Position numbers and translations under genes: made by a program
Source: an uncultured Myxococcales bacterium
Lineage (GTDB): Bacteria > Myxococcota > UBA727 > CAYLZW01
Reading direction: 5' to 3'
Assembly (NCBI GenBank): GCA_964388085.1
Contig: CAYLZW010000002.1
Coordinates: forward strand, 225 to 64,224
Length of the DNA: 64,000 bases
Shown here: positions 1 through 64,000 of the stretch, piece by piece
How positions within the stretch are numbered: the stretch's first letter is position 1
Layout of the letters: each line of letters starts with the position of its first letter
Notes under the pieces: generated by a model
Seen by the model: the letters and a program-made list of their open reading frames with translations, nothing else
Database searches by the model: none
What the model was told of the DNA's origin: nothing

Positions 1-674
1 GGCCCGCAGTCGACGACGACGTGGTCGTAGGGCGCCGCGCCGAGCTTCTGCTTGAACACGCCCGCCCGGCTCGGATCGCGAGCGAGCGCCAGCTCCGCGT
101 GCGCGAGGGTGCCGTCCGACGGCAGCACGTCGAAGTCCTTGCCGAGGGGGACAGCGACGTCCTCGAGCGGCGCGTCCTCCATGAGCAGGTGATACAGCGT
201 GCGGCGCGCGCGGATGCCGAGGCTGGCGGCCACGTTGCCCTGCGGATCGCCGTCGACGAGGAGCACCTTCCGGCCGGCCTCGGCGAGCCCGGACGCCACG
301 CTGATGGCCGTCGTCGTCTTGCCGGTGCCGCCCTTCTGGTTCAGCACCGCGAGCCGATGCGCGCGCGGGATCTTCGTCGGCGGCGCCGCGCGCTCGCGGT
401 ACTCGAGCCGCGCGAGGCACGCCTCGGAGCAGACGTGCACGCGACGCTGGCCGCGCGTCTGGGCCTGCCAGGCGAAGCGGACCTCGACGCTGCCGCCGCA
501 GATGTCGCAACCGGCCGTCGCGCTGTCTTGTGCGCGACACGGCAGCGAGCAGTAGAAGCGATCCTTTGCTACGTCGCGCTGGAACGCCAGCCGCGGGCTG
601 AAGCCCTTGCCGCAGACGCTGCAAAGGTGCTCCGCGAGCGCCGTGGCGCTGACCGTCGTCGTCTTGAGCTCCAT
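1..674 (-). CDS. ParA/MinD-family P-loop ATPase with N-terminal double-CxxC zinc ribbon (C-terminus outside window)
   Basis: Reverse-strand translation from ATG at 672-674 reads MELKTTTVSATALAEHLCSVCGKGF...CDICGG...VHVCSEAC... followed by deviant Walker A KGGTGKTT and VLLVDGDPQGN (ParA signature). It has no in-window stop, so it is absent from the ORF track. The frame runs to nt 1. Confidence 0.7.
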   Translation of the reverse strand, partial: MELKTTTVSATALAEHLCSVCGKGFSPRLAFQRDVAKDRFYCSLPCRAQDSATAGCDICGGSVEVRFAWQAQTRGQRRVHVCSEACLARLEYRERAAPPTKIPRAHRLAVLNQKGGTGKTTTAISVASGLAEAGRKVLLVDGDPQGNVAASLGIRARRTLYHLLMEDAPLEDVAVPLGKDFDVLPSDGTLAHAELALARDPSRAGVFKQKLGAAPYDHVVVDCG

Positions 675-841
675 AGGGCGGAAGCTTCCCCGAGGAGAGG
701 CGTCGTCGTCAACGCGCCCGGTACATCGACCTCGATGCACGCCCCCTCGGAGAAGAGCGCATGCACCAGCGAGCGACAGACTTCCTTAAAGGCCTCATTC
801 CACGGCAGAGTGCGGCTCTCGGCTCGGCGCCGAAGCACACC

Positions 842-2458
842 ATGTCGCTCGTGGAGGATCCCGATCCGCTCGTCGGCCAGACCCTGGCCGGACGCTATCG
901 CGTGCGCCGCAAGCTCGAGCAGGGCGGCATGGGCGCCATCTACATCGCGACCCAGGAGCCGCTCGGTCGCGAGGTCGCGCTCAAGCTGCTCCGTCGAGAG
1001 TACGCCGACGACGCTACCGCGCTCGGCCGCTTCGAGAAGGAGGCGCGCGCCGCGAGCGCCCTCGCGCACCCGCACATCGTGACCATCTACGACTTCGGCC
1101 AGACCGGAGACGGGCACCTGTTCCTCGCCATGGAGTACCTCAGGGGGCGCAGCTTGCGCCGCCTGCTCGACGACGAGGGGCGCATGTCCTGGCGGCGCTC
1201 GCTGCGCGTCATCCGCGGCATCGCCAGCGGCCTCGTCGAGGCGCACCGGCACGGCATCATGCACCGGGACCTGAAGCCCGAGAACGTCATGCTCGTGCGC
1301 GCCGGTGACGATGACGACTTCGTGAAGATCCTCGACTTCGGGCTCGCGCGCAGCGTGCAGCGGGATGACGACGTGGACGCGCGCCTGACGCAAAAGGACG
1401 TCATCCCCGGCACGCCGAACTACATGCCGCCCGAGCGCATCAACGGCAAAGACGACGACCTGCGCAGCGACCTCTACGCCATCGGCGCCGTCTGGTTCGA
1501 GCTCTTGACCGGGCGCATCCCCTTCGCGGGCGAGTCCGCGGTGCGCATCCTCGTTCGCCACATGCAGGACCCACCGCCTCGGCCGAGCGAGCATGGCGCC
1601 GGAGCGAGCGTGCCCGCCGTCGTCGACGACCTCGTGTTGCGCCTGCTCGCGAAGAGCCCGGCCGACCGGCCCCCTTCCGCCGACGCCCTGCTCAAAGAGC
1701 TCTCGCGGGTAGACGGCAGCGAGGGCTGGGCCGTCGCCTCCACCGGTGACATCGCGCGCGAGGCCACGCACACGCCGGACGTCGTACAGGCGTGGGCGAG
1801 CGAACCGTCCGTAGACCTCGACTTCGCCGCGATCCCGCCGGTGAGCGCGCCCGAGGAGGGCGCCATCCGTGACGACCAGCCCATCGCGCTCACGCGGCGC
1901 AAGGGAGGCCCCCGATCGTCGCCCCCGCCGGACGACACGAGCCTCGACGCGATCATGTTGCTGACGAAGAAGAAGGCGCCGCCGCCGCCGCCGCGAAGCG
2001 CCATCTCATCGCTGTCCGACGCGGCGATGCGGATCTCGCGCGCCGGCTCGCTCGATGAGGTCGGCGCGGTCACGGTCGACTTCCTGCGCGCGCGCTTCGA
2101 TCGCGCGGCCCTCGTCGACCTGCGCGCGAACCCGCCGCGCGTCGTCGACGCCTGGGGGCTCTCGCCACGGGTGCAGCTCGAGGCCGCCGTCGCCGGCTTC
2201 CCGCCGCTGCACGCCGCCATCGCCACCGGCGAGGCCTACTATGGCCCCCCGCACGACGACGACGGCTGGCTCGAATTCCACCAGCGCGCCTCGGGCGCGG
2301 TGCCCGCCGGCGTGCTGTTCGCGGCCCTGCGCCGAGGCGGTCGCGCGGCGCTGCTCGTGTACGCCGAGCACGATCGCGCCGCGCTCGACGTGGACCTCGG
2401 GGATCTCGGCCGCCTGCTGCGAGAGCTGGCCGCGTCGCTCACGACCCTCCGCTTCTAA
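842..2458 (+). CDS. Hanks-type Ser/Thr protein kinase with C-terminal regulatory (GAF-like) domain
   Basis: Motifs present: GxGxxG (LEQGGMGAIY), VAIK-like (VALKLL), HRDLKPEN, DFGLAR, PGTPNYMPPE. Start taken at internal ATG (MSLVEDPD) rather than ORF-track 761. Divergent from the ParA-like gene. Confidence 0.85.
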   Translation: MSLVEDPDPLVGQTLAGRYRVRRKLEQGGMGAIYIATQEPLGREVALKLLRREYADDATALGRFEKEARAASALAHPHIVTIYDFGQTGDGHLFLAMEYLRGRSLRRLLDDEGRMSWRRSLRVIRGIASGLVEAHRHGIMHRDLKPENVMLVRAGDDDDFVKILDFGLARSVQRDDDVDARLTQKDVIPGTPNYMPPERINGKDDDLRSDLYAIGAVWFELLTGRIPFAGESAVRILVRHMQDPPPRPSEHGAGASVPAVVDDLVLRLLAKSPADRPPSADALLKELSRVDGSEGWAVASTGDIAREATHTPDVVQAWASEPSVDLDFAAIPPVSAPEEGAIRDDQPIALTRRKGGPRSSPPPDDTSLDAIMLLTKKKAPPPPPRSAISSLSDAAMRISRAGSLDEVGAVTVDFLRARFDRAALVDLRANPPRVVDAWGLSPRVQLEAAVAGFPPLHAAIATGEAYYGPPHDDDGWLEFHQRASGAVPAGVLFAALRRGGRAALLVYAEHDRAALDVDLGDLGRLLRELAASLTTLRF

Positions 2459-2459
2459 A

Positions 2460-2489
2460 GCACCGAACAGGTTGGCACCGGTTCGGTGC
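2460..2489 (+). terminator. Stem-loop (9 bp + 3 bp stem, gcaccgaac...gttcggtgc) immediately after kinase stop codon; possible intrinsic terminator
   Basis: Perfect inverted repeat gcaccgaac / gttcggtgc read directly, 1 nt after TAA at 2456-2458, followed by a weakly T-rich tract (gtgttt). Confidence 0.35.
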
Positions 2490-2749
2490 TCCAGGTGTTT
2501 CGAGGGGGCTCGCGCCCTCGCGTTTGGGGTCCAGGCCCCGAGACGCTTCACCCCATCCTCGGTCGCTCCGCTCCGAGCGCACCGAACAGCTCGCCCTTCG
2601 CGCAAGCTGATCGGCGCTCGAGGGCTCGAGGCGGGCGGCGGGAGGACTGCGGAGGGCGAACGATGCGCTTGTCCTACACACGCTCACCAGGTGTGCCGGT
2701 CGTCGACGAGCGGATGCGGAGGCGTTCTCCCGGGTGCTAGCTTTCGACC

Positions 2750-4771
2750 ATGCGCCTCCTCTCGCGCCTCGGCTCCTGGCTTCGCGCCGACAGCGACGCC
2801 GAGCAGAGCCTCGTGGCGGACGCGCCGCCTCCCTCCGCCTTCCCGGGCGCGCCGCTGCGCCGGCTGCCGGTCACGCCGCCCGAGGCGTTCCGCGACGCGC
2901 TGCTCGAGGCCCTCGAGCACGCGCAACGCGTGGGGCGCGCGGACGTGTATCGCCTCGATCCAGCCGTGCAGCTCCTCGTCATCCCGCCGGTATACGAGAA
3001 CGAGGAGAGCGAGGAGCGCCGGCTGGCGACCGACCTCGACACCTCCATCCGCAAGATGCAGTCGGACGGACGCACGCTCTCGTCGCTCACCTGGTCGGCG
3101 CTGCGCGAGGCGCGCCCCGCGTTCGAGCCCACCTACCGGGAGTGGGCCGGAAGCGACGCGCGGCGCTTCGAGGGCGAGGTGGGGCTCATCTTCTTCGTCG
3201 ACGTCGAGGCCATCGGCTTGGCCATGGCGCACGCGGCGCAGGACCTCGGCTTCTCCGCGCGCGTCGATCGCGTGCGCCCCTCCGTGTGGATCACCGACGG
3301 GCGCTTCGAGGCCCACGTCGGTGTGCACGCGCTCGTGGCCGAGGCGCTGTGGACGGCGCGCGGTCCCTTGAGCGTCATCCGTCGACGAGCGCGCTCGTTG
3401 CCGGGCGAGTTTCGCGGCTTCCTCGCGGCGCTGTCCGGCCTCGGCCGCCGCTTCCCCGGGGTGCGCTTCGACATCGACGGCGGCAAGCTGCGCGTGCGCG
3501 GCAACGGCGTCGACGGGCGCGTGAACTACCGGCACCTGACCGCCGCCATCCGCCACGGTTCGCTCGGCGTGGATCGCTGGCTCGCGCGCGTGACCCTCGA
3601 GGACCTCGTCACCCTGCACGGCGACGCCGGCCTCATGCTGCGCTCGGCCACCTACCTGAAGGCCTGGCCCGACGCGCTCGCGCAACGATTCGATGATTAC
3701 TCTATCGTCGCGGTGAGGCACTTCGAGGCGCGCGTGTCGCCGGTGCTTTCGCGCCCGGAGGACCCGCCCGATCGCTTCGAGCACTACCGGCTCGAGGGCC
3801 TCCGCCAGCTCGGCTTCTTGCGCTTCAAAGGGCACGCCTTCGTCGTGCGCCAGGACGAGCACGCGGTGGTCTGCTTCGTCGGGGACGGCATGGCGAGCGC
3901 CGCGCTGCACGAGAGCCTCGTGCGGGGCGCCATCGAGCAGCTCGCGCCCCTGCCCGACACCGTGCGCGTGATCGCGCCGTCCGAGGACGTGCTCCTCATC
4001 GCCCACCCGGAGGCCGGCGTGCGGCTGATTTCGGAGTCCGAGCGCCGCGCCACCCAGCTCGAGCGCGATCTCTACGACGATCCCTCCGATCGGCTGCGCT
4101 ACGAGAAGACGCTCTCGCTCAGCGGCGCGCCGGCGGGCCACTTCGAGCTCACGCTGGTGCCGGGCGACTACTTCGAGCTCTGTGATGACGCGGCCCAGGC
4201 GCTCCGTTCGGCACCTTCGCAAGCGTCGTATCAACGCGGGCTCGCGCTCGAGACCATCGGCCGCCAGGATCTGGCCGCGGACGCCTTCGAGCGCGCGCTG
4301 CGCTCGGACTCCGCGGATGGCGAGGTGTCCTTCGCGCTCGGGCGCTGCTTGAACGTGCTCGGGCAATACGAGCGCGCGGTGCCGCTCCTCGAGCAGGCGG
4401 AGCGTGAGCTGCCCGAGCGCGCGGACGCCGCGAACGCGCTCGGCATGGCGCTGTACCACTCGGGTGACTCGGAGGCGGCGTCGCAGGCCTTCGAGCGCGC
4501 CGTGGCCCTCGACCCCACCGAGTCGGGCTTCTACGTGAACCTCGGCCGCAGCTACTTCGACGACGACGACTATCCCGCGGCCGAGAAGGCGCTCGAGACC
4601 GCCCTGCACCTCGAGCCCGACTGCGCGGACGCGCACGCGTCGTTGGCCCTCGTCTGTCACAAGCGCGGCGACAACCTTCGCGCGCTGCACCACGCGCGTG
4701 AGGCCCTCGCGGAGGAGCCCGAGAACCAGATCATGCGCCAGCTGCTGCGGTCGCTCGACGTGGACGAGTAG
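2750..4771 (+). CDS. Hypothetical protein with C-terminal TPR repeats
   Basis: Long GC3-rich frame. The C-terminal ~250 aa show repeated TPR-like 34-aa units (YQRGLALETIGRQDLAADAFERAL..., AANALGMALYHSGDSEAASQAFERAVALDP..., YVNLGRSYFDDDDYPAAEKALETALHLEP...). The antisense 669-aa ORF is Arg-rich artefact. Confidence 0.6.
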   Translation: MRLLSRLGSWLRADSDAEQSLVADAPPPSAFPGAPLRRLPVTPPEAFRDALLEALEHAQRVGRADVYRLDPAVQLLVIPPVYENEESEERRLATDLDTSIRKMQSDGRTLSSLTWSALREARPAFEPTYREWAGSDARRFEGEVGLIFFVDVEAIGLAMAHAAQDLGFSARVDRVRPSVWITDGRFEAHVGVHALVAEALWTARGPLSVIRRRARSLPGEFRGFLAALSGLGRRFPGVRFDIDGGKLRVRGNGVDGRVNYRHLTAAIRHGSLGVDRWLARVTLEDLVTLHGDAGLMLRSATYLKAWPDALAQRFDDYSIVAVRHFEARVSPVLSRPEDPPDRFEHYRLEGLRQLGFLRFKGHAFVVRQDEHAVVCFVGDGMASAALHESLVRGAIEQLAPLPDTVRVIAPSEDVLLIAHPEAGVRLISESERRATQLERDLYDDPSDRLRYEKTLSLSGAPAGHFELTLVPGDYFELCDDAAQALRSAPSQASYQRGLALETIGRQDLAADAFERALRSDSADGEVSFALGRCLNVLGQYERAVPLLEQAERELPERADAANALGMALYHSGDSEAASQAFERAVALDPTESGFYVNLGRSYFDDDDYPAAEKALETALHLEPDCADAHASLALVCHKRGDNLRALHHAREALAEEPENQIMRQLLRSLDVDE

Positions 4772-4774
4772 CGT

Positions 4775-6157
<1,383 letters not shown>

Positions 6158-6203
6158 GGACGCCAGTCTGCCGTACGGCTTCGAGCAAGGCTATCGTCGC
6201 GCG

Positions 6204-7805
6204 ATGACCGACGCCGGACGCCCTCACGGCAGCGCGCTGCCGAAGCACGACGATCTGCTGGCCCACCTCGAGCCGCTCTGGGACGCGGACCAGATGCGCG
6301 CCGCCGACCGCTGGACCATCGACTCTCTCGGGGTGCCGGGCGCCGTGCTCATGGATCAGGCCGGCCGCTTCGTGGCGGACGCCGCCGAGCGCATGAGCGC
6401 GGGCGGTGCCGTCGTCGTGCTGTGCGGCCCAGGCAACAACGGCGGCGACGGTTGGGTCTGTGCCCGACATCTGTTCGCGCGCGGCGTGCCGGCCATGGTG
6501 CTCGCGCTCAAGGATCCGAGCGCGCTCGAGGGCGACGCGCGCGCCGCGGCGGATGCGTTCGGCAAGGCGGCGGCCGCGCTCGGCTGGCGGGCGCTCGACG
6601 ACGGCAGCCCCTGGCGCGCGCTGCCCCCGCGCGCGGAGCTCGTACGGCTGCTCCGTGCGCTGAAGCCGGCCGTCGTCGTCGACGCCCTCTTCGGTACGGG
6701 GCTCGGCCGCGCGCTCGAGGGGGCGGCCGCGGACACCGTCCTCGGCCTCTCGTCGCTCGAGATCCCCGTGCTCGCGGTCGATCTGCCCTCGGGGCTGCCC
6801 ACCGACGGACAGGCCCCCGCCGGCCCCTGTGTGCGCGCAACGGCGACGCTGACCTTCGGCGGCCGCAAGATCGCGCACGCCACCGAGCCCGGCCGCTTCC
6901 TCTGCGGCGAGGTCGAGCTCCGCGACATCGGCGTCCTCTGGGACGAGAAGCTGCGCGCGGGCGCGTGGGTGTTCGCGGCGCCGAAGCTGTCGTCGCTGCG
7001 CCTGCCGCTGCCGCCCAAAGACGCGCACAAGGGACGCTTCGGTCACGTCGGCGTCCTCGCCGGGAGCGCGGAGACGGCCGGCGCCGCACGCCTCTGCGCG
7101 CACGCCGCGCTGCGCGCCGGGGCCGGCCTCGTCACGATGCTCACCGACGATCCCGCGCGCACAGGTCCCGGCGACGAGCCGGAGGTCATGCGCCTGGGCT
7201 TCGATCCCGAGCGTCCCGACGACGCGCTCGCGCGCCTCACGGTCGTCGTCGTCGGACCGGGGCTCGGACGCAGCGACGAGGCGCGCGCGCGAGGCCGAGC
7301 GCTGCTGCGCGCCGCGGCGGCGAGAGACCTGCCGGTGGTGGTCGACGCCGACGCGCTGCCGCTGCTCCTCGAGGACAAGCTCTCGAGCACGCTGCGAGCG
7401 ATCGCGACGCCGCACCCCGGAGAGGCCGCCACGCTGCTCGACGCCGACGTGATCGACGTACAGCGGGACCGGCACGCGGCCGTGGAAGAGCTGCTTGGCC
7501 AGACCGTGCAGGTGACGTGGCTCCTGAAGGGCGCCTGCCCCATCGTCGGCGGTCCGGCCGGACGCCACATCGTCGTCGAGGGCGGCGCCTACCCGCTCGC
7601 CGTCGGCGGCAGCGGCGACACGCTCGCGGGCACGCTCGCCGCGCTCGTGGCGGGCGGCCTGCCGCTCGAGCTCGCGACCGTCGTCGGCGCGGTCGTGCAC
7701 CAGGAGGCAGGCGCTCGCCTCGCGCGCTCCCGAAGGCGCGGACACACGGCGCGGGAGATCGCGGACGAGAGCGCCCGGGTGCTCGACGAGGCCTGGGCGC
7801 GATGA
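6204..7805 (+). CDS. nnr: Bifunctional NAD(P)H-hydrate repair enzyme Nnr (YjeF_N epimerase + YjeF_C dehydratase)
   Basis: YjeF_N motif LCGPGNNGGDGWV. YjeF_C/carbohydrate-kinase motifs VVVGPGLG and AVGGSGDTLAGTLAAL. Start uncertain: ATG at 6156 (head-to-head overlap with the pepP start) or ATG at 6204. I chose 6204. It is followed by tsaE with a 4-nt overlap, as in the E. coli yjeF-yjeE pair. Confidence 0.85.
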   Translation: MTDAGRPHGSALPKHDDLLAHLEPLWDADQMRAADRWTIDSLGVPGAVLMDQAGRFVADAAERMSAGGAVVVLCGPGNNGGDGWVCARHLFARGVPAMVLALKDPSALEGDARAAADAFGKAAAALGWRALDDGSPWRALPPRAELVRLLRALKPAVVVDALFGTGLGRALEGAAADTVLGLSSLEIPVLAVDLPSGLPTDGQAPAGPCVRATATLTFGGRKIAHATEPGRFLCGEVELRDIGVLWDEKLRAGAWVFAAPKLSSLRLPLPPKDAHKGRFGHVGVLAGSAETAGAARLCAHAALRAGAGLVTMLTDDPARTGPGDEPEVMRLGFDPERPDDALARLTVVVVGPGLGRSDEARARGRALLRAAAARDLPVVVDADALPLLLEDKLSSTLRAIATPHPGEAATLLDADVIDVQRDRHAAVEELLGQTVQVTWLLKGACPIVGGPAGRHIVVEGGAYPLAVGGSGDTLAGTLAALVAGGLPLELATVVGAVVHQEAGARLARSRRRGHTAREIADESARVLDEAWAR

Positions 7806-8296
7806 TCGAGCTGACGACGACGTCGGCGGCGTCTTGCCGGCGCGTGGCGGCGCTGCTCGCCGCGAGCCTCGAGCCCCCCGTCGTGCTCGCGCTGCTCGGC
7901 CCGCTCGGCGCCGGCAAGACGACCTTCGTGCAAGGCCTCGTCGCCGCTCTCCCCGGCGGCCGCGATCTTCGGGTGCAGAGCCCGACCTTCGCGCTCGCGC
8001 GCACGTACGAGACCACGCCGCCCGTGCACCACATGGATCTCTACCGGCTCGACGACGAGGAGGCCGCGCGCGATCTGGGCCTGCTCGAGATGGCGTCGGA
8101 CGAGCGCGCCTTCACCTGCGTCGAGTGGCCCGAGCGCGCGCCTTCGATCCTCGCCGCTCCACGGGTGCTGCTCGTGCGCTTCGCCGCGAACGCGTCGAGG
8201 CGCAGAAAGCTCGTGCTCGACGGTCCGCTGGCGGACGCGCTCCACGACGTGACGGCCGCCCTGCGTCAGGCGGCGCGCTCGCTCGCGCGCGAATAA
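7802..8296 (+). CDS. tsaE: tRNA threonylcarbamoyladenosine biosynthesis ATPase TsaE (YjeE)
   Basis: The last 165 aa of ORF 5408..8296 starting at MIELTTT carry the P-loop LLGPLGAGKTTFVQGL and conserved HMDLYRL and VEWPE motifs typical of TsaE. The remainder of that 962-aa ORF is artefact. Confidence 0.8.
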   Translation: MIELTTTSAASCRRVAALLAASLEPPVVLALLGPLGAGKTTFVQGLVAALPGGRDLRVQSPTFALARTYETTPPVHHMDLYRLDDEEAARDLGLLEMASDERAFTCVEWPERAPSILAAPRVLLVRFAANASRRRKLVLDGPLADALHDVTAALRQAARSLARE

Positions 8297-8333
8297 CGCA
8301 CGGCGATCGTCGTCGAACGATCCAAACGAACAG

Positions 8334-8362
8334 TTGACAGGCAAGCGGGCGCTGCTATGAAT
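8334..8362 (+). promoter_or_regulatory. Near-consensus sigma70-type promoter upstream of tRNA-fMet (-35 TTGACA, 16-nt spacer, -10 TATGAAT)
   Basis: TTGACA at 8334-8339 and TATGAA(T) at 8356-8362 read directly. The tRNA 5' end lies ~11 nt downstream of the -10 element. Confidence 0.5.
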
Positions 8363-8373
8363 CCCGTCAGCAC

Positions 8374-8449
8374 CGCGGGGTGGAGCAGTTGGTAGCTCAT
8401 CGGGCTCATAACCCGAAGGTCGCAGGTTCAAGTCCTGTCCCCGCAACCA
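8374..8449 (+). tRNA. Initiator tRNA-fMet (anticodon CAT)
   Basis: Cloverleaf folded by hand: acceptor cgcgggg/ccccgca with the C1:A72 mismatch; D arm gagc-agttggta-gctc; anticodon arm tcggg-ctCATaa-cccga with three consecutive G:C pairs in the stem, an initiator hallmark; T arm gcagg-ttcaagt-cctgt; encoded CCA. Confidence 0.9.
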
Positions 8450-8457
8450 AACAAGAG

Positions 8458-8499
8458 ACGCGCACTTGGCTTGATGCCTCGTGCGCGTTTTCTCTTTGG
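8458..8499 (+). terminator. Rho-independent terminator after tRNA-fMet
   Basis: acgcgcac ...15-nt loop... gtgcgcgt followed by tttctcttt. The GTG that opens ORF 8481 lies inside this hairpin, so that N-terminus is rejected. Confidence 0.5.
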
Positions 8500-8582
8500 C
8501 CCGATGCGGCCTCTGGCCCCGCGGCCACCGTGACCTAGCGCACGTGCTAGCCTGCGCGCAGATCGGGTGTGGGAGCACGAAC

Positions 8583-9512
8583 ATGAAGATCTTTCTGACG
8601 GGTGCAACGGGAGCGGTTGGCCGCGGCCTCGCGCGTGGCTTCACGAGCGCGGGTCACTCGGTGGTCGGCCTCACGAGCCGGACGGAGAACAAGGCGCTCA
8701 TCGCGGCCGATGGCGGCACGGCGGTGGTCGGCGACGTCCGGGATGGCTCCTCCTGGCTCGAGCACGCCAGAGGCGCCGACGCGGTCGTTCATGCCGCGCA
8801 GCTCACGAGCAAGCGCCCAAACAAGAAGCAGGCGCAGGAGACCGCCGACGCCGATCTCAAATGCGTCGAGCTGCTCATCGAAGCGGCGAAGGGAAAGCCC
8901 CTCCTCTACACGAGCGGCGTCTGGGTCTACGGCGCCGGCAAGGATCGACGCAGCGAGAGCGCGGCGACCGCCCCGTTCCCCCTCATCGCGCACAAGCTGA
9001 GCGCCGAGAAGATGGTGCTGAGCGCGGCTCAGTCGGGCGACGTCAAAGGCGTCGTCATCCGCCCAGCGACCGTCTACCAGCCCTGGGGACTGTTCGAGAA
9101 CCTCTACCTGAAGACCATGGCGAAGGGCGGGTCCGCCAAGTACCCCGGCAGCGGGCAGGATCTGAAGAGCTGGATCCACGTCGACGATCTGGCGCGCGTC
9201 TATGTCGCCGCGGCCGAAAAGGGCCTGAGCGGTCAAGTGCTCAACGCGGCCGATGACGAGCCCGCGACCACGGCGCAGGTGATCGAGGCCATGGCCGAGG
9301 CGTTCGGCGCGAAGAAGCCGGGGAGCGCGCCGGCGTTCATCATCAAGCTCGTGCTCGGCTCCTTGCTGTCGCCGCCGCTGCTCTCCGACATCGTGTGCTC
9401 GAACGACGCCATGAAGAGCGTCCTCGGCGTGCAGCTGGCCTATCCGAGCTATCGCGAAGGCGTGCGCGCCGTCGCCGAGCAGTACCGCGGCCTGCAGCAG
9501 CAGGCGGCCTGA
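8583..9512 (+). CDS. NAD(P)-dependent epimerase/dehydratase-family (extended SDR) protein
   Basis: Starts MKIFLTGATGAVGRGLARG (Rossmann GxxGxxG). Length ~310 aa. Lies 8 nt upstream of the giant kinase gene. Confidence 0.75.
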   Translation: MKIFLTGATGAVGRGLARGFTSAGHSVVGLTSRTENKALIAADGGTAVVGDVRDGSSWLEHARGADAVVHAAQLTSKRPNKKQAQETADADLKCVELLIEAAKGKPLLYTSGVWVYGAGKDRRSESAATAPFPLIAHKLSAEKMVLSAAQSGDVKGVVIRPATVYQPWGLFENLYLKTMAKGGSAKYPGSGQDLKSWIHVDDLARVYVAAAEKGLSGQVLNAADDEPATTAQVIEAMAEAFGAKKPGSAPAFIIKLVLGSLLSPPLLSDIVCSNDAMKSVLGVQLAYPSYREGVRAVAEQYRGLQQQAA

Positions 9513-9519
9513 CGCCGGC

Positions 9520-12500
9520 ATGCGCGAAGCTCTCGATGGCCTGGTGCTGCGGACGCTGTCGTGGGCCGACGGGCTCTGGCCGGCGCCGCCGAGCGCGTCG
9601 CCATCCGCGCCCGCGGGCAGCGTCGACGCGCTGGCGCCCGGCTCCGTGGTCGCCAATCGCTACCGGCTCGAGGACGTGCTCGGGGAAGGCGGCTTCGGTC
9701 GCGTGTGGCGGGCGCGTGATCTGAGCGCAGAGCGCGACGTGGCCTTCAAAGAGATGCGGAGACCGGCGACGGCGGACGACGAGGGCGCGAGCACGGCGCA
9801 GCTCGAGCAGGAGTTCTACTCGCTCTCGAAGCTGCAGCACCCGAACATCGTGCGCGTGTTCGACTACGGCGAGCTCGACGACGGCACCCGCTATCTCGTC
9901 ATGGAGCTCGTCCCCGGCTACGACGTCTACGAGAAGGTGAAGCGCGGCCCGCTCGAGCGCGACAGCGTCTTTCGCGTGCTCATCGATATGTGCCAGGCGC
10001 TTCACCTCATGCACTCGCGCCTGTTCGTGCACTGCGACATCAAGGCCGAGAACATCCGCGTCACGAGCAAGGGCGCGAAGCTGATGGACTTCGGCCTCTT
10101 GCACCAGCTCGGCACGCCCGCCACAGAGGCGCGCGGCACGCCGCAGTACATGGCGCCGGAGATGATTCAAGGCGGCGTCATCGACGGACGCACCGACCTC
10201 TACTCGCTCGGCGCGCTCGCCTACGAGATGTTCTCCGGCCGGCTCCCCTTCGAGGGAGCGACGCCGCTCGAGGTCATGCAGCAGCACCTCGGCGAACGGC
10301 CGAGGGAGCCGAGCTATTACCTCGACCTCCCCGACGGCGTCGACGAGCTCGTGCTGCGCCTGCTCGCGAAAGACCCCAAGGAGCGGTTCAAGAGCGCCGC
10401 CGATGTGCTCGCGTCTTTGACGTCGCTCTCCGGCATCGACGCCGAAGACCTGCCGGTCACCCATCGCACGAGCTACCTCTACAGCGCCAACCTCGTCGGG
10501 CGAGAGCGGGAGAGCGCGGAGCTGCGTTCGCTGCGCGAGCTGCTGCAGGAGGGCAAGGGCGGCGCACTCTTTTTGAGCGGCCGAGGCGGTGAAGGCAAAA
10601 CGCGCCTGCTCGAGGAGCTGCGGCTCGGCATCAAGCTCGATCGCATCCCGTGGGCCTCGTCGGTGTGTCGGCGCGAAGGGCTCGCGCCCCTGCAGCCGAT
10701 GGTCGAGGTGCTCGAGCTCCTCGCCGCGCGGACCTCGGACCCGATCCTCGCCCCCCATGGCGCCGTGCTCTCGCACATCCTGCCGTCGCTGCGCGGGCGC
10801 GGCTTCAGCCCTCCCCCGTTCGCTAGCCCGACGACGGCGAAGTTCCGCGTCAACGAGGCCGCCGCGGCGTGGCTGAAGGACCTCGCCGCCGAGCGGCCGC
10901 TCTGCCTCGCGCTCGAGGATCTGCACGCCGCCGACGGGGCGACGCTGGATCTGTTCAACCACCTGATCCGAGAGCTGAAGGGCAGCGCGGTCTTGCTGCT
11001 CGGCACGTTCCGTAGCACCGAGGTGGACCGGACGTCGCCGCTGTACGCGACCGTGAGTGAAGGCGCCGCGCGCTGCCTGGAGCTCTCGCCGCTGTCGCGC
11101 GCCGCCGTCGACGAGCTGCTCGCGAGCACGTTGACCGAGCACGCCCTCTCGAACGACTTCATCGACGTGATGTTCGAGCGCACGGGTGGCAACGCGTTCT
11201 TCGTCATCGAGATGCTGCGCTATCTCGTCGAGGCGGGCCACCTGGCCGAGCACGAGGGCCGCTTCGCGATGACCGCGGAGGCGGTGGAGCTACCAGGCGA
11301 GATCGGCGCCATCGTCGAGAAGCGCCTGCTCGCGCTACCGGACGAGCTGGCCGACTTCTGCCGCGCCGTGGCGCCCATCGGTCGCGCGCTGTCGGCGAAG
11401 CTGGTCGAGGAGCTCACCGCGAGCTCTCGGGAGTCCGTGCAGGAGCGCTTCGAGCAGCTGGTGGAGCGACAGTTCCTATCGCGGGAGCGCGGGCAGTTCT
11501 CGTTCGCGAACGACGCGGTGCGAGAGGGCATCTACCGCAACACCGCCGACGACGAGCGCCAGGCGCGGCACCTGCGCATCGGCGAGCTGCTCGAGAAGGG
11601 CGTCGGCGTCCCCGACGAGCAGCCGGCGCCGCCGAACCAGCTCGCCTACCACTACAAGCGCAGCCGAACCCCCGAGCGCGCCGTCGACTTCTTCTTGGCC
11701 GCCGCGCAGCTCGCCATCAAGAAGCAGCTCCTGCTCGAAGGCAGCCAGATGCTGAGCGAAGGCGCGGAGCTGCTCGAGCAGTCCTCACGCAAGGACAAGA
11801 CGCCCTTGTTGGCGACCTTCTACGACGCGATGGCCGCTGCCGCCGTCGGGACCCATCCACCGTCGACGGTGAAGGCCGTCGCTCGGCTCGACGAGCTCTG
11901 GCAGAACAAGGTGGATCCCGATCGCGTGCTCGCGCTCATCAAGAAGCGCAAGGAGCGCGCGGAGAAGGCGCCGGCGTTCTTGAAGAAGTACTTCTCGCCG
12001 CCGCCGGGGCCGCCCCCGCCGTTCGATCCGAAGACCGACGATCCGGTGCGCATCTTCGACCGGCAGCTGCAGCTCCACGGCATGCAGGCGATGGCCTTCG
12101 CCGTCCTCGGTCAGCCGGACCAGGCCATGGCCGTCGCCGACCGACTGGTCGCGCGCCTCCCCGACCCCCGCTCGCCGCTGAAGGCGGTGGCGGCGGTGCC
12201 GCGCATCCTCGCGCTCTTTCACATGGGGCGCTTCGGTGAGCTGCGCGAGGTGGCGAGAGGCGCGATGGCCGCCTTCGAGGCCGCCGGTGATCGTCTGCCG
12301 CCGCCGCTGCGCATCTTCTGGTTCTTGTCGACGTACGTGTACTCGCTGTCCGAGGCCGTCGACGGGCGCGTGCTCGACGAGGACGTCGCGAACAAGGCGA
12401 AGGACATCGCGGAGCGCTTCGACCTGCCGCAAGAGCGCGCCTTCGCCATGCTGCCCCGGCTCGTGCGCGCGGCCGTCTCCGGCATCCCGTCCGAGCTGAA

Positions 12501-13188
12501 CCGATGGTTCGCCGAGATGGACGACATCATCCGTCGCCTCGGCTACCCCCACGCGCTGCACAGCCGCTTCCGTCTGTGGCTGCCCATCTATTACCTCGAG
12601 CGCGGTGAGCTCGAGCTCTCCCGCGCCACCGCCGCGCGCCTCGAAGGAATGGGCAAGGCCACCCGAGACGTATGGCTGCTCACCTACGCCGGCATCTATC
12701 ACGCGCTCGACGCCATGGAAGCTGGCGAGCACGAGCGCGCCGACCAGCTGCTCATCGGCGCCATCGAGGGAGCGCGCGCGCGCAAGCTCGGCCGCCTCGC
12801 CACGGCGCTGTGTGCGCGCGGGCAGCTCTTGTCCTCGGTGCAGCGCGACGCGGAGGCGCGCCCGCTGCTCGAAGAGGCGCTGCAGCGCGCGACCTCGAGC
12901 GAGCTCCGCTGCAGCTACGACGAGAGCGTCGCCAGCCGCCTGCTCGGCGAGGTCAGCGACGGCGAGCCCGGGGACAACCTCCTCGCCCGGGCGCTCGAGG
13001 TCGCCGCCGACATGCAGAGCCCCGTACAGCAGGGCTTCGCGTGGTACGCCATCGCACGTCGACGGCAGCGGCTCGGAAACGGTGACGTGCAGCAAGCGGT
13101 CGACGAGGCGATCGGCCAGTTCTCTTCCATCGACAACACGCGCTGGTGCGAGCGCGCGAAGAAGCTGGCGCTCGTCCGCGCCGAATAG
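9520..13188 (+). CDS. Multidomain Ser/Thr kinase - AAA+/STAND NTPase - TPR protein (1222 aa)
   Basis: N-terminal Hanks kinase (GEGGFGRVW, AFKEM, HCDIKAENI, DFGLLH, GTPQYMAPE). Then a P-loop GRGGEGKTRLLEEL (AAA/NB-ARC-like). Long helical/TPR-like C-terminus. Confidence 0.85.
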   Translation: MREALDGLVLRTLSWADGLWPAPPSASPSAPAGSVDALAPGSVVANRYRLEDVLGEGGFGRVWRARDLSAERDVAFKEMRRPATADDEGASTAQLEQEFYSLSKLQHPNIVRVFDYGELDDGTRYLVMELVPGYDVYEKVKRGPLERDSVFRVLIDMCQALHLMHSRLFVHCDIKAENIRVTSKGAKLMDFGLLHQLGTPATEARGTPQYMAPEMIQGGVIDGRTDLYSLGALAYEMFSGRLPFEGATPLEVMQQHLGERPREPSYYLDLPDGVDELVLRLLAKDPKERFKSAADVLASLTSLSGIDAEDLPVTHRTSYLYSANLVGRERESAELRSLRELLQEGKGGALFLSGRGGEGKTRLLEELRLGIKLDRIPWASSVCRREGLAPLQPMVEVLELLAARTSDPILAPHGAVLSHILPSLRGRGFSPPPFASPTTAKFRVNEAAAAWLKDLAAERPLCLALEDLHAADGATLDLFNHLIRELKGSAVLLLGTFRSTEVDRTSPLYATVSEGAARCLELSPLSRAAVDELLASTLTEHALSNDFIDVMFERTGGNAFFVIEMLRYLVEAGHLAEHEGRFAMTAEAVELPGEIGAIVEKRLLALPDELADFCRAVAPIGRALSAKLVEELTASSRESVQERFEQLVERQFLSRERGQFSFANDAVREGIYRNTADDERQARHLRIGELLEKGVGVPDEQPAPPNQLAYHYKRSRTPERAVDFFLAAAQLAIKKQLLLEGSQMLSEGAELLEQSSRKDKTPLLATFYDAMAAAAVGTHPPSTVKAVARLDELWQNKVDPDRVLALIKKRKERAEKAPAFLKKYFSPPPGPPPPFDPKTDDPVRIFDRQLQLHGMQAMAFAVLGQPDQAMAVADRLVARLPDPRSPLKAVAAVPRILALFHMGRFGELREVARGAMAAFEAAGDRLPPPLRIFWFLSTYVYSLSEAVDGRVLDEDVANKAKDIAERFDLPQERAFAMLPRLVRAAVSGIPSELNRWFAEMDDIIRRLGYPHALHSRFRLWLPIYYLERGELELSRATAARLEGMGKATRDVWLLTYAGIYHALDAMEAGEHERADQLLIGAIEGARARKLGRLATALCARGQLLSSVQRDAEARPLLEEALQRATSSELRCSYDESVASRLLGEVSDGEPGDNLLARALEVAADMQSPVQQGFAWYAIARRRQRLGNGDVQQAVDEAIGQFSSIDNTRWCERAKKLALVRAE

Positions 13189-13202
13189 CTCGAGGTGATG
13201 CC

Positions 13203-13709
13203 ATGCCGGAGACCGGGAACTTGCGCTGGGAGGTCGAGAACGACGCGGACGGCGCCGCGCGGCTGGTGCTGAGCGGAGACATCGACGACCACGTGCGTAT
13301 GGGCGCGGTCGAGCCGCCGGCCGCGAGCAAGCTCGTCGTCGACCTCTCGGGCGTGCGGCGCATCAGCTCCTTCGGGGTAAAGGAGTGGGTGCCCTTCGTG
13401 CGCGGGCTGAAGGCGCGCGGCGGCTCCATCGTCTTCGAGCGCTGCCCGAGCGTCATGGTGCGGCAGTTCAACATGGTGCCGTCGACGCGCGCCGGCGCCG
13501 TCATCAAGAGCGTTTTTTTGCCCTACTTCTGCGACGACTGTGACGACGAGCGGAACGACTTCCTGCTCGAGGTGAGCGGCGACGAGCCGCCCTTCGAGCC
13601 GCCCGCGCGCGCCTGCCCCGAGTGCGGCGCCGAGCTCGAGTTCGACGACGTACCCGAGTCCTACTTCGGCTTCTGGACGCAGCGAGACGAGCTCATCGAC
13701 GAGGACTGA
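13203..13709 (+). CDS. Standalone STAS (anti-sigma-factor-antagonist-like) domain + C4 zinc-ribbon protein
   Basis: VVDLSGVRRISSFGVKEWV...IVFERCPSVMVRQFNMV aligns to SpoIIAA DLSFMDSSGLGVI...MVVCAISPAVKRLFDMS, with the conserved phospho-acceptor position (SS). Followed by FCDDCDDE...CPECGAEL. Overlaps the stop of the giant kinase. Paralog of 42763..43254 and of the kinase A/B/C N-termini. Confidence 0.75.
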   Translation: MPETGNLRWEVENDADGAARLVLSGDIDDHVRMGAVEPPAASKLVVDLSGVRRISSFGVKEWVPFVRGLKARGGSIVFERCPSVMVRQFNMVPSTRAGAVIKSVFLPYFCDDCDDERNDFLLEVSGDEPPFEPPARACPECGAELEFDDVPESYFGFWTQRDELIDED

Positions 13710-13754
13710 GGGTCCGCCTCTCTACGCCGGCGGTGACCACGCCCCCCGAGGCCG

Positions 13755-14213
13755 CTACGCCTCGCTCGCCGGCAGCTCGTAATCGTGCCGGCAGGCGAGC
13801 ACACGCGTACGGATCCGGCCGGTGGAGACGTCGATGACGCCCTCCTCGAGGCCGAGGATCGTGTTGAGCCACGCGAACGAGTCGACCTTCGAGTAGAAGC
13901 GCACGCTGGCGACGATGCGGCGCAGCGTCGGATGCGCGGGATCCGGCGGCTCGCTGAAGCCCTGCGTCTCGTAGCGGATGCGGCCCCCGTCCTCACACAG
14001 GATGAGCCCTCGCACGTTCGGCGTGAAGACGCCGTCGCTGCGAAAGCGCGGCGCGTTCTCCCACTCGACCGCCCCACGGATGCGCTCTCCGCGCACGCGG
14101 CCGTCGCCGCCGCCGAACAACTGCATGCGCTTGTTCTCGTCGAAGGGGGAGACGACGAGCTCGAGCGCGCCCGTGTAGAGGTAGTCGCCGTCGAAGAGGT
14201 GCTCGAGCTTCAC
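13755..14213 (-). CDS. Hypothetical protein (~152 aa)
   Basis: GC3-rich frame. GTG start preceded by GGAGGG. No recognisable motif. The ORF-track N-terminal extension is Arg-rich and rejected. Confidence 0.4.
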   Translation of the reverse strand: MKLEHLFDGDYLYTGALELVVSPFDENKRMQLFGGGDGRVRGERIRGAVEWENAPRFRSDGVFTPNVRGLILCEDGGRIRYETQGFSEPPDPAHPTLRRIVASVRFYSKVDSFAWLNTILGLEEGVIDVSTGRIRTRVLACRHDYELPASEA

Positions 14214-14349
14214 TGTCCCTCCACGCTTTGGGTGCCGCCTACGTGCGGGATCGCAGGTCGAGACGAGGAGTATAGACGACACAGGCACGTCGCCGCGCGC
14301 TGCCAGGCCCTCGGTTGCGACGCCCAAGGGCACCTGCGATTCTCGACGG

Positions 14350-17300
14350 ATGCGATGCCCTCCCCTTGCACGTCTCCGCCGCCGCATGCGCCTCGTCGTC
14401 ATGCTGGTGTGCAGCCTGCCCCTGCTGAGCTGCGTCGAGCCTCCCGAGCAACCGGACGCGCTGCCCTACTGGATGCTGAACAAGGCCCACTTCGCCGACG
14501 GCGGCGAGTGGTACTTCCAGCGCACCGTCACCGAGGTCCCCTACACGGCCGGCTTCACCTTCGTCGGCGACGCGGACCTGGTCGATCGCATCCAATGGAA
14601 GATCGAGGAGGGCTTCCTCATCGCCTACCGCGCGCATCCGCTCATCGGAGGCAACGAGCACGACGTCGCGGGTGGCAACGACTACGACGCGCCGGTCGCC
14701 ATGTACCCGATCCGGCGCCACTTCGACGTCGAAGGGGACTCCGTCATCGAGCGCCCCATGCGGCCCTGGTACGAGCGCGGATGGATGGACGTCGACTGGG
14801 GAAACGACCTCGTGACCAGTCACCGCTTCAGCGTCGCCCGTCTCGAGCGCGGCGGCCCCTCCTACGTCGTCACCGACCCGAGCGACCCGGAGGCGATTCG
14901 CTTCGGCGTCCGGAGCGGCGGCGGCTGGCAGGACTCCATGGGCGGCGAGCTGCCGCGCATGCCGCGCATCGACCACATCGAGTTCACGACGCACGTGACG
15001 GTCTCCCCGACGCTGCAAGCCGACCCGGAGACGGGCAACCCCGGCTGTAACGGCGGCATCGCCGACAGCATCATCGACATCTACGACTGCGCGCCCAGCG
15101 ACATCGCCTTTCGAACGTCGATCCTGCGCCGCTTGCCGGACAACGACTTCGAGCAGAAGAAGCGCCCGACCGGCCTCCTGGCCAAGCGCTGGTTCGCGCG
15201 CTTCTTCCAGATGGGCACGTACTTCCTCGACGACGAGTACGGCCTCACCGACGCCGGGCTCGACCTCAAGGTGTCGCACTTCGGCATCTGGCAGCGCAGC
15301 ACCGACGACGACGGCGCCCCGCTGCCCTACCGCGAGCGCAAGGTGCGGCCCATCGCGTTTCACGTCAACGGCAACTTCGATCCGGCCCTGCTCGGCGTGG
15401 CGCGAGACGCGCTCGAGTCCTGGGACGAGGCGTTCGTGGAGACCGTACGTGACCTCCGTCTCTCCGAGTGCGTCGACGCCGGCGGCAGCGCCGCCGACTG
15501 CGCGGGCGACGTCGAGGTCCCCGAGGACGTGCTGGTGTTCTGTCCGCACAACCCCGTGCAAAAGGACGATCCAGAGGCCTGCGGCATAGCGGGCACCGTC
15601 GCCCGCGTCGGAGACCTCCGCTACAACATGCTCGCCTGGATCACGACGCCGAACGTGAACCGGATCGTCGGCCTCGCCTGGTGGGCGCCCGACCTGCAGA
15701 CGGGCGAGATCGTCAACGCGAGCGCGAAGCTCTACGCGCCGGACATCGATCGAGCCGCGGCCACGACGCGCGACGCCATTCTCCTCATGCGCGGCGACAT
15801 CACCCCCGAGGATCTCTTTCGCGGCGGCTACGTGCCGAGCAGCATGGCGGACCTCGAGGAGCTCGTGCACAGCCTCGAGCGCTACAGCGAGGATCCGTTC
15901 GCCGCGAACATCGAGGTCTCGGAGCGTACGCGGCCCTTCGGTGGGCCCGACGGCTCACCGGTGCCCGGCCAGTCGCTCGGGACGCCGGACACCTTCGACG
16001 GCGCCAGCTTTCGCTCCTCGTCGCTGGCGCCCTTCGTCGGCACCCGCTTCGAGTCCTCCGCCGTCGATGTGGAGTCGCTGTTGCTCGCCGGCATCGATCC
16101 GCGCAGTGACGATCTGAGCGCCGAGATGATCGGCGCCGCCTCACCGCTGCGGCGCTCGTTCGCCTCGCGCCCTCGGCGGCTCACGGAGACCAAGCTGCGA
16201 GAGCTCGGCGGCGACCTCGATCTTCCGGTGGCGGCGGATCTCGCCTATCTCCTCGACGAGACCAGCGAGCTCTCGGCGGACGAGCTGTACCAGGAGGTCC
16301 GCCGCCGCTTCGCGCAGGCGACCATGATGCACGAGCTCGGTCACGCCTTCGGCCTGACACACAACTTCTCGGGCTCCTACGACGCGTTCAATTACAAGCA
16401 GGGCTATTGGGACGCGCGCGACCCGACGCCGCGCTACGACCGCCAACCCTCACCCGGCGAGCGCGACGGCAACCTGACGGACTACGCCTATGCCAGCGTC
16501 ATGGACTACCACCCGTCTGCGAACGCCTACCTGCACGGCATCGGCAGCTTCGACAAGGCCGCCATCAAGTGGCTCTACGGCGATCTGGTCGAGGTCTTCG
16601 ACCCGGGTGACGGTGATCTCGAGCTGCTGAAGGCGATGTGGTTCCGCCAGCCGGAGCCGCACCTGCCGACGGTCATCGTCGACGACCCGAGTCACCCCGG
16701 CGGTCATACGCACCGGAGCCTCCACCCGGCGAAGCTCGCCCAGGAGTACCCAAACCTCTTGCAGCGCGATTGGGTCCCGCTCGCCAAGCTCGAGGATCCC
16801 TACGATTGGGGCGCTCCTCTCGCCGCCGCCGATGGGCGTGTGGCCGTGCCTTATCTGAGCTGCAACGACGAGCTCATCGGTGTGCTGCCGTACTGCCAGC
16901 CGTACGACATGGGCCTCGACCCGTACGAGATCGTGTCGAACCTGAGCAATTGGTACCACGCGTACTACATGCTCAATAGCTTCCGGCGCGCGCGCCTCGA
17001 CTTCTCGACGACGCGTTACGTCGACCAGATGTGGATGCGCGTCTTCTTTCCGCTGAAGAAGTGGCAGAACTGGCTGGCTCACTCGCAGTGGGAATTCGCC
17101 ATGCAGGAGCCGACGGTCCACTCCGACGAGGACTTCCTGGAGCCGCTCGCCAGGTCCGCCGACGTGTCCTTCAATTTTCTGGCGCGCTTGCTCGCCGTCC
17201 CGAACTTCGGTCCGCACCGGCAGGTGACGATGCCCACGGGCGAAGAGCTGCTGGTCACGCACGAGTTCAACCTCGCCATCAGCCACCCCGATCCGCCCAT

Positions 17301-18084
17301 GGACGCGCCGACGATGACGCTGCCGCTCGGGCCCGGGCGCATCTACACCAGCCTGTTCTCCATCACGACGTCACGCTTCGACGTCGAGAACATCGGGACC
17401 GCGGTGGACAAGGAGCTCGCGCTCGAGGCGCTGCTCGATCCCTCCTTCTTCTGGTTCCCTGGCCGCGAGACCTGGTCCGACGTCGAGCTGTGGATGGTGA
17501 ACTTCTATTGGACGCACGCGCCCGAGCTGCTCGACGTCATGGGCTCGGTCATCGTCGCAGACACCACCCGGCTCGCCGCGTACTGGGACGGCGACGAGGC
17601 CAGCTACCGTGACTTCACGGATCTCTCGTCGACGTCCGCGGGCGTCGCCATCGACCCGGCCATCGGCTTCAGCCTGCGCCTGCGCGCCGCCATCTACGGC
17701 ATCGGCCTGCTCTACAGCGGCTACGTCGACAAGTCCTTCCTCGATTACAGCCGCATCTACGTCGTGGGCGCGGACGACGAGGTCCCGCTCGATCCGAGCG
17801 TTCCCGTCGTGGACTTCCTCGATCCCCGCACCGGCAAGCTGTATCGGGCGCCCAGCTTCCTCACCGTCGAGGGCATCGAGCTCGGCATCGGCGCGCGTCT
17901 GCTACAGAAGGCGCAGGGCTCGCTGTTGGCCTCGACGGGCGCGGCATCGCCCGAATACGCGGCCTGGGCAGCGGACATGCTGAAGGACGACCTGGCGGTC
18001 ATCGAGCTGCTGCGCGGGCTCGTGCAGCGCTTCGAAGACGCGACGTTCACCGGCCCGATCAACTCTCTGGATCGGCTCCCGTGA
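14350..18084 (+). CDS. Large secreted lipoprotein with metzincin-type zinc-protease motif
   Basis: Signal peptide with lipobox (LPLLSC). HELGHAFGLTH = HExxHxxGxxH metzincin zinc site in mid-protein. Start may be 14350 or 14386. Confidence 0.75.
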   Translation: MRCPPLARLRRRMRLVVMLVCSLPLLSCVEPPEQPDALPYWMLNKAHFADGGEWYFQRTVTEVPYTAGFTFVGDADLVDRIQWKIEEGFLIAYRAHPLIGGNEHDVAGGNDYDAPVAMYPIRRHFDVEGDSVIERPMRPWYERGWMDVDWGNDLVTSHRFSVARLERGGPSYVVTDPSDPEAIRFGVRSGGGWQDSMGGELPRMPRIDHIEFTTHVTVSPTLQADPETGNPGCNGGIADSIIDIYDCAPSDIAFRTSILRRLPDNDFEQKKRPTGLLAKRWFARFFQMGTYFLDDEYGLTDAGLDLKVSHFGIWQRSTDDDGAPLPYRERKVRPIAFHVNGNFDPALLGVARDALESWDEAFVETVRDLRLSECVDAGGSAADCAGDVEVPEDVLVFCPHNPVQKDDPEACGIAGTVARVGDLRYNMLAWITTPNVNRIVGLAWWAPDLQTGEIVNASAKLYAPDIDRAAATTRDAILLMRGDITPEDLFRGGYVPSSMADLEELVHSLERYSEDPFAANIEVSERTRPFGGPDGSPVPGQSLGTPDTFDGASFRSSSLAPFVGTRFESSAVDVESLLLAGIDPRSDDLSAEMIGAASPLRRSFASRPRRLTETKLRELGGDLDLPVAADLAYLLDETSELSADELYQEVRRRFAQATMMHELGHAFGLTHNFSGSYDAFNYKQGYWDARDPTPRYDRQPSPGERDGNLTDYAYASVMDYHPSANAYLHGIGSFDKAAIKWLYGDLVEVFDPGDGDLELLKAMWFRQPEPHLPTVIVDDPSHPGGHTHRSLHPAKLAQEYPNLLQRDWVPLAKLEDPYDWGAPLAAADGRVAVPYLSCNDELIGVLPYCQPYDMGLDPYEIVSNLSNWYHAYYMLNSFRRARLDFSTTRYVDQMWMRVFFPLKKWQNWLAHSQWEFAMQEPTVHSDEDFLEPLARSADVSFNFLARLLAVPNFGPHRQVTMPTGEELLVTHEFNLAISHPDPPMDAPTMTLPLGPGRIYTSLFSITTSRFDVENIGTAVDKELALEALLDPSFFWFPGRETWSDVELWMVNFYWTHAPELLDVMGSVIVADTTRLAAYWDGDEASYRDFTDLSSTSAGVAIDPAIGFSLRLRAAIYGIGLLYSGYVDKSFLDYSRIYVVGADDEVPLDPSVPVVDFLDPRTGKLYRAPSFLTVEGIELGIGARLLQKAQGSLLASTGAASPEYAAWAADMLKDDLAVIELLRGLVQRFEDATFTGPINSLDRLP

Positions 18085-19369
18085 GCGCCACGGAGAACAC
18101 GCGCTCGAGCTCGTCGCCGTAGAGCTGCTTCAGGATGACCGCCGTGGGCGGCAGCTTCGGCGGATCGCGACCGAGCGCCGCGTACAGGCGTCGCTCCGCG
18201 CCCTCGATGTAGTGACCGACCCGCTGCGCCATGGCGCCGTGCACGAGCGCGCGATCCAGCACCACGGCGGCGACGTCGTCGGGGAGATCAGCCCGAGGGG
18301 CCAGACGTCTGCCTGTGAGTGCGGCGAGCTCCTCCCGCGGGCGCGTCCAGTCGTCGGCGATGGCCCCCGCGACCTGCACCGCGCCGTCGTGCGGCAGCCC
18401 CTCGAGATCGGGCACCACGACGCCCAGCACGCCGCTCATCACCGTCCGCTCGTCGTCATCGAGCTCGTTCACCGCCTGATCGAGGAGCGTCGCCGGCATG
18501 GCCTCGTGCGCGGCGCCGATCGCCTCCGTGAGCGCGGCCGGCACGTCCTCGCGCTCCCAGGTGGCGCGCGCGAGGTCGTCGAGGATCAGCCGGCGCGCGT
18601 TGCGCAGCAGGTACTGCACGACGATGAAGTTGTACGTCCCGTAGGCATAGCTGCGGAACGCGTCGAGGTCCGGCAGCACGCGCGCCACCTCGGCCGCGGT
18701 CACGTCGGCGTCGAAGTCGCCCTCGCCCGCGCCGAGCAGGAACGCAGCCAGCGCCTCCGAGAACATATGCCTTGGACCGGCGCAGACCTGCTCCGGCCCG
18801 ATCAAGAGCCCGGACCCATCCGCTTCTTCCCACACGCGCTCGGGCGTGACGGGCGGTCCCTCGTCGCCGCCCATCTCCGCGAGCAGCGCGTCGACGTTCA
18901 GCATGCTGGTGACGGGGTTGAAGCCGAGCACGAGCTTGAAGGCGGAGCCCACCACGGGGGGCACCGGATGGTCGCCGAGGGCCGGCTCTCGTCGTCGCCA
19001 CAAGAACCACGGCACCATGGTGATGAGCTGGCCGACGCACTGCGCGTCCCGGTAGCGCAGCTCGCTGACGCCGGTGTCCTCGAGGTACAGCGTCCGGAAG
19101 TAGCGAACGTAGGAGAGCAGCTCCTTCCAGTGCTTCGTCATTTGTCGAAGCGCCGAGACGTTCATGGGGTTCTCGTGCCCCTGGCGCGAGTCCTCGTACG
19201 GGCAGCGGCGCAGCTCCATCTCGAAGCCCGGCGCGCGACTCTCAGGCGGCACGCGCCACTCCCCGAGGTGGCGGCCTTCGCCGTCGAGCAGCAGGTGCAA
19301 GCGTGCTTGGGCGATGAGCCCGTGCTCGACGACGAGCTCTGCGTCGGGCGAAGGGATGGCATCAGACAT
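18059..19369 (-). CDS. Hypothetical protein, paralog of 19362..20552 (conserved RCPYxxSR...HExPMNxSAL N-terminal motif)
   Basis: Start taken at MSDAIPSPD (M60 of the ORF-track frame). ~40% identity to the upstream paralog by eye. 8-nt overlap with the upstream gene's stop. Confidence 0.6.
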   Translation of the reverse strand: MSDAIPSPDAELVVEHGLIAQARLHLLLDGEGRHLGEWRVPPESRAPGFEMELRRCPYEDSRQGHENPMNVSALRQMTKHWKELLSYVRYFRTLYLEDTGVSELRYRDAQCVGQLITMVPWFLWRRREPALGDHPVPPVVGSAFKLVLGFNPVTSMLNVDALLAEMGGDEGPPVTPERVWEEADGSGLLIGPEQVCAGPRHMFSEALAAFLLGAGEGDFDADVTAAEVARVLPDLDAFRSYAYGTYNFIVVQYLLRNARRLILDDLARATWEREDVPAALTEAIGAAHEAMPATLLDQAVNELDDDERTVMSGVLGVVVPDLEGLPHDGAVQVAGAIADDWTRPREELAALTGRRLAPRADLPDDVAAVVLDRALVHGAMAQRVGHYIEGAERRLYAALGRDPPKLPPTAVILKQLYGDELERVFSVALTGADPES

Positions 19370-20552
19370 CGGGCACCTCTCGAGAGACGCGGGAGAAGTA
19401 GCGCGCCAGCGCGTCACCAAACAACTCGTGAGCCAAGGCAACCGGATCCTTCGGGTCGCGCGCCAGCGCCTCTCTGCCGAGCGCCGCGCGGACGGCGTCT
19501 TCGCAGCGTAACGCACCCTCCCCCACGAGCACCTCGAGGCGCTCATGGAGCGCAGCGCGATCCGGCACGGCGCGCTTGGCGTGCTCGCGAAAGGCGGCGG
19601 CCATGTCGTCGAGGGTCCGCCGCGCGGCGGCGCCGCTCGGGCTCAGCATGGCGGACAGCGCCTGCAGCATGTCTGCGCGCTCATCGTCGTCGAGCGCCGA
19701 GAACGGCTCCGTCCAATCGCTCGCCGGGGCCGCCTCCTCGAGCGCGCGCTTCGTCTCGGGGGCGTCCGGCCCTGCCGCCAGCAGGTCCTCGACGAGGAGG
19801 CGCCTCACGACGACGAAGCAGAAGCGCAGCACGGTGAAGTCGATGCTGGCGTGCACGTAGCGCGCGAACACCTGGCTGTCCGGCAGCCATCCCCGCACGC
19901 GGGAGACGACGTCGGCCGGCACCGCGGGGCCCACGATGAGGGCGCCGGCGAAGTCTTCGATGAGCTTCGGCGGCCCGGCGCACACCTCGTTCGGCCCGAT
20001 GAGGGCACCGGACTGCTCCGCCTCGTCGTGGATCGACGCGCCGGTGAGCGGCGGCGCGCTCTCGAGCTCGCCCGCCATCTCGTACAGCAGCTCGTTCAGC
20101 GACATCCGCTGCACGACGTCGTCGATGCCGCGCATAAGCTTGAAGGTCACCGCCGCGAGCGGATCGAGGGCGCCGCTCTCGACCGGTGCCTGCGCGCGGC
20201 GCGTGAGGAACCAGGGCAGCAGCTTCATGTGCTGGATGACGTGCCACACCTCGAAGAAGCGCGCGGGGGCGTGGCCGAGCGCAGCGCTGTGCAGGGAGTG
20301 GAAGTAGCCCACGAGCCCCAACACGTCGCTCCAGCGCTGCGTCATTTGCGTCAGCGCCGACGCGTTCATGGGGTGCTCGTGATGATGCCGCGAGCCCGTG
20401 TAGGGGCAGCGCTTCAAGACCATCTCGGCGCCGCCCGCCGGCTCGTCGAGGACCGCCCGCTCGCCGAGCGCTCGCCCCTCGCGATCGCGCAGGGCGAAGA
20501 TGCGCTCGCGAGGCACGTGCAGCACGAAGAGCTCACGGGGAGACGGGGACAC
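19362..20552 (-). CDS. Hypothetical protein, paralog of 18059..19369
   Basis: Shares the motif LKRCPYTGSRHHHEHPMNASALTQMT. Divergently transcribed from the HlyD-like gene (~90-nt intergenic). Confidence 0.6.
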   Translation of the reverse strand: MSPSPRELFVLHVPRERIFALRDREGRALGERAVLDEPAGGAEMVLKRCPYTGSRHHHEHPMNASALTQMTQRWSDVLGLVGYFHSLHSAALGHAPARFFEVWHVIQHMKLLPWFLTRRAQAPVESGALDPLAAVTFKLMRGIDDVVQRMSLNELLYEMAGELESAPPLTGASIHDEAEQSGALIGPNEVCAGPPKLIEDFAGALIVGPAVPADVVSRVRGWLPDSQVFARYVHASIDFTVLRFCFVVVRRLLVEDLLAAGPDAPETKRALEEAAPASDWTEPFSALDDDERADMLQALSAMLSPSGAAARRTLDDMAAAFREHAKRAVPDRAALHERLEVLVGEGALRCEDAVRAALGREALARDPKDPVALAHELFGDALARYFSRVSREVPDV

Positions 20553-20644
20553 CGTGCATGAGTAGCGCGTCCGCGGTCACGGCGTCATCGTGTCGCCCTG
20601 CAGACGGGCCAGGTGCTTCAGGTTGGTAGGCGTACCCGGCCTGC

Positions 20645-22594
20645 GTGCACGAAAGCAGCGAGGGCGACGGTCCTTGCGCTATTCTGCCCACCGGCCGTTG
20701 TCAGAAATCCTCAGCGGCCTCCTCGACGTGCATCGGTGGGACGTTGGCCACGCAGTTCCCGAAGCTACGCTCCGACTTGATCGTCCAGCGCCTCGACGAG
20801 GGCAGCCGCGTGGTGTTCGCGGTGTCGACCCCGGACGGCGCGGTCGACCAGCGCTTCAGCGAGCGGGTCTACTTCGCGATCCATGCGCTCCGGGGGGTGA
20901 ACGACGCCGGCAGCTGGCTCGCCGCAGTGCGTCAGCGCGATCCCTCGCTCACCATCGGGCAGCTGCAAAAGCTCCTCGACAAGGTGCAGGCGATGGGGCT
21001 CCTCGAGGTCACGGACCCTCGCGCGCGCGCCCCCGCTCCGCCGCCAGCGGCGGTGCACTATGTCGCTCCCCAGCCGGAGGGCGGCGGGGAGGACGACTTC
21101 GGCGAGCGCACCGTCGTCGCCGCCGTCTACAGCGATCCGTCCGTCTCGCTCGAGGCCGAGCCTCGCTTCGTCACGACACCGGTGACCGCGCCCATCGCGC
21201 CCTTCCAAGCGCCGCCCTCGGTGCCGTCCGCGCCGCCGCAGAGCGACCTCGATCGTCGCTACCTGCAGGCCGGGCTCGAGCACTTTCGCGCGGGCGCGCT
21301 CGACGAAGCCGAGCGCTACCTCCACGCCGCGCTCGAGACGAACCCGTCGAACGCCGAGGCCGGCAGCCTCTTGCAGATGGTCCGTGACGCGAAGGCCGGC
21401 CGCGGCCCTTTGAGCCGCGACGACATGCCCCCCGTCGAGGCGACGAACGAGCCGGTGCCGAGCGAAGGCGAGGAGCCCGCCGGCGAGGCGGTGGACGAAG
21501 GTGGCGCGGCTGCCTACGAGGACGCGGCGCTGCAGGCAGAGTCACAGGCGGACGCCACACGTCGACGTTGGGCTTGGCGCGCCAAGATCTTCGGGCGCCT
21601 GGTCGCGCTGCCTGCCGCCATCATCGTCGCGCTCGCGTTCATCCCCTACCCGCTCAGCATCACGTATCCGTGCGCGGTCAAGCCGCTGCAGCAGGACACC
21701 GTGCGCGCTCCACGAGACGGCGTCATCGCCGCCATCACCGTCGACGAAGGCGCGCGCGTCACGAAGGGCCAGGAGATCGGCAACCTGCACAACGCCGCGA
21801 CGCGCACCGCGGTGGTCAAGAGCCGCGCGGCCGTCGAGAAGGCGAAGGCCGAGCTGCAGGCGCTCAAGGAGGGCAACCGCGCCGAGGAGATTCAGGCGGC
21901 GCGCGCGCGTGTGAACGGCCTCTATCGCGAGCTCAGCGTCGCCAAGGACCGGGTCCGCCGCGTGCGCGGGCTGGTCAAGCAAGGCATCGCCCCGCGCGGC
22001 GAGCTCGAGACCGCGCGCGCACAGGAGGCGGCCATCTCCGGCCAGCTCTCGCAAGCCAACGCGGACCTGAAGCTCGTGCAGGCCGGCGCGCGCGACGACG
22101 AGCTGGTGAAGAAGGAGGCCGAGATCAAGAGCCTGCAGGCGCAGCTCGAGCTCGACGAGGCGAACCTCGAAGGCACCGTGTTGCGCTCCTCCATGGACGG
22201 CCTCGTGACGACGCTGAAGCCGCGCGACCTCGTCAGCACGCGCGTGGTCGCCGGCCAGCCCGTGCTCGAGATCGCCGTGCTCGACGAGATGCTCGCCGAG
22301 GTGCTCGTCAACGAGCGCGACTTCGACGTGCTGAAGCCCGGGCTGCCGATCGAGATCAAGGTCGCGGCCTACCCCGGCGCCGTGTTCCAGGGGAAGGTGG
22401 AGCGCATCGCGCAGCAGGTCGAGATCATCGACGGGCAGACCATCATCCGCGTCGAGGGCGCCATCAAGAACCAGGACGGGCTGCTCGTGCCCAACATGAC
22501 GGGCTTCGCGCAGATCGAAGCGGAGGAGATCCCCATCTTGAAGCTGCTGACGCGCCGCGCGATCCGCTGGATCCGCGTCCGCTTCCTCATCTGA
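20645..22594 (+). CDS. HlyD-family periplasmic adaptor (membrane fusion protein) with long cytoplasmic N-terminal extension
   Basis: Single TM (LVALPAAIIVALAFIPY) at ~aa 320, then a biotinyl/lipoyl-like hairpin plus coiled coil (KAELQALKEG...LKLVQAG) and a beta-barrel region typical of HlyD. The N-terminal 300 aa are unusual for HlyD. Start uncertain. Confidence 0.75.
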   Translation: MHESSEGDGPCAILPTGRCQKSSAASSTCIGGTLATQFPKLRSDLIVQRLDEGSRVVFAVSTPDGAVDQRFSERVYFAIHALRGVNDAGSWLAAVRQRDPSLTIGQLQKLLDKVQAMGLLEVTDPRARAPAPPPAAVHYVAPQPEGGGEDDFGERTVVAAVYSDPSVSLEAEPRFVTTPVTAPIAPFQAPPSVPSAPPQSDLDRRYLQAGLEHFRAGALDEAERYLHAALETNPSNAEAGSLLQMVRDAKAGRGPLSRDDMPPVEATNEPVPSEGEEPAGEAVDEGGAAAYEDAALQAESQADATRRRWAWRAKIFGRLVALPAAIIVALAFIPYPLSITYPCAVKPLQQDTVRAPRDGVIAAITVDEGARVTKGQEIGNLHNAATRTAVVKSRAAVEKAKAELQALKEGNRAEEIQAARARVNGLYRELSVAKDRVRRVRGLVKQGIAPRGELETARAQEAAISGQLSQANADLKLVQAGARDDELVKKEAEIKSLQAQLELDEANLEGTVLRSSMDGLVTTLKPRDLVSTRVVAGQPVLEIAVLDEMLAEVLVNERDFDVLKPGLPIEIKVAAYPGAVFQGKVERIAQQVEIIDGQTIIRVEGAIKNQDGLLVPNMTGFAQIEAEEIPILKLLTRRAIRWIRVRFLI

Positions 22595-22612
22595 GCTGCG
22601 CAAGGAGGAGCC

Positions 22613-25165
22613 GTGACCGTCGAACGACCGCTGGGACGCGACGACCTCGAGATCGCTCCTCGCATGGTGAACGGCGAGCTCACCTACTTCGTCGCGGATC
22701 CGCTGAAGAACGAATACCAGCAGCTCGAGGAGCTCCAGTACGAGGTGTTCCGCCGGCTCGACGGCCAGCGCAGCATCGACGACATCTGTAAGGAGCTGTA
22801 CGACACCTACGAGCTCGAGGTGGACGCACAAGAGCTCGCCGAGTTCATCGACAACCTCGGTGAGCTCAACCTGCTCGACATCACGAGCGACGAGCGCGTC
22901 GACACCAAAGACGGCCTCGACCTCGCGAAGAAGGTGAAGAAGTTCCTCGAGCGCGAAGGCGTCGCCTACAGAGGACGGGGCGTCGCCAGCCGCGCACCGC
23001 ACGGTCGCGAGCGGCGCGGCAACCAGCGCGACGCGCAAGCCATCGACCGCGCGCTCGAGCACCTCGACCGGGGTGAGATCCGTCCCTGCGCCATCGTGCT
23101 CCGTCAGCTGCTGACGACGAGCCCGAGCAATTGGCGGGCGCGCTATCTGCTTCAGGCCCTACAGAAGGCAAACGTCGGCGGCCTGCGCAACATCGACAAC
23201 GCGTGGTGGTGGCGGGTGCCGCTCACGAACCCGGATCGCTGGCTCGGGCGCCTCGAGCGCGTGCTGCGGCCGTTCGTGTTCAACCGCCTGTTCCTGCCCG
23301 CGTTCCTGCTGCTGTTCGCGTTCGCCTGGGTCCTCGTCGGCTACCAATGGGAGCGCCTCGAGCAGGACCTGCGCCACATGATGCGCTTCGGCTGGATGCT
23401 CGAGTACCCGCTGTTCTTCCCGCTCTTCTTCCTCTCCGTCACGCTGTCGATGGCGCTGCACGAGCTCGCCCACGGCGTGACGTGCAAACACTTCGGCGGC
23501 CACGTCCGGGAGATGGGGCTGCTGTTCGCCTACGGCAGCCCCGCCGCCTATTGCGACATCTCCGCGACCTATCTCTTCGAGAACCGCTGGCATCGTGTCG
23601 CGGTGCCCGTCGCCGGCCCCATCTTCACGCTCGCGTACTGGGCGCTCACCGTCGTCGTCTACTCGCTGGTGGAGTCGAACAGCGCCCTCGGCGTCTATTG
23701 CGTGGTGTCGATCCCGCTCATCATGGTCGAGAGCATGGGGGCGATGCTCAACCCGCTGGTGAAGAACGACACCTATTACGCCCTCACCGACGCCCTCGAC
23801 TATCCGAACCTGCGCGATGACGCCTTTCAGTATCTGCAGGCGCGCGTCGAGGGCTGGCTCGTCGCGCAGCACATCGAGATGCCGGAGGAGATGGAGGCGC
23901 GACGCGGCACGCTGCTCGGCTACGCGATCCCCGGCACCCTGTTCACGGGCGTCGTCATCATCGCGATGCTGTACACGTTCGCCCAGATCCTGGTTCGCGA
24001 GCTGCACACGCTGGGGCTCATCCTGAGCGTCGCGTTGTTCTGGTACACCGTCGCCCGCCCCGTCCGTCGTTGGTTCGGGAGCTTGTGGCAGCGACGGGCG
24101 CTGTTCTGGCAGTCACGCCGCTTCAAGCGCATTGTCACGGCGACGGGGACGGCGCTCGTGTTGGCGCTCATCGCCCCGTGGCCGCTACGCATCGAAGGCC
24201 CTTGCACCGTGACCCCCGAGATCAAGAAGGTGCGCGCGCCGCGAAGCGACATCATCGTCGAGGTGCTCGCCCAGGAAGGGGAGCATGTCGCGGAGGGGCA
24301 GCCCCTGCTCCGGCTGCGATCGGAAGAGCAGGTCGCCGCGCTGATCCACGCGGAGGCCGAGCTCGAGACCGGCGAGCTCGAGCTGGCGCGCCTGGTCACC
24401 GGTATGCGCAGCGAAGAACGCGGCGTGCTCGTCGCCCAGGTCACGAGCGGGCGGCGCTCGCTACGCGCCGCGGCAGCTCGCGTTCACCGCCTGCGCAGCC
24501 TCGTCGGTCGGGGGCTCGCCTCCCGCGCGGCCCTCGAGGAGGCGCTCGCCGCCGAGGCCGCCGCGCGCACGGACGCCTCGTCGGCGTCCATGAAGCTGCG
24601 CGCGAAGGCCGCGGCGGCGTCGTCGAGCGACCTGATGATCGCGCAGTCGCAGGTCGAGCTGCTCATCGCGCAGCGCGACGCGGCCCGCCGGGAGCTCGAG
24701 CAGTCGCTCGTGCGCAGCCCCGCCGACGGCTATGTCCTCTCGGTCCCAGGCACTCCCGCCAGCGAGCTCGTCGGCTCGCACCTCGAGGCGGGCACCGAGC
24801 TGCTGCGCGTGCGCACCGGCGGCCCGGTCCGCTTGTCCGTCGAGATCCCCGTCACCGAGCCCATCTCGTCGCTGACGCCCGGCGCCAAGGTGGAGGCGCG
24901 CCTGCTCGGCTTCCCCTCCCTCGCCATCGCGGGCACGCTCGAACGCGTGAGCCGATCGTTCGCGGAGGCGTCGCAGAACGACACCGGCATCTCGGTCTTG
25001 CCGGCCGACGTGCTCCTCGACGAGGAGAGCGTAGCGCCGGGGACGCTCGCCGCGGGCCTGAGCGGGCGCGTGAGCATGCGCGCCGGCTGGCATCCGGTCG
25101 CTTGGCACATCTATTTGCGTGTCGCGCGGCTCATCCAGATCGACGCGAGCCGCCTGCTCGGCTGA
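22613..25165 (+). CDS. Tripartite fusion: PqqD-like (RRE) domain + M50-like membrane zinc protease + HlyD-like adaptor
   Basis: GTG start with AAGGAGG RBS. The N-terminus DDLEIAPRMVNGELTYFVADPLKNEYQQLEELQYEVFRRLDGQRSIDDI is PqqD/RRE-like. HELAHGV (HExxH) sits within a multi-TM region. C-terminal hairpin/coiled-coil HlyD-like region (EAELETGELELARL...). Confidence 0.8.
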   Translation: MTVERPLGRDDLEIAPRMVNGELTYFVADPLKNEYQQLEELQYEVFRRLDGQRSIDDICKELYDTYELEVDAQELAEFIDNLGELNLLDITSDERVDTKDGLDLAKKVKKFLEREGVAYRGRGVASRAPHGRERRGNQRDAQAIDRALEHLDRGEIRPCAIVLRQLLTTSPSNWRARYLLQALQKANVGGLRNIDNAWWWRVPLTNPDRWLGRLERVLRPFVFNRLFLPAFLLLFAFAWVLVGYQWERLEQDLRHMMRFGWMLEYPLFFPLFFLSVTLSMALHELAHGVTCKHFGGHVREMGLLFAYGSPAAYCDISATYLFENRWHRVAVPVAGPIFTLAYWALTVVVYSLVESNSALGVYCVVSIPLIMVESMGAMLNPLVKNDTYYALTDALDYPNLRDDAFQYLQARVEGWLVAQHIEMPEEMEARRGTLLGYAIPGTLFTGVVIIAMLYTFAQILVRELHTLGLILSVALFWYTVARPVRRWFGSLWQRRALFWQSRRFKRIVTATGTALVLALIAPWPLRIEGPCTVTPEIKKVRAPRSDIIVEVLAQEGEHVAEGQPLLRLRSEEQVAALIHAEAELETGELELARLVTGMRSEERGVLVAQVTSGRRSLRAAAARVHRLRSLVGRGLASRAALEEALAAEAAARTDASSASMKLRAKAAAASSSDLMIAQSQVELLIAQRDAARRELEQSLVRSPADGYVLSVPGTPASELVGSHLEAGTELLRVRTGGPVRLSVEIPVTEPISSLTPGAKVEARLLGFPSLAIAGTLERVSRSFAEASQNDTGISVLPADVLLDEESVAPGTLAAGLSGRVSMRAGWHPVAWHIYLRVARLIQIDASRLLG

Positions 25166-25182
25166 CGGGTCGTCCACTCGCC

Positions 25183-27531
25183 TCACGCGTTCGCGTGCGG
25201 ATCGCGATTGCGCTCCCCCGGTGGCAGACACGGGCGCCCCGCGCGCGCCGCGACCTCGTCGAGGCGAGACGTCGCCAGCCGCCGGCTCTGGCGTCCCGGC
25301 GTGAGCTCCACCAGCCCGGGCACGAGCACCTTGCAGACGCGGAAGCCGATCTCCGCGATCTCGTCGGACACGAGGTCGAACGCGAAGGCCTCGAGGTCGC
25401 GCTCCTCCAGCGCGGCGAGGATGTGCTCGACGTCAGTCCTCGGATCGACGCCGCCGACGGGCGCGATGTCGTCGAGCGCGACGGTGTCGTCGGCGACGAG
25501 AAACGAGAGCTTCGCCGCGTTGGCTGGGTTCAAGTAGTAGAGGTACGTCGGGAACCAGGTGCGCCAGCCCTGCTCCACGTCTTCGGGATCATAAGGCGTA
25601 TTGCGCCAGTCCTTGGCGGGGTCGGGCGTCATGCCGAGGGTCTCGTAGTGCAACGCCAGCTCGCACAGCCCTCGCGAGAGCGCGGCTCGTGGGTCCAGAT
25701 CGGCGGTGGCGACGACGACCATCCCGCCCGCGTCGAAGTTTCCGCGCCGCTCGCGCATGCGACCGAGGGTCAAGAAGGCCGGCAGATCGAAGTCGATGCG
25801 CAGATCGAGGACCACGACGTCCATGCCCGCGGCGTCGACGAAGCGCAGCAGCTCATCCGCATAGGCGTCGGGCAGCGTCGGCGGGAGCCGCACTCGCCGC
25901 AACGCCATGCGTTTGTACCACGCGATGACGTACTGATCGCGCTCGATGACCTCGCGCAGACCGTTCAGCAACGCGCGACGATAGGACACGTGCGACGCGC
26001 CGCCCGTCGTCAGGTTCTGATCGACGACGCGGTTTGGGTACGTGTCGTCGGTGAGGCACGGCGTCACGAGCTCTTGCGGGAACAGCTTCGCTTCGCCTGT
26101 CTTCAGCGAGCATCCCCAGGTCCAGTTGAGCGGGTGGTCGTCCGAGAAGCGGGGGCGCGGAAAGCCCGGCGTGCGGTATTGCTCCTCCTCGTAAAGGATC
26201 AGGCCGCGCGGATCGAAGGCGTGCCCGGCGACGTCTCGGTACGGCACGCCGACGAGATAAGGGCGGTGCGTGTACTGCGCGTAGCGCTCTATCCCCTCGC
26301 TCATCGACACGAGGCGTCGATGCTGCAGCGTCGGGCCCGTGCCGTTGATGCCCTGAAACCCCGTGGAGATGTGCTCTCGGCCGCGGGCGAGCGCGACGCC
26401 CCCCCAGCACAGCGGGAAGCGGCGGAAATAGTGCGCGCGCTCGCTCCACTCCTCGGCGTACTTGAAGATGCCCGTGGCCGGGTCGTTGTAATCCAGCATC
26501 AGGCGGTCGTCGGGCACGTCAACGTCGACGTCATCGCGCAGGATTGCGCGCCAACGCTCGGCATAAGCGCGCGCCGCGTCGTCGAGGGGCGCCGCGCTCG
26601 CCCCCGTGAAGGCCTTGACGCTCGGTCCGCACGCCGGGCAGTGCGCGTGGCGGATGACGCGATGTGCGGTCACCAGCCCGGTGCGATGGCAGACGCGCAC
26701 GGCGGCGTCGCGGCGTCCGGCGAACGCGCCGTCATCGTCGACGGCGGAGAGAAACCCCAGCAGCGCCGCGGCGACGCGCTGCGCTCGACCATCGACGGTG
26801 CGCGCCGCGAAGCGCACGACCGGCTCCCGTTCCGCCGCGTCCCACAGCTCGACCTGATGCCAATGCACACGCGCCATGACGCGCAGCGCGAGACAGGTCG
26901 AGCACGGCGTCGCCGACGGGCGCAGCGGCCCGATGAACGTCTCGTCGGCCATGAGCACGACGGGAACGAAGCTGAGCCCCAGCTCGAGCGCAGCGGCCTC
27001 TAGCTGGTCGCGCCTGCGATCGTGCACGGTCTGAAAGCAGGCGACCACGAGACATCCCCGCGCACGCGCGAGGTCGCTCGGGTGCGCGCTCGCCAGGACG
27101 GTGACGTCGATGCCGGCCGCTCGCAGCGCCTCCGCGACCGAAGGCGTGGTCGCGTCGTCACCGAGGAGGAGCGCCCCCTTCGCGAGCGCGGCCGCGACGC
27201 GCGTGCTCGCGAAGTCGAGTGAGACCGCGGAGGCCCGCTCGACGGCGCCCTCCGCCAGGAGGAGATCGAGGACCTCTCCGACGTCGTCCTCCCCGAGCCC
27301 GCTCGCCTCCGCCAGCTCCCGGAGCGTCTTCGGCTGCTCGAGGCCGCGCAGCACCGCGCCGACCGGTCCGTCTGCGTCCGCGTCGATCTCCCGCACCATC
27401 TCGCGGTCCGACACCGCGATGCGCCCACTTCGGGAGAAGCACGTGACAGAGCTGACGAGTTGGTAGCGCGCCTCGGCCGGAGCTTCGTTGGGGGCGCGCG
27501 CGTCGGCGGGAGCCACTTCGTCGTGCGACAT
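25183..27531 (-). CDS. Fused E1-like (ThiF/MoeB-type, with CxxC) / YcaO-domain protein (RiPP-type cyclodehydratase or thioamidase)
   Basis: YcaO motifs GTGPTLQHRRLVSMSEGIERYAQ (SEAIERY-like), WGGVALARGREHISTGFQGIN and a proline-rich C-terminal region. The N-terminal half is Rossmann-like with HCPACG. Most N-terminal ~80 aa are helix-turn-helix/RRE-like. Confidence 0.85.
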   Translation of the reverse strand: MSHDEVAPADARAPNEAPAEARYQLVSSVTCFSRSGRIAVSDREMVREIDADADGPVGAVLRGLEQPKTLRELAEASGLGEDDVGEVLDLLLAEGAVERASAVSLDFASTRVAAALAKGALLLGDDATTPSVAEALRAAGIDVTVLASAHPSDLARARGCLVVACFQTVHDRRRDQLEAAALELGLSFVPVVLMADETFIGPLRPSATPCSTCLALRVMARVHWHQVELWDAAEREPVVRFAARTVDGRAQRVAAALLGFLSAVDDDGAFAGRRDAAVRVCHRTGLVTAHRVIRHAHCPACGPSVKAFTGASAAPLDDAARAYAERWRAILRDDVDVDVPDDRLMLDYNDPATGIFKYAEEWSERAHYFRRFPLCWGGVALARGREHISTGFQGINGTGPTLQHRRLVSMSEGIERYAQYTHRPYLVGVPYRDVAGHAFDPRGLILYEEEQYRTPGFPRPRFSDDHPLNWTWGCSLKTGEAKLFPQELVTPCLTDDTYPNRVVDQNLTTGGASHVSYRRALLNGLREVIERDQYVIAWYKRMALRRVRLPPTLPDAYADELLRFVDAAGMDVVVLDLRIDFDLPAFLTLGRMRERRGNFDAGGMVVVATADLDPRAALSRGLCELALHYETLGMTPDPAKDWRNTPYDPEDVEQGWRTWFPTYLYYLNPANAAKLSFLVADDTVALDDIAPVGGVDPRTDVEHILAALEERDLEAFAFDLVSDEIAEIGFRVCKVLVPGLVELTPGRQSRRLATSRLDEVAARAGRPCLPPGERNRDPHANA

Positions 27532-27653
27532 TCTCTCTCGACGAGCTCGTCGCTCGCGCTCGCAGGGCGGCGATCGCGGGAGCAGACGAGGAAGAAGGTG
27601 GAGGGGCGCTCGCGCTATCCCGCCTTACGGTGGGCCGCTAACAGAACCGATGA

Positions 27654-27773
27654 TCAGGTGTACCCAATCACCGGGCTCGACCCACGCGCTTTCATGGGGG
27701 CCGTCTTCTTCTCGAGCGTCTTGACCTTGAGGTTCAACTTCTTCTTCTCAGGAGCCTGAAGCTTCGCGTCCAT
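27654..27773 (-). CDS. Candidate small ORF (39 aa, Lys-rich: MDAKLQAPEKKKLNLKVKTLEKKTAPMKARGSSPVIGYT)
   Basis: 33/38 codons end in G/C, consistent with genuine coding. AAGAGG lies 6 nt upstream of the ATG. Located in an AT-richer 470-nt divergent region, same strand as and ~120 nt upstream of the YcaO gene. Confidence 0.35.
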   Translation of the reverse strand: MDAKLQAPEKKKLNLKVKTLEKKTAPMKARGSSPVIGYT

Positions 27774-27998
27774 GGTCTGCCTCTTGATTCGCCAGCGCAC
27801 CATATCGAGAACGACGTAGGTGGCATGGGGCACGTGAACAAGGTTTCCCTTGCACACGACATCTCACTCAACGACGCGAGTGCCCCTCCTCACTGATCTG
27901 TAGTGCGGGAAGACACGCCGACGCAAGCTTGCTTCCCGATGGGACATGTGCGCGGGTGTAGTCGTGTCCGTTTTACACACCCGCGCTAGAGTGTCGTC

Positions 27999-30329
27999 GT
28001 GACCATCGAACCCTCTCCGCAACAGACCGGACGCTTCTCGTCGTCGGGCCTGTCGCTCGCGTACGAGGTCCACGGTGACGCGCCGCTCACGCTCGTGTTC
28101 TTGCCCGGCGTGGGCTTCTCCCGAGTGTGCTTTCGGCCCATCGCTCGCTACCTCGCCCGACATGTGCGCTGTGTCCTCGTGGACGCGCGGGGCACCGGCG
28201 AGTCCGAGGCACCCGAGGGGGACGACGCCTACGCGCTCGCGCGGCAGTCGGACGACGTCATCGCCTTGCTCGACCACCTCGAGATCGAGCGTGTCGTCAT
28301 CGTTGGGCACTCCTTCGGCGCCAACGTCGGCGTGGATGTCGCGCTGCGTGCGCCGTCGCGCGTGCAAGGGATCGCGCTGCTCTCGGTCGCGCTCGCCGCT
28401 GAGCTCATCGACGCGGCGCTGCAGGTCGCCGGTGACGATCCCGACCGATTGAAGGTGGACGTCCCGGCGGCGCTCGCGCCTGCCATGCGCCAGTGGCCCG
28501 CGCCGGGGGACGCGCTGTGGGGGCGCGAGGGACACCACCGCCTGACCGGCAAGATGCGCGAGATCGATCAGCGCGACAAGGTCGCGACGCTGCCGATGCC
28601 CTGGCTCGCGCTCGTCGGTGCGCGCGACCCCATCTCGGCTACGTCGCTGCCGCTGCTGCGGGACCTGCTGCCGCCGGCGCGCTGCCTGCTGCTCGACGAG
28701 GCGGGTCATCATCCACACATCGAGGCCCCCGAGCGCAGCGCGGACGAGATCGCGCGCTTCCTTCAGCAAGCGGTGCTCACGCCGCCCGCGTCCGCCACGC
28801 CGCCGCTGCGCGTGACGGTCACGCTCGTCGAGCAGGAGGACGGTGTCGTCGTCGATGACCAGCTCACCGGCTTCTCCTTCGCGCTCGGCGAGAGCGAGGC
28901 CGCCATCCTGCGCGGGCTCGGCGGCGCGCTGCCCGAGCTGGCGCGCGCCGTGGACGTCGCGGAAGACGACGTCGCGAGCTTCATCGAACAGCTCCGCGCG
29001 CTCGGGCTCCTCTCGGAGGGCCTCTCGGCGGCCGAGATCGAAGGGCGCCAGGCGATGGCGCGCCGCGCGTCGCGGGACGAAGAGCGCTTCGAGGCCGTCC
29101 TGAACGCGATTCGCTTCGCCTTCGATCGCGTCTCGCTGCACCGACAACGGATGAGCGCCGCGGGCGTCACGCCCGACGACCTCGCTGAAGAGTCGGACCT
29201 CGGCCGCATCCCGCCCATGACCAAGGACGTGCTGCGGGCACATTTCCCCGATGGGCTCGTGCCCGACGGCGTCGACGTCGCCTCCCTGCTGCGGGACGGC
29301 AAGATCGTCGTCGGCGCCACCAGCGGAAGCACCGCCGAGCGCCTGCAGGTGCTCTTCGACGCGTCCGCCGGCGGGCTGCCGGAGGCGTCGCACTCTCTCT
29401 GGGGCCTCGACGACGACGTGGAGCTGAGCTCAGGCGCGGTGTTCACGAGCCCCATCTGCGCGGGCTTCGAATGTCACCTCGGCATGACGTCCAAGGCGGC
29501 GCGGACCCGCGGCTCGACGCTCACGCTCAACTCTTGCGACGATCCCTTCGCCATCAGCGACGAGGAGGTGCGCGCCATCGCCGCGGAGATGCGCGAGTAC
29601 CAGCCGCGCGTGCTGTTCGTGAACCCCTGGTACGCCGTCGTGCTGTTGCGACGGGTCCGCGCGCTCGCGCTCACGCTGCCGGACGTCGACGTCGTGCTGG
29701 CGAGCTATCAGTACCTGACCCGCCGTCATCGCCAGCTTTTGCGCCAAGGCTTCCGCGCGCCGGTGTTCTCCTATTACGGAGCGACGGACCTCGGCGGCGC
29801 GCTCATCGGGGTCGAGTGTCACCGTGGATCCATGCATGTGCGGGAGGACCACGTGCACCTCGAGATCGAAGCGCTCGGCGGGGATGACGACAGCCTCGGC
29901 TGGGTCACCGTCACGACGCTGTCGAGCCCGCACATGCCGCTCGTGCGCTATCGCGTCGGCGACCTCGCTCGTCCGACGCCGGAGCCCTGCCCTTGCGAGC
30001 AGGGGGGCGAGTGGCGCTCCTTCATCCTCGAGGGCCGCGCGCGAGACACCCTGCAGAGCACAGGCCGGCGGACCGTCACCACCCGCATGATCGACGACGC
30101 CATCGGTGAGGACGGCCCCGACTTCTATCGCCTCGTGCAAGAGGGCGGCGACCGCTTTCGCCTCGAGACGCTGAGCGGCGCCGATGAAGCGCACGCCATC
30201 GGCGCCGCGCTCTCGCGCTTGCCGCGCGTGCTGGGAGAGGGCGCGCGTATTCGCGCCGTCACGGTGAAGCAGTTCTCCCCCGAGCGCTCGCTCAAGTTCC
30301 GCCAGACCGTGCGCGAGGACTCGGCATGA
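27999..30329 (+). CDS. Alpha/beta-hydrolase domain fused to PaaK/CoF390-synthetase-like adenylate-forming domain
   Basis: N-terminus LVFLPGVGFSRV...VIVGHSFGANVG (GxSxG nucleophile elbow). C-terminal half has the phenylacetate-CoA-ligase-like layout (GATSGSTAERL...YYGATDLGG...VRYRVGDL). GTG start. Confidence 0.75.
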   Translation: MTIEPSPQQTGRFSSSGLSLAYEVHGDAPLTLVFLPGVGFSRVCFRPIARYLARHVRCVLVDARGTGESEAPEGDDAYALARQSDDVIALLDHLEIERVVIVGHSFGANVGVDVALRAPSRVQGIALLSVALAAELIDAALQVAGDDPDRLKVDVPAALAPAMRQWPAPGDALWGREGHHRLTGKMREIDQRDKVATLPMPWLALVGARDPISATSLPLLRDLLPPARCLLLDEAGHHPHIEAPERSADEIARFLQQAVLTPPASATPPLRVTVTLVEQEDGVVVDDQLTGFSFALGESEAAILRGLGGALPELARAVDVAEDDVASFIEQLRALGLLSEGLSAAEIEGRQAMARRASRDEERFEAVLNAIRFAFDRVSLHRQRMSAAGVTPDDLAEESDLGRIPPMTKDVLRAHFPDGLVPDGVDVASLLRDGKIVVGATSGSTAERLQVLFDASAGGLPEASHSLWGLDDDVELSSGAVFTSPICAGFECHLGMTSKAARTRGSTLTLNSCDDPFAISDEEVRAIAAEMREYQPRVLFVNPWYAVVLLRRVRALALTLPDVDVVLASYQYLTRRHRQLLRQGFRAPVFSYYGATDLGGALIGVECHRGSMHVREDHVHLEIEALGGDDDSLGWVTVTTLSSPHMPLVRYRVGDLARPTPEPCPCEQGGEWRSFILEGRARDTLQSTGRRTVTTRMIDDAIGEDGPDFYRLVQEGGDRFRLETLSGADEAHAIGAALSRLPRVLGEGARIRAVTVKQFSPERSLKFRQTVREDSA

Positions 30330-31546
30330 GCGAGCCCCTCGACGTCGCCCGCGTACGCAGCGACTTCCCGTTGCTCGCGCGCGAGGTGCACGGACGCCCC
30401 GTCGTCTATCTCGACAACGCCGCGACCACGCCGAAGCCGCGCGTCGTGCTCGAGGCGATGCGCCGCTACGACGAGGACATCAGCGCGAACATCCACCGGG
30501 GCAAGCACCTGCTGTCCGAGGAGGCCTCCGAGCTGTTCGAGGACGCGCGTCGCAAGGTCGCGCGTTTTCTGAACGCGGCGCCCTCCGAGGTGGTGTTCAC
30601 GCACAACACGACGCACTCGTTAAACCTCGTCGCGCTCGGCTCTCGCCTCGACGGAAGCGCCAACGTGGTCACGACCGTGCAGGAGCACCACTCGGTGCTG
30701 ATGCCGTTTCTGCAGCGAACCAATGTGCGCTTCGTCCCGGTCGGCAAGGATGGCCGCGTCGATCCACAGCGGGTCTTCGACCAGGTCGACGACGACACGG
30801 CGCTCATCGCCGTGGCCTGGGCGTCGAACGCCACCGGCGCCGTCCAGCCCATCGCGGAGATCACGCGGCGCGCGAGGGAGAAGGGCATCCCGACCCTGGT
30901 CGACGGCGCGCAGGCGGTCCCGCACCTGCCCGTCGATGTCGACGCGCTCGGTTGCGACTTCCTCGCCTTCTCTGGTCACAAAATGCTGGGCCCGACGGGC
31001 GTCGGCGTCCTTTGGGGCAAGCGAGACCGCCTCGAGGCGCTCGGCTCCCCCCTCCCCGGAGGCGGCTCACCGCGGCTCGTCACGCCGAGCGGCTTTACCC
31101 TGAAGCCCGTGCCCCACCGGCTCGAGGCAGGCACCCCCGCCATCTCGCAGGTCATCGGCCTCGGCGCTGCCGTCGACTACCTGCAGTCCTTTCCGCCGGA
31201 GTCTCTGCTGGCGCATGAGCGAGCGCTCGCCGAGCGGCTGACGCGCGGCCTGCAGGACATCCCCGGCGTGGAGCTTCTCGGCCCGCCGGCCGGCGAGGAG
31301 CGGCTCGCGCTGGCGTCATTGGTCCTGCACTCGCAATCGCTGAGCGGCGACCACGTGGCCATGATCCTGAGCGACACGAAGTCCATCCTCGTGCGCTCGG
31401 GCCATCACTGCTGTCACCCGTACTTCGACTCGTTCGGCGCCAACGGCGCGGTGCGTGCGTCGGCTTATCTCTACAACACCCTCGAGGACATCGACGCGTT
31501 CACCGACGCCTTCCGCGAGATCGTTTCCCGCCTCTACGCTTCTTGA
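30326..31546 (+). CDS. Class V aminotransferase-fold cysteine desulfurase (SufS/CsdA-like)
   Basis: LDNAATTPKP, SGHKMLGPTGVGVL (PLP-lysine), HHCCHPY... with RxGHHCA-like persulfide cysteine region. Start overlaps the stop of the upstream gene (ATGA). Confidence 0.85.
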   Translation: MSEPLDVARVRSDFPLLAREVHGRPVVYLDNAATTPKPRVVLEAMRRYDEDISANIHRGKHLLSEEASELFEDARRKVARFLNAAPSEVVFTHNTTHSLNLVALGSRLDGSANVVTTVQEHHSVLMPFLQRTNVRFVPVGKDGRVDPQRVFDQVDDDTALIAVAWASNATGAVQPIAEITRRAREKGIPTLVDGAQAVPHLPVDVDALGCDFLAFSGHKMLGPTGVGVLWGKRDRLEALGSPLPGGGSPRLVTPSGFTLKPVPHRLEAGTPAISQVIGLGAAVDYLQSFPPESLLAHERALAERLTRGLQDIPGVELLGPPAGEERLALASLVLHSQSLSGDHVAMILSDTKSILVRSGHHCCHPYFDSFGANGAVRASAYLYNTLEDIDAFTDAFREIVSRLYAS

Positions 31547-33377
31547 CGCTCGCGGCCGGCGGCTTGTCGTCGGTGGCGTCCGCGGCGTCGACATCCGCGC
31601 CGTCGGGCTCCTCGTCGTCGTCTTCCTCGTCCGCTTTCGCGGAGTCCTCGGCGTCGGTGTCGTCGGCGCCGGAGTCCGCCCCGTCGGCCTCGCTCGCCGT
31701 CTTCGCGTCGCTCGACGCACTCCCGACGGACGGGGTCGCGGGTTGAAACAGCGCGGCGTGCTCGGGCGAGAGCTGGCCGAGCTCCGCGCGCAGCTCGAGC
31801 GCGGTGCGCATGGCCTGATACTGCGCCTCGACCTCTTGCAGCTCCGCCTGCGTCACCAACACCTGGGCTTGCAGCAGGTCGAACACCGTCGAGCGTCCCC
31901 CGCGGAGCTTCCGGCCCTCGGCGTCGAGCGCGACGGCCGCGAGCCGCTTGGCCTCGGCGGCGGCGCCGAGCACGGTTCCGCGCTGCTCGACGTCGTTCAG
32001 CAGCCGCGCGATGCGGTTGTCGATCATGGCCTCCGTCGCGGTGCGCTCGAAGCGCAGGGCCTCCACCTCGTGACGACGTGCCGTCTCGCGATTCCCTTCC
32101 GTCCCCGGCCACAGCGGGGTGGAGCCGCTGACGACGACGCCGACGCTCCAGGAGCGCCCGACGTTGAGCAGCGCCTTCTCGTAGCCGCCGTGCAGCGCTG
32201 GGTCGACGAGGCAGGGACCCAGCTGATTCGGCAGCGTGCCTCCGTGGCAACGCGACTCGCCCGCGAGACCACCGACGCTCCCCTCGAGCCCGACGCTGAG
32301 CTCGGGGAGGCCATCGAGCGCCACCGCCTCGCGCTCCGTCTCTGCGCGCGCGATCTCCGCGTCGAGGGCGAGGAGCGCGGGGCTGCGCTCCCTCGCGCGC
32401 GCTTTGGCCGCGTCTCTCGCGACGCCGGGAGCGCGCCAGGGGTTGAGCGGCGCGACCTCTACAGACGCTGCGTCCATGGGGACGCGCAGCTCCTCGACGA
32501 GGCGCCCGAGCGCCGCTTCGCGATCCGCCACCGCCGCGGACAGCTCGACGTTCCGCTGCGCGACCGTCTGCTCGGCGATGGCGAGCTCGAGCCGGGAGAG
32601 CTGTCCACCGTCGATGAGCTGCTGGGTCAGGCGCTGGAAGCTCTCGGCGAGCTTCACGGCGCTTGCGCGTAGGGCGACCACGCGCGCCGCGCGCGCAGCG
32701 TCGAGCCAGGTGCCCGCGATGCGGCGATACAGCGCGTCTCGCCTCGCTGCGGCGGCCGCGTTCATCACGGTGACGCGCGCGTCCGCCGTGCGGATCGCCG
32801 CCATGGTACGGGACGGCCACAGCCCGAGCAGGAGAGGCTGCTCGACGCGCAGTCGTAAGCGAGGCTCGTAGCGAGGGGCCAGGGCCGCGCCGACGTCTTC
32901 GGTGAAGAGCGCGTCGTTGTCGAGGCGGAGCTGGTAGGTGGTCCCTGTCGGCAACAGGCCGAGCACTCCGGCGCCCGCGGTGACGCCTTGTGTGTCGACG
33001 CGTCCGTCGGGGTACAGATACGAGATGACCGGCCCGACGCTCGGCTGCGCGTCGTGGACGACGCCGCCGTCGATCACGAGGCGGGGAATGAAGATGGACC
33101 ACTCCGCGGCCGCGGCGGCCTCGCTCGCCTTGACGCGCTCGGCCGCCGCGCGCAGCTCCGGATGCTGCTCGTCGACGAGGCGCAGCGCGTCCGCGAGCGT
33201 CAACGTCCGCACCGGCGCGGGGGCGCCAGGCGACGCCTGCCCTCCTGTTGGTTCCGCTGCCGGCGTCGCTGCCGGCGTCGGCTCGGCCGCCTCTGCTGTC
33301 GCTACGGTGAACAGCGCCGCCACGAGGATCGCTCGAGCGCGGCGGGACACTATCGATTCACTTCGCAACGGCGGCAT
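31500..33377 (-). CDS. TolC-family outer membrane efflux protein with acidic/basic low-complexity C-terminal tail
   Basis: Signal peptide RARAILVAALFTVATAEA, then LTLADALRLVDEQHPELRAAAERV and repeated coiled-coil/beta segments typical of OMF. The 3' end overlaps the sufS-like 3' end by ~46 nt (convergent). Confidence 0.8.
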   Translation of the reverse strand: MPPLRSESIVSRRARAILVAALFTVATAEAAEPTPAATPAAEPTGGQASPGAPAPVRTLTLADALRLVDEQHPELRAAAERVKASEAAAAAEWSIFIPRLVIDGGVVHDAQPSVGPVISYLYPDGRVDTQGVTAGAGVLGLLPTGTTYQLRLDNDALFTEDVGAALAPRYEPRLRLRVEQPLLLGLWPSRTMAAIRTADARVTVMNAAAAARRDALYRRIAGTWLDAARAARVVALRASAVKLAESFQRLTQQLIDGGQLSRLELAIAEQTVAQRNVELSAAVADREAALGRLVEELRVPMDAASVEVAPLNPWRAPGVARDAAKARARERSPALLALDAEIARAETEREAVALDGLPELSVGLEGSVGGLAGESRCHGGTLPNQLGPCLVDPALHGGYEKALLNVGRSWSVGVVVSGSTPLWPGTEGNRETARRHEVEALRFERTATEAMIDNRIARLLNDVEQRGTVLGAAAEAKRLAAVALDAEGRKLRGGRSTVFDLLQAQVLVTQAELQEVEAQYQAMRTALELRAELGQLSPEHAALFQPATPSVGSASSDAKTASEADGADSGADDTDAEDSAKADEEDDDEEPDGADVDAADATDDKPPAASVKKRRGGKRSRGRRR

Positions 33378-33421
33378 GATGGCGGCGAAAGTATAGCCCC
33401 ATCAGCCGACGAGAGCGCCAC

Positions 33422-35890
33422 ATGCACCCTCCCCTGTTACCGACCCCGCCCCAGGGCGCGCACGAGAGCGCGCGAGGCATCTCTCGCGTGCTCTCGGGGC
33501 ACCGTCTCGCGCGCATCGGACTTCGGCGCCTCGGGCAGGCGCGCGTGGTGTCCGCGCTCTCCGAGCTGCGCGTCGTGGCGTCGTCGCACGAGGCTGCGTT
33601 CGCGGCGACGGTCGCGGCCGAGGTCGCGCGGCGGAGCGGAGACCTGCGTGGCGCTGCCGCGCTGCACAAAGACGCGGCGGAGCAGTGGCGAGAGGCCGGC
33701 AACGCGTCCCTCTCCGCCGTCGCGCTCGCGCTCAGCGTCGAGGACGCCGTGCTCTCCGGCGAGCTGCAGAGCGCGCAGGCGAACCTGCGCGACGTCGAGG
33801 CGGCCGGCGGATCGGTGCACGTCGCGAACGCGTTCTTGAGCTTCGCGCGCGGCGACACCGCGGCCGCGCGCGCGTCCTTCAAGGTGTTGATGGACGCGGC
33901 GCCCGGCGACGCGTGGGCGGCCTGCTGGGTCGACGCCTACGGAGCCGAGGTCCTCGTCGAGATGGGCGCGCTCGTCGGGGCCCAACAGGCGCTCGACAGG
34001 CTCGGCGGCAGGCTCTCCCCCGAGCACCGCTTCTCCGAGGCGTTCCTGCGACACGCCGTGCTGCGCGCCCGCCATGAGTCCTTGCGCCGCCTGACGCTCG
34101 GCGGTGATGAGGACGACGAGAAGGCCAAGCTGCACGCGCTCGTCGTACGCGCGCAGCGCTACGCCCAGGGGTTCCCGCTCTATCGCGCGTGGGCGCATCA
34201 GGTCGCGGGGGAAGAGGCGCTGCTCAACGCGGGCGACCCCGCCGCCCTCTTCGACAAGGCCATCGCGGACGCCGAGGAGGCCGGCAGCCCCTACCTGCAC
34301 GGGCGCCTATTGGCCCGTCAGGTCGAGTCGATGCGCGCCGTCCAGGAGCGGCGCTCCAACCCGCGTGCCTTGCGCGCGCGCAGCCTGCTGCTCGACTCCG
34401 GCGCGACCGGCTTCCTCGGCGCGCTGACGACGTCGAAGGGCGGCGCTCCCGAACGGATGCCCTCGCGCATGTCGATCGCGCTGCGCCTCGAGACGTCGCT
34501 CGATCAGATGAACCTGAGCGACGAGGCGGGGCTCGACGCCGTCATCGAGGTCAGCCGCCACCTCCAGAGCGTGCGCAGCCTCGACGAGCTGCTCGAGCGC
34601 ATCGTCGACTCGGTCTCGCGCGTGCTGCGCGCCGAGCGAGCCGCCCTGCTCAAGCACGACGGAAGCGAGTTCGAGTGCCTGGTCGCGCGCGGCATCGCCG
34701 CCGCCGACGTTCGCGAGGGCAACAAGGGTGTCTCGTTCGGCGTCGTGCGCGAGGCGATGCGCTCGGGAGAGCCGGTGCTGTCGGACAACGCGCTGGCCGA
34801 CGCGCGCTTCATGGATCGGGCGTCGGTGATGGCGACCGACATCCGCTCGGTGCTGTGCTCGCCCATCCGCACCAAGGACCACACCTTCGGCTTCCTCTAT
34901 CTCGACCGCCGCCTCACCGGTGTGCCGTTCTCGCCCGAGCACCTCGACCTCCTGGCCGCGTTCTCCACGCAGGTCGCGGTCGCCTGGGAGAACGCCGTGT
35001 CGTTCGAAGAGATCGCGCGCCTCAATGAGGGCCTCGAGCGGAAGGTCAGCGATCGCACCGTCGAGCTGCGCAAGAAGAACGACGAGCTGCAGACCACCCT
35101 CGACGAGCTCACCAACACGCGCCTCAAGCTGGCCGAGGCCGAGCGCGACGCGCTCGAGAAGGAGATGCAGCTCGCGCGCGACATTCAGCGTTCGATCCTG
35201 CCCCCCGAGGACACGCAGCGGCTGAGCGGCCTGTCGGTGTGCGGCCAGGTGATCCCCGCGAGCTATTGTGGCGGCGACTTCTGGGGGTACGCCGCGCTTC
35301 CCGACGGGCGCACGCTCGTCATCATCGCCGACGTCACCGGGCACGGAATGGCGTCGAGCTTGATCACCGCGGTGGCGCGCTCCTGCCTCGACACCCTGCG
35401 AGAGCAGGAGGCCATCCGCTCCGCCGCCGACGTGCTGCGCACCATGAACCAGGTCATCTTCGCGTCCGCGCACGGGAAGCTCTGCGCCACCGCGTTCGCC
35501 GGCATCTTCGATCCGGCGGCGCGGCAGCTCTCCTTCGGCAACGCCGGACACAACTTCCCGTATCTGCTCCGCGAGGGCGCCGACGCCGCGCCGCTCGTAG
35601 CAGCCGGCACCCGCCTCGGGGAGGCCGCGAACACCGACTTCGAGACGCACGTGCGAGAGATCCTGCCGGGCGATCGGCTGGTGCTGTTCACCGACGGCAT
35701 CATCGAGTGGCCGAACGCCAAGGGGAAGGACTACGGAGACCGGCGCTTCCGCAAGTCCGCGCAGGCGCGACGGGGCGAGGCGCCGGACGAATGCATCCGC
35801 GGCCTCATCGACGACGCCACGGCGTACACGGACGGCATCGAGCGTGACGACGATCTGACGCTGGTGATCGTCGACGTCGCCACCGAGTGA
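33422..35890 (+). CDS. GAF domain + PP2C-family (SpoIIE/RsbU-like) Ser/Thr phosphatase with N-terminal TPR-like region
   Basis: PP2C motifs GGDFWGY, IADVTGHGMASSL, FGNAGHNFP, LFTDGIIE, DDLTLVIVD. Preceded by a GAF-like segment (LDELLERIVDSVSRVLRAERAALL...FLYLDR) and a coiled coil. Confidence 0.85.
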   Translation: MHPPLLPTPPQGAHESARGISRVLSGHRLARIGLRRLGQARVVSALSELRVVASSHEAAFAATVAAEVARRSGDLRGAAALHKDAAEQWREAGNASLSAVALALSVEDAVLSGELQSAQANLRDVEAAGGSVHVANAFLSFARGDTAAARASFKVLMDAAPGDAWAACWVDAYGAEVLVEMGALVGAQQALDRLGGRLSPEHRFSEAFLRHAVLRARHESLRRLTLGGDEDDEKAKLHALVVRAQRYAQGFPLYRAWAHQVAGEEALLNAGDPAALFDKAIADAEEAGSPYLHGRLLARQVESMRAVQERRSNPRALRARSLLLDSGATGFLGALTTSKGGAPERMPSRMSIALRLETSLDQMNLSDEAGLDAVIEVSRHLQSVRSLDELLERIVDSVSRVLRAERAALLKHDGSEFECLVARGIAAADVREGNKGVSFGVVREAMRSGEPVLSDNALADARFMDRASVMATDIRSVLCSPIRTKDHTFGFLYLDRRLTGVPFSPEHLDLLAAFSTQVAVAWENAVSFEEIARLNEGLERKVSDRTVELRKKNDELQTTLDELTNTRLKLAEAERDALEKEMQLARDIQRSILPPEDTQRLSGLSVCGQVIPASYCGGDFWGYAALPDGRTLVIIADVTGHGMASSLITAVARSCLDTLREQEAIRSAADVLRTMNQVIFASAHGKLCATAFAGIFDPAARQLSFGNAGHNFPYLLREGADAAPLVAAGTRLGEAANTDFETHVREILPGDRLVLFTDGIIEWPNAKGKDYGDRRFRKSAQARRGEAPDECIRGLIDDATAYTDGIERDDDLTLVIVDVATE

Positions 35891-35903
35891 GCCGCGCCGC
35901 GAG

Positions 35904-38183
35904 CTACTCGGCCACGGGCGCTCCAGCGCAGCGGCCATCGGTTGGATCGCAGGGAGCGACGAGGAAGACGACCTCCCCCTCGTCCGCAGCGCTCGGGGCG
36001 TCCAGCGCGAAGTAGTGCGTCCCGGCGGCGAACGTGCCGCGCAACATGACGTCCCCAGCGCTCACGCAAGATCCCGCCGACGTCGACGTCAGCCAGGCGA
36101 CGTCCACATCGACACCGGAGGCGTGCAGCGCCATGACGCGGAGGCGAGTCGGGCTCGGCAGGTCGACGCGATAGACCACGTCCGCGCCGGACAGGGTGAC
36201 GCCGCAGCCGCCGCCATAGCTCCCGAGCGCCGAGCTCGCGCCGCCCCTCAGGTCGCGCAGCTCGGCGAAGGGCAAGCTGTCCACGACGCGGGGCGATGCA
36301 GGGGTGCCGCTGCCGGCGAGGGCCGGCGCGCCGGCGCCGTCCCAGGCGTCCCGCGCGGGCGTCGTCGTCGTGACCTGCCACACGCGATCGAGGGCCTGCA
36401 GCGAGAGCAGGTTCCTCAGATTGTAGCCCCAGATGAGACCGGTCTCCGCGTCGAAGTTGCAGAGTGAGATGTAGTCGGCGCTCGGGTGCACGCCGTCCGA
36501 CCGCAGCCCATAGTCCGGCAGCTGCAGCATCTCGCTGTAATAGTCGACGAAAGGCAGCTGGCGCCCCTCGGCCACCGCCCGCAGCACGACGTTCCACGAT
36601 GAGATGAGGTCGCGGAGCTCCGGATACTGGCCCGTATACGGAGGGATCGAATACAGGATGGGGATGACGCCGCGGGCGACGATCCAGTCGACCAGCTCGA
36701 CGATGTTCTCGTACATCCAGGGGAACTTCACGGCCGCGCTCGCGTCGAAGCCGCCGTACCCCATGTCGTTGGTACCGTACATCAGGAGCGCATAGCGGGG
36801 ATTGAGCGCGAGCAGCTCCTGCTCCACCGGCGGCGGGGTACCGCGCAGCGCCCAGTCCGCCGTCTTCGATGCCACGGCCGCGAAGCCACGACGCGCATAC
36901 GAGCTCGTGCCGCCCACGTCCGTCTCCAAGAACCACGCGTGTGCGGGGACGAGGTCGCCATAGCCCACCGCCGAGAGCGAGAAGGTCTCGGTCTCGAAGC
37001 AGCTCATGAACTCGTGGCCGGCGGAGATGGAGTCGCCCACCTTCATGAAGACCCGATCCCGACGGCTCGGCTGCTGCGCCGCGATCGCACGCAGGTTCTC
37101 GGTTACCGCGCAGGTAATGGGCGAATGCGTCCGATCCGCTGGATAGCGTGTCCAATTCTCGACGCACGCCTCCGGTGGCGGGGGCGGTGGCGGTGGCGGT
37201 GGTGGTGGTGGTGGCGGTGGCGGTGGAGGTGGCTCCGCGACGTCACAGACATCTCCGACGCCGTCCGCGTCAACGTCCGCCTGGCTCTGGTTCCACTCCA
37301 GCGGGCAGTTGTCTTCGTCGTCACAGAGCGCGTCGAAGTCCTGATCCGCGCAGCCCGTGTCCGACGTCGGGATGGTTGGCTGTGGATCACAGACTCCGCC
37401 TAGACCATCACCGTCCTGGTCCGCCTGATTCGGGTTCCACTGTGCCGGGCAGTTGTCATCGGCGTCGCAGGCGCCGTCACCGTCGCGGTCCGCGCAGGGA
37501 GCCGGCGCGCTCGGCCTGCTCGGAAGCGCGTCGCAGCTGTCCCCGAGGCGGTCGCCGTCCTCGTCGACCTGGCCAGCGTTCCACACGAGCGCGCAGTTGT
37601 CGGTCGCGTCGCAGACGCCGTCCCAATCTGTGTCGGTGCCAGCGCCTTCGCACCAATCGCAGCGCCAACACTCCCCGAGGCCGTCCTCGTCGTCGTCGAG
37701 CTGGGACGGGTTGTAACAGCCCACGCAGTTGTCGGCGTCGTCGCACACGGCGTCGTTGTCCGCGTCGATACAGCGGGCGCTCTTGGGCGCAGGGTCGCCC
37801 GCCTCGCCGCGACCTTCGTCCCCCGCGGGCGGGCTCGGATCCTCGGGGTCTGCGTCGCAATAGTCGCCGCGCCCGTCATCGTCGCGATCGCGTTGGTCGT
37901 GGTTCCATTCGAGGGGGCAGTTGTCGAGCTCGTCACAGACGTTGTCCCAGTCGAGGTCCGCGCCCGCGCCGTCACACTCATCACAGGGCCAGCAGTCCCC
38001 AAGACCGTCGCCATCCGCGTCGATCTGCAGGGGGTTGTAGCAAGCGGTGCAGTTGTCTTCGATGTCTGCTGTGCCATCGCCGTCGTCGTCGATGACCTGC
38101 GCCGCGGCGGGTGCAGGAAGCGCGGCGACGAGGCACGAGAGCAGCAGCGGGCACGAGCGGATGGGGCGGGCCGGATGGCGCAT
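35904..38183 (-). CDS. Secreted protein: thrombospondin-type-3-like Ca-binding repeats + 20-residue poly-Pro linker + GDSL/SGNH hydrolase domain
   Basis: Start taken at MRHPARPIRSCPLLLSCLVAALPAPAAAQ (signal peptide), not ORF-track 38696. Repeated D-x-D-x-DG-x-x-D/C units (DADGDGLGDCW, DDDEDGLGECW, DQDGDGLGGVCD). P20 run. VGDSISAG GDSL motif. Confidence 0.75.
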   Translation of the reverse strand: MRHPARPIRSCPLLLSCLVAALPAPAAAQVIDDDGDGTADIEDNCTACYNPLQIDADGDGLGDCWPCDECDGAGADLDWDNVCDELDNCPLEWNHDQRDRDDDGRGDYCDADPEDPSPPAGDEGRGEAGDPAPKSARCIDADNDAVCDDADNCVGCYNPSQLDDDEDGLGECWRCDWCEGAGTDTDWDGVCDATDNCALVWNAGQVDEDGDRLGDSCDALPSRPSAPAPCADRDGDGACDADDNCPAQWNPNQADQDGDGLGGVCDPQPTIPTSDTGCADQDFDALCDDEDNCPLEWNQSQADVDADGVGDVCDVAEPPPPPPPPPPPPPPPPPPPPEACVENWTRYPADRTHSPITCAVTENLRAIAAQQPSRRDRVFMKVGDSISAGHEFMSCFETETFSLSAVGYGDLVPAHAWFLETDVGGTSSYARRGFAAVASKTADWALRGTPPPVEQELLALNPRYALLMYGTNDMGYGGFDASAAVKFPWMYENIVELVDWIVARGVIPILYSIPPYTGQYPELRDLISSWNVVLRAVAEGRQLPFVDYYSEMLQLPDYGLRSDGVHPSADYISLCNFDAETGLIWGYNLRNLLSLQALDRVWQVTTTTPARDAWDGAGAPALAGSGTPASPRVVDSLPFAELRDLRGGASSALGSYGGGCGVTLSGADVVYRVDLPSPTRLRVMALHASGVDVDVAWLTSTSAGSCVSAGDVMLRGTFAAGTHYFALDAPSAADEGEVVFLVAPCDPTDGRCAGAPVAE
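37172..37233. repeat. GGN/CCN trinucleotide microsatellite-like tract encoding the P20 linker
   Basis: ~60 nt of (ggc/ggt/gga)n read directly on the plus strand. Confidence 0.8.
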
Positions 38184-38332
38184 GGGCGCTGACCTGAGGA
38201 AGGACCGTGCCAATGGCGCCCGGCGGTCGCGCACGCCTTTCTGGGCGATGCAGCGCGATCCATTCGAGCGAGTCCGACGCGCGTGTGGCGTGGCACGACG
38301 CCAATCAGCCACCGCATCGGCTGCGACCCACG

Positions 38333-39316
38333 TCAGCGTGCCAGGAAGACGTTGAACGACTTTGGGCGCTCCGAGAAGTCGCGATAGCGGCCGCGGATGT
38401 CGATGACGCCGATGAGCTCGGTCCGCCGGCCGGGGTGCACGTTGATGATGAACTGGGAGAGCGTCTCGAAGAGATAGTAGAGCCCGAGCCCCGCCCCGCC
38501 CTCCTTGTCGTCCACCTGATCGCTCCCCTTGCGGAAGCACTTGCCGAGATAGGCGACGACCGTCTCCGTGGCGAGCGATCCGAAGGGGTCGCGCACCGAG
38601 ATGCCGAGCTTGCGGCCGTCGGTGCAGAAGACGGCCTCCACCGACTTCCCGGCGGCGAGCTCTACCTCTTCGGTGCGGCTCAGGTGCGCGAAGCAACGCT
38701 CGCCGGCGTCGTTCGTGGGCGCGTTGTAGATGGCGTTGGTGATGAGCTCATCGGCCGCGCTCTGAAACAGCTCCACGAAGCGCGCTTGGGCACCCTTGCG
38801 CGTGGCGAAGGCGGCGGCGGCCCGGATGGCGGCGAAGCGATCGGAGGCGCGCGAGAGCGTGAGTCGCTCGTGCTCCGCGCCCCAGGGGAAGTACTTCTCG
38901 AGGCCGAAGATGTCGTCGCGCAGGATCTTCTGCACCGTGACCAGCAGCTCGTCGCCGTCGAGGTCACCGCTGCGCGCCAATAGGTGCGTAAGCGTGTGGC
39001 GCGCGAACAGCCCGGCCAGCTCGGTGCGCTGCGCTCCGCCCATGAAGAGCACGAAGCGCCCCGCGTCCTGCTGCCGCGCGAAGCGCTCGAAGATCGCGTC
39101 CCGCGCGCCTTCTTCGATCGCTTCATAGTCGACGACGACGAGATCGGCGTCGTCTGCCGCGACCTCGTCGGGCGTCGCTACGATCCGTACGTCGTCGACG
39201 ACGGCGCGGGCGATGCGTCCCAGGTCGCGCAGCGACGTCTTGTCCCCGACGAGAAACACGCGCTGCGCGGCACCCGGCCGCGCCTGTGGCGACGGAGCGT
39301 CGTCGGGCCGGTTCAT
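38333..39316 (-). CDS. Receiver-like domain + GHKL (RsbW/SpoIIAB-like) ATPase, paralog 2
   Basis: N-box ADELITNAIYNAP, G1 DPFGSL, G2 GGAGLGL. N-terminal CheY-like segment (ADLVVVDYEAI). Start MNRPDD overlaps the upstream stop (ATGA). Paralog of 45395..46360. Confidence 0.7.
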   Translation of the reverse strand: MNRPDDAPSPQARPGAAQRVFLVGDKTSLRDLGRIARAVVDDVRIVATPDEVAADDADLVVVDYEAIEEGARDAIFERFARQQDAGRFVLFMGGAQRTELAGLFARHTLTHLLARSGDLDGDELLVTVQKILRDDIFGLEKYFPWGAEHERLTLSRASDRFAAIRAAAAFATRKGAQARFVELFQSAADELITNAIYNAPTNDAGERCFAHLSRTEEVELAAGKSVEAVFCTDGRKLGISVRDPFGSLATETVVAYLGKCFRKGSDQVDDKEGGAGLGLYYLFETLSQFIINVHPGRRTELIGVIDIRGRYRDFSERPKSFNVFLAR

Positions 39317-40401
39317 GCGGGAGTCAGATCCGCGGCGGAGCGGTCCGGCGCGGCGCTGGGCGCGCGCTCTTCGCAGACGCGTACGCGCCAACCGATGCGA
39401 CCATCCACGCGCCCTTCGTCGAGCGACTCCCGTTCCACGATCTGCACCTCGACGGCGCCCATCACCCGGGGCGAGAGGATGTCGAGCGACAAGATGTCAC
39501 CCACGTCATACGGCACGAAGAACGCCCTCCGCGGCACGAGCAAGGCGCCCGCCTGCAGGTCGCCTCGCAGCAGGAAGAAGTCGACGCGCGTGCCGTGGCG
39601 CGCGCGCACGCGGATCTGGCCAGGCGAAGCCTCCGAGCGCTTCGTCGTCGCTGGCCTCACGCGCATCACGTTCGTGTCGCGCACGAAGCGGGTGATGGCC
39701 GCCCGTGCCGGGGCCGACACCGCGACGAACTCCACGCCCATGCGTATGCGCTCGGCGCCGGTCGGGCCCGTGAAGCGCTCGCGCCAACGAACGCGCGCGT
39801 TCAGCTCCGCCGCCTGCTCGAAGACATTGATCTCGAAGGTCAGCCCCTCGAGCTCTTCGTGCTCGAGGCCGCACTCGATCATCGCGCCGCAGGCGCTGAT
39901 GTTCACCAGCTCGCCCTCGAACTGAAGGCCGGACTGGCCGCTGATCTCGTCGTTGACGGCGGCGCGCTCGGCGAGCCGGTGCAGCGTCACGTTCGGCAGC
40001 ATCGCCAGGCGCCGCATGAGCTGTCCGAACGCTCCCTCCGGCCAGACGAACACCTGGCGCAGGCCGAGCTTCGCGGCGCGTCGCGTCGAGCCCGCGCTGC
40101 GCGTCGACGAGCACGCGATGAACACGGCGGAGTCCGGTGTTTCGGCGCAGCGTTCGGCCACGTGCGCCCAGATCTTCTCCGGCGCGTTGCTGCCGATGGC
40201 GAGGTCGACGAGCACGAACGCTTTGCCCTTCGCCCCGTCGATCGCCTCGCACACAGCCCGAACGGAGCGGGCGCGCACCACGTCGATGCCCGCGCGAGCG
40301 AGCAGCTCGCGCTTGCCGTCATCGAGCGAGAGGCGATGCAGCACCACGCGCCCGTGGCCGCCCCGCTCCCCCTCTTCACGTTCGCCCGCGGTCGACGTCA
40401 T
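39313..40401 (-). CDS. Response-regulator receiver + PilZ-domain protein
   Basis: Receiver-like AFVLVDLAIG...KLGLRQVFVWP. PilZ motifs RLAERAAVNDE (RxxxR) and NISACGAM (D/NxSxGG-like). The second C-terminal beta-barrel may be a degenerate PilZ. Confidence 0.65.
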   Translation of the reverse strand: MTSTAGEREEGERGGHGRVVLHRLSLDDGKRELLARAGIDVVRARSVRAVCEAIDGAKGKAFVLVDLAIGSNAPEKIWAHVAERCAETPDSAVFIACSSTRSAGSTRRAAKLGLRQVFVWPEGAFGQLMRRLAMLPNVTLHRLAERAAVNDEISGQSGLQFEGELVNISACGAMIECGLEHEELEGLTFEINVFEQAAELNARVRWRERFTGPTGAERIRMGVEFVAVSAPARAAITRFVRDTNVMRVRPATTKRSEASPGQIRVRARHGTRVDFFLLRGDLQAGALLVPRRAFFVPYDVGDILSLDILSPRVMGAVEVQIVERESLDEGRVDGRIGWRVRVCEERAPSAAPDRSAADLTPA

Positions 40402-40513
40402 TGCGCTCCGGCACGAGACCTTCGTTCAGGCATCTTTCCGCGCGCGCCGCGCGGAAGCAAAGCGAGACACGCGAGCGATGGCGCCGGCGGGGCATGTGGG
40501 CGTCGTGCGCACA

Positions 40514-42760
40514 TCACCCGCGGGGCGGCTTCTTTCGCTTCGGCGCCTTTGCCGGTGCGGCCGCCTCAGCGGTCTGTCGGAGCGCGCCGTGAAGGGTGAT
40601 GCCGCCGTCGATGGAGATGGTCGAGTGCGTGGGCGTCAGAAGCGGCAGGTCCATGGCGCCCGACTCGTGGGAGCGCGCGGCGAGCGCCTCGAGCCACTGC
40701 GAGAGATGAGCGGCCGTGGCCACGCGAGCGATCGCGACCAGCGTCGCCTCGAGCTCAAGCTGCAGCGCTCTCGCCGACGAGAAGCGCGCGTCCGGCTCGC
40801 GGCTCACGCAGCGCGCGATGATGTCGTCCAGCGCGCCCGGCACATCGGGGCGCACGGAACGGACCGAGGGCACCGGCTCGTTCAGCACCGCGAACATCGA
40901 CATGTACTCGCTGTCGCGGCGGAACAGCGGCGTGCCGGTCAGCATCTCCCACAGCACCACGCCGACGGCCCAGAGGTCCGTGCGCCGATCGACGTCACCG
41001 CGCGCGGGGTCGATCTGCTCCGGCGCCATATAGATGACCTTGCCCTTCAGGTTCCCCGCGCGCGTCTCGAGCAGCGAGTGCGCCACCTTGGAGACGCCGA
41101 AGTCCGTGAGCTTCACGGCGCCGTTCAGGGACAACAGGACATTGTGCGGCGAGACGTCGCGGTGGACCAGCTCCAGCACCCTGCCGTCGTCATCGGCGCA
41201 GCTGTGCGCCGCGTGCAGGCCGGCACAGATATCGGACGCGATGCGACACGCCAGCTCGACGGGCAGCGCCACGTCCAGGTGCTGCGCGGCGCTGATGACC
41301 GAGCGCAGGTCCCAGCCGTCGACGAGCTCCATGGCGATGAAGTAGCCGTCGTCGTCTTGGCCGAGATCGAAGATCTGCACGACGTTCGGGTGCGTGATGG
41401 CCGCCGCCACACGCGCCTCTTGCAGGAAGAGCTGAGAGAAGTGTTCGTTGGCTGCCAGCTCCGGCAGGATTCGCTTGAGCGCGACCTGCTTGACGAAGCC
41501 CTCGGGCCCCCGCTGCTTGGCGACGGAGACCTCCGCCATACCGCCGCGCCCGAGCGGTCGGACGGCCTCGTAGCGGGTGAGCGCGGAGCCGCTCAGCGTC
41601 CCCGTCGAGGGCGGCGCGCTCGCCGGCACACGGACGGCGCCGACGTCGGGCAGCGCTTCGCCGGGATGCGCTGCCAGGTAGGACATCACCGCGCTCGGCA
41701 CGCGCTCGGCGAACAGGTCGAGGACCTCCGTGGCCCCAGCGGCGCTGTCGACCGGCCATGGGGCGCCGCACGCGGGACAATTCGCGCGTGGCTCGCCGGC
41801 GTGCACAGGAGAACGATCCGTGGACGACCTCGCGAGCAACGCCTTCATCGCGATCGCGTCTAGCTCCAGGGTGACGAGCTTCGCACAGCTCGCGCACGAC
41901 GACGACAGCAGCACGGTGGCGACGCGTCCCGCGAGCGCCGCCTGCAGCGGAGCGTTGCCCGTGTCCAGCAACGAGAGCGGGACCCTCGCCCAATACACGT
42001 CCGCGTCCGCGCTCTCTGCGACGTCGAGCAGCCTGCTGCTGCCAGCGTCGTCGACGCTGGTGACGCCCGCCAGCACCACGAGCACGATCCCCTCGAACCC
42101 GTCCGCGAGGCGCCGGAGTCGCGCCTTCGACGACACGCAGCCCTGAAGCCACAGGGAGGTGACGAGGCCGGTCACCTCCTTTTGGGCACGAAAGGGAGCG
42201 GGCCGAGGCGACGTCGCCGCGCCGAGCGCGACGTCGACCAGCGCGTTCAGCGCCGACGGCAACGGCGGTGAGCCCTGCGTGCGCGCGAACGACAGGTAGG
42301 CCTCGGGCACGTCGTCGAGCTCGGCCTCGGCGCCACAGCGATGACAGCGCGCCACGGGGAGCGGCGCGCTCGGCTGCAGCACGCTCTTGCCCGGCGGCGT
42401 CCGCAGGTCCACGAGGAGGTCGGTCTCGACGTCGCACGCCTCACACACGTAGGGCAGATAGAAGCTGACGAGCGCGGCGCCTCCGGCGAAGCCGCCCACC
42501 ATATTGAGCTGCGCCACGATCGCGGGGCGCGCGTGGATGATGCAGGCGTGCTCTACGTCGAGCGCGCCCATGGCGGAGACCCATTCGCGCACGCCAAACG
42601 ACGTGATGCGCCTCACCCCGTCGAGGTCGAAGACGACGAGGCCCGCCAGATCGCGCAGGTCCGCTCGCTGGAAGCTGGCGTCGAGCTCCCCCGCGATGTG
42701 GACGAGCGTGCCTCCCGGCAGCTTGCGCTTGTCGATGCGCAGCGTCTGGCTCGGCGCCAT
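40514..42760 (-). CDS. 2x(STAS + zinc ribbon) - Hanks Ser/Thr kinase, paralog C
   Basis: Start MAPSQTLRIDK. STAS-1 VVFDLDGVRRITSFGVREWV + VCEACD...CHRCGAE. STAS-2 with SCASCAK...CPACGAP. Kinase motifs GRGGMAEV, VALKRI, HRDVSPHN, DFGVSK, YMAPEQ. Confidence 0.85.
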   Translation of the reverse strand: MAPSQTLRIDKRKLPGGTLVHIAGELDASFQRADLRDLAGLVVFDLDGVRRITSFGVREWVSAMGALDVEHACIIHARPAIVAQLNMVGGFAGGAALVSFYLPYVCEACDVETDLLVDLRTPPGKSVLQPSAPLPVARCHRCGAEAELDDVPEAYLSFARTQGSPPLPSALNALVDVALGAATSPRPAPFRAQKEVTGLVTSLWLQGCVSSKARLRRLADGFEGIVLVVLAGVTSVDDAGSSRLLDVAESADADVYWARVPLSLLDTGNAPLQAALAGRVATVLLSSSCASCAKLVTLELDAIAMKALLARSSTDRSPVHAGEPRANCPACGAPWPVDSAAGATEVLDLFAERVPSAVMSYLAAHPGEALPDVGAVRVPASAPPSTGTLSGSALTRYEAVRPLGRGGMAEVSVAKQRGPEGFVKQVALKRILPELAANEHFSQLFLQEARVAAAITHPNVVQIFDLGQDDDGYFIAMELVDGWDLRSVISAAQHLDVALPVELACRIASDICAGLHAAHSCADDDGRVLELVHRDVSPHNVLLSLNGAVKLTDFGVSKVAHSLLETRAGNLKGKVIYMAPEQIDPARGDVDRRTDLWAVGVVLWEMLTGTPLFRRDSEYMSMFAVLNEPVPSVRSVRPDVPGALDDIIARCVSREPDARFSSARALQLELEATLVAIARVATAAHLSQWLEALAARSHESGAMDLPLLTPTHSTISIDGGITLHGALRQTAEAAAPAKAPKRKKPPRG

Positions 42761-42762
42761 CG

Positions 42763-43254
42763 TCAAGTGGAGGTACGTCCCGCCGACTCGTCGACGAAGG
42801 CGAGATACGACTCCGGCGTGTCGTCGAGCTGCATCTCGCCGCCGCACTCCGGACAGGGGGCGCACTCGTCGAGCGTCGGTCGTCGCCCCGGCTGCAGCTC
42901 GAGGGGGAGCGTACGCTCGTCGTCACACGCCTCACAGAAATAGGGCACGAGGATCGACGTCACCGCGGCGTCCCCCCGCATGGTCGCGATCATGCTGAGC
43001 TGCCGGACCATGACGGGCGAGCAGCGCTCGAGCTCGACCTTGGTGGCTTTGCTCGATAGGCGCTGCAGAAAGCCGATCCACTCGCGCACGCCACAGGAGT
43101 TGATGCGTTGGACCTCGGACAGGTTCAGCACCACGCGCTCTGTCGCCGCCGCGACGACACCCGAGAAGTCGGCCTCTTCCGTGATCTCGCCCCTCATGAC
43201 GAATCGATGGGTCGCGCCGCTCTCCTCGAGGCTCCAGGTCAGACCGTCGGTCAC
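42763..43254 (-). CDS. Standalone STAS + zinc-ribbon protein (paralog of 13203..13709)
   Basis: VVLNLSEVQRINSCGVREWI...VELERCSPVMVRQLSMI; FCEACDDE...CPECGGEM. GTG start overlapping the kinase B stop (GTGA). 2 nt before the kinase C ATG. Confidence 0.75.
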   Translation of the reverse strand: MTDGLTWSLEESGATHRFVMRGEITEEADFSGVVAAATERVVLNLSEVQRINSCGVREWIGFLQRLSSKATKVELERCSPVMVRQLSMIATMRGDAAVTSILVPYFCEACDDERTLPLELQPGRRPTLDECAPCPECGGEMQLDDTPESYLAFVDESAGRTST

Positions 43255-45395
43255 GGGACCTCCTCATCCGGTATGGACATCGTCACCTCCGGCCAGGCGT
43301 CGACCTCCGTCTGGGTCCGGTCGAAACCACGCTCTTCCTCGTCGTTCGGGAGGAGCGCGCCGTGCGGGGGCGTGAAGTCCAGGCGACGGATCTCCCCCTC
43401 AGCGTATCCCTGTCTCGCCAGCCCGTGCAGCCAGTGCGCCAGGTGTGCCGAGCTGGCCGGTTGGCCGATGTCGAGGAGCACGCGCTCGAGCGCGAGGTGG
43501 AGGTGGCGCGCCGTCTCGAAGCGATCCGTCGGCAAGCGCGCCGTCGCGCGACGGATGACGTCGACCAGCGACGGGGGAACGTCCGGCCGCTTCTCCTCGA
43601 TGGGCGGGATGTCAGCTTCGAGCGCGGCCCGCATGGAGGCCAGCTCTTCGTTGCGCCACAGCGCCGGGACGCCGGTGAGACACTCGTGCAGCACCAGGCC
43701 GGCGGCGAACACATCGACGCGGCGGTCCACCGCGCCGAGGGTGCCGTCGAGCTGCTCGGGAGAGATGTAGATGACCTTGCCGCGCACCGTGCCCGGCCGG
43801 GTGCCGAGGTTCGCGCCGGCCGGCTTGGAGATGCCGAAGTCGGTCACCTTGACGCCGCCTTGCACCGAGATGAGCACGTTGTCCGGCGAGACGTCTCGGT
43901 GAATGATCTCGAGGCGTCGGCCGTCCTCGCCGCGCGCCGAATGGGCGGCGTGCAGCCCGGCGGCGACGTCGCTGACGACGCGGCAGCACAGCTCGATGGG
44001 GAACGACCGCTTGAGCCGGCGGGCGTAGCGCAGCACGCTGCGCAGGTCCCACCCGCGCACGTACTCCATGGCGATGAAGTAGTCCGCGCCCTCTTGTCCG
44101 AGGTCGTGGATCTGCACCACGTTCGGGTGGGAGATGCGAGCGGAGAGGCGCGCCTCCCGCAGGAACATCTCGGAGAGCTCCGGATCGCGCGTGAGCTCGG
44201 GCAGCACGCGTTTGACGACGACGCGCTTCTTGAACCCGCCGGGACCGAGCACCTCGGCGAGCAGGACCTCGGCCATGCCGCCTCGCCCGATGCGGCGCAC
44301 GATGCGGTAGCGCTCACCGATGCGCCCGGGTGCGCGCGCGGAAGCGGTGTCCTTCGGCTCGACGGGGGTCGGCTCGCCGCCGGGTCGATCGCGGAGATAG
44401 TCGGCGAGCTCGATCGGTGACTCGCCCGCCAGCAGGTCCTTCAACGTCGCCAGCATGTCCGCGGTCAGCCACTCGGCGGCGCGTCCACCGCCGTCGACTC
44501 GAGCGATCTCCTGCGCGAGGATGCGCGCGTCGAACTCGAGCGTCTTCCGATGTGGCGGCGTCAGCAGCGCCGAGAGCACGCGACCGCGAAACGCCCGTAC
44601 GCCCGCGGGTGGCAACGACTGCAGCAGAGCGAGCGAGACGCGCGCGAAGTACGCGTTGGTGCGCTCCGCCAGCTCTCGCAAGCGTTCGGCGCCGAGCTCG
44701 TCCATACCGGTGACACCCGCGCAGATGACGACGACGTGCCCCTCGAGCCCATCGAGCAGGCGCTTGGTGCGCAGGCGGCGATCGATGTGCCCGCCGATCC
44801 ACAGCGCGGTGACGTCACCCTCGACCTCTTTGCGCAGCTGAAAGCTCGACGAGGGCGTCGCGCCCTCGAGCAAGCCGAGCAGACGGCTGACGGCGCGCGG
44901 CGGCGACGGCTCCGGCGCCGAGGACACGAACGAGAGATACGAGGAGGCGATGTCGTCGAGCTCCGCCGGCTCTTTGCAGCGCGGACAGGGCAGCGGTCTC
45001 GGCCCCCCGCGTCGAAGGGCGAGCACTGCCTCCTTCGCGCTCATCAGCACCTGCTGCTCGTGATCGCAGTGCTCGCAGATGTACGGCAGGTACAGGCTCA
45101 GCACCTCGCCACGCCCCACGAAGCCCGCCACCATGTTGAGCTGCGCGACGATGGCAGGGCGACAGCGGATGAGCCCGAGGAAGGAGGCGTCGATCGACTC
45201 GAGCGCGGCGATCCACTCGGGCACGCCGTAGCTCGTGACGCGCGTGACGCCGTCGAGATCGAGCACCACGGCGCCCTGCAGGTGGTCGAGCTTGTCGCGC
45301 GGGAAGCCCGCGCCGATGGTGCCGCTCAACGTCACCAGCGACACGCCGGGCGCCGGCGAGCTGACGATCGCTTCGAGTGAGGCGGGCGCCGTCAT
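43251..45395 (-). CDS. 2x(STAS + zinc ribbon) - Hanks Ser/Thr kinase, paralog B
   Basis: Start MTAPASLEAIV (TGATG overlap with the upstream stop). VVLDLDGVTRVTSYGVPEWI + ICEHCDHE...CPRCKEP. Kinase motifs GRGGMAEV, VVVKRV, HRDVSPDN, DFGISK, YISPEQ. Confidence 0.85.
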   Translation of the reverse strand: MTAPASLEAIVSSPAPGVSLVTLSGTIGAGFPRDKLDHLQGAVVLDLDGVTRVTSYGVPEWIAALESIDASFLGLIRCRPAIVAQLNMVAGFVGRGEVLSLYLPYICEHCDHEQQVLMSAKEAVLALRRGGPRPLPCPRCKEPAELDDIASSYLSFVSSAPEPSPPRAVSRLLGLLEGATPSSSFQLRKEVEGDVTALWIGGHIDRRLRTKRLLDGLEGHVVVICAGVTGMDELGAERLRELAERTNAYFARVSLALLQSLPPAGVRAFRGRVLSALLTPPHRKTLEFDARILAQEIARVDGGGRAAEWLTADMLATLKDLLAGESPIELADYLRDRPGGEPTPVEPKDTASARAPGRIGERYRIVRRIGRGGMAEVLLAEVLGPGGFKKRVVVKRVLPELTRDPELSEMFLREARLSARISHPNVVQIHDLGQEGADYFIAMEYVRGWDLRSVLRYARRLKRSFPIELCCRVVSDVAAGLHAAHSARGEDGRRLEIIHRDVSPDNVLISVQGGVKVTDFGISKPAGANLGTRPGTVRGKVIYISPEQLDGTLGAVDRRVDVFAAGLVLHECLTGVPALWRNEELASMRAALEADIPPIEEKRPDVPPSLVDVIRRATARLPTDRFETARHLHLALERVLLDIGQPASSAHLAHWLHGLARQGYAEGEIRRLDFTPPHGALLPNDEEERGFDRTQTEVDAWPEVTMSIPDEEVP

Positions 45396-46360
45396 CAACC
45401 GGCCACGAAGACGTTGAAAGACTTCGGGCGCTCCGCGAAGTCGCGAAAGCGGCCGCGGATGTCGATGAGGCCGATCATCTCGGTGCGCCGTCGGGCGTCG
45501 ATGTTGACGACGAGCTGGGAGCAAGACTCGTACACCGTGAACAGGCCGAGGCCGGCGCCGCCGGAGCGATCGCTTATCTGATCGTCTCCCCGACGGAAGC
45601 AGCGGCCCAGGTAGTCGACGATCGTGTTCGCGCCGAGGGAGCCGAAGGGGTCGCTGACCGCGCAGCCAAGCGTGCGCCCGTCCGACGAGAGCACCACCTC
45701 GATGCCCTCGCCGCGCTGCAACGACACAGGCTCCCCCCGCTTCAGGTGGGAGAAGCGCTCGGCGCCGTGCTCGTCGATGGGCGCGTTGTAGATGGCGTTC
45801 GTCGTCAGCTCGTCGACCACCGTACAGAAGAGCTCCACCATGCGGCTCTGCGTGCCGAGGGCCTCCGCCAGCGCGCGCGCCTGCTCGCGGATCGCGTCGC
45901 GCCCGCCGCTGTTGTCGAGCGTGAAGCGCAGGTGCGAGGCGCCCCAGGGGAAGTACTTCTCGATGCCGAAGATCTCGTCACGCAGGATCTTCTGCACCGT
46001 GATGAGCAGCTCCTGCCCGTCGACCTCCTCGTGGCGGCCGAGCATGTTGCGCACGCCGAGCTCGCCGAACAGCACCGACAGAGCCTCCGGCCGGCGCACC
46101 GCCGAGCACAGCACGAGGCGTCCACGGTCGCGCTCTGCACAGAAGCGCTGAACGGACCGGGCCCGCTCCTGATCGTCGAGAGCGTCGTAGTTCAACAGTA
46201 CGAGGTCGAAGGCGCGCGCGGGAGCGTCCTCGACGCGCTCCACGGTGTCGACGTGAGGCACGATGGAGCGCAGCACGCGGGCCACCGAGCGCGCGTGCTG
46301 CTTGTCCGCATCTACCAGGAGCCCGGACAGCGCGCCGGGTTCCTCGGGGCTCGGCGGCAT
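45395..46360 (-). CDS. Receiver-like domain + GHKL (RsbW/SpoIIAB-like) ATPase, paralog 1
   Basis: Start MPPSPEEPG, 2 nt after the kinase A stop. VDELTTNAIYNAP (N-box), DPFGSL, GGAGLGL. The receiver-like N-terminus has Asn at the usual phospho-Asp position (LVLLNYD). Confidence 0.7.
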   Translation of the reverse strand: MPPSPEEPGALSGLLVDADKQHARSVARVLRSIVPHVDTVERVEDAPARAFDLVLLNYDALDDQERARSVQRFCAERDRGRLVLCSAVRRPEALSVLFGELGVRNMLGRHEEVDGQELLITVQKILRDEIFGIEKYFPWGASHLRFTLDNSGGRDAIREQARALAEALGTQSRMVELFCTVVDELTTNAIYNAPIDEHGAERFSHLKRGEPVSLQRGEGIEVVLSSDGRTLGCAVSDPFGSLGANTIVDYLGRCFRRGDDQISDRSGGAGLGLFTVYESCSQLVVNIDARRRTEMIGLIDIRGRFRDFAERPKSFNVFVAG

Positions 46361-46362
46361 GG

Positions 46363-48567
46363 CTACTCCAGCTCCGTGTCGTGCTTGCGGACGCGGGTGT
46401 GGAGGCTCGCCACCGCCCGGGCGCGCGCGCTGCCGTCGATGGTGTCGGTGGCGTCGAGGCCGCCGGTCTCGTGCGTGGGCGTCAGCAGCGGCGCGGACAG
46501 CTCGCCGCCCTCGAGCGCCTTCTCGACGAGACCCTCGAGCCACTGCGCGAGGTGGGCCGACGTCGCGGCGCGGCCCATCCCCATGAGGGCCGTCTCGAGG
46601 CCGAGCTGCAGATCGCGAGCGCTGCGGAAGCGCTCGTCGTGCTCGCGCCGCAGGGCCTGCTCCACGAGCTGCTCGAGCGAGCGCGGGCAATCGGCGCGCC
46701 GCTCGCGCACGCGGGGGATGGCCGCGTTCAACACGGCGTGCATGGAGCTGTACTCACTGTCGCGACGAAAGAGCGGCTCCCCGACGAGGATCTCCCAGAG
46801 CACGAGCCCGGTCGCGAACACGTCGCTGCGCGCGTCCACCGGCCCGAGCTGTCCGTTGATCTGCTCCGGCGCCATGTAGACGACCTTGCCCTTCAGTTGC
46901 CCCGAGCGCGTCTGGAAGAACGAGTTCGCCACCTTCGAGACGCCGAAGTCCGTCAGCTTCACGGCGCCCGCGTTCGAGAGGAGGATGTTGTGCGGGCTCA
47001 CGTCCCGGTGGACGATGCCGAGCGCGTTCCCCTCTTCGTCGGTGCAGGTGTGCGCGGCGTGGAGCCCCGCGCAGATGTCACTCGCGATGCGACAAGCGAG
47101 CTCGATGGGCACGCGCTGCTCGAGGCGACGAGCGGCCGTCAGCACGGTGCGCAGGTCCCAGCCCTTCACGTACTCCATGGCGATGAAGTAGGCGTCGCCT
47201 TCCTGGCCGAGCTCGAAGATCTGCACGACGTTCGGGTGGGTGATGGCGGCGGCGACGCGCGCCTCCTGCAACAACATCCCCGAGAACTGCTGGTGACGTG
47301 CGAACTCCGGCAGGATCTTCTTCAGCGCTACGCGCTTGACGAAGCCTTGTGGGCCACGCTGCGTCGCCAGGAACACCTCGGCCATGCCGCCGCGCCCGAG
47401 CAGGCGCACGCTCTCGTACTTCGAGAGCAGGGACTGGGTCTCGACCCGAGGGTTCGAGCCGCTGCTGGCCGTGCTGACCTCCGACGTCGACACGCCCGCG
47501 AGCGCGACGCCGGGGTGCGCGTCGAGGTACGCCTTGACGTCGAGCGGGATGGCGGGCGCCATCAACGCCAGCGCGCGCTGGACGCTCTCCGCGCGATCGG
47601 TGCGCAACACGGCGCTGCCGCACACCGCGCAGCCCAGCGCACCCCCGCCGACGTGCGCCTTCAACGTGCCGGCGTCGAGCTCGACGTCGATCGGTCCGCA
47701 TTTGCCGCACGACGCGCGCACGAGGACGGTGGCGACGCGCCCCTTCGCGCGGGCGAGCGCGCTCTCATCCAGCATCCCGGCCACGCGGAGCGGCAGGCGC
47801 GCGAGATAGACCTCGGCGCCGCCGATGTGCATCAGCTCGTCGAGGCGGCGCTCGCCCCCGGGCGCGATCTCGGTGATGCCCGCCAGCACGGCCACGACCA
47901 CGCCCTCGAGGCCGTCGACGAGGCGCTTGAAGCGGGACTTCTTGTCGATGGCGCCCTGCAGCCAGAAGCCGGTGACCTTGCCGTGCACCTCTTTCTGAAC
48001 GGCGAGCTGCGCCGGTGCGTGCGCGGGCGCCTTCCCGAGCGCGCGATCGACGATTCCCTCCAGCTCACGCGCGAGCTTTGGCGGACGCTGGCTCGAGACG
48101 AACGAAAAGTACGCCTCGGGCGAGTCGTCGAACTCGGCCTCCTCGCCGCAAGCCTCGCAGCGGTGCACGGGCGCTTCGCCGCGCGCCACGTGCTCGTCGT
48201 CGTGACGCAGGTCGATCAGCACCTCGCTCTCGTGATCGCAGTGCTCGCAGAGGTACGGCAGGTACATGCTGACCAGCGCGCCGTTCCCGGCGAACCCGGC
48301 CACCATGTTGAACTGCGAGACCAGCGCCGGCCGCGCGTTCACGAAGCAGTAGACGTCGGCCGCGAGGCTCCGGAGGGCGGCGACCCATTCGCGTACGCCG
48401 AAGGACGTAATGCGCCGAACCCCGTCGAGATCGACGACGACCGCGCCGGCGAGCCCGTCGACCATCGCCCGGCTGGCGAAGTCCGCGTCGATCTCGCCGG
48501 AGAGGCGCACGATGGCACCTCCCGGGACGGCGAGCTTGTCGATGCGAAGCTGTGGATCTTTCGGCAT
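46363..48567 (-). CDS. 2x(STAS + zinc ribbon) - Hanks Ser/Thr kinase, paralog A
   Basis: VVVDLDGVRRITSFGVREWV + LCEHCDHE...CEACGEE; second module with SCGKCGP...CAVCGS. Kinase motifs GRGGMAEV, VALKKI, HRDVSPHN, DFGVSK, YMAPEQ. Start taken at the ATG (MPKDPQLRIDK) rather than the TTG at 48591. Confidence 0.85.
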   Translation of the reverse strand: MPKDPQLRIDKLAVPGGAIVRLSGEIDADFASRAMVDGLAGAVVVDLDGVRRITSFGVREWVAALRSLAADVYCFVNARPALVSQFNMVAGFAGNGALVSMYLPYLCEHCDHESEVLIDLRHDDEHVARGEAPVHRCEACGEEAEFDDSPEAYFSFVSSQRPPKLARELEGIVDRALGKAPAHAPAQLAVQKEVHGKVTGFWLQGAIDKKSRFKRLVDGLEGVVVAVLAGITEIAPGGERRLDELMHIGGAEVYLARLPLRVAGMLDESALARAKGRVATVLVRASCGKCGPIDVELDAGTLKAHVGGGALGCAVCGSAVLRTDRAESVQRALALMAPAIPLDVKAYLDAHPGVALAGVSTSEVSTASSGSNPRVETQSLLSKYESVRLLGRGGMAEVFLATQRGPQGFVKRVALKKILPEFARHQQFSGMLLQEARVAAAITHPNVVQIFELGQEGDAYFIAMEYVKGWDLRTVLTAARRLEQRVPIELACRIASDICAGLHAAHTCTDEEGNALGIVHRDVSPHNILLSNAGAVKLTDFGVSKVANSFFQTRSGQLKGKVVYMAPEQINGQLGPVDARSDVFATGLVLWEILVGEPLFRRDSEYSSMHAVLNAAIPRVRERRADCPRSLEQLVEQALRREHDERFRSARDLQLGLETALMGMGRAATSAHLAQWLEGLVEKALEGGELSAPLLTPTHETGGLDATDTIDGSARARAVASLHTRVRKHDTELE

Positions 48568-48845
48568 CTGTTTGGACGTCGACGGGGGCAACGAAGCGGC
48601 GCTTCATCCTCGCCTCCCCCCGTATCGTTGTCCAGGCGACCGCGTCGGGGTGAGACACGCGCACCGGCACCGGACGGCAGTGCGAGCGTTCCCCACAGCC
48701 GTTCCGCCACAGCGCGACAGGTTGCCCCCGTCGGCGAGCCGGGCCGTGAGCGTGCATGCCGTGCCAGGCGCCCGCGGAGCACGCAGCGGCTGGCGCGGTG
48801 TCTGCTTCGTTTGCGCTCACGTCATCACGACGCCGGGAGCCGCTC

Positions 48846-50723
48846 ATGAGCGAGAACGTCAGCGAATATATGATCCGCCGCCTCATCGACTGGGGCATCG
48901 ACCGCATCTTCGGCTACCCCGGCGACGGCATCAACGCGTTCCTGGGCGCGCTCGACGAGCGGCAGGACGCCGTGCGCTTCATCCAGACGAGACACGAAGA
49001 GCTGGCGGCCTTCATGGCGTGCGCGCACGCGAAGTTCACCGGCAAGGTCGGTGTGTGCCTCGCCACCTCCGGGCCCGGCGCGATTCATCTCCTGAACGGC
49101 CTCTACGACGCGGCCAAGGACCACCAGCCCGTCGTCGCCATCATCGGGCAGCAGGCCAGCACGGCGCTCGGCACCGACTATCAGCAGGAGGTGGACCTGC
49201 CGAACCTGTTCAAGGACGTCGCCCATCTGTTCTGTCACACCTGCATGACGCCGGCGCAGGCACGCCACCTCATAGACCGCGCGGTCCGCATCGCGATGGC
49301 GGAGCGCGACGTCACTTGCATCATCGTGCCGAACGACGTGCAGGAGATGGACGCGGTGACGAGCCCAGCGCGCACGCACGGCACGACGCTCTCCGGCATG
49401 GGCTGGAGCCCGCCGCGCGTCATCCCGCACGACGACGACCTGCGCCGCGCCGCGGACGTCCTGAACGAGGGACAGCGCGTCGCCATCCTCGCGGGCGCCG
49501 GCGCGCTCGGCGCCGGGGAGGAGCTCGCTTCCGTCGCCAACCGGCTCGGCTCCGGGATCGCGAAGGCGCTGCTCGGGCGCGCCGTGCTGCCGGACGCGCT
49601 GCCCTATGTGACGGGCTCCATCGGCCTGCTCGGCACGAGGCCCACCGATCTCATGATGCAGCGCTGCGACACGTTGCTCATGGTCGGCTCGAGCTTCCCG
49701 TATTCCGAGTGGCTGCCGCGCGAGGGTCAGGCGCGTGGTGTGCAAATCGACTTGAAGCCGCGCATGCTCGGGCTCCGCTACCCCATGGAGGTGAACCTCT
49801 GCGGCGACGCACGCGAGACGCTGCGCGCGTTGCTGCCGCTGTTGCGTGACAAGCCGAACAAGGCGTTCCAGGAGGAGATCTTCGGCTGGGTGAAGGACTG
49901 GTGGGCGGTGCTCGAGGAGCGCGCGATGCTGGACGCCCAGCCCATCAATCCGCAGCGCGTCTTCTGGGAGCTCTCGCCGCTGCTCCCCGATCGATCGATC
50001 GTCACCGCCGACTCGGGCTCGGCCGCGAATTGGTGGGCGCGCGACCTCAAGCTGCGCGACGGCATGATGGCGTCGCTCTCCGGCAACCTGGCGACGATGG
50101 GGCCGGGCGTCCCCTACGCCATCGCGGCCAAGCTCGCGCACCCGGACCGCCTCGTCATCGCCTGCGTCGGCGACGGCGCCATGCAGATGAACGGGATCAA
50201 CGGGCTCATCACCATCGCCGAGCTGTGGGAGGAGTGGGCCGACCCGCGCCTCATCGTGCTCGTGCTGAACAACCGGGATCTGAACCAGGTGACGTGGGAG
50301 CAGCGGGTCATGGCCGGCGATCCGAAGTTCAACACCTCACAGGTGGTGCCCGACTTCTCGTACGCGGGCTACGCCGAGCTCATCGGGCTCAAGGGCGTCC
50401 TGATGGAGCGCCCCGACGACATCGTCCCCGGCTGGGAGGAGGCGCTGGCCGCCAAGCGCCCCGTCGTCGTGGAGGCGATCACCGATCCGGAGGTGCCGCC
50501 GCTGCCGCCGCACATCAAGCTCGAGCAGGCGACGAAGTACGCGCAGGCGATCTTCAAGGGCGATCCGCACGGCTGGCGCGCCGTCAAACAGTCGGTGAAG
50601 GGGCTCTCCGCGCGCATCACGGGACCGGCGAAGAGCCACGCCGGCCGCGACGCCGGGAAGTCGCAGAGGAACCGCCGCGCCGGTAACGGCGGTGGCCCCC
50701 ACGACGGGCGAGGCGACGAATGA
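48846..50723 (+). CDS. Thiamine-diphosphate enzyme, pyruvate oxidase/pyruvate:quinone oxidoreductase (PoxB)-like
   Basis: IFGYPGDGINAFLGAL, HEELAAFMACAHAKFTGKVGVC, GPGAIHLLNGLYDA, CVGDGAMQMNG...VLNNRDLNQV. Colinear with E. coli PoxB over the full length. Start at MSENVSEY. Confidence 0.85.
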   Translation: MSENVSEYMIRRLIDWGIDRIFGYPGDGINAFLGALDERQDAVRFIQTRHEELAAFMACAHAKFTGKVGVCLATSGPGAIHLLNGLYDAAKDHQPVVAIIGQQASTALGTDYQQEVDLPNLFKDVAHLFCHTCMTPAQARHLIDRAVRIAMAERDVTCIIVPNDVQEMDAVTSPARTHGTTLSGMGWSPPRVIPHDDDLRRAADVLNEGQRVAILAGAGALGAGEELASVANRLGSGIAKALLGRAVLPDALPYVTGSIGLLGTRPTDLMMQRCDTLLMVGSSFPYSEWLPREGQARGVQIDLKPRMLGLRYPMEVNLCGDARETLRALLPLLRDKPNKAFQEEIFGWVKDWWAVLEERAMLDAQPINPQRVFWELSPLLPDRSIVTADSGSAANWWARDLKLRDGMMASLSGNLATMGPGVPYAIAAKLAHPDRLVIACVGDGAMQMNGINGLITIAELWEEWADPRLIVLVLNNRDLNQVTWEQRVMAGDPKFNTSQVVPDFSYAGYAELIGLKGVLMERPDDIVPGWEEALAAKRPVVVEAITDPEVPPLPPHIKLEQATKYAQAIFKGDPHGWRAVKQSVKGLSARITGPAKSHAGRDAGKSQRNRRAGNGGGPHDGRGDE

Positions 50724-51814
50724 GCGCCGAACCCCGTGTCGAGCGGCTCGGCGCCAGCGCCTACACGTTCCCGCTCGAAGAGGCGGAGTCAGACGGCACG
50801 CTCTCTTGGGACGCGGTCACCGTGGTGGTCGTCGAAGCGCACGCCGGAGGCCGCTATGGTCTCGGCTATGGCTACACAGCGGCGGACGCCGCCCAGCTCG
50901 TCGAGGAGGAGCTGCGCGCGCAGGTGGAGGGCACCCCCGCGCTCGCCCCCGAGGTCGCCTGGCAGCGTTCACTCCGTCATCTTCGAAACTTTGGCACCCG
51001 TGGCATCGGCGCGACCGCCGTCTCGGCGGTGGACGTCGCGCTCTGGGACCTGAAGGCCAAGCTGCTCGACCTGCCGCTCGTGGATCTGCTCGGCGCCGTT
51101 CGCGACGAGATCGCCGTCTACGGCAGCGGCGGCTTCACCTCGCTGGATCCGTCGTCGCTGTGCGCGCAGCTCACGGACTTCGCCGATCAGGGGATGATGC
51201 GCGTGAAGATGAAGGTGGGCCGCGCCCCCGACGAGGACGCCGCGCGGGTGGCGGCCGTGCGCGCCTCCCTCGACGACGATATCGAGCTCTTCGTCGACGC
51301 CAACGGGGCGTACACCGAGAAGCAGGCGCTCCAGCTCGCGGCCGGCTTCGCCGACCAGGGAGTGACCTGGTTCGAGGAGCCCGTCTCCTCCGACAACCTG
51401 CGTGGGCTGCGCTTTGTTCGAGAGCGCTGCCCCGTAGGCATCTCCGTGAGCGCCGGCGAGTACGGCTACGCGCCCGGGGACTTTCGGCGCATGCTCGAGA
51501 GCCGCGCGGTGGATGTGCTGCAGGCGGACGCGACCCGCTGCCTCGGCGTCACCGGCTACCTGAAGGCGGCCGCCCTGGCCGAGGCGTTCTTCATCCCCCT
51601 CTCGTCGCACTGCGCGCCGGCGCTGCACGCTCACCTCGGCTGCGCGCTGCGCCAACAGATCCACGCGGAGTGGTTTCACGATCACGTAGTTATCGAATCG
51701 ATGCTCTTCGACGGCGGACCGCGGCTCGTGGGCGGGACCCTGCGTCCTCTCCGTGACGCCGCCGGGCTCGGCCTCGTGCTGAAGCGCCAGGACGCGGAGC
51801 GCTTCGCCGCCTGA
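50720..51814 (+). CDS. Enolase-superfamily (mandelate racemase/muconate-lactonizing-enzyme-like) protein
   Basis: KMKVG, ELFVDANGAY and FEEP acidic metal-ligand pattern. ATGA overlap with the poxB-like stop. Confidence 0.8.
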   Translation: MSAEPRVERLGASAYTFPLEEAESDGTLSWDAVTVVVVEAHAGGRYGLGYGYTAADAAQLVEEELRAQVEGTPALAPEVAWQRSLRHLRNFGTRGIGATAVSAVDVALWDLKAKLLDLPLVDLLGAVRDEIAVYGSGGFTSLDPSSLCAQLTDFADQGMMRVKMKVGRAPDEDAARVAAVRASLDDDIELFVDANGAYTEKQALQLAAGFADQGVTWFEEPVSSDNLRGLRFVRERCPVGISVSAGEYGYAPGDFRRMLESRAVDVLQADATRCLGVTGYLKAAALAEAFFIPLSSHCAPALHAHLGCALRQQIHAEWFHDHVVIESMLFDGGPRLVGGTLRPLRDAAGLGLVLKRQDAERFAA

Positions 51815-51829
51815 GCGCAGGGAGGTCCG

Positions 51830-54766
51830 GTGTCCCAGCTCGTCCCTCTGGTCTCGTCCGTGGACCGGCGATGTCCGCCCGACGGCGAGGCCGATGCATC
51901 GCTGTACCACGCGCTCTCCGACGTCATCGAAGGCGACGTGCGCTTCGATCGCGCGCATCGGGCCATGTACGGCGTGGACGCGTCCAACTACCGGGAGATG
52001 ACGATCGGCGTCGTGCGGCCGGAGCACGAGCTCGACGTGCTGCGCGCGCTCGAGGTGTGTCGAGCCTTCGGAGCGCCCGTGCTCGCGCGCGGCGGCGGCA
52101 CGAGCCTCGCGGGCCAGACCTGTAACCACGCCGTCGTGCTCGACTTCACCGCGCACATGAACGAGGTGCTCGAGGTGGACGTCGAACGCCGGCTGGCGCG
52201 GGTCCAGCCGGGCGTCGTGCTGGACGCTCTGCGCGCGCGCACCCTGCCCCACGGCCTCACCTTCGGCCCCGACCCGGCGACGCACAACCGCTGCACGCTC
52301 GGCGGCATGATCGGCAACAACTCGTGCGGGACCCACGCGGTGCAAGCGGAGTTTTATGGGCCTGGCGCGAGGACCTCCGACAACGTCGCGCGGCTGCTCG
52401 TCGCCACCTATGACGGCGCCGTGCTGGACGTCGGCCCGACACCGCCGGAGGAGCTCGAGCGCGTCGTCGCGGGCGGCGGTCGCGTCGCGCAGATCTACCG
52501 CCGCCTGCGCCGCCTCGTGGAGACGCACGGCGATCTCATCCGCGAACGCTACCCGGACCTCCCCCGGCGCGTCAGCGGCTACAACCTGCCGGACCTCTTG
52601 CCCGAGAACGGCTTCGACGTCGGCAAGGCGCTCGTCGGCAGCGAGTGCACCTGCGTCATCGCGCTCGAGGCGACGCTGAAGCTCATCCCGGCGCTCCGAG
52701 AGCGCACCCTTGTCGTCTGCGCCTACGACAGCATCGATCAAGCCGCCGATCATGTCCCCGTGCTGCGCGAGCTCAAGCCGGTCGGCTGCGAGGCCTTCGA
52801 CTGGCGCCTCGTCGAGCTGCTCGAACAGAGCGAGCAGTACCGCGACGCGCTGAAGGTGCTGCCCGAGGGGCGCGCGTGGATGCTCGTGGAGCTCGGCGCC
52901 GACACCCGGGAAGAGGCCCGCGAGAAGGCCGAGCGCGTCGTGCGGCGGCTCGAGGGACATCGGCTGCCGTGCCGGCTCCGCCTCGTCGACGACGAGGACG
53001 AACAGGCGAAGCTGTGGGCGGTGCGCGAAGCCGGCCTTGGTGTGACGGCGCACGTACCGGACATCGGGTTCTCCGCGCCGGGCTGGGAGGACGCCGCCGT
53101 GCCCCCTGAGAACCTGGGCGCCTACCTGCGTGACTTCGAGGCGCTCATGAGAGCGCTGCACCACGAGGGCGCGCTCTACGGACACTTCGGCCAAGGCTGC
53201 GTGCACACGCGCATCGACTTCGATCTGCATGACGAGGCCGGCGTGCGATCGTTCCGGGACTTCACCCGGCGCGCGGCCGAGCTCGTGGTCCATTACGGCG
53301 GGTCCCTCTCGGGAGAGCACGGCGACGGACGCGCGCGCGGCGACCTGCTGCCGCTGATGTTCGGTGACGACGGCGTCGAGATGATGCGCGAGTTCAAGCA
53401 CATCTGGGATCCGGCGGGCAAGATGAACCCCGGCCGGGTCGTCGACGCGGAGCCGCGCGGCACGGACCTTCGCATCTTGCACTACCCGCCGGCGCAGCCC
53501 GACACGGTGTTCGGCTTTCCCGAGGACGAGGGCCGGCTGACCCACGCCGCGCTGCGCTGTGTCGGCATCGGTGAGTGCCGCCGCAGCGAGGGCGGCACCA
53601 TGTGCCCGAGCTGGATGGTGACACACGAGGAGAAGCACTCGACGCGCGGCCGCGCGCACCTCTTGTGGGAGATGCTCGAGGGCGACGTCGTGCGAGACGG
53701 CTGGAAGAGCGAAGAGGTGAAGGACTCGCTCGAGCTGTGCCTGTCCTGCAAGGGCTGCAAGAGCGACTGCCCGGTGAACGTCGACATGGCGACGTACAAG
53801 GCGGAGTTCCTGTACCACTATTACCGAGGGCGCCTCCGGCCGCGCTCGGCCTATGCGTTCGGGTATGTGCATTTGTGGTCGAGGCTGGCGTCGCTCGCGC
53901 CGTGGCTGGCGAACTTCGTGGCGCACGCGCCCGGACTGTCGCGCGCGTTCAAGGTCGCCGCGGGGCTGCACGCGGATCGGGAGCTCCCGCGCTTCGCCAA
54001 GACGACCTTTCGACGCTCGTTTCGCCCGGCGCCGGGGAGCGGCAGCGGGCGCCGCGTCCTCGTGTGGGTCGACACGTTCAACAATCACTTCCATCCGAGC
54101 GAGCTGCACGCGCTCGTCGACGTGCTGGCGCGGACGGGCTGCGCGCCCCAGCTCTCGCCTGCGCGCCTGTGCTGCGGCAGGCCGGCATACGAGTACGGAC
54201 AGCTCGACGTCGCTCGAGGCCTCCTGCGTCAGGCGCTCGACGCGCTGGAGGGCGAGATCTCCCTCGGGACCCCCATCGTCGGCCTCGAGCCGAGCTGCGT
54301 GTCGGTGTTTCGCGAGGAGCTGCCCGCGCTCTTTCCCGACGACCCGCGCGCGCAGCAGCTCTCCAAACAAGTGTTCACGCTCGCGGAGCTCCTACGCGAC
54401 GAACATCGCGACTGGTCGCTGCCCGAAATGCGCGGCCACGTGCTGCTGCACGGCCACTGTCACGACAAGTCGGTGCTCGGCTTCTCCCAGACGCCGTCGC
54501 TGCTGGAGGAGCTCGGCTTCGAGGTCGAGGTGCCCGACTCGGGCTGCTGCGGCATGGCCGGCGGCTTCGGCTACGAGCGCGAGAAGTACGACGTGAGCCG
54601 GGCCTGCGGGGAGCGCGTGCTGCTCCCCGCGGTGCGGGACGCCGAGGCGGGCAGCCTCATCTGCGCGGACGGCTTCTCCTGCCGCTCCCAGATCCGCGAT
54701 CTCAGTCAGCGTGAAGCGCTCACGTTGCCCAGCGTGATCACGCGCGCGCTCGGGAGGCGAACATGA
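51830..54766 (+). CDS. FAD-linked oxidase (GlcD-like) fused to Fe-S/CCG-domain (GlcF-like) oxidoreductase
   Basis: N-terminal FAD-binding PCMH region (VVRPEHELDVLRALEVCRAFGAPVLARGGGTSLAGQ). Cys clusters CLSCKGCKSDCP...CCG. GTG start after GGAGG. Confidence 0.85.
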   Translation: MSQLVPLVSSVDRRCPPDGEADASLYHALSDVIEGDVRFDRAHRAMYGVDASNYREMTIGVVRPEHELDVLRALEVCRAFGAPVLARGGGTSLAGQTCNHAVVLDFTAHMNEVLEVDVERRLARVQPGVVLDALRARTLPHGLTFGPDPATHNRCTLGGMIGNNSCGTHAVQAEFYGPGARTSDNVARLLVATYDGAVLDVGPTPPEELERVVAGGGRVAQIYRRLRRLVETHGDLIRERYPDLPRRVSGYNLPDLLPENGFDVGKALVGSECTCVIALEATLKLIPALRERTLVVCAYDSIDQAADHVPVLRELKPVGCEAFDWRLVELLEQSEQYRDALKVLPEGRAWMLVELGADTREEAREKAERVVRRLEGHRLPCRLRLVDDEDEQAKLWAVREAGLGVTAHVPDIGFSAPGWEDAAVPPENLGAYLRDFEALMRALHHEGALYGHFGQGCVHTRIDFDLHDEAGVRSFRDFTRRAAELVVHYGGSLSGEHGDGRARGDLLPLMFGDDGVEMMREFKHIWDPAGKMNPGRVVDAEPRGTDLRILHYPPAQPDTVFGFPEDEGRLTHAALRCVGIGECRRSEGGTMCPSWMVTHEEKHSTRGRAHLLWEMLEGDVVRDGWKSEEVKDSLELCLSCKGCKSDCPVNVDMATYKAEFLYHYYRGRLRPRSAYAFGYVHLWSRLASLAPWLANFVAHAPGLSRAFKVAAGLHADRELPRFAKTTFRRSFRPAPGSGSGRRVLVWVDTFNNHFHPSELHALVDVLARTGCAPQLSPARLCCGRPAYEYGQLDVARGLLRQALDALEGEISLGTPIVGLEPSCVSVFREELPALFPDDPRAQQLSKQVFTLAELLRDEHRDWSLPEMRGHVLLHGHCHDKSVLGFSQTPSLLEELGFEVEVPDSGCCGMAGGFGYEREKYDVSRACGERVLLPAVRDAEAGSLICADGFSCRSQIRDLSQREALTLPSVITRALGRRT

Positions 54767-55152
54767 CGAAGGGGAGCACCGGAACGACGCGCTGGGTGAT
54801 CCCCGAGGGGTACATCCCGGGCGAGAGCCACGGACCGGCGCCGGCGATGACGAGCCACGAGACCGCGTGCATGTTGAACACGGGGGACCAAGATGCACAC
54901 GTCGAGATCTGGATCTATTTCCACGACCGCGCGCCCGCTGGTCCCTTCGTCGTCGTCGTGCCCGCCGAGCGCACGCTACACCTGCGCTTCAACGACCTGC
55001 GCGAGCCCGAGGCGATCCCGAAGGAGACCGACTATGCGTCGCTGATCCTCTCGGACGTCCCCATCGTCGTGCAGCACACGCGCCTCGACTCGCGCCAAGC
55101 GGAGCTATCGCTGCTCTCGACGATGGCCTTCCCCGACGAGCGCACGCCCTAG
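54763..55152 (+). CDS. ASRT-family (sensory-rhodopsin-transducer-like) small beta-sandwich protein
   Basis: 129 aa, with segments (AEGYIP, SHET.C.LN.GD.DAHVEI.IY, P.R.T.H.RFNDL, VPIVVQHTRLDSRQAE) that I recall as conserved in the ASRT family (memory-based, not checked against a database). ATGA overlap with the upstream stop. Confidence 0.5.
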   Translation: MTKGSTGTTRWVIPEGYIPGESHGPAPAMTSHETACMLNTGDQDAHVEIWIYFHDRAPAGPFVVVVPAERTLHLRFNDLREPEAIPKETDYASLILSDVPIVVQHTRLDSRQAELSLLSTMAFPDERTP

Positions 55153-55309
55153 ACGGGCCGAGCGCCGCAAGCGGTGCGTCCGTCTCATCCCCTGCCGCCG
55201 CGGCCTACGAAGTAGCGCCCGTCCCTCGAGTCCTGACAAGATCGGCAAGCTCGGGGGTCGCAGGCGATAGCGCTCGCGACGTCGCCGACGGAAGGGCACG
55301 CGTCGGGGG

Positions 55310-57733
55310 ATGTCGAAGCCGCACGAGAAAGACGACACGACGGGTCGCGCGGGACCGGCGGCGACGGGCGATCCGACGCTCGAGCTCGAGAGCGCCGCGA
55401 GCGGCGACGGCGGGCATGACGAGTTCGACGGCCCCACGCAGCTCGTCGACCCCGGCGCCTACGCGGCCACCGTGTCGAAGACCCAGCGCAGCGAAGAGCA
55501 GGACGCCGACGAGACAGAGCTGCGACAGCCTCGGGGAGACGCCGACGACACGGTGATTCGCGCGAGCAGCAGCTCCCCGACGAGCGGCGGGCTGTTCCCC
55601 GACACGGGCCTGCAGCTGCCGCAACGGCTCGGTCAATACACGCTGGTCGAGCTGCTCGGGCTCGGCGGCATGGCCGAGGTGTTCCGCGCGCAACAAGACG
55701 GCCCCTCGGGGTTTCGCCGCGAGCTCGTCATCAAGCGCATCCACCCGCACCTCTCCATCGACGAGCGCTTCGTGCAGATGTTCCTGCGCGAGGCGCGCGT
55801 CGCGCAGGGGCTGCAGCACCGCAACATCGTGCGCATCGATGAGCTCGGCGTCGACAAGGGCATCTACTTCATCGCCATGGAGCTCGTGGACGGGCTGACG
55901 CTGCAGCGCCTCGCACGCCGCGCCTGGCGCAGCGGGCTCAGCGTGCCGATGGAGCTCATCGTCGCCGCCGCGGCCGACGCCGCCACCGCGCTCAACTACG
56001 CGCATAGCTACATCGACCCCGACGGGAGCGCGCGCCGCATCGTCCACCGCGACGTCAGCCCCGACAACCTCATCATCGATCGCGCGGGCAACACCAAGCT
56101 GCTCGACTTCGGCGTCGCCAAGGCCGCGGGCTCCATCTCCGTCACGCGCGCGGGGGAGGTGAAGGGCAAGGTGCCTTATATGGCGCCCGAGCAGTTGCAC
56201 GGCCGGCCCCTCGACGGGCGCTCGGACCTCTACTCGCTCGGCGCGACCCTGTACTGGCTGCTCACCGGCAAGCGGCCGTTCCGTGGCGAGACGGACCTCG
56301 AGGTGATGCAGGCCATCGCCTACCAGGAGCCGGTCCCGCCGCGGGAGCTCAACGGCGAGATCCCGGAGGTGCTCGAGCGGGTCGTCTTGCGCCTGCTCTC
56401 GAAGCAGCCCGATGGCCGCCACGCCAACGGCCAGCAGCTCGCCGACGAGCTCACCGCCATGGTGCTGCCTTCGCGGCGAGACGTCGCGTCCTTCGTCGAG
56501 GAGGCCATGGCGCTCGACAAAGCCGACGACAACGATCCGATCAGCGTCTCGAGCTTCATCGCGGCCACGCCGCGTACGACGCACTTCGTCGCGGAGTCCC
56601 GGCGGCTGTGGCTCGAGCGCTACCTCCCCGAGGAGGACGGCGCCGCTCCCTCCGTGCCGGCGGCGCCCGAGCCGACCGAGACCGCCCGCTTCCACGACGA
56701 CATGCAGCTACTCGCCGACGCGGACCTCGAGGAGCTCGAGGAGGCCGACGTCGGCGACGGCGATCCCGGCGCGCTGCAAGCGAGCGACGCGCCGGAGCCG
56801 GAGCGCCGCGCGACCGCGCCGCTCGGACCGCTCGGCCTCGAGGACGCCGCCGTCGTCGAGCCGCACGCCGCACCCACGCCGGACGTGCCTCCGCGCCGCC
56901 TCCCCGTCACGGCGATGGGAGCGGGCGCCGCGGCCGCGGTGGTGCTCGCCGGGATCGGCTGGGCGCTCTCCGGCAGCGACGAGCCCGCGCTGCGGACGCT
57001 CCCCTCCCCCGCCGTCATGGCCGCCAGCGGAGCGGGGAAGGACGGGAAGGCCGGCGGCGACGGCGACTGGAGCTTCCTCGGGGAAGAACCTTCCACGCTC
57101 GAAGGCGCGCGCGACGACGACACAGAGCGACCGACGAGCGACGACGAGCACACGCAGGCGGGCGCCGCCGAGAAGCGCGCGCCCCAGGTGACGAACCCCG
57201 GCGCTGGCATGGAGCACACCGTCGCGACGAACGCGGGCGAGAATGACGACGACGTCGCAGAACGGACGCAGCGCGCGTCAGCCGGCGAGAGCGAGGGCAG
57301 CGCGAGCAGACAGCAGGCTCATCGCGCCGCGATCCCGACGATCACCGTGGAAGCGCTCGGTCCCGCGAGCGTCGCCTGGCGCCTCGGTCGACGCACCCTC
57401 GGCACCGGCTCGACGACGCTCCAGGTGCCCGAGGGTACGACGGCGCTCTCGGCCTATCACCGCACGCGCAAGGTCCGGACGCGCATCCCCGTTCGCAACG
57501 GCAAGGTGAGCTACGACGACGCGCCCACCGGCACGCTCGACATCCGCGTCGTGCCCTACGCGACGATCTACGCGGGCAGCGAAAAGCTGTGGAAGGTGCC
57601 TGCGCCGCCGCGCGCCGTCCCCACGGGCACCTACACCCTGCGCATCGAGTACGACGGCAGGTCGAAGACGGAGACCGTCGTCGTCGAGAAGGGCGGGACC
57701 GCGAAGGTGCGCGTCAACATGATGGCGCCGTGA
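55310..57733 (+). CDS. Hanks Ser/Thr kinase (same subfamily as A/B/C, no STAS N-terminus) with Pro/Ala-rich linker and C-terminal beta (PEGA-like) domain
   Basis: LGLGGMAEVF, VIKRI, HRDVSPDN, DFGVAK, YMAPEQ. C-terminus ...GTYTLRIEYDGRSKTETVVVEKGGTAKV. Confidence 0.85.
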   Translation: MSKPHEKDDTTGRAGPAATGDPTLELESAASGDGGHDEFDGPTQLVDPGAYAATVSKTQRSEEQDADETELRQPRGDADDTVIRASSSSPTSGGLFPDTGLQLPQRLGQYTLVELLGLGGMAEVFRAQQDGPSGFRRELVIKRIHPHLSIDERFVQMFLREARVAQGLQHRNIVRIDELGVDKGIYFIAMELVDGLTLQRLARRAWRSGLSVPMELIVAAAADAATALNYAHSYIDPDGSARRIVHRDVSPDNLIIDRAGNTKLLDFGVAKAAGSISVTRAGEVKGKVPYMAPEQLHGRPLDGRSDLYSLGATLYWLLTGKRPFRGETDLEVMQAIAYQEPVPPRELNGEIPEVLERVVLRLLSKQPDGRHANGQQLADELTAMVLPSRRDVASFVEEAMALDKADDNDPISVSSFIAATPRTTHFVAESRRLWLERYLPEEDGAAPSVPAAPEPTETARFHDDMQLLADADLEELEEADVGDGDPGALQASDAPEPERRATAPLGPLGLEDAAVVEPHAAPTPDVPPRRLPVTAMGAGAAAAVVLAGIGWALSGSDEPALRTLPSPAVMAASGAGKDGKAGGDGDWSFLGEEPSTLEGARDDDTERPTSDDEHTQAGAAEKRAPQVTNPGAGMEHTVATNAGENDDDVAERTQRASAGESEGSASRQQAHRAAIPTITVEALGPASVAWRLGRRTLGTGSTTLQVPEGTTALSAYHRTRKVRTRIPVRNGKVSYDDAPTGTLDIRVVPYATIYAGSEKLWKVPAPPRAVPTGTYTLRIEYDGRSKTETVVVEKGGTAKVRVNMMAP

Positions 57734-57750
57734 GCGTGCGCCATGTGGGC

Positions 57751-58428
57751 TCATTCCTCGAGCCGATCGAACGCGATCAGCGCGGCGCCGGCGCCGGCGA
57801 GCGCGATGCCGGCCACGCCCAGGACGGCGGCCGTCGCGACCTGCGCGTTCGCGGCCTGGAGCGGGTTCGAGGCGTCGATTTGAAACGCCTCCGGGTCGCT
57901 CGCCGACGCGAGGCTGCCCGCCGTCAGGGCGCCGAACAACGCCGCTCCGCCGAGCCCTACGACGCCGAGCCCCGCCATCGTGCCGCCCGCGATGAGCAGC
58001 AGCGGTAGCTCTTCCCCCGCGGGCGCTCTTTGGGCGGCGGGCGCCTGCTCGGCGGCGATCGGCTCCGCGGCGGCCGCGGCGGCCTCGGCGAGCGCCGCCA
58101 CCTCCGCGCGCTGCTCGTCGAGAAACCCGCGAACTTTCGGCGGCGCGATCTCGGGCGGCACGACGTCGAGTCTGAGCTCGAGCGCGCGACGCGCGGCCGC
58201 CTTCGCGCCCTCGTCGTCACCGACGCCCGCACGACACATGGACTCCCACACGGCCAGCGTCGCGCGCTCGTCGTCGCTGCGGCCCTCCTCGGCGGACGCC
58301 GCGCGGAAGCGCTCGAGGGCGAGCTCGAACTCGAGGTCCTGATACGCGGCGAGGCCCTCTTGGAACGCAGGGCTGTCCGCGAGAGCGCCAGCGACAGCGA
58401 GCCACGCAGCCAGTGTCAAAACGAACAT
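57751..58428 (-). CDS. Small signal-peptide/TPR-like protein with C-terminal Gly/Ala-rich TM segment
   Basis: Start taken at MFVLTLAAWLAVAGALA (signal peptide). Convergent with kinase D. The ORF-track N-terminal extension is rejected. Confidence 0.45.
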   Translation of the reverse strand: MFVLTLAAWLAVAGALADSPAFQEGLAAYQDLEFELALERFRAASAEEGRSDDERATLAVWESMCRAGVGDDEGAKAAARRALELRLDVVPPEIAPPKVRGFLDEQRAEVAALAEAAAAAAEPIAAEQAPAAQRAPAGEELPLLLIAGGTMAGLGVVGLGGAALFGALTAGSLASASDPEAFQIDASNPLQAANAQVATAAVLGVAGIALAGAGAALIAFDRLEE

Positions 58429-58531
58429 GGCGCCGAGAGTATCAAAAGCGCGGGTACCCGCGTCACTCCGCCACCGCCCCCAAAGGGGTTGTTGACCCTT
58501 GCATGAACTCGCTAAGCAGGGAGACTCGAGC

Positions 58532-60649
58532 ATGAGGTGCACGGTGCGACGTTCGACGCAGGCCCGAACGCGACGGAACGCAGCGGCAGCGGTGCTTTGC
58601 TGCGCCGCCGTCGGCATCATCGCGCTCAGCGCCGCCGAGCAGGGGCACTCGAAGAAGGCCTTCGCGAAGAAGGAAGACAAGCGCTGCTCGCACTGCCACG
58701 ACAACCCGAACGGAGGCGGGCCCCGCAACCTGACCGGCCTCTACTACCAGGCAATGAGCGAGCTGCCCGCCGGGCTCTCGCGTGGGGAGACCGAGGCGGT
58801 CGTCGACAGGTGGCTCGACGAGGTGACGCACACGACGCCTGACCTCGTGTGGCGTCACACCCCCGTGATGGCGTTGGCCGACGTCGCGAAGCCCGCCTAC
58901 GAGCGGGCCAGCGACCTCGAGATCCTGCGGCGCATGTCCCTCGACCTACGCGGGGCGCCGCCCAGCGCGCGTGACGTCGACGAGGTGTCCTCGGGCCGGA
59001 AATCGCTCGACGACAAGCTCGAGCAGTACCTCGCCAGCGACGACTTCGTGCGCACCTTCGAGCTCTACCACATGGACCTCGTGCGCCCGCGTACGGGCAT
59101 CTTCAACAAAGCGGCCTCCCTCTCGCTGGTGCACGAGCGGCGGACGCCGGCGGGTACGGTGTTCACGTCGTCGCGCGTCGGTGACGAGCTCAAGAGCGGT
59201 GACTGCGACGCGGACAAGGTCGTCGAGGTGAGCCCCTATTGGGACCGCAAGGAGCGCGTGAAGGTCTGTCGCAAGAGCGCCCGCGAGGAGCGCTACGCGA
59301 CGACGGAGGCCGGCGCCCAGATCGACTGTGCGACCGAGATCGGGCAGCGCTCGGGGCTCTGCGGCTGCGGGCCGAACCTCGTGTACTGCTATCGGAAGAA
59401 AGACCGCGGCTACGTGAAGAAGTCGATGCTCCAGGAGGGCGCGCGCGTCGCCATGGAGATAGTCGAGCGAGACCTGCCCTACTCGCAGGTGCTCACCGCC
59501 GACTGGAGCATGTGGAACGGCCGCCTCGAGCACTTCTACGCGCGCCTCGACGGCCGGCTCGGCGAGCTGAAGGACGCCGACGTCTACCGGCCCTTCCACC
59601 GCGTCGAGCGGGACCCGCGGCACTCGGGCGTGCTCACGACGCACTCGTACCTGAACTTCTTCTACAACGGCCGGCGCTGGGCGCAGCGGACCTTCGAGAG
59701 CTTCCTCTGCCACGACACCTGGCCGGACTACGAGCTGCTCGACGAGCACGAGGGCAAGCCGCCGGTGCCCTACCGGCATCACCCGACGGCCAAGGCCGAG
59801 ATCAACGTCAACTCCGGTCGCGCCTGCGCCGCCTGTCACCTGCAGCTCGACGGGCTGAGTCGCGTGAAGGACCGCTGGGACAACTTCGGGCAGTACTACG
59901 ACCTCGCGAACGTGCCGCAGAGCATCAACTTCCTCGGCGAGACGGTCGACGGCATGGACGCGTTCGGGCGCGCGCTCGCCAAGTCCGATGTCTTTCTCGA
60001 CTGCGCCGTGAGCCAGGCCTGGGAGCACTTCCTCGGGCATCGCTTCGAGCCGAAGGAGGTGCGGACGCGTCGCGCCCTCCTCGGTGAGCTGAAGAGCAGC
60101 GGCGAGAGCTTCAAGTCGCTCCTCCGGGCCATCGTCCGGAGCGACGAATACCGCGCGAAGGACGCGCTCAAGATCATGGAGCGTGAGCTGTATTGGCGCT
60201 CCATGGAGCGCATCACGGGCGTGAAGTGGCGCGTCGGCAAAAAGCGCGGCTTCGACGTGTTCTACGACAAGGTCGCCGGCATGGATTATCGGAAGATCGA
60301 GGAGCGCGACCGCTCTCCGAGCCAGGGGCACTCGCTCGTCCAGTACAAGGCCGCGGCCGAGACCTGTGACATCGCCATCGACCGCGATGAGGAGCGAGCC
60401 GCCGCCGAGCGCAAGATGCTCGCCGACGTCGACGACGTGGACGAGGCCCCGAGCGACGCCGAGCTCGATGCGGTGCTGAACGACTGGTACACGCGGATCT
60501 ACGCGCGCCCGCTCTCGCTCGTGCCGGACGACGAGAAGCAGCTGATGCGCGGGCTCTTCAAGCGCGTGAGCGACGAGCACTCGCCGGCGGATGGTTATAA
60601 GGCGGTGTGCACGGCCCTGTTCGCGTCCGCGGACTTCGCCCTCTATTGA
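58532..60649 (+). CDS. DUF1549/DUF1553-type protein with N-terminal CxxCH (PSCyt2-like) motif
   Basis: Signal peptide, CSHCHDNPNGGGPRNLTGLYYQ, long Cys-containing central and C-terminal regions (CAACHLQLDG). Architecture as in Planctomycete PSCyt2-DUF1549-DUF1553 proteins. Confidence 0.7.
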   Translation: MRCTVRRSTQARTRRNAAAAVLCCAAVGIIALSAAEQGHSKKAFAKKEDKRCSHCHDNPNGGGPRNLTGLYYQAMSELPAGLSRGETEAVVDRWLDEVTHTTPDLVWRHTPVMALADVAKPAYERASDLEILRRMSLDLRGAPPSARDVDEVSSGRKSLDDKLEQYLASDDFVRTFELYHMDLVRPRTGIFNKAASLSLVHERRTPAGTVFTSSRVGDELKSGDCDADKVVEVSPYWDRKERVKVCRKSAREERYATTEAGAQIDCATEIGQRSGLCGCGPNLVYCYRKKDRGYVKKSMLQEGARVAMEIVERDLPYSQVLTADWSMWNGRLEHFYARLDGRLGELKDADVYRPFHRVERDPRHSGVLTTHSYLNFFYNGRRWAQRTFESFLCHDTWPDYELLDEHEGKPPVPYRHHPTAKAEINVNSGRACAACHLQLDGLSRVKDRWDNFGQYYDLANVPQSINFLGETVDGMDAFGRALAKSDVFLDCAVSQAWEHFLGHRFEPKEVRTRRALLGELKSSGESFKSLLRAIVRSDEYRAKDALKIMERELYWRSMERITGVKWRVGKKRGFDVFYDKVAGMDYRKIEERDRSPSQGHSLVQYKAAAETCDIAIDRDEERAAAERKMLADVDDVDEAPSDAELDAVLNDWYTRIYARPLSLVPDDEKQLMRGLFKRVSDEHSPADGYKAVCTALFASADFALY

Positions 60650-60703
60650 GCCTCGCCGAAGCTCGTGCGATCCCAGGACGTGCTCTGCGACGGATGACCG
60701 ACG

Positions 60704-62035
60704 ATGGATGACACCAAGCTGAACCGACGATCGCTGCTGGCGCGCATGGCGCTCGCCGGTGGGGCGCTCGTGCTGCCGTCGTCCGCGTGGATCGCCTGTC
60801 GTCCCGAGCGCGAGGAGCCGCCGGTGTCGAGCGAGCGACGCAGCGACCGCTACTTCGTGTTCTATTACATGATGGGCGGCTGGGACCTGACGCTGCTGTC
60901 CGATCCGCTCATCGAGAGGGGCCGCATCTCCACGCAGTACGAGCCGTCCGAGATCTTCGAGGCCGGACGACAGCGCTTTGGCCCCGCCATGCGGCCGGTG
61001 ACGCCGTTCTTCGACCGCATGGCGATCATTCGCGGCATCGAGGCCCAGGCGCTGAACCATCCGCAGGCGCGCTTCCAGCTGGTGAGCGGCCACTTCAAAG
61101 AGCCCGGCGAGGAGGTCCAGGCGAGCCTGCAGACGCGCATCGCGGCCGCCATCGGCAAGCGCTATCCGCTGCCGAACCTGTCGAGCGACGCCATGCGGCC
61201 CGCCGTCTACCTCGGTGAGATGGACGCGCACGTGAAGCCGCTGCGCATCGCCAGCGCGCGCCAGCTCGAGTCCCTCGCGCGCGTGGAGGGCGCCACCCCT
61301 GGCTACCGGAAGGACATCGAGGAGGTCATCGCCGCGCGTGATCGCGCGTTCGCCACACGTTACGAGAGCGCGCTCGCCGACGACTTCGTCTCCTACGCGC
61401 AGCTCGCGCGCGCGGCCGGCAACTCGGACCTCGTGGCGCGCGCCAAGCTCGCGGAGCCGGTCTCGTTGCCCGACGGCCTGAAGCATGTGCGGCCCGACAA
61501 CCGCTGGGGCACCCAGGTGCAGCTCGCGGTCGAGTGCATCAAGCACGACATGGCGCCTTGCGTCACCGTCGGCAGCGGCGAGTTCGACTCGCACGACCGG
61601 AACGAGTACGTGTCACACCGGCAGAAGGTCGAGCGCGGCATGGAGACGGTAGCGGCCATCTGCCACGGGCTCCTTCGGCACCGGCTCGACGACGGCAGCA
61701 CGCTGCTCGACAAGACGACCGTCTGCGTCTTCAGCGAGTTCAGCCGCGAGCCCTGGATCAACGAGCTCGGCGGCAAGCACCACTGGTCCGCTAACGCGGC
61801 CATGATCATCGGCAACGGCGTCAAGCGCTCGGCGCCCGGCGAGGGACCGGTTGTCTTCGGGGAGACCGACGACGGGCTCTTTCCCGTCCCCATCGACGCG
61901 GAGACGGGCAGCCGCACGAGCAAGAACGCCGACCTGCTGCTCATCACGCACGCGCTCTCGACGGTGCTCAGCATCGCCGGCGTGGATCCTGCCACGCACT
62001 TCGACGAGCCCCCCATCGCGGCGGTGCTCAGCTGA
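60704..62035 (+). CDS. DUF1501-family (sulfatase-like) protein with Tat signal
   Basis: RRSLLARMALAGGALVLP twin-arginine signal. Conserved HHWS and FGETDDG-type segments of DUF1501. It is the canonical partner of DUF1549/1553 genes. Confidence 0.7.
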   Translation: MDDTKLNRRSLLARMALAGGALVLPSSAWIACRPEREEPPVSSERRSDRYFVFYYMMGGWDLTLLSDPLIERGRISTQYEPSEIFEAGRQRFGPAMRPVTPFFDRMAIIRGIEAQALNHPQARFQLVSGHFKEPGEEVQASLQTRIAAAIGKRYPLPNLSSDAMRPAVYLGEMDAHVKPLRIASARQLESLARVEGATPGYRKDIEEVIAARDRAFATRYESALADDFVSYAQLARAAGNSDLVARAKLAEPVSLPDGLKHVRPDNRWGTQVQLAVECIKHDMAPCVTVGSGEFDSHDRNEYVSHRQKVERGMETVAAICHGLLRHRLDDGSTLLDKTTVCVFSEFSREPWINELGGKHHWSANAAMIIGNGVKRSAPGEGPVVFGETDDGLFPVPIDAETGSRTSKNADLLLITHALSTVLSIAGVDPATHFDEPPIAAVLS

Positions 62036-62895
62036 TGGACATCCTGATCGCGCTCTTCGGACGCTTTCACCCCATGCTCGTGCACTTCCCCATCGCGCTC
62101 CTCGTGGTGGCGACCGGGCTCCGCCTCGGCGCGCTCACGCTGAAGCGCCCGGCGTTGAATGCCGGCACGCGGGGGCTCGTCTATCTCGCCGCGGCATCGG
62201 CGGTGTTGTCTGCCGGCGCGGGCCTCGCCCTCGCGGCGGGCGACACCTGGCACGGGTCGTCGGCCGACACCCTCGAGCGACACAAGTGGCTGGCGCTCGC
62301 GGGAACTCTCATCGCCGTCGTCGCGGCGGCCCTCGAGCGTGCTCGTCCCCAGAAGGAGAATGATGTGATGAACGCGGTCCTCCTCGTCGTTTCCACCGGC
62401 CTCATCGCGGCGGGCGCTCACCTCGGCGGCAGCCTGGTCTTCGGTGACGACCACTTCTCGTCGGCCTTCGCTGCGCAGGAAGCTCCCGAGGTCGCCGCGG
62501 CCGACCCCGTGAAGGACGAGAAGGCGCCCGAGAAGAAGGCGCCCGAGAAGAAGGCGCCCGAGAAGAAGGCGCCCGACGAGAAGAAGGCGCAGGCGAAGGT
62601 CGACTTCAAGACGCAGATCGAGCCCATCTTCGAGAAGTCGTGCCTGAAGTGCCACGGCGTGAAGAAGAAGAAGGGCGACCTGCGCCTCGATAAGCGCGAG
62701 TACGCGTTGAAGGGCGGCGAGAGCGGCGAGCCCGCCATCCTCCCCGGCAAGGGCGCCGAGTCGCACCTGTACAAGCTCATCACGCTGCCCGAGGACCACG
62801 AAGACGTCATGCCGGCCAAGGGCGACCTGCTCACCAAGGAGCAGCAGGAGCTCATCCGTCGCTGGATCGACGAGGGCGCTCACTGGTCGAAGTAG
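62035..62895 (+). CDS. Polytopic membrane protein with KAPEKK repeats and C-terminal PSCyt1-like CxxCH domain
   Basis: 4 predicted TM helices, (KAPEKK)x4, CLKCHGVKKKKGDLRLD... TGATG overlap with the upstream stop. Confidence 0.6.
   Translation: MDILIALFGRFHPMLVHFPIALLVVATGLRLGALTLKRPALNAGTRGLVYLAAASAVLSAGAGLALAAGDTWHGSSADTLERHKWLALAGTLIAVVAAALERARPQKENDVMNAVLLVVSTGLIAAGAHLGGSLVFGDDHFSSAFAAQEAPEVAAADPVKDEKAPEKKAPEKKAPEKKAPDEKKAQAKVDFKTQIEPIFEKSCLKCHGVKKKKGDLRLDKREYALKGGESGEPAILPGKGAESHLYKLITLPEDHEDVMPAKGDLLTKEQQELIRRWIDEGAHWSK
62515..62592. repeat. 15-nt tandem repeat (aaggcgcccgagaag)x4 encoding (KAPEK)n
   Basis: Read directly at 62521-62580, with flanking degenerate copies. Confidence 0.8.
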
Positions 62896-62985
62896 CTGCT
62901 CGTCGGAGAGACACAAGCTCTCTCGCCACGCCGCGACGAAACACAAAGAAGGTGCCGTTGCGGCGTTGCGTGAGATTCGTTTCGC

Positions 62986-64000
62986 TCAGTCCAGCGCACG
63001 GACCTCGAGCGAGCGCTTGTCCGCGAGGCCGGTGTCGTCCGTGACGACGATCTCGTGGTGCCCTGGCGACGGCGTCCACCAGAGCGGCTCCTCCGGGCCG
63101 ACGGTGCCGAGGTAGCGGCCGTCGACGAACCAGCTGAGCTTCGCCCCGGCCCCTCCCGCGCGCGCCTCGAGCGGGATCTCCTGCCGGTCGAGCGCGACGC
63201 CCGGGACGAGGAGCGCCACGCGGCCGTCCTGCGGCGACACGATGGCGGGCGCCACACGACCGCTCGCGACCGCGCAACCTTCGGCCCACTCCGGCGGCGG
63301 CGGTAGACGACGCTGCTCTTGTCGCAGCCAACGGCGCACCTCCGGGGGCAGCACGAGGAAGGCCCGCGTCTCCCACTGCCGGCCCGCGCGGCACGCGGGC
63401 GTGACGGCGCGATCGGTCTTCACGTCGACGTCGATGGCCTTGTGGAAGGGGCACTCGTCCGTCGGCACGCGGTCGGCCAACGCGTCGACGACGACGGTGT
63501 GCGGGCAGGCGTCGCTGGCCGGCCGCCCGGACCACGAGCAGACCTCGATGGGACGGAGCCCTTCGCTCGGCGGCCGCGGCGCGACGAGGCGCGATCCACC
63601 GAGCGCCTCGAGCACGTCGAACAGGATGGGCCCCGCCGCGTCCGCTCCCACGAGGTGCGCGCTCGGCGTGTTGTCGAGGTTGCCGAGCCAGACCACGGCC
63701 GTGAACGCGTCGTCGTAACCGGCGCTCCACGCGTCTTTGTGGCCGAAGGAGGTGCCCGTCTTCCAGCGCACCTGGGGCGGCACGCCCGTCATCCGACGTC
63801 GCTCGGGGAAGTCCGGTCGGTCTCGCAGCGACAGCGCTCGGCTCGTCAGCTCGACGGCCGCGGCGGACAGGATCCTCGTTGTCTTCGTGCCCTCGGCTGC
63901 GTCGCCGGTGTCGGCGCCCTCGCTGGAGCCCGCGAGCACTCGCAGCCGGCTGTGCTGCCCTCCTCGCGCGAGCATGCTGAACAGGCTGGCGAGCTCGAGG
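62986..64000 (-). CDS. Penicillin-binding protein 1C (PbpC)-like, C-terminal part (N-terminus outside window)
   Basis: KTG transpeptidase motif in VRWKTGTSFGHKDAWSAGY, then a PbpC-type C-terminal beta domain. The frame stays open upstream of the ORF-track M at 63975 to the window edge. Confidence 0.75.
   Translation of the reverse strand, partial: LELASLFSMLARGGQHSRLRVLAGSSEGADTGDAAEGTKTTRILSAAAVELTSRALSLRDRPDFPERRRMTGVPPQVRWKTGTSFGHKDAWSAGYDDAFTAVVWLGNLDNTPSAHLVGADAAGPILFDVLEALGGSRLVAPRPPSEGLRPIEVCSWSGRPASDACPHTVVVDALADRVPTDECPFHKAIDVDVKTDRAVTPACRAGRQWETRAFLVLPPEVRRWLRQEQRRLPPPPEWAEGCAVASGRVAPAIVSPQDGRVALLVPGVALDRQEIPLEARAGGAGAKLSWFVDGRYLGTVGPEEPLWWTPSPGHHEIVVTDDTGLADKRSLEVRALD

Follow-up and report, generated by a model that had tools for sequence, protein, structure and literature searches.

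We identify a pair of overlapping genes, previously uncharacterised, that joins a carboxylate activator to a sulfur releaser inside a myxobacterial modified-peptide cluster; judged from sequence, the pair probably places cysteine-derived sulfur in the cluster product. It lies in a 64,000-nucleotide stretch of DNA from an uncultured Myxococcales bacterium (the window; 70% GC). The first gene encodes a 776-residue fusion protein from a GTG start and the second a 406-residue enzyme from an ATG start, both with coding-type GC3 (0.89 and 0.86, respectively). The features of the pair are:

27950–27986, no strand: perfect 10-bp inverted repeat (GCGCGGGTGT, 17 nt, ACACCCGCGC)
27999–30329, + strand: tri-domain gene for an α/β-hydrolase, a PqqD-like RiPP recognition element (RRE) and a PaaK-family adenylate-forming domain (ORF, GC3, domain matches)
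27999–28790, + strand: α/β-hydrolase domain (Abhydrolase_1, 92 bits)
28791–29060, + strand: PqqD-like RRE (weak Pfam PqqD match, E = 0.09)
29064–30326, + strand: PaaK-family adenylate-forming domain (profile, alignment and structure matches)
29457–29474, + strand: CX4C loop (C487-AGFE-C492), aligned with the PaaK1 loop GLFTGGLGAHYG (alignment to 2y27)
29988–29996, + strand: CXC motif (C664-P-C666), nine residues past the hinge Asp (alignment of partnered adenylases)
30326–30329, + strand: ATGA stop/start overlap (translational coupling), context ...GGC ATG A GC...
30326–31546, + strand: SufS-type (group II) cysteine desulfurase (Aminotran_5, E = 3.6e-112; best NCBIfam match SufS)

An initial annotation of the window had described the ATGA overlap of this hydrolase–PaaK-like fusion gene with a cysteine desulfurase gene, divergent from a YcaO gene, and the ORFs, sequence and domain matches bear this out. 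A Shine–Dalgarno sequence (GAGGA) precedes the overlap, 6 nt upstream of the desulfurase start. The inverted repeat lies 12 nt 5′ of the fusion-gene GTG start and is a possible operator or 5′-UTR hairpin.

The adenylation motifs and PaaK fold of the fusion protein are intact. We found TSGST (29319–29333), YYGATD (29772–29789), the hinge YRVGD (29949–29963) and the C-terminal SLKFR lysine (30288–30302); the adenylase profile matches solved PaaK structures (E = 3e-48), models of DVU_1553-type AMP ligase, of PaaK and of F390-synthetase-related proteins match the C-terminal part of the fusion protein, and its AF2 model (pLDDT 92.8) superposes on PaaK1 and BT_0428. Fold and motifs are shared with PaaK, NatL2, AjiA1, ClxA and BT_0428 (Foldseek E down to 8e-25), but identity to PaaK and PaaK-like ligases is 16–22%, and the fusion adenylase differs from them in its N-terminal RRE and, here, the α/β-hydrolase. 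Its scores of 66 and 54 bits fall so far below the respective PaaK equivalog cut-offs (700 and 646 bits) that we rejected it as a phenylacetate-CoA ligase orthologue.

Between hydrolase and adenylase lies the PqqD-like RRE, which the initial annotation had overlooked. A faint PqqD match is also on record for the homologue P0002, positions 6–82 of the family profile match the lasso-peptide RRE TfuB1 (6jx3_B; E = 1.8e-4), and in the AF2 model the region forms three β-strands followed by three helices. Because this RRE is fused to the adenylase, the substrate would be a leader-bearing peptide. The hydrolase domain (Abhydrolase_1 match at residues 32–162, E = 5.8e-26) has a nucleophile elbow, GHSFG, at 28305–28319, and Ser105, Asp210 and His238 are unchanged across six fused homologues; its profile matches point to no specific subfamily. 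Eleven further fused homologues, full-length or fragments, share 45–49% identity (P0001–P0005 and P0130; genome and metagenome loci L007–L010, L018 and L019), and the hydrolase domain is missing from about a third of homologues, including those of L011, L015, L016 and L017.

Two cysteine motifs mark the adenylase. The CX4C loop is kept in 13 of 13 desulfurase-partnered adenylases, and the motif [STA]PxCxxxxC recurs in 92 of 149 top library representatives; the loop is a point of difference from PaaK1, whose aligned GLFTGGLGAHYG we take to line the acyl pocket. CXC is kept in 12 of the 13, the exception being L022. BT_0428 and ClxA, PaaK-like enzymes without the partner, have it as well; it is therefore not unique to the partnered subfamily and may be a structural metal site.

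The desulfurase carries the PLP lysine in SGHKM (30971–30985) and the catalytic cysteine in RSGHHC (31394–31411). It scores 408.9 bits against TIGR01979, under the cut-off of 475.1, as do ten partner desulfurases of other loci (299–395 bits).

Around the pair lie the remaining genes of the cluster:

20645–22594, + strand: HlyD-family periplasmic adaptor (domain matches)
22613–25165, + strand: single protein combining a PqqD-like RRE, an M50/HExxH intramembrane metalloprotease and an HlyD adaptor (domain matches)
25183–27531, − strand: fused E1-like/leader-binding domain and YcaO heterocyclase, 782 aa (YcaO, E = 5e-54)
27654–27773, − strand: precursor peptide gene, 39 aa, MDAKLQAPEKKKLNLKVKTLEKKTAP-MKARGSSPVIGYT (HMM and homologues; AAGAGG Shine–Dalgarno 6 nt upstream)
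31500–33377, − strand: TolC-like channel of the outer membrane, its gene convergent with that of the desulfurase (OEP, E = 2e-36)

The YcaO gene is separated from the fusion gene by 467 bp. Its product matches TIGR03604 (204 bits) and TIGR03882 (46.6 bits, over the cut-off of 36.9), among solved structures TruD, LynD and MusD are the nearest to it, and inspection of the E1-like domain found no GxGxxG nucleotide loop. By these matches the E1-like domain corresponds to the module with which fused heterocyclases that form azolines ordinarily bind the leader. The initial annotation had taken this domain as a sign of a sulfur relay and not of simple azoline formation, an argument that these matches do not support, as the TIGR03882/TruD–LynD–MusD module is what azoline formation uses; its interpretation thus stands for the adenylase–desulfurase link and not for the E1-like domain. 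The YcaO protein has the length and architecture of the cyanobactin heterocyclases TruD, LynD and PatD, but the similarity is weak (E = 4e-10), its C terminus reads ...DPHANA/PHPNA in place of the full PxPxP of cyanobactin-type heterocyclases, and this cluster is unrelated to cyanobactins in its precursors, its exporters and its accessory enzymes.

Three transport-related genes recur in synteny: that of the RRE–M50–HlyD protein, probably a leader protease/exporter by its domains (L010, L011, L012 and L016), the HlyD adaptor gene (L002, L010, L011, L012 and L016) and the TolC-like gene (L001, L008, L010, L015, L016 and L018).

The precursor gene, also overlooked initially, sits between the fusion and YcaO genes. 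It has 15 clear homologues and one divergent one in Myxococcota contigs; an HMM built from eight gave E of about 1e-21 for each, and additional family members occur in L011, L015, L018 and L019. A conserved, Lys-rich leader precedes a core with a conserved Lys or Arg close to its N terminus, Ser, Thr or Cys residues, and an invariant tail, ...P(V/I)IG-x-(S/T/C). Asp and Glu are absent from 11 of 14 tabulated cores, which leaves the C terminus as the only universally available carboxyl; both L022 cores likewise lack them.

That an adenylate-forming enzyme is linked to a sulfur-mobilising PLP enzyme, as the initial annotation held, is real: the pair is conserved in multiple lineages, over adenylase identities that fall from 60% to about 24%. 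It occurs in at least 12 loci and at least five context types, mostly with the 4-nt overlap (shared by L004, L016, L017, L021, L022/L023, L024, L025 and L029), in Myxococcota, Alpha- and Gammaproteobacteria, Actinomycetota and one organism of 32% GC. Besides the window, these loci are L004, L016, L017, L020, L021, L022/L023, plasmids of Rhizobium, Klebsiella (two) and Vibrio, and a Nonomuraea replicon. Their contexts include further YcaO clusters in myxobacteria, one locus with YcaO–TfuA, peptide loci with radical-SAM enzymes or a C39 exporter, NRPS clusters (in Klebsiella, Vibrio and Nonomuraea) and the Rhizobium plasmid. Conservation beside YcaO, on which the initial annotation had made its reading depend, was found at five or more informative loci. 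A desulfurase partner, missing from true paaK genes in contrast to the fusion adenylase, was likewise not found beside the glycan-cluster PaaK-like genes examined. In myxobacterial clusters where the two genes are not adjacent, one supercluster can still contain both (L010, L012 with L015, and JGI contig 3300071358). The desulfurase gene was not seen in the related loci L001, L002, L006, L008, L011 and L018, most of them short contigs; the L011 genome has a paralogous pair elsewhere (L014). Desulfurase presence does not follow Cys-free cores, L010 having both. Pairwise identities of adenylases and desulfurases co-vary (r = 0.94, 28 pairs), a correlation confounded by phylogeny.

We tentatively favour a model in which the pair serves a RiPP pathway as a module dedicated to sulfur insertion, working by leader-guided C-terminal adenylation and then persulfide sulfur transfer; its substrate, adenylation site, sulfur path and product are those that we infer. 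The RRE would dock the Lys-rich leader of the 39-residue precursor, and the PaaK-type domain would use ATP to adenylate a core-peptide carboxylate, most probably the C-terminal α-carboxylate. The co-translated SufS-type desulfurase would draw on free L-cysteine and carry the sulfur as a persulfide, from which it would pass to the acyl-adenylate, probably via the CX4C/CXC cysteines. The outcome would be a peptidyl thiocarboxylate, or a derived sulfur heterocycle made jointly with the neighbouring YcaO heterocyclase. The α/β-hydrolase would be an optional accessory, and the RRE–M50 protease–HlyD, HlyD and TolC proteins would release and export the product. Against sulfur insertion stands the combination of an azoline-type YcaO with cores containing Ser, Thr or Cys, as a conventional azoline peptide requires no additional sulfur.

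The common logic, in which ATP serves to adenylate the C-terminal carboxylate of a polypeptide and the persulfide of a PLP desulfurase then provides sulfur, is that of ThiF/MoeB with ThiS/MoaD and an IscS-type desulfurase. There, however, the adenylase has an E1 fold, whereas the fold here is ANL/PaaK; the substrate is a ubiquitin-fold protein ending in GG, as against a presumed leader-bearing 39-residue peptide with S, T or C as its last residue; and the desulfurase here is SufS-type and operon-linked to the adenylase. A GG-ending ThiS/MoaD-like small ORF, which the initial annotation had proposed to look for elsewhere in the genome, was not found in the 64-kb window. We found no precedent for a PaaK-family enzyme working on a peptide C terminus. 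In the thioplatensimycin system PtmA3/PtmU4, an ANL-type acyl-activating enzyme reportedly starts the conversion of a carboxylate to a thiocarboxylate, but is said to act on a small molecule via acyl-CoA and a CoA-transferase-like enzyme, with no desulfurase encoded alongside. 6-Thioguanine biosynthesis pairs a cysteine desulfurase with an ATP-dependent sulfurtransferase (YcfA/YcfC). StuS/StuJ (TlmS/TlmJ) of the thiotetronates are a precedent for a desulfurase with an ATP-dependent sulfurtransferase in natural-product pathways, a PLP sulfur mobiliser and an adenylating enzyme together installing sulfur in a secondary metabolite (PMC5518548). In both of these systems the adenylating partners are PP-loop ATPases (thiouridylase-like) and the desulfurases NifS/IscS-like, in contrast to the PaaK/ANL and SufS types here, and the thiotetronate pathway recruits its two genes from primary metabolism, outside the cluster.

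The pair might instead supply sulfur for YcaO backbone thioamidation, as the initial annotation had suggested, making a thiocarboxylate or persulfide donor from which the hydrolase frees sulfide as TfuA does, which we consider unlikely. The YcaO would next turn an amide in the precursor backbone into a thioamide, and the sulfur would lie there and not at the activated carboxylate. As in YcaO–TfuA–ThiS-COSH thioamidation, a YcaO is present and a sulfide equivalent would be needed, and sulfide delivery to TfuA-less YcaOs is an acknowledged open question that such a supply would fit (PMC13063428). In L021 an RRE–PaaK-like gene overlaps a SufS-like gene, and YcaO (383 aa) and TfuA genes stand side by side about 3 kb away; L016 has adenylase, desulfurase and YcaO genes in order on one strand; and the pair comes with a hydrolase in three cases (fused here, TfuA in L021, a type II thioesterase in Nonomuraea). 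However, the window has neither TfuA nor ThiS, its YcaO is of the azoline-associated fused E1-like/TruD–LynD type and not the stand-alone thioamide type, the hydrolase-less loci have no TfuA nearby, the L021 adjacency is one case, and the pair occurs without YcaO in the stretch examined at NRPS, radical-SAM and C39-exporter loci.

Somewhat less probable still, the adenylase could be a peptide ligase or acylase that adds no sulfur, with the desulfurase building or maintaining an Fe–S or other metal–sulfur centre on its four cysteines. Such an enzyme may close a ring between the C terminus and Lys or the N-terminal amine, or make an ester or amide like the CoA-independent NatL2 (6siw), AjiA1 (6wuq) and ClxA (9s3l), which are among its closest solved relatives; the Lys or Arg near the core N terminus and a metal site formed by the four conserved cysteines would fit. 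Yet a private desulfurase for one cluster-binding enzyme, across five phylum-level lineages, would be expensive, and L022 is partnered while lacking the CXC half of the putative site. Moreover, a serine O-acetyltransferase gene (cysteine synthesis) directly follows the pair in the Vibrio and Klebsiella NRPS versions, which suggests stoichiometric and not catalytic-cofactor use of cysteine.

Improbable, in our view, is PLP chemistry without a persulfide, in which the adenylase couples the activated carboxylate to an amino acid, free cysteine or another, and the class-V enzyme acts on the adduct as a C–S lyase, aminotransferase or decarboxylase. A lyase route resembling this has been discussed for YcfA/YcfC. 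Every partner protein falls under the SufS cut-off, the class-V fold lyases EgtE and SclA are also among the NCBIfam matches, and a scan of the window genes revealed no SufE/SufU acceptor, but the RSGxxC loop and PLP lysine are kept in every partner examined and the best match is always SufS or CsdA. That a housekeeping or duplicated SufS, the outcome the initial annotation had set against its own reading, stands beside the cluster by chance is very improbable and is rejected: the desulfurase varies in position among related clusters and was not seen in several contigs, but conservation of the overlapping pair in unrelated lineages and cluster types already contradicts it, the window genes scanned include no other suf gene, the desulfurase scores under the SufS cut-off, and the nearest desulfurase relatives with readable context lie in the same cluster type.

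The favoured sulfur-insertion model would extend beyond myxobacteria. Distant bacteria have the pair in their peptide-antibiotic clusters, and it therefore probably inserts cysteine-derived sulfur into the product; as it also occurs in NRPS and radical-SAM clusters that show no YcaO in the stretch examined, this chemistry would not be specific to YcaO pathways.

The window carries an adenylate-forming gene joined by an ATGA overlap to a gene for a sulfur-mobilizing PLP enzyme, as the initial annotation had described. Both open reading frames, the overlap and the domains were verified; a GAGGA ribosome-binding site lies immediately 5′, and real genes are discernible by third-position GC in this window of ~70% GC. 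The pair and the adjoining peptide-cluster genes are arranged as follows.

Genes of the pair and its peptide context
22613–25165 (+), one protein of 850 aa with a PqqD-like RRE, an M50/daptide-type HExxH intramembrane protease and an HlyD adaptor
25183–27531 (−), YcaO gene, encoding a fused protein of 782 aa
27654–27773 (−), precursor gene of 39 codons, unannotated, inside a 467-bp 'intergenic' gap, with an AAGAGG ribosome-binding site
27999–30329 (+), fusion gene, open reading frame of 776 aa with a GTG start
30326–31546 (+), desulfurase gene, open reading frame of 406 aa

The N terminus of the fusion protein is an α/β-hydrolase (Abhydrolase_1 in Pfam, 92 bits against a cut-off of 25.8), with a triad S105/D210/H238 and a GHSFG nucleophile that are invariant in six homologues; NCBIfam and PDB sequence searches for its subfamily gave generic matches only. 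The C-terminal 420 residues form a PaaK/F390-synthetase-type adenylate-forming domain (Pfam and NCBIfam) with intact motifs (TSGST 441–445, YYGATD 592–597, YRVGD 651–655 and SLKFR with the invariant K766), and the adenylase family profile matches solved PaaK structures (E = 3e-48). An AF2 model covering residues 265–776 (pLDDT 92.8) matches PaaK1 with E = 8e-25 and a target-normalized TM of 0.72, and also superposes on BT_0428, AjiA1, ClxA and NatL2. Judged by its core motifs and predicted fold, the domain belongs to the PaaK/ANL superfamily. Because its scores fall far below the cut-offs of the PaaK equivalog models (NF041878, 66 bits against 700; TIGR02155, 54 against 646), we regard it as a PaaK-family enzyme other than phenylacetate–CoA ligase; the window genes scanned include no paa gene. 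Between hydrolase and adenylase lies a module of ~80 residues that the first reading of the sequence had overlooked. Pfam PqqD matches it weakly (13.6 bits, cut-off 23.4), its family profile matches the lasso-peptide RRE TfuB1 (E = 1.8e-4), and the AF2 model gives it a β-β-β-α-α-α topology at pLDDT above 90. These three results point to a predicted PqqD-like RiPP recognition element (RRE).

By its sequence, the second protein of the pair falls among the group II (SufS-type) cysteine desulfurases; it holds the PLP lysine in SGHKM (K219) and the catalytic cysteine loop RSGHHC (C362) and has Synechocystis SufS as its closest solved structure (1t3i, E = 2e-94). We rejected a housekeeping or duplicated SufS, the objection raised beforehand: the protein scores 408.9 bits on the SufS model TIGR01979, under the cut-off of 475.1, none of the window genes scanned is a suf gene (sufBCD/sufE/sufU neighbourhood), and the pair recurs. 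In other loci, ten partner proteins reach 299–395 bits, which places all 11 of 11, the window's included, below that cut-off. The catalytic cysteine loop is kept in every partner checked and the PLP-lysine motif, as searched, in all but one. Every one of the closest desulfurase homologues (52–63% identity) with a readable context comes from these peptide clusters. Adenylase and desulfurase identities co-vary (r = 0.94, confounded by phylogeny), a pattern consistent with co-inheritance.

The pair is conserved across phyla in peptide natural-product clusters. Few proteins have the hydrolase–RRE–adenylase fusion itself: among 5.8 billion proteins, a word-indexed search returned five full-length fused homologues, and genome and metagenome scans yielded further ones, all from Myxococcota or 'Deltaproteobacteria' MAGs. 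Hydrolase-free versions (RRE plus adenylase, ~510–560 aa) are as common as fused ones. Among the comparison loci, whose gene contexts are skewed to what the searches retrieved, the desulfurase gene lies directly 3′ with the identical 4-nt overlap in L004, L016 and L017, as in the window, and elsewhere within the supercluster in L010, in L012 with L015 and on JGI contig 3300071358. It was not seen in L001, L002, L006, L008, L011 or L018, mostly short contigs; on another contig (L014), the genome of L011 has a paralogous RRE–adenylase gene with a SufS-like gene ~3 kb away. In two loci, L010 (2724–3689, −) and L014 (11247–12128, +), the direct neighbour of the SufS-like gene encodes an NmrA-like NAD(P)-binding protein, and the window has an NAD-dependent epimerase/NmrA-like gene (8475–9512, +) just ahead of its kinase–AAA16 gene.

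In more distant lineages, the pair occurs with a radical-SAM enzyme, a C39-ABC exporter and TolC (L020, 32% GC), with an ATGA overlap ~3 kb from an adjacent YcaO–TfuA pair (L021), with NHLP-like double-glycine precursors and a C39-ABC exporter (L022 and L023), and on a Rhizobium binae plasmid. It is also found in NRPS clusters on two Klebsiella pneumoniae plasmids (L025 and L029) and on Vibrio coralliilyticus pOCN014 (L026), in the order NRPS, DUF6817, NRPS, TauD/TfdA, adenylase, class-V enzyme, serine O-acetyltransferase and PPTase, and in Nonomuraea gerenzanensis (L027), where a type II thioesterase follows. One true paaK gene and three PaaK-like genes of glycan clusters, examined as controls, have no desulfurase partner. 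RefSeq labels the genes of the pair only as 'phenylacetate--CoA ligase family protein' and 'aminotransferase class V-fold PLP-dependent enzyme'.

Several of these loci have features of their own. On the 2-Mb contig JAESFN010000003, L021 encodes a stand-alone 383-aa YcaO, TfuA and an unknown product of 399 aa at 14518–17625 (−), and it has an RRE–PaaK-like/SufS-like/MFS operon at 9755–12549 (+) and about three repeated segments in the intergenic stretch 9234–9751. L022 encodes two NHLP-like precursors of 114–124 aa (4404–5150, +), with a double-glycine site (...ELVRGG) and hydrophobic, Gly-rich cores without Asp and Glu; they lie 5′ of an unknown 313-aa protein and the pair, and a cNMP-binding C39-ABC exporter adjoins. 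A conserved NRPS cluster with the pair was noted for L025, L029, L026 and L027, and the Vibrio cluster has an additional cysS.

The partnered adenylases, those encoded beside a desulfurase, share a cysteine signature. In their alignment, 13 of 13 have a CX4C loop and 12 of 13 a CXC nine residues past the hinge aspartate. In the alignment to PaaK1, the CX4C stretch falls on the loop GLFTGGLGAHYG, which we take to line the acyl pocket; the CXC falls in the post-hinge hairpin, which in ANL enzymes faces the active site during the second half-reaction. CXC alone is also present in BT_0428 and ClxA. When 1.84 billion representatives were searched exhaustively with HMMER, at least 150 clusters scored above 200 bits, with solved PaaKs at ~110 bits, and 92 of the 149 top representatives carry CX4C; on these counts the CX4C subfamily is broad. 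We found no description of it, nor of the adenylase–desulfurase pair in the literature on YcaO/RiPP systems, PaaK-like ligases, desulfurases and thioacids.

The E1-like domain of the YcaO protein had been taken as a further sign of a sulfur relay. We rejected that role, as the domain matches the leader-binding module of heterocyclases: besides its YcaO domain, the protein has an N-terminal half that matches the TOMM leader-binding domain (TIGR03882), and its nearest solved relatives are the cyanobactin heterocyclases TruD, LynD and MusD. The protein scores 203.9 bits on TIGR03604, just under the cut-off of 219, and its C terminus (DPHANA/PHPNA) is a partial PxPxP only. The precursor gene encodes MDAKLQAPEKKKLNLKVKTLEKKTAPMKARGSSPVIGYT, and homologues adjoin fusion-protein homologues in ten other contigs. 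They have in common a leader K-x-L-x-L-x-V-K-x-L-E-x-K-(T/S)-A-P and, with the boundary placed after 'TAP' by assumption, a core of 12–15 residues ending (S/T/N/C)-P-(V/I)-I-G-x-(S/T/C). Ser, Thr or Cys stands before Pro and at the core end in all of them apart from L009a, where the residue ahead of Pro is Asn, and the divergent peptide of L017; 11 of the 14 tabulated cores are free of Asp and Glu. Judged by this conservation, the 39-aa reading frames are a bona fide precursor-peptide family. A hairpin at 27647–27674 overlaps the precursor stop codon and is possibly an attenuator. A perfect 10-bp inverted repeat (27950–27986) lies 12 nt 5′ of the GTG of the fusion gene, with a second palindrome at 27920–27935, and a scan of the divergent region found no σ70-like promoter.

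Pfam and NCBIfam place an HlyD adaptor and the RRE–M50–HlyD protein 5′ of the pair and a TolC-like channel 3′. The RRE–M50–HlyD gene is syntenic in L010, L011, L012 and L016, and its product probably serves as leader protease and export adaptor in one. With these gene contents, the cluster has three predicted leader-binding proteins (YcaO, adenylase and protease/exporter) and a tripartite exporter, and it appears to represent a new RiPP family of Myxococcota. Synteny across loci is likewise kept by the genes for a Met-zincin-motif protein of ~1,300 aa, a kinase–AAA16 protein and a GAF–SpoIIE phosphatase, a hint that the peptide may act in regulation or signalling. In the window, the Ser/Thr kinase–AAA16 (STAND-like), Met-zincin (DUF4953) and GAF–SpoIIE genes lie at 9415–13188, 14185–18084 and 33422–35890, and the trio accompanies the peptide cluster in L001, L010, L012 and L015 as well. 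At least seven Ser/Thr protein kinase genes lie in the 64 kb (including 677–2458, 9415–13188, 40514–42922, 46363–48603 and 55271–57733), together with PilZ- and STAS-domain genes, an abundance typical of Myxococcota. A homologue of the Anabaena sensory rhodopsin transducer (54715–55152, +; E = 1e-52) is flanked by a gene for an FAD-oxidase/Fe–S protein and a Ser/Thr kinase gene; the window genes scanned include no rhodopsin gene.

The window thus has the catalytic residues for adenylation and desulfuration, translational coupling of the two genes and a predicted RRE on the adenylase. We propose that the RRE would dock the precursor leader and the adenylase would activate the peptide C terminus, the sole universally available carboxylate. 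Persulfide from the desulfurase, probably passing through the CX4C/CXC cysteines, would convert the adenylate to a thiocarboxylate or to a sulfur function derived from one, and YcaO would process the Ser/Thr/Cys positions or the C terminus. As a whole, we give this scheme slightly less than an even chance. The initial annotation had suggested that the pair may supply sulfur for thioamidation by YcaO; in this variant the hydrolase would play the part of TfuA. L021 and L016 back that route, but the YcaO is of the heterocyclase type, the pair is also found without YcaO and the hydrolase is dispensable, and we consider it unlikely. No TfuA or ThiS/MoaD domain was found in any window gene scanned, and a search of the window for a ThiS/MoaD-like, GG-ending small reading frame gave only non-coding-looking or antisense frames, none credible. 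On these scans the cluster does not fit the YcaO–TfuA thioamidation systems; TfuA occurs solely in the distant L021. That the adenylase is a ligase with an Fe–S or metal site serviced by the desulfurase seems to us quite improbable, and PLP chemistry without a persulfide very improbable. We give almost no credence to coincidental neighbours, since the overlapping pair recurs in other myxobacterial clusters and in unrelated lineages. A desulfurase present only where the core is Cys-free, as a compensating sulfur source, fits the window and L015/L012, but L010 has both a Cys-containing core and a desulfurase, and we dropped the idea.

The proposed carboxylate-to-sulfur route parallels in its logic ThiF/ThiS/IscS thiocarboxylation and the desulfurase and adenylating sulfurtransferase pairs of thiotetronate biosynthesis (PMC5518548). 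Unlike these, the window pair has an adenylase of ANL/PaaK fold with a predicted RRE, a SufS-type partner and a peptide context; because of these differences, and because we found no description of it, we regard it as a candidate new form of a known type of sulfur-insertion system. It is conceivable, although on balance doubtful, that the pair is a widespread undescribed ATP- and cysteine-dependent carboxylate-to-thiocarboxylate synthase used in RiPP and NRPS pathways, and that its product here would be the first C-terminal-thioacid RiPP. Given such a thioacid, YcaO might close it onto the preceding amide to form a C-terminal thiazolone or 5-hydroxythiazole, or it might take sulfur from the thioacid in cis for a thioamidation independent of TfuA. 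The sulfur route to YcaO enzymes without TfuA is an acknowledged open problem (PMC13063428), and natural thiocarboxylic acids are very rare, with nine characterized compounds counted in 2024 (PMC10915793). The recurrence of an unannotated pair in RiPP and NRPS clusters, some of them plasmid-borne in Klebsiella and Vibrio, would be explained by a portable two-gene module for turning an activated carboxylate into a sulfur function. If real, such a module would be an added tool for peptide thioacid chemistry and would mark out a new RiPP family of Myxococcota whose substrate is simple.

What the first reader, a model, noticed from the sequence alone, without database searches (positions are those of the whole stretch)
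38333..48591. Seven-gene operon wiring STAS partner-switch domains directly onto eukaryotic-like Ser/Thr kinases
On the minus strand, 48567 to 38333 encodes seven genes:
- kinase A
- GHKL-1
- kinase B
- STAS-Zn
- kinase C
- REC-PilZ
- GHKL-2

Each large protein is 2x(STAS + C4 zinc ribbon) + Hanks kinase. The STAS domains keep the SpoIIAA/RsbV phospho-acceptor position (RITSFG, RVTSYG, RISSFG). The small proteins are RsbW/SpoIIAB-type GHKL ATPases, whose canonical substrates are STAS serines.

So STAS antagonists, RsbW-like kinases and Hanks kinases are encoded in one translationally coupled unit, with an RsbU-like PP2C 5 kb away. No sigma factor is present.

The output is therefore probably kinase activity rather than sigma release. 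I do not recognise this as a described architecture.
Basis: partly seen in the sequence, partly recalled or inferred. Interest (0 to 1): 0.85.

Follow-up and report, generated by a model that had tools for sequence, protein, structure and literature searches.

The report
STAS-zinc-ribbon Hanks kinases with RsbW-like partners
A myxobacterial gene cluster fuses "anti-sigma antagonist" (STAS) switch domains to three eukaryotic-like protein kinases and interleaves them with RsbW-type serine kinases, so a classic bacterial on/off switch probably connects to protein kinases rather than to a sigma factor; the module is widespread but uncharacterised.

Summary
The mechanism is untested.**

- **Genes.** Seven minus-strand genes (48567→38333) form two translationally coupled blocks: kinA-G1-kinB-S-kinC and RP-G2.
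- **Phospho-serine.** Module 1 keeps an almost invariant Ser (131/133 fused, 54/54 standalone) at the SpoIIAA/RsbV phospho-site. Module 2 is a homologous copy without it.
- **Corrections.**
  - kinB lacks the second zinc ribbon.
  - "RISSFG" belongs to another gene at 13.3 kb.
  - A receiver domain in RP is unconfirmed.
- **Synteny.** In other Myxococcota, 52/78 G1 homologues are followed directly by a standalone STAS-Zn gene. STAS-kinases and PP2Cs are often adjacent.
- **No sigma factor** was detected in the 64 kb window.
- **Prior art.** I found only a passing 2010 note on STAS-kinase fusions in Sorangium.

I rate it a new variant of partner switching.

The parts
46363..48567 (-). kinA: STAS-Zn module 1 (about 48076-48555), degenerate STAS-Zn module 2 (about 47584-48009), Hanks kinase domain (about 46591-47427)
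45395..46360 (-). G1: receiver-like domain (Asn at the phospho-acceptor position) plus RsbW/SpoIIAB-type GHKL Ser-kinase domain
43251..45395 (-). kinB: STAS-Zn module 1, module 2 without zinc-ribbon cysteines, Hanks kinase domain
   Evidence: Pfam Pkinase E 1.3e-31. HMM hits: mod1 E 1.6e-54, a shorter mod2 hit E 2.9e-29, kin E 5.6e-119. Only two CxxC pairs, at 107 and 137. Motif RVTSYG. 47% identical to kinA and kinC.
42763..43254 (-). S: standalone STAS-Zn protein, the RsbV/SpoIIAA-like candidate antagonist
   Evidence: Pfam STAS E 3.2e-4, 20.9 bits against a cut-off of 22.6. mod1 HMM E 5.5e-34. Motif RINSCG with the Ser retained. The Ser is invariant in 54/54 standalone homologues. Exact product is in the public collection.
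40514..42760 (-). kinC: STAS-Zn module 1, STAS-Zn module 2, Hanks kinase domain
   Evidence: Pfam Pkinase E 6.9e-39. HMM hits: mod1 E 1e-53, mod2 E 2.1e-37, kin E 6.7e-121. Four CxxC pairs. Motif RITSFG. 54.6% identical to kinA.
39313..40401 (-). RP: PilZ-domain protein with RLAER and NISACG motifs; its N-terminal 140 residues are unassigned
   Evidence: Pfam PilZ E 3e-9, above the cut-off. The RxxxR and NxSxxG motifs were read directly from the translation. No receiver support: no Pfam hit at E<=0.1, no PDB sequence hit, and hhalign against the G1-family receiver gives probability 0.2%. RP was not found beside G1 homologues elsewhere.
38333..39316 (-). G2: second receiver-like plus RsbW-type GHKL protein (Asp at the receiver acceptor position), overlapping RP by ATGA
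   Evidence: 48.7% identical to G1. g1 HMM E 5e-126. Pfam HATPase_c_2 E 1.1e-3. Receiver column 57 is Asp.
33422..35890 (+).
   Evidence: Pfam SpoIIE E 2.4e-40 and GAF E 1e-17. A PP2C lies within 10 kb of 27/87 G1 homologues, and 12/87 have a Pkinase...SpoIIE giant protein nearby. PP2C also recurs in the metagenome loci.

Best explanation
This is an expanded, Myxococcota-type partner-switching module. Its STAS 'antagonist' fold carries an appended C4 zinc ribbon. That fold occurs as a free protein (S) and as the first of two tandem N-terminal modules on three paralogous Hanks-type kinases (kinA, kinB, kinC).

**Shown here**
- The folds of the STAS-Zn modules and of the GHKL proteins.
- Conservation of the serine and of the GHKL catalytic residues.
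- The gene order in the window and its synteny in other genomes.
- The absence of a detectable sigma factor in the window.

**Inferred mechanism**
1. The receiver-like/RsbW-type GHKL proteins (G1, G2) bind unphosphorylated STAS-Zn modules.
2. They phosphorylate the invariant serine (Ser55 in kinA).
3. A PP2C removes the phosphate. The GAF-SpoIIE enzyme 2.4 kb away is the local candidate.
4. Free STAS-Zn and kinase-borne STAS-Zn keep the same recognition motif (I-[TN]-S-[FYC]-G-V-R-E-W). They would therefore compete for the same GHKL.
5. The GHKL's occupancy or phosphorylation of the kinase's own STAS module sets Hanks-kinase activity. The readout is then protein phosphorylation, not sigma release.
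6. The PilZ protein RP, coupled to G2, may feed in c-di-GMP in this lineage.
For: **Folds**

**Sequence**
- A profile of the STAS portion finds mainly STAS proteins in the PDB (eight of ten matches; the two weakest are PknG). The conserved Ser aligns with their D/S-S Ser.
- STAS or STAS_2 is hit by 11 of 29 family members, and HATPase_c_2 by 21 of 38.

**Conservation**
- Ser55 is present in 131/133 fused modules and 54/54 standalone proteins.
- The first-ribbon cysteines are nearly invariant.
- The GHKL N, G1 and G2 boxes are invariant.

**Synteny**
- 52/78 G1 homologues are followed directly by a standalone STAS-Zn gene.
- 13/80 are preceded directly by a STAS-STAS-kinase gene.
- A PP2C lies within 10 kb of 27/87.
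- Independent metagenome loci repeat the order pp2c / STAS-STAS / kinase-STAS-STAS / GHKL.

**Other**
- Operon coupling is tight.
- No sigma-factor domain was found in the 64 kb window.
- Enzyme outputs of partner switches have precedents: SiaABCD (SiaB and SiaC also appear) and the Anabaena HenR module.
Against:
- Most G1-STAS-Zn pairs (about 85%) have no STAS-fused kinase directly next to them. The conserved core may therefore work without such kinases and have another target.
- The receiver-like domain of G1/G2 and its conserved linker (DIFGIEKYFxWG) are unexplained and could be the true output surface.
- G2 has no STAS-Zn gene of its own.
- The PP2C is on the opposite strand behind an unrelated lipase gene.
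- The Hanks kinases replace the catalytic-loop Lys with Ser (HRDVSPxN; Ser/Thr in 120 of 123 aligned members). Their catalytic competence is uncertain.
- A sigma factor could be encoded elsewhere in the genome.
Confidence: 0.5

Rival explanations
1. The flow runs the other way. The Hanks kinases are inputs that phosphorylate STAS-Zn modules, their own or protein S. This controls how much RsbW-like GHKL is free to act on a separate target, which could be bound through the GHKL's receiver-like domain or be a distal sigma factor.
For: - M. tuberculosis PknD phosphorylates the STAS protein Rv0516c, and PknB and PknE phosphorylate other sigma regulators (Greenstein 2007, PMC1847690).
- The conserved core across genomes is GHKL plus standalone STAS-Zn. 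Hanks kinases of several architectures lie nearby: STAS-fused, Pkinase-AAA16, and Pkinase...SpoIIE giants.
- Fused modules keep a Thr-Ser dyad (Thr in 32/33), whereas standalone proteins mostly have Asn-Ser (Asn in 39/54).
Against: - The GHKL keeps every residue needed for its own kinase activity, so it does not look like a passive partner.
- PknD modifies a non-canonical N-terminal Thr rather than the consensus Ser.
- The Hanks catalytic loop lacks the usual Lys.
- No alternative target gene is conserved next to the pair.
Confidence: 0.22
2. It is a canonical anti-sigma system whose sigma factor is encoded elsewhere. G1 and G2 are anti-sigma factors, S is the antagonist, and the STAS modules on the kinases are decoys or modulators.
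For: - The best structural matches of the GHKL domain are true anti-sigma factors: SpoIIAB, RsbW and UsfX.
- S is a typical single-domain antagonist apart from its zinc ribbon.
- A 64 kb window cannot exclude a distal sigma gene.
Against: - No sigma-factor domain was found in the window.
- The neighbourhood screen used only six purpose-built HMMs and no sigma-factor model, so sigma genes in the 80 genome and 43 metagenome loci were not screened. What recurs beside the pair is kinases and PP2Cs.
- The GHKL carries an extra N-terminal domain absent from RsbW and SpoIIAB.
Confidence: 0.12
3. It is a stressosome-like scaffold. The many STAS modules (seven in this operon) assemble into a multimeric hub that sequesters the GHKL kinases, as RsbR and RsbS sequester RsbT. 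The Hanks domains would project outward as effectors or sensors.
For: - The operon encodes multiple STAS paralogues and two GHKL kinases.
- The tandem STAS duplication is clear: hhalign probability 99.5%.
Against: - Domain order is reversed relative to RsbR: here STAS is N-terminal with the effector C-terminal.
- Most related loci carry a single GHKL-STAS pair rather than a multi-STAS set.
- The GHKL resembles SpoIIAB and RsbW best.
- No oligomer evidence is available.
Confidence: 0.08
4. It is an anti-phage defence kinase system.
For: The kinase domains match PADLOC PD-T4-6, mad6, Stk2 and MkoA models, with E down to 4e-71, and NCBIfam MADS6.
Against: - All matches cover only the generic kinase domain.
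- G1, G2, S and RP have no PADLOC hit.
- The flanking genes are metabolic and envelope genes, not a defence island or mobile element.
- The module is vertically widespread in Myxococcota.
Confidence: 0.03

Closest known systems
RsbV-RsbW-RsbU / SpoIIAA-SpoIIAB-SpoIIE partner switching (Bacillus)
   Same: - A STAS antagonist with the phospho-Ser at the equivalent loop.
- A GHKL Ser-kinase whose best structural matches are SpoIIAB and RsbW.
- A SpoIIE-family PP2C nearby.
- Kinase and antagonist genes adjacent.
   Different: - No sigma factor is present.
- STAS carries a C4 zinc ribbon.
- STAS is also fused in tandem to Hanks kinases.
- The GHKL has an extra N-terminal receiver-like domain and a conserved linker.
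- The gene order is kinase then STAS.
SiaABCD (P. aeruginosa) and the Anabaena HenR module: partner-switch-like systems with an enzyme as output
   Same: - The same logic of PP2C, HATPase-type Ser/Thr kinase and STAS-like protein controlling an enzyme rather than a sigma factor (PMC9239204; PMC13555669).
   Different: - The outputs there are a diguanylate cyclase or a glycosyltransferase, as separate proteins.
- Here the candidate output, a Hanks kinase, is covalently fused to the STAS module.
- SiaC is a DUF1987-type fold, not a STAS-Zn module.
SypE-SypA (Vibrio fischeri) and HsbR-HsbA (Pseudomonas): receiver-containing RsbW-like kinases
   Same: A receiver domain is combined with an RsbW-type Ser kinase that acts on a single-domain STAS protein (SypE/SypA: PMC10120452; HsbR is from my own knowledge).
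   Different: - SypE and HsbR also contain a PP2C domain and a phosphorylatable receiver.
- G1 and G2 have no PP2C domain.
- The receiver acceptor in the G1 family is degenerate: Asp 15, Asn 13, His 7 of 38, and G1 itself has Asn.
M. tuberculosis PknD-Rv0516c cross-talk and the Rv1364c multidomain regulator
   Same: - A link between Hanks kinases and STAS proteins (PMC1847690).
   Different: - In M. tuberculosis the Hanks kinase and the STAS protein are separate proteins, and the site is a non-canonical Thr2.
- Rv1364c contains no Hanks kinase.
STAS (COG1366) fused to eukaryotic-like kinases in Sorangium cellulosum (Treuner-Lange 2010)
   Same: This is very probably the same protein family. 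[quoted passage not shown]
   Different: - That paper gives only a one-sentence genomic remark.
- It does not describe the zinc ribbon, the tandem duplication, the Ser conservation, the cognate receiver-GHKL family, the synteny, or any experiment.

Membership tests
Partner-switching system (RsbV/RsbW/RsbU type) | STAS-fold antagonist with a conserved phosphorylatable Ser in the beta3-alpha2 loop | tested here: met
- The family Ser aligns with their Ser.
- Ser is present in 131/133 fused modules and 54/54 standalone proteins.
- Module 2 does not meet this feature.
Partner-switching system (RsbV/RsbW/RsbU type) | RsbW/SpoIIAB-type GHKL Ser-kinase with N, G1 and G2 boxes and no HisKA domain | tested here: met
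- Invariant E184, N188, D237, G240 and G268-G272.
- HATPase_c_2 hit in 21/38 members.
- No HisKA hit.
Partner-switching system (RsbV/RsbW/RsbU type) | Cognate PP2C/SpoIIE phosphatase genetically linked | tested here: inconclusive
   - A GAF-SpoIIE gene lies 2.4 kb away on the opposite strand, behind a lipase gene.
- A PP2C lies within 10 kb of 27/87 homologous loci and recurs in metagenome loci.
- The linkage is real but not universal, and cognate specificity is untested.
Partner-switching system (RsbV/RsbW/RsbU type) | A sigma factor as the sequestered target | tested here: not met
   - No sigma-factor Pfam domain in any main ORF of the 64 kb window.
- Four ORFs had no Pfam hit at all.
- A distal sigma gene cannot be excluded.
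Partner-switching system (RsbV/RsbW/RsbU type) | Mutually exclusive binding, and phosphorylation of the STAS Ser by the GHKL kinase | not testable with these tools
   This needs biochemistry or complex modelling.
Hanks-type (eukaryotic-like) Ser/Thr protein kinase, PF00069 | Pkinase profile above the gathering score, plus the Gly-loop, VAxK Lys, HRD Asp, DFG and APE motifs | tested here: met
   - Pkinase 110-136 bits against a cut-off of 31.7.
- GRGGMAEV, VALK/VVVK, DFG and APE/SPE are present.
- HRD is present.
Hanks-type (eukaryotic-like) Ser/Thr protein kinase, PF00069 | Catalytic-loop Lys (HRDxKxxN) typical of Ser/Thr-specific kinases | tested here: not met
   - kinA and kinC have HRDVSPHN and kinB has HRDVSPDN.
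- In the family the position is Ser in 109 and Thr in 11 of 123 aligned members, and never Lys.
- The consequence for activity is unknown.
Response-regulator receiver (REC) domain: N-terminus of G1 and G2 | CheY-like fold | tested here: met
   - Profile against the PDB: receivers at E 2.7e-4.
Response-regulator receiver (REC) domain: N-terminus of G1 and G2 | Phospho-acceptor Asp with conserved Thr/Ser and Lys | tested here: not met
   - Acceptor column: Asp 15, Asn 13, His 7 of 38. G1 has Asn and G2 has Asp.
- The Lys-equivalent column has Lys in only 10/38 (Arg in G1 and G2); G2 has Met at the Thr/Ser position.
- The domain is a degenerate or pseudo-receiver in much of the family.
PilZ c-di-GMP receptor (RP) | PilZ profile, plus the RxxxR and (D/N)xSxxG motifs | tested here: met
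   - PF07238 scores 37.6 bits against a cut-off of 22.5.
- RLAER and NISACG were read in the translation.
- Actual c-di-GMP binding is untested.
   - No Pfam hit at E<=0.1.
- No PDB sequence hit.
- hhalign against the G1-family profile gives probability 0.2%.
- No structure model was possible.
Stressosome (RsbR/RsbS/RsbT) | RsbR-type architecture (N-terminal sensor, C-terminal STAS) and a higher-order STAS core | tested here: not met
   - The architecture is reversed here, with STAS N-terminal.
- Oligomeric state is not testable with these tools.
Anti-phage kinase systems (PD-T4-6, Stk2, MADS) | System-specific components beyond a generic kinase domain | tested here: not met
   PADLOC hits cover only the kinase domains. 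G1, G2, S and RP have none.

The most novel reading that the evidence does not exclude
A previously unrecognised signalling design would join the two unrelated bacterial Ser/Thr-kinase types, the GHKL 'stas-kinases' and the Hanks kinases, into one switch.

- An RsbW-like kinase reads and writes the phospho-state of a zinc-ribbon STAS module built into the Hanks kinase itself.
- A free STAS-Zn protein and a PP2C act as competitor and reset.
- In effect, this would be a partner-switch-gated kinase cascade.
- It is specific to, and widespread in, Myxococcota: about 2,900 clusters at 50% identity carry the STAS-Zn module.
- Both the STAS-Zn module and the receiver-GHKL family are largely missed by current Pfam and NCBIfam models.
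Probability: 0.45. Interest if true: 0.8.

Novelty: new variant of a known kind. Interest (0 to 1): 0.62.

Why it matters
Myxobacteria carry the largest bacterial kinomes. How their hundreds of Hanks kinases are controlled is largely unknown.

- **A concrete mechanism.** If STAS-Zn modules are GHKL-operated switches on these kinases, a large kinase subfamily gains a testable regulatory mechanism. I found 652 clusters at E<=1e-20 and 277 representative clusters at E<=1e-30 for the N-terminus alone.
- **A new link between systems.** Partner switching and Hanks-kinase signalling have been treated as separate systems that share only PP2C phosphatases (PMC9239204). This module would connect them directly.
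- **An annotation gap.**
  - Pfam labels these proteins only as 'protein kinase'.
  - The G1 family usually has no domain call at all.
  - New profile models for STAS-Zn and for the receiver-GHKL family would re-annotate thousands of proteins.

Tried and rejected
- **Word-indexed homologue search with the kinA N-terminus** returned nothing, not even the protein itself. I replaced it with the exhaustive HMMER search.
Narrower alignments A3 and A5 worked.
- **The afdb50 fold library was unavailable**. I could not list cultured organisms or UniProt entries with this fold.
- **Source organism.** Only short Logan contigs from runs SRR11843817, SRR11843821 and SRR11843830 were recovered, and the kinC look-up found no record. 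The nearest homologues are Polyangiales, Myxococcales and 'Deltaproteobacteria' MAGs.
- **Promoter and terminator scan** was uninformative at 70% GC: 0 promoters, and 2 terminator-like sites against 2.8 expected.
- **A receiver domain in RP** got no support from Pfam, PDB phmmer or hhalign. I left it open.
- **The anti-phage reading** was rejected because PADLOC hits are generic kinase-domain matches only.
- **Sequence-only PDB searches were weak.**
  - The G1 profile found only the receiver half.
  - The whole N-terminal profile was swamped by C2H2 zinc-finger matches caused by Cys spacing. I treated these as artefacts.
  - Trimming to the STAS portion fixed this.
- **Literature.** No paper contains 'HRDVSP'. 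The 2008 myxobacterial kinome paper is not held.
Full report
**1. What is in the sequence**

The window is about 70% G+C, so most long ORFs are spurious. Codon-position G+C picks out one coherent set of minus-strand genes between 38.3 and 48.6 kb. Start-codon and junction inspection gives:

| Gene | Coordinates | Length |
|---|---|---|
| kinA | 48567-46363 | 734 aa |
| G1 | 46360-45395 | 321 aa |
| kinB | 45395-43251 | 714 aa |
| S | 43254-42763 | 163 aa |
| kinC | 42760-40514 | 748 aa |
| RP | 40401-39313 | 362 aa |
| G2 | 39316-38333 | 327 aa |

- The junctions are: 2-nt gap, TGATG overlap, GTGA overlap, 2-nt gap, 112-nt gap, ATGA overlap. That makes a five-gene coupled block and a two-gene coupled block.
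- Six of the seven products occur letter-for-letter in the public protein collection.
- The database call for kinA (715 aa, P0261) starts at GTG 48510 and removes the first STAS strand. Homologues align from residue 5-7 of my 734-aa version, so ATG 48567 fits better.
- Upstream is a 190-nt divergent region facing a TPP-enzyme gene.
- Downstream, after 150 nt, is a secreted GDSL lipase gene with Asp-rich repeats. Beyond it, on the other strand, is a GAF-SpoIIE PP2C.

**2. Domain assignments**

- **Pfam.** Pkinase is unambiguous in kinA, kinB and kinC, and PilZ in RP. STAS and HATPase hits are all below the curated thresholds, and NCBIfam adds nothing specific.
- **G1.**
  - About 105 homologous clusters exist, almost all unannotated.
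  - An AlphaFold model built on 38 of them is confident (pLDDT 93.0, pTM 0.91).
  - A sequence profile also finds receivers (E 2.7e-4).
  - Invariant residues E184, N188, D237, G240, G268, A269, G270 and G272 correspond to the N, G1 and G2 boxes.
  - 21 of 38 members hit HATPase_c_2 individually.
  - The receiver is degenerate. The acceptor column is Asp 15, Asn 13, His 7 of 38. G1 has Asn and G2 has Asp.
- **Kinase N-terminus.**
  - An exhaustive HMMER search finds 2,943 representative clusters at E<=1e-3 and 277 at E<=1e-30. Most of the best 150 listed are about 700 aa, that is, the same fused architecture.
  - A model of kinA 1-358 is confident (pLDDT 91.6).
  - A profile of the STAS portion hits mainly STAS proteins in the PDB (TM1442 at E 0.016; the two weakest of ten matches are PknG). 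It aligns the family's invariant Ser with the Ser of their D/S-S-x-G loop, which by my own knowledge is the position of SpoIIAA Ser58.
  - STAS or STAS_2 is hit by 11 of 29 members, and Zn_ribbon_8 by 15 of 29.

**3. Anatomy of the STAS-Zn module**

- Each module is a STAS fold followed by a CxxC...CxxC ribbon.
- Modules 1 and 2 are homologous: hhalign probability 99.5%, E 9e-23.
- Only module 1 keeps the D-L-x-x-V-x-R-I-T-S-F-G-V-R-E-W motif. Ser55 is present in 131/133 and Gly57 in 132/133. The first-ribbon cysteines are nearly invariant, and the second-ribbon cysteines are about 90-95% conserved.
- Module 2 has no conserved residue at the Ser position. In kinA it is Pro.
- kinB has lost the second ribbon.
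- Standalone STAS-Zn proteins keep the Ser in 54/54 cases but mostly read I-N-S. Fused modules read I-T-S in 32/33.

**4. Comparative genomics**

In 80 GTDB species loci, nearly all Myxococcota MAGs (Polyangiaceae, Kofleriaceae, Haliangiales, Nannocystineae and others), I scanned six-frame ORFs with family HMMs.

- 52 of 78 G1 homologues with room downstream are followed directly by a standalone STAS-Zn gene.
- 13 of 80 are preceded directly by a STAS-STAS-kinase gene.
- A PP2C lies within 10 kb in 27 of 87.
- 12 of 87 sit beside a Pkinase...SpoIIE giant of about 1,670 aa; in L002 its architecture is Pkinase-AAA16-GAF-SpoIIE.
- A Hanks kinase of some kind is within 10 kb in 40 of 87.

Loci fetched independently through the STAS motif from metagenomes repeat the theme.

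- Recurrent orders are pp2c / STAS-STAS / kinase-STAS-STAS / GHKL, or STAS-STAS-kinase / GHKL / STAS-Zn.
- By my reading of that table, a GHKL gene follows about 9 of 15 kinase-fused genes that have enough downstream sequence.

The conserved core is therefore GHKL plus STAS-Zn. PP2C and Hanks kinases are frequent companions. This window is an expanded version with three paralogous kinases (47-55% identical), plus a lineage-specific PilZ-GHKL pair that was not found elsewhere.

**5. Mechanism**

- **Shown:** the folds, the catalytic-residue and Ser conservation, the coupling, the synteny, and the lack of a sigma-factor domain in any main ORF of the window.
- **Inferred:**
  - The GHKL binds and phosphorylates the STAS Ser, and a PP2C reverses this.
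  - Free and kinase-borne STAS-Zn modules share the recognition motif, so they would compete for the GHKL.
  - GHKL engagement with the kinase's own module 1 would then gate the Hanks domain.
- **Precedents:** enzyme outputs of partner switches are known for SiaABCD and the Anabaena HenR module.
- **Main rival:** flow in the opposite direction, with Hanks kinases phosphorylating STAS, as PknD does to Rv0516c.
- **Other rivals:** a distal sigma factor, a stressosome-like assembly and anti-phage defence. All three are less likely. PADLOC hits are generic kinase matches only.
- **Caveat:** the whole fused-kinase family has HRDVSPxN. The catalytic-loop Lys is replaced by Ser or Thr in 120 of 123 aligned members and is never Lys. 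I found no literature on this, so catalytic competence is an open question.

**6. Novelty**

- Database names are just 'serine/threonine protein kinase'. A few JGI entries add 'anti-anti-sigma regulatory factor'. Pfam pre-computation sees only the kinase domain.
- G1 homologues mostly have no domain call.
- A 2022 survey treats GHKL 'stas_STYKs' and Hanks 'eSTYKs' as separate systems (PMC9239204).
- The library searched is incomplete, and the 2008 myxobacterial kinome paper is not held.
- I rate this a new variant of a known kind (partner switching). It includes two unmodelled protein families, STAS-Zn and receiver-GHKL.

**7. Verdict**

The architecture and the absence of a local sigma factor hold. 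The 'kinase output' claim is plausible but untested.
- Interest is 0.62.

Noticed in passing
window 9415-13709 (+): A second standalone STAS-Zn gene lies at 13203-13709. It carries the motif RISSFG at 13359 and scores mod1 HMM E 1e-35 and Pfam STAS_2 E 1.6e-5. It directly follows a 1257-aa Pkinase-AAA_16 protein (9415-13188) and has no GHKL gene beside it. The STAS-Zn module therefore also pairs with a different kinase architecture in this genome.
   Followed up: partly
window 46591-47427, 43479-44315, 40745-41578 (kinase domains); also 55310-57733: All STAS-fused Hanks kinases have HRDVSPxN in place of HRDxKxxN. The position is Ser or Thr in 120 of 123 aligned family members and never Lys. 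The unfused kinase at 55310-57733 shares this (HRDVSPDN), while the kinase at 677-2458 is canonical (HRDLKPEN). No paper contains 'HRDVSP'.
   Followed up: partly
window 54715-57733 (+): An Anabaena-sensory-rhodopsin-transducer (ASRT, PF07100, E 1.4e-52) protein is encoded at 54715-55152, immediately upstream of a Hanks kinase at 55310-57733. This is an unusual pairing, and no rhodopsin gene was seen nearby.
   Followed up: no
window 20630-27624: A YcaO cyclodehydratase gene (25183-27624, minus strand) lies next to genes with PqqD, peptidase M50 and HlyD-type domains (20630-25165). This looks like a RiPP biosynthesis and export cluster.
   Followed up: no
window 35904-38183 (-): A secreted GDSL-type lipase/acylhydrolase with Asp-rich calcium-binding-like repeats and a run of about 22 prolines sits between the operon and the PP2C gene. 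It is on the same strand as the operon, 150 nt downstream of G2.
   Followed up: no
L002, L015-L018, L021, L031, L037, L042, L049, L050, L056: Many GHKL-STAS-Zn pairs sit next to a kinase-PP2C giant protein of about 1,670 aa; in L002 the architecture is Pkinase-AAA16-GAF-SpoIIE. In this window that architecture appears split into Pkinase-AAA16 (9.4 kb) and GAF-SpoIIE (33.4 kb).
   Followed up: partly
L101, L106, L108, L111, L112, L120, L121 (metagenome loci): A permuted architecture exists, with the Hanks kinase N-terminal and the two STAS-Zn modules C-terminal. It is usually preceded by a kinase-less STAS-STAS protein and often followed by the GHKL gene.
   Followed up: no
window 48510-48567 (-): The public gene call for kinA (P0261, 715 aa) starts at GTG 48510 and truncates the first STAS beta-strand. 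ATG 48567 matches the homologue alignments better.
   Followed up: yes
window 45395-46360 and 38333-39316 (-), residues about 121-140: A strongly conserved linker motif, T-x-Q-K-x-L-x-x-D-I-F-G-I-E-K-Y-F-x-W-G, lies between the receiver-like and GHKL domains of G1 and G2. T121, K124, F131, G132, Y136 and G140 are nearly invariant. It has no counterpart known to me in RsbW or SpoIIAB, and its function is unexplained.
   Followed up: no

Follow-up and report, generated by a model that had tools for sequence, protein, structure and literature searches.

The window, that is, the whole stretch of 64,000 nucleotides analyzed here, contains two minus-strand genes, W1 (45395..46360) and W2 (38333..39316), which encode proteins of 321 and 327 amino acids, respectively. 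The W1 product, a pseudo-receiver fused to an RsbW/SpoIIAB-like GHKL domain, was identical to the public gene call P0001, and the W2 product matched the public gene call P0008 in length. The two proteins aligned end to end with 49% identity (E = 1e-105, pairwise protein alignment), indicating that they are full-length paralogs and that their similarity is not due to chance. A sequence-only reading of this DNA had described two paralogs sharing a set of motifs, and all of these motifs were found in the translations: DEL(T/I)TNAIYNAP, DPFGSL, and GGAGLGL in both proteins, LVLLNYD at amino acids 53-59 of W1, and LVVVDYE at amino acids 59-65 of W2. In both genes, the start codon comes immediately after the stop codon of the preceding gene.

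When the profile search for Response_reg (PF00072) and HATPase_c_2 that had been proposed as a check was run, both proteins fell below the curated thresholds. No match to PF00072 was found in W1 or W2 in the Pfam scan at E values up to 1. W2 matched HATPase_c_2 (PF13581) with an E value of 0.0011 and 19.4 bits compared to the gathering threshold of 27.4 bits, and W1 matched HATPase_c only, with an E value of 0.04 and 14.8 bits compared to 26.4 bits. Since the Pfam scores were sub-threshold, it is the family profile and the predicted structure that support the domain assignments of W1 and W2. The W family comprises at least 1,420 clusters, the members found were all from metagenome-assembled genomes, and distant members do reach PF00072 or PF13581.

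The AlphaFold2 model of W1 (pLDDT 93.6, pTM 0.91) combined a (beta-alpha)5 receiver fold at the N-terminus with a Bergerat domain at the C-terminus. In the receiver-like domain (amino acids 12-110; 46031..46327, minus strand), DSSP placed strands b1, b3, b4, and b5 at residues 12-16, 53-57, 82-86, and 105-108, respectively. Foldseek matched the model to solved receivers with a probability of 1.00, a TMt of up to 0.82, and an rmsd of 2.5-3 Å, and the family profile matched PDB receivers in HMMER with an E value of 1.2e-4; its match to solved GHKL domains was weak (E about 0.7). The best solved matches of W1 in Foldseek were LvrC (REC + RsbW-like; E = 2e-7), SpoIIAB, and RsbW, and UsfX and SiaB were also matched. 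The TMt was 0.70-0.76 for the SpoIIAB structures 1l0o, 1tid, 1til, and 1th8, and 0.77-0.86 for the RsbW structures 6m36 and 6m37. The C-terminal domain is a SpoIIAB/RsbW-like Bergerat fold without a DHp domain. The layout that the earlier reading had assigned to both paralogs, a receiver-like domain followed by an RsbW-type GHKL domain, was supported by the model, by Foldseek, and by the family profile. Each protein has a receiver-fold domain, a highly conserved alpha5-linker (VTxQK...DIFGIEKYFPWG), and an RsbW/SpoIIAB-type Bergerat ATP-binding domain.

Helix alpha5 and the hallmark linker VTxQKxLxxDIFGIEKYFPWG (amino acids 111-141 of W1; 45938..46030, minus strand) formed the most conserved segment of the family, with a mean majority fraction of 0.64 and with T121, K124, F131, G132, and Y136 present in at least 96% of the sequences. 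The Bergerat/GHKL domain was delimited by conservation, Foldseek, and N-box alignment to amino acids 142-321 (45398..45937), with the N-box at 45779-45814, G1 at 45635-45655, G2 at 45542-45562, and a C-terminal KSFNxF strand at 45407-45430, all on the minus strand. The W1 N-box aligned with that of SpoIIAB. Among 101 W-family sequences, E184, D237, and G240 were invariant, N188 was found in 100, and the G2 glycines were found in 98-100. The G1 box reads D-P-F-G in the W family and not the canonical DxGxG. A 24-residue lid segment (amino acids 243-266) lies between G1 and G2 in W1; its pLDDT in the AlphaFold2 model is reduced, as is typical of lids. The earlier reading had named the lack of a receiver fold or of an ATP lid as grounds for refutation, and both features are present. 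The ATP motifs are essentially invariant, and the N-box Glu and Asn, the G1 Asp, the Gly-rich G2, and the lid are intact.

Conservation was lowest in the receiver-like domain. In the family profile, W1 position 57 falls on the Asp that accepts the phosphoryl group in solved receivers, for example 8svz (VILD), which indicates that the acceptor position was assigned correctly. A codon check confirmed Asn57 of W1 (46190..46192) and Asp63 of W2 (39128..39130) at this position, both on the minus strand. The earlier reading had implied a contrast between an Asn and an Asp paralog, but this was wrong, since W2 keeps the Asp and loses the acidic pair, the Thr/Ser, and the Lys. In W1, the residues are D-A at the acidic pair, Ser at the Thr/Ser position, and Arg at the Lys position; in W2, aligned to W1, they are V-G, Met, and Arg, respectively. 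Among 101 relatives, the acceptor column contained D in 40, N in 38, H in 8, S in 4, A in 3, and other residues in 8, and this alternation of D and N was unrelated to gene context. The second Mg-binding acidic position was acidic in 2 of the 101, and the Thr/Ser and Lys/Arg positions were retained only in part. A complete receiver active-site set was found in no locus copy. Both paralogs thus carry a pseudo-receiver whose phosphorylation site has most likely been lost. Relatives from spirochaetes and Raymondbacteria have the same linker (DIFGIEKYF) and a canonical receiver, and therefore show what the Myxococcota W clade lost; a spirochaete relative, L054, reached 57 bits with PF00072, above threshold. 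Because the whole Myxococcota clade is degenerate, the two-component input suggested earlier is unlikely for either paralog. The equivalents of Asp, Thr, and Lys are retained in a subclade whose genes adjoin those of PAS-histidine kinases. To judge from sequence, phosphorylation may be possible for some family members, and formally for W2 too.

The genes around W1 encode candidate partners. A stand-alone protein of 163 amino acids (42763..43254, minus strand) was identified by AlphaFold2, Foldseek, and alignment as a STAS domain with a C4 zinc ribbon (STAS-ZnR). In its model (pLDDT 94.8), helix 53-69 begins with an invariant Ser, and its Foldseek matches included the Haliangium anti-sigma antagonist 4hyl, SpoIIAA, RsbV, and TM1442. 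The Ser53 codon was located by codon check at 43096-43098, the two CxxC pairs lie at 42925-42936 and 42844-42855, all on the minus strand, and S53 and the four Cys were invariant in 33 sequences. STAS-ZnR modules were also found at the N-termini of three minus-strand Hanks-type Ser/Thr kinases. K1 (46363..48591; Pkinase E = 1.5e-39), directly upstream of W1, carries two of them in tandem: the Ser is conserved in the N-terminal module (STAS-ZnR alignment A3), and the second, recognized by hhalign with a probability of 92.6%, has Ala in place of the Ser. K2 (43251..45383; Pkinase E = 1.3e-31), directly downstream of W1, and K3 (40514..42757; Pkinase E = 6.9e-39) have N-terminal modules included in the same alignment. 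A fifth STAS-ZnR module, with a STAS_2 match and 40% identity to the 163-residue protein (E = 7e-42), lies on the plus strand (13212..13709) after a Pkinase-AAA_16 gene (9415-13188). The plus strand also encodes a GAF-SpoIIE (PP2C) protein (33380..35890, stop-to-stop ORF limits; SpoIIE E = 2.5e-40, GAF E = 8.6e-18), a candidate phosphatase for phosphorylated STAS. In total, W1 and W2, five Ser-bearing STAS-ZnR modules, and one GAF-SpoIIE gene are present, so that kinase, STAS, and PP2C components are co-encoded in the window.

There was no STAS gene beside W2, whose neighbors are a PilZ gene upstream and a gene for a secreted SGNH protein downstream. The PilZ protein (39313..40401, minus strand; PilZ E = 3e-9) has intact RxxxR (39964-39978) and NxSxxG (39886-39903) motifs, which were invariant in three homologs. 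Homologs of this protein adjoin the module in loci L019 and L028, the latter with an FHA domain. It had been taken for a REC-PilZ protein; the PilZ part held, and the receiver nature of its N-terminal domain could not be shown. Among the window ORFs scanned with Pfam, no Sigma70-family sigma factor and no HisKA-containing gene was matched; five ORFs matched no Pfam family.

Across W loci, the gene immediately after W encoded STAS-ZnR in 26 of 43 cases and at least one STAS-ZnR module was present in 38 of 44, with no directly adjacent STAS-ZnR gene in about 40% of loci. A Hanks kinase with tandem STAS-ZnR modules was directly upstream of W in 13 of 41 loci. Of 44 loci, 21 had a SpoIIE-type gene no more than 10 kb from W, and about half had no PP2C gene in that range; in L005 and L006 the SpoIIE-type gene was directly upstream, giving the order SpoIIE-W-STAS. 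Seven of 30 loci had a PAS-GGDEF gene immediately after the cassette, and three loci examined (L022, L031, and L041) had a PAS-HisKA-HATPase_c gene in that position. The 99 neighboring ORFs from 30 loci included 13 PAS, 7 GGDEF, and 6 HisKA members, and sigma factors were not enriched among them (fewer than two Sigma70-family members). Moreover, fusions of Pkinase with W (P0175), of W with STAS (P0207), and of W with PilZ (P0277) were found. That the W gene travels with a STAS-ZnR partner suggests a partner-switching module that is coupled to eukaryote-like kinases and c-di-GMP enzymes and not to a sigma factor. Synteny and gene fusions lend strong support to the proposed link to STAS phosphorylation, and the idea of a connection to c-di-GMP gains support from the PilZ neighbor with intact motifs, the W-PilZ fusion, and the downstream PAS-GGDEF genes.

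These findings suggest that W1 and W2 most probably function as STAS kinases within a partner-switching cassette, and we consider it rather probable that this is a Myxococcota-specific, partner-switching-like system whose output is not a sigma factor. We infer the kinase activity of W, its substrate, and the phosphosite. The pseudo-receiver, to judge from its residues, would take no phosphoryl group from a histidine kinase and would have a fixed role in structure or docking. The GHKL domain would bind and phosphorylate the invariant Ser (S53, INSCGVREW) of the dedicated STAS-ZnR module; this substrate is suggested by the fold and the conserved Ser of the module and by the adjacency and fusion of the genes. 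The module occurs as a free small protein and also on the neighboring Hanks-type kinases, where it is the first of a pair at the N-terminus. The phosphate would be removed by GAF/HAMP-SpoIIE (PP2C) phosphatases. The output, the least certain step, would be the activity of adjacent signaling enzymes rather than a sigma factor, namely, the three STAS-bearing Hanks kinases in this genome and PAS-GGDEF cyclases or PAS-histidine kinases in others, and PilZ proteins may connect the module to c-di-GMP.

Among solved folds, the C-terminal domain comes closest to SpoIIAB, RsbW, and UsfX, which are anti-sigma factors; the STAS partner is SpoIIAA/RsbV-like, and PP2C phosphatases are nearby. These features would fit classical anti-sigma factors, in which W1 and W2 sequester a sigma factor that is freed by unphosphorylated STAS-ZnR, as for RsbW/SigB and SpoIIAB/SigF, and both LvrC and TciR have been proposed to target sigma factors (PMC13269768, PMC12826045). 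The gene for such a factor might lie at another site in the genome. However, the near absence of sigma genes from the neighboring ORFs of the 30 loci and the lack of a match among the window ORFs scanned make this unlikely, and the genes that are conserved beside W or fused to it encode Hanks kinases, STAS-ZnR, PilZ, GGDEF, and histidine kinases. Several RsbW-like kinases that act without a sigma factor are already known, namely, SypE (PMC12826045), HsbR, and SiaB. We regard it as quite improbable that W2 is a genuine phospho-accepting response regulator whose RsbW-like output is controlled by a histidine kinase in the manner of LvrC and TciR, and that W1 is its inactive paralog. Asp63 does occupy the acceptor position, the receivers of the spirochaete clade are canonical, with the L054 copy directly downstream of a histidine kinase, the L022, L031, and L041 subclade with its downstream PAS-HisKA-HATPase_c genes keeps the Asp, Thr, and Lys equivalents, and LvrC is phosphorylated by LvrB (PMC13269768). 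W2 itself, however, has V-G for the Mg-binding acidic pair, Met for Thr/Ser, and Arg for Lys; the second acidic position is nearly always lost in its relatives, the acceptor residue varies regardless of gene context, and neither a Response_reg match in W1 or W2 nor a HisKA gene among the window ORFs scanned was found.

The GHKL domain might also only bind nucleotide, making W a pseudokinase or adaptor that assembles the STAS-bearing Hanks kinases, which would then phosphorylate the STAS Ser themselves. The atypical DPFG box, the sub-threshold Pfam scores, and the Pkinase-W fusion agree with such a scaffold, as do the Hanks kinases themselves, which, being fused to STAS modules, are always near the Ser. 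This is very doubtful, however, because 101 diverse sequences show little or no variation at the catalytic-base Glu, the Mg-binding Asn, the G1 Asp, and all G2 glycines, a conservation that is expected of an enzyme and unusual for a pseudokinase. Moreover, W and STAS-ZnR are also found as a pair at loci with no Hanks kinase next to them, such as those with PAS-GGDEF or PAS-histidine kinase genes.

Returning to W as a STAS kinase, a bolder and more tentative possibility is that W and STAS-ZnR form a portable two-gene switch whose target is a signaling enzyme and not a sigma factor, with the pseudo-receiver and linker as the target-docking surface. The targets at this locus would then be the Hanks-type kinases, with their own STAS-ZnR module as a built-in docking site, and those elsewhere would be PAS-GGDEF cyclases or PAS-histidine kinases. 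The Myxococcota-specific Thr121 in VTxQK could take feedback phosphorylation from the Hanks kinases. If true, the cassette would be a direct hub of partner switching, eukaryote-like Ser/Thr kinase signaling, and c-di-GMP.

Receiver folds that have lost phospho-acceptor chemistry and serve as interaction modules are found in Myxococcus FrzS, in KaiA, and in plant PRRs. The W family would resemble them in this respect, and none of them is known to be fused to a GHKL Ser kinase. The sequence-only reading had called a pseudo-receiver fused to an anti-sigma-type kinase uncommon; the combination of REC with an RsbW-like domain is already known from Galperin's 2006 response-regulator census, which has a REC-RsbW class according to PMC12826045, and from TciR and LvrC; W1 and W2 are a real, uncharacterized pseudo-receiver variant of this architecture. 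LvrC of Leptospira interrogans, whose structure has been solved (PDB 9qih), has a canonical receiver (D53, Y-T switch) and is a proposed anti-sigma factor (PMC13269768). It was the best full-length Foldseek match to W1 and likewise has its receiver fold N-terminal to the RsbW-like domain, but its domain arrangement differs (rmsd about 19 Å over the full length). Unlike LvrC, W1 and W2 have degenerate receiver sites, the DIFGIEKYF linker, and ties to STAS-ZnR and Hanks kinase genes, and L054, which is the W-family protein of Leptospira and the only relative of the canonical-receiver clade with neighbors read, is not LvrC. TciR of Vogesella indigofera, studied genetically, has TciK as its partner histidine kinase, is proposed to act on a sigma factor, and comes from a genome without an RsbV homolog (PMC12826045). 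It is similarly a response-regulator-like protein with an RsbW-like output and conserved kinase residues, whereas the W family lost receiver chemistry and is nearly always found beside a STAS partner.

RsbW-like Ser kinases with receivers also include SypE of Vibrio fischeri, which acts on the STAS protein SypA with a non-sigma output (PMC12826045, PMC10120452), and HsbR of Pseudomonas aeruginosa, which acts on the STAS protein HsbA (PMC2904497). In SypE and HsbR, the PP2C domain is in the same polypeptide and the receivers are functional, whereas in the W system the PP2C is separate and the receiver is degenerate. The output of HsbR/HsbA is also not a sigma factor. The counterparts in Bacillus are RsbW and SpoIIAB, which have the Bergerat fold of Ser kinases in common with W, including the N-box, G1, G2, and lid, RsbV and SpoIIAA, whose Ser lies at the N-terminus of the corresponding helix, and RsbU and SpoIIE, which correspond to the PP2C phosphatase in the W neighborhood. 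In contrast to the W family, RsbW and SpoIIAB lack an N-terminal domain, and the W family is without an associated sigma factor gene. The STAS partner of W differs from RsbV and SpoIIAA in having an extra C4 zinc ribbon and in being also fused in tandem to Hanks kinases.

The window has a G+C content of approximately 70%, and on its minus strand genes are packed closely in a row, with neighbors touching or overlapping slightly, by a few bases at most. In order, the row encodes K1 (46363-48591), a Hanks Ser/Thr kinase with two copies of a module made of a STAS domain and a C4 zinc ribbon (STAS-ZnR); W1 (45395-46360), a receiver-like plus GHKL protein; K2 (43251-45383), with STAS-ZnR and Hanks kinase domains; a stand-alone STAS-ZnR protein of 163 aa (42763-43254); K3 (40514-42757), built like K2; a PilZ protein whose N-domain has no assigned type (39313-40401); and W2 (38333-39316), the paralog of W1. 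Both W genes were found where the sequence-only reading had placed them, with translations of 321 and 327 residues, respectively, and with every motif quoted for them. W1 and W2 aligned over their full length with 49% identity (E 1e-105), and proteins identical to each were present among public gene calls.

In a Pfam scan, Response_reg was not matched by W1 or W2, and the matches to HATPase_c (E 0.04) and HATPase_c_2 (E 0.0011) were below threshold; the combination of Response_reg and HATPase_c_2 proposed earlier as a check was thus not recovered. An NCBIfam scan of both proteins gave nothing useful, a PDB search with a single sequence returned no relevant match for the W proteins, and the N-box was the sole part aligned by hhalign between the W family and SpoIIAB. 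A W family profile matched solved receiver domains with an E value of 1.2e-4, and in this match W1 position 57 aligned with the phospho-acceptor Asp. The AlphaFold2 model obtained from a 48-sequence family alignment (pLDDT 93.6, pTM 0.91) had a (beta-alpha)5 fold in its N-domain and an alpha/beta sandwich after it. When it was compared to the PDB with Foldseek, the first match was Leptospira LvrC, in which a receiver is joined to an RsbW-like Bergerat domain, aligned over the full length (E 2e-7); next came two Ser kinases of the anti-sigma type, SpoIIAB (TMt 0.70-0.76) and RsbW (0.77-0.86), and then UsfX and SiaB; the N-domain matched many receivers, with TMt up to 0.82 and an rmsd of 2.5 A. 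A lid segment (aa 243-266) was present between G1 and G2. These findings show that the W proteins join a receiver fold to an RsbW-type GHKL domain, the layout that had been read from the sequence.

Conservation in the 48-sequence alignment was weak in the N-terminal half and extremely strong in the segment VTxQKxLxxDIFGIEKYFxWG, and in the C-terminal half E184, D237, G240 and G272 were invariant and N188 and G267-G270 nearly so, demonstrating that the ATP-site residues are conserved. The mean majority fraction was 0.38, 0.64 and 0.55 for the receiver-like region, alpha5 plus linker, and the GHKL domain, respectively. Thr121 of VTxQK (W1; window 45998-46000) was kept in 96% of the Myxococcota clade and was Met or His in the spirochaete clade with canonical receivers; purely as an idea, it could be a clade-specific phosphorylation site for the neighboring Hanks kinases.

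The receiver active-site columns were counted in 101 relatives, using W1 numbering. The acceptor position 57 was Asp in 40, Asn in 38, His in eight, Ser in four, Ala in three and another residue in eight. The first acidic position (17) held Asp or Glu in approximately half of the relatives and the second (18) was acidic in two of 101, while the Thr/Ser position 86 was Ser, Thr or Ala in 50, 12 and 18, and the Lys position 109 was Lys or Arg in 34 and 31, respectively. Unlike these residues, the GHKL catalytic residues were invariant or nearly so in the same relatives. The receiver set reads D-A/N/S/R in W1 and V-G/D/M/R in W2, and none of the 43 copies in genome loci had the full canonical set. 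Whether Asp or Asn occupied the acceptor position was not found to be linked to gene context (upstream kinase, downstream STAS). One W subclade (loci L021, L022, L023, L031 and L041 from other genomes) kept the Asp, Thr and Lys equivalents and had Trp-Gly in place of the acidic pair. Since the acceptor column is relaxed and the degeneracy is family-wide, the Asn of W1 is not a special event but one state of a relaxed position. These counts show that receiver residues have been lost in the W family, and the N-domain is a predicted pseudo-receiver throughout, in both paralogs. With the receiver degenerate in both paralogs and clade-wide, the proposal that W takes two-component input was not upheld.

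A homology search returned 105 clusters, nearly all labelled hypothetical, and a HMMER search of 1.84 billion cluster representatives gave 3,855 matches at E <= 1e-3 and 1,420 at E <= 1e-30, indicating at least 1,420 family clusters (clusters at 50% identity, E 1e-30 or better). No curated Pfam or NCBIfam model was found for the W family, and its members are called hypothetical almost everywhere; for a family of this size, a definition alone would therefore improve annotation. When one genome was scanned for each species, 52 W loci were obtained, all from metagenome-assembled genomes, two of them under implausible organism names that make the labels unreliable (the high-GC, Myxococcota-like contig of L027 is called 'Bifidobacterium breve' and the L054 genome 'Leptospira interrogans serovar Manilae'). 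Forty-two loci were from Myxococcota-type and other non-spirochaete genomes (31-48% identity), and ten were distant (21-27% identity), with nine in Spirochaetia/Leptospiraceae and a single one in Candidatus Raymondbacteria. Proteins could be extracted for nine of the distant loci, and these kept the DIFGIEKYF linker and had a canonical receiver (VEDxxS, DL(V/I)ITDIxMPG, LITAY, PK). Their G2 box was HGRG(L/I)F, versus GGAGLGL, and STAS-ZnR was not detected in these loci (L049-L058). In L054 (8607-10720, plus strand), the sole distant locus with neighbors read, the Leptospira copy was directly downstream of a HisKA-HATPase_c kinase, and its protein, which is not LvrC, was above the Pfam Response_reg threshold. 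The shared linker and the canonical receiver of the spirochaete relatives indicate that Myxococcota W is a derived clade of a REC-RsbW-like response-regulator family, a clade that would thus have given up receiver chemistry.

In the STAS-ZnR protein, S53 (INSCGVREW) and the four Cys were invariant in 33 sequences. Its AF2 model (pLDDT 94.8) matched SpoIIAA, RsbV and TM1442, as well as an anti-sigma antagonist of Haliangium, and S53 was at the N-terminus of helix 53-69, where SpoIIAA has its phosphorylated Ser58. Eukaryotic C2H2 zinc fingers, the top PDB profile matches, were discounted because the likeness was limited to the PY-CxxC spacing. The N-termini of K1-K3 are STAS-ZnR modules with the Ser conserved. 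In the second copy of K1 (aa ~199-336, ~47584-47995), which is degenerate, Ser is replaced by Ala (hhalign probability 92.6%); read in the same register, the second copy of K2 has Glu for Ser and has lost the Cys pairs, and that of K3 has Asp. By their residues, these second modules are non-phosphorylatable or phosphomimetic-looking. The catalytic loop of K1-K3 is HRDVSPxN, with Ser where the usual kinase loop, HRDxKxxN, has Lys; the VAxK, DFG and APE motifs are present. A fifth STAS-ZnR gene (13212-13709, plus strand; 40% identity to the 163-aa protein) follows a STAND-type Pkinase-AAA_16 kinase gene (9415-13188, plus strand) with no W gene adjoining; L002 has a similar Pkinase-AAA_16 gene next to its W gene.

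Over the non-spirochaete loci, a STAS-ZnR gene was directly downstream of W in 26 of 43, a tandem-STAS-ZnR Hanks kinase was directly upstream in 13 of 41, at least one STAS-ZnR module was present in 38 of 44, and a SpoIIE-type PP2C was found within 10 kb in 21 of 44; in the window, a GAF-SpoIIE protein is encoded at 33380-35890. Called-gene tables gave the orders SpoIIE-W-STAS and SpoIIE/kinase-W-STAS, and fusion proteins combined Pkinase+W, W+STAS, W+PilZ and canonical REC+...+W. In seven loci, W-STAS-ZnR was directly followed by a gene for a PAS-GGDEF cyclase; in at least three others this place was taken by a PAS-histidine kinase gene (L022, L031 and L041, the three checked of the Trp-Gly subclade). 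In a Pfam census of 99 neighboring ORFs from 30 loci, PAS (13), GGDEF (7), HATPase_c (7) and HisKA (6) were found, and no Sigma70 family had as many as two members. The analysis thus establishes the STAS fold with its invariant Ser, and the linkage of the W and STAS-ZnR genes.

We propose that W binds and phosphorylates the Ser of STAS-ZnR and that PP2C proteins would reverse this, with the pseudo-receiver and linker serving as a fixed surface for docking or regulation. The output would be a neighboring signaling enzyme, here the three STAS-ZnR-carrying Hanks kinases, and not a sigma factor. Three other readings are less probable. W may be a classical anti-sigma factor for a sigma gene at a distance; its structural likeness to SpoIIAB and RsbW speaks for this, and the census, in which sigma factor genes were not enriched, speaks against it. 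W may be a non-catalytic scaffold, against which the near-invariance of its catalytic residues speaks. W2 may be a working response regulator, for which its Asp at the acceptor position speaks and against which V-G, M and R at the others speak.

Both the RxxxR and the NxSxxG motif are intact in the PilZ protein next to W2, and its module-adjoining homologs of L019 and L028 share them. The N-domain of the window's PilZ protein had been taken for a receiver ('REC-PilZ'), for which Pfam, PDB phmmer, a 3-sequence profile and hhalign against the W family were all negative. The L028 homolog (13398-14993, plus strand) lies between two STAS-Hanks kinases and ends in an FHA domain, a phospho-Thr reader, which suggests that the output of the Ser/Thr kinases is read by the PilZ protein. 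A defense system was rejected, as W, STAS-ZnR and the PilZ protein had no PADLOC matches and K1 matched generic kinase models only.

A possible RiPP/export cluster (20630-33401) holds genes for HlyD (20630-22594), PqqD-peptidase M50-HlyD (22595-25165), YcaO (25183-27624, minus strand) and an outer-membrane efflux protein (31500-33401), as well as an alpha/beta hydrolase and a class-V aminotransferase. YcaO homologs were found in L019 (44% identity), immediately next to the module's PilZ gene, and more weakly in L044; because conservation was limited to these, the YcaO/export genes were left out of the W system. Just downstream of W2 (35904 to ~38150, minus strand) is a gene for a secreted-looking protein with a signal peptide, a GDSL/SGNH hydrolase domain, many Asp-rich thrombospondin-type-3-like repeats and a run of 20 prolines; L047 has a homolog. 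The window also contains an Anabaena sensory rhodopsin transducer (ASRT) family gene (54715-55152, plus strand; E 1.4e-52) and a row of planctomycete-type PSCyt2/PSD2, DUF1501 and PSCyt1 genes (58496-62895, plus strand), the latter row being apparently unrelated to the W finding.

Myxococcota genomes are very rich in genes for eukaryote-like kinases, STAS proteins and SpoIIE phosphatases, and the role of STAS domains fused to such kinases has been a standing question since 2010, when the fusions were pointed out in Sorangium (PMC2887360). The locus defines a conserved cassette in which an RsbW-like kinase with a pseudo-receiver is combined with a zinc-ribbon STAS protein and a phosphatase of the PP2C type, and this cassette could explain how STAS-bearing kinases of Myxococcota are gated. 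It would also illustrate how a genuine response regulator, of the kind kept in the spirochaete clade, became an adaptor that does not depend on phosphorylation. The view of the sequence-only reading that the architecture is uncommon was not upheld: REC+RsbW-like proteins are already known from Galperin's 2006 census and TciR, both as cited in PMC12826045, and for LvrC a solved structure exists (PMC13269768). SypE and HsbR likewise combine a receiver, a PP2C phosphatase and an RsbW-like kinase, and act on STAS proteins. Three things are new beside these systems: the pseudo-receiver clade itself, which is large, unannotated and marked by a hallmark linker; a zinc-ribbon STAS partner dedicated to W; and the repeated connection of the cassette with Hanks kinases, with c-di-GMP enzymes and effectors, and with histidine kinases.
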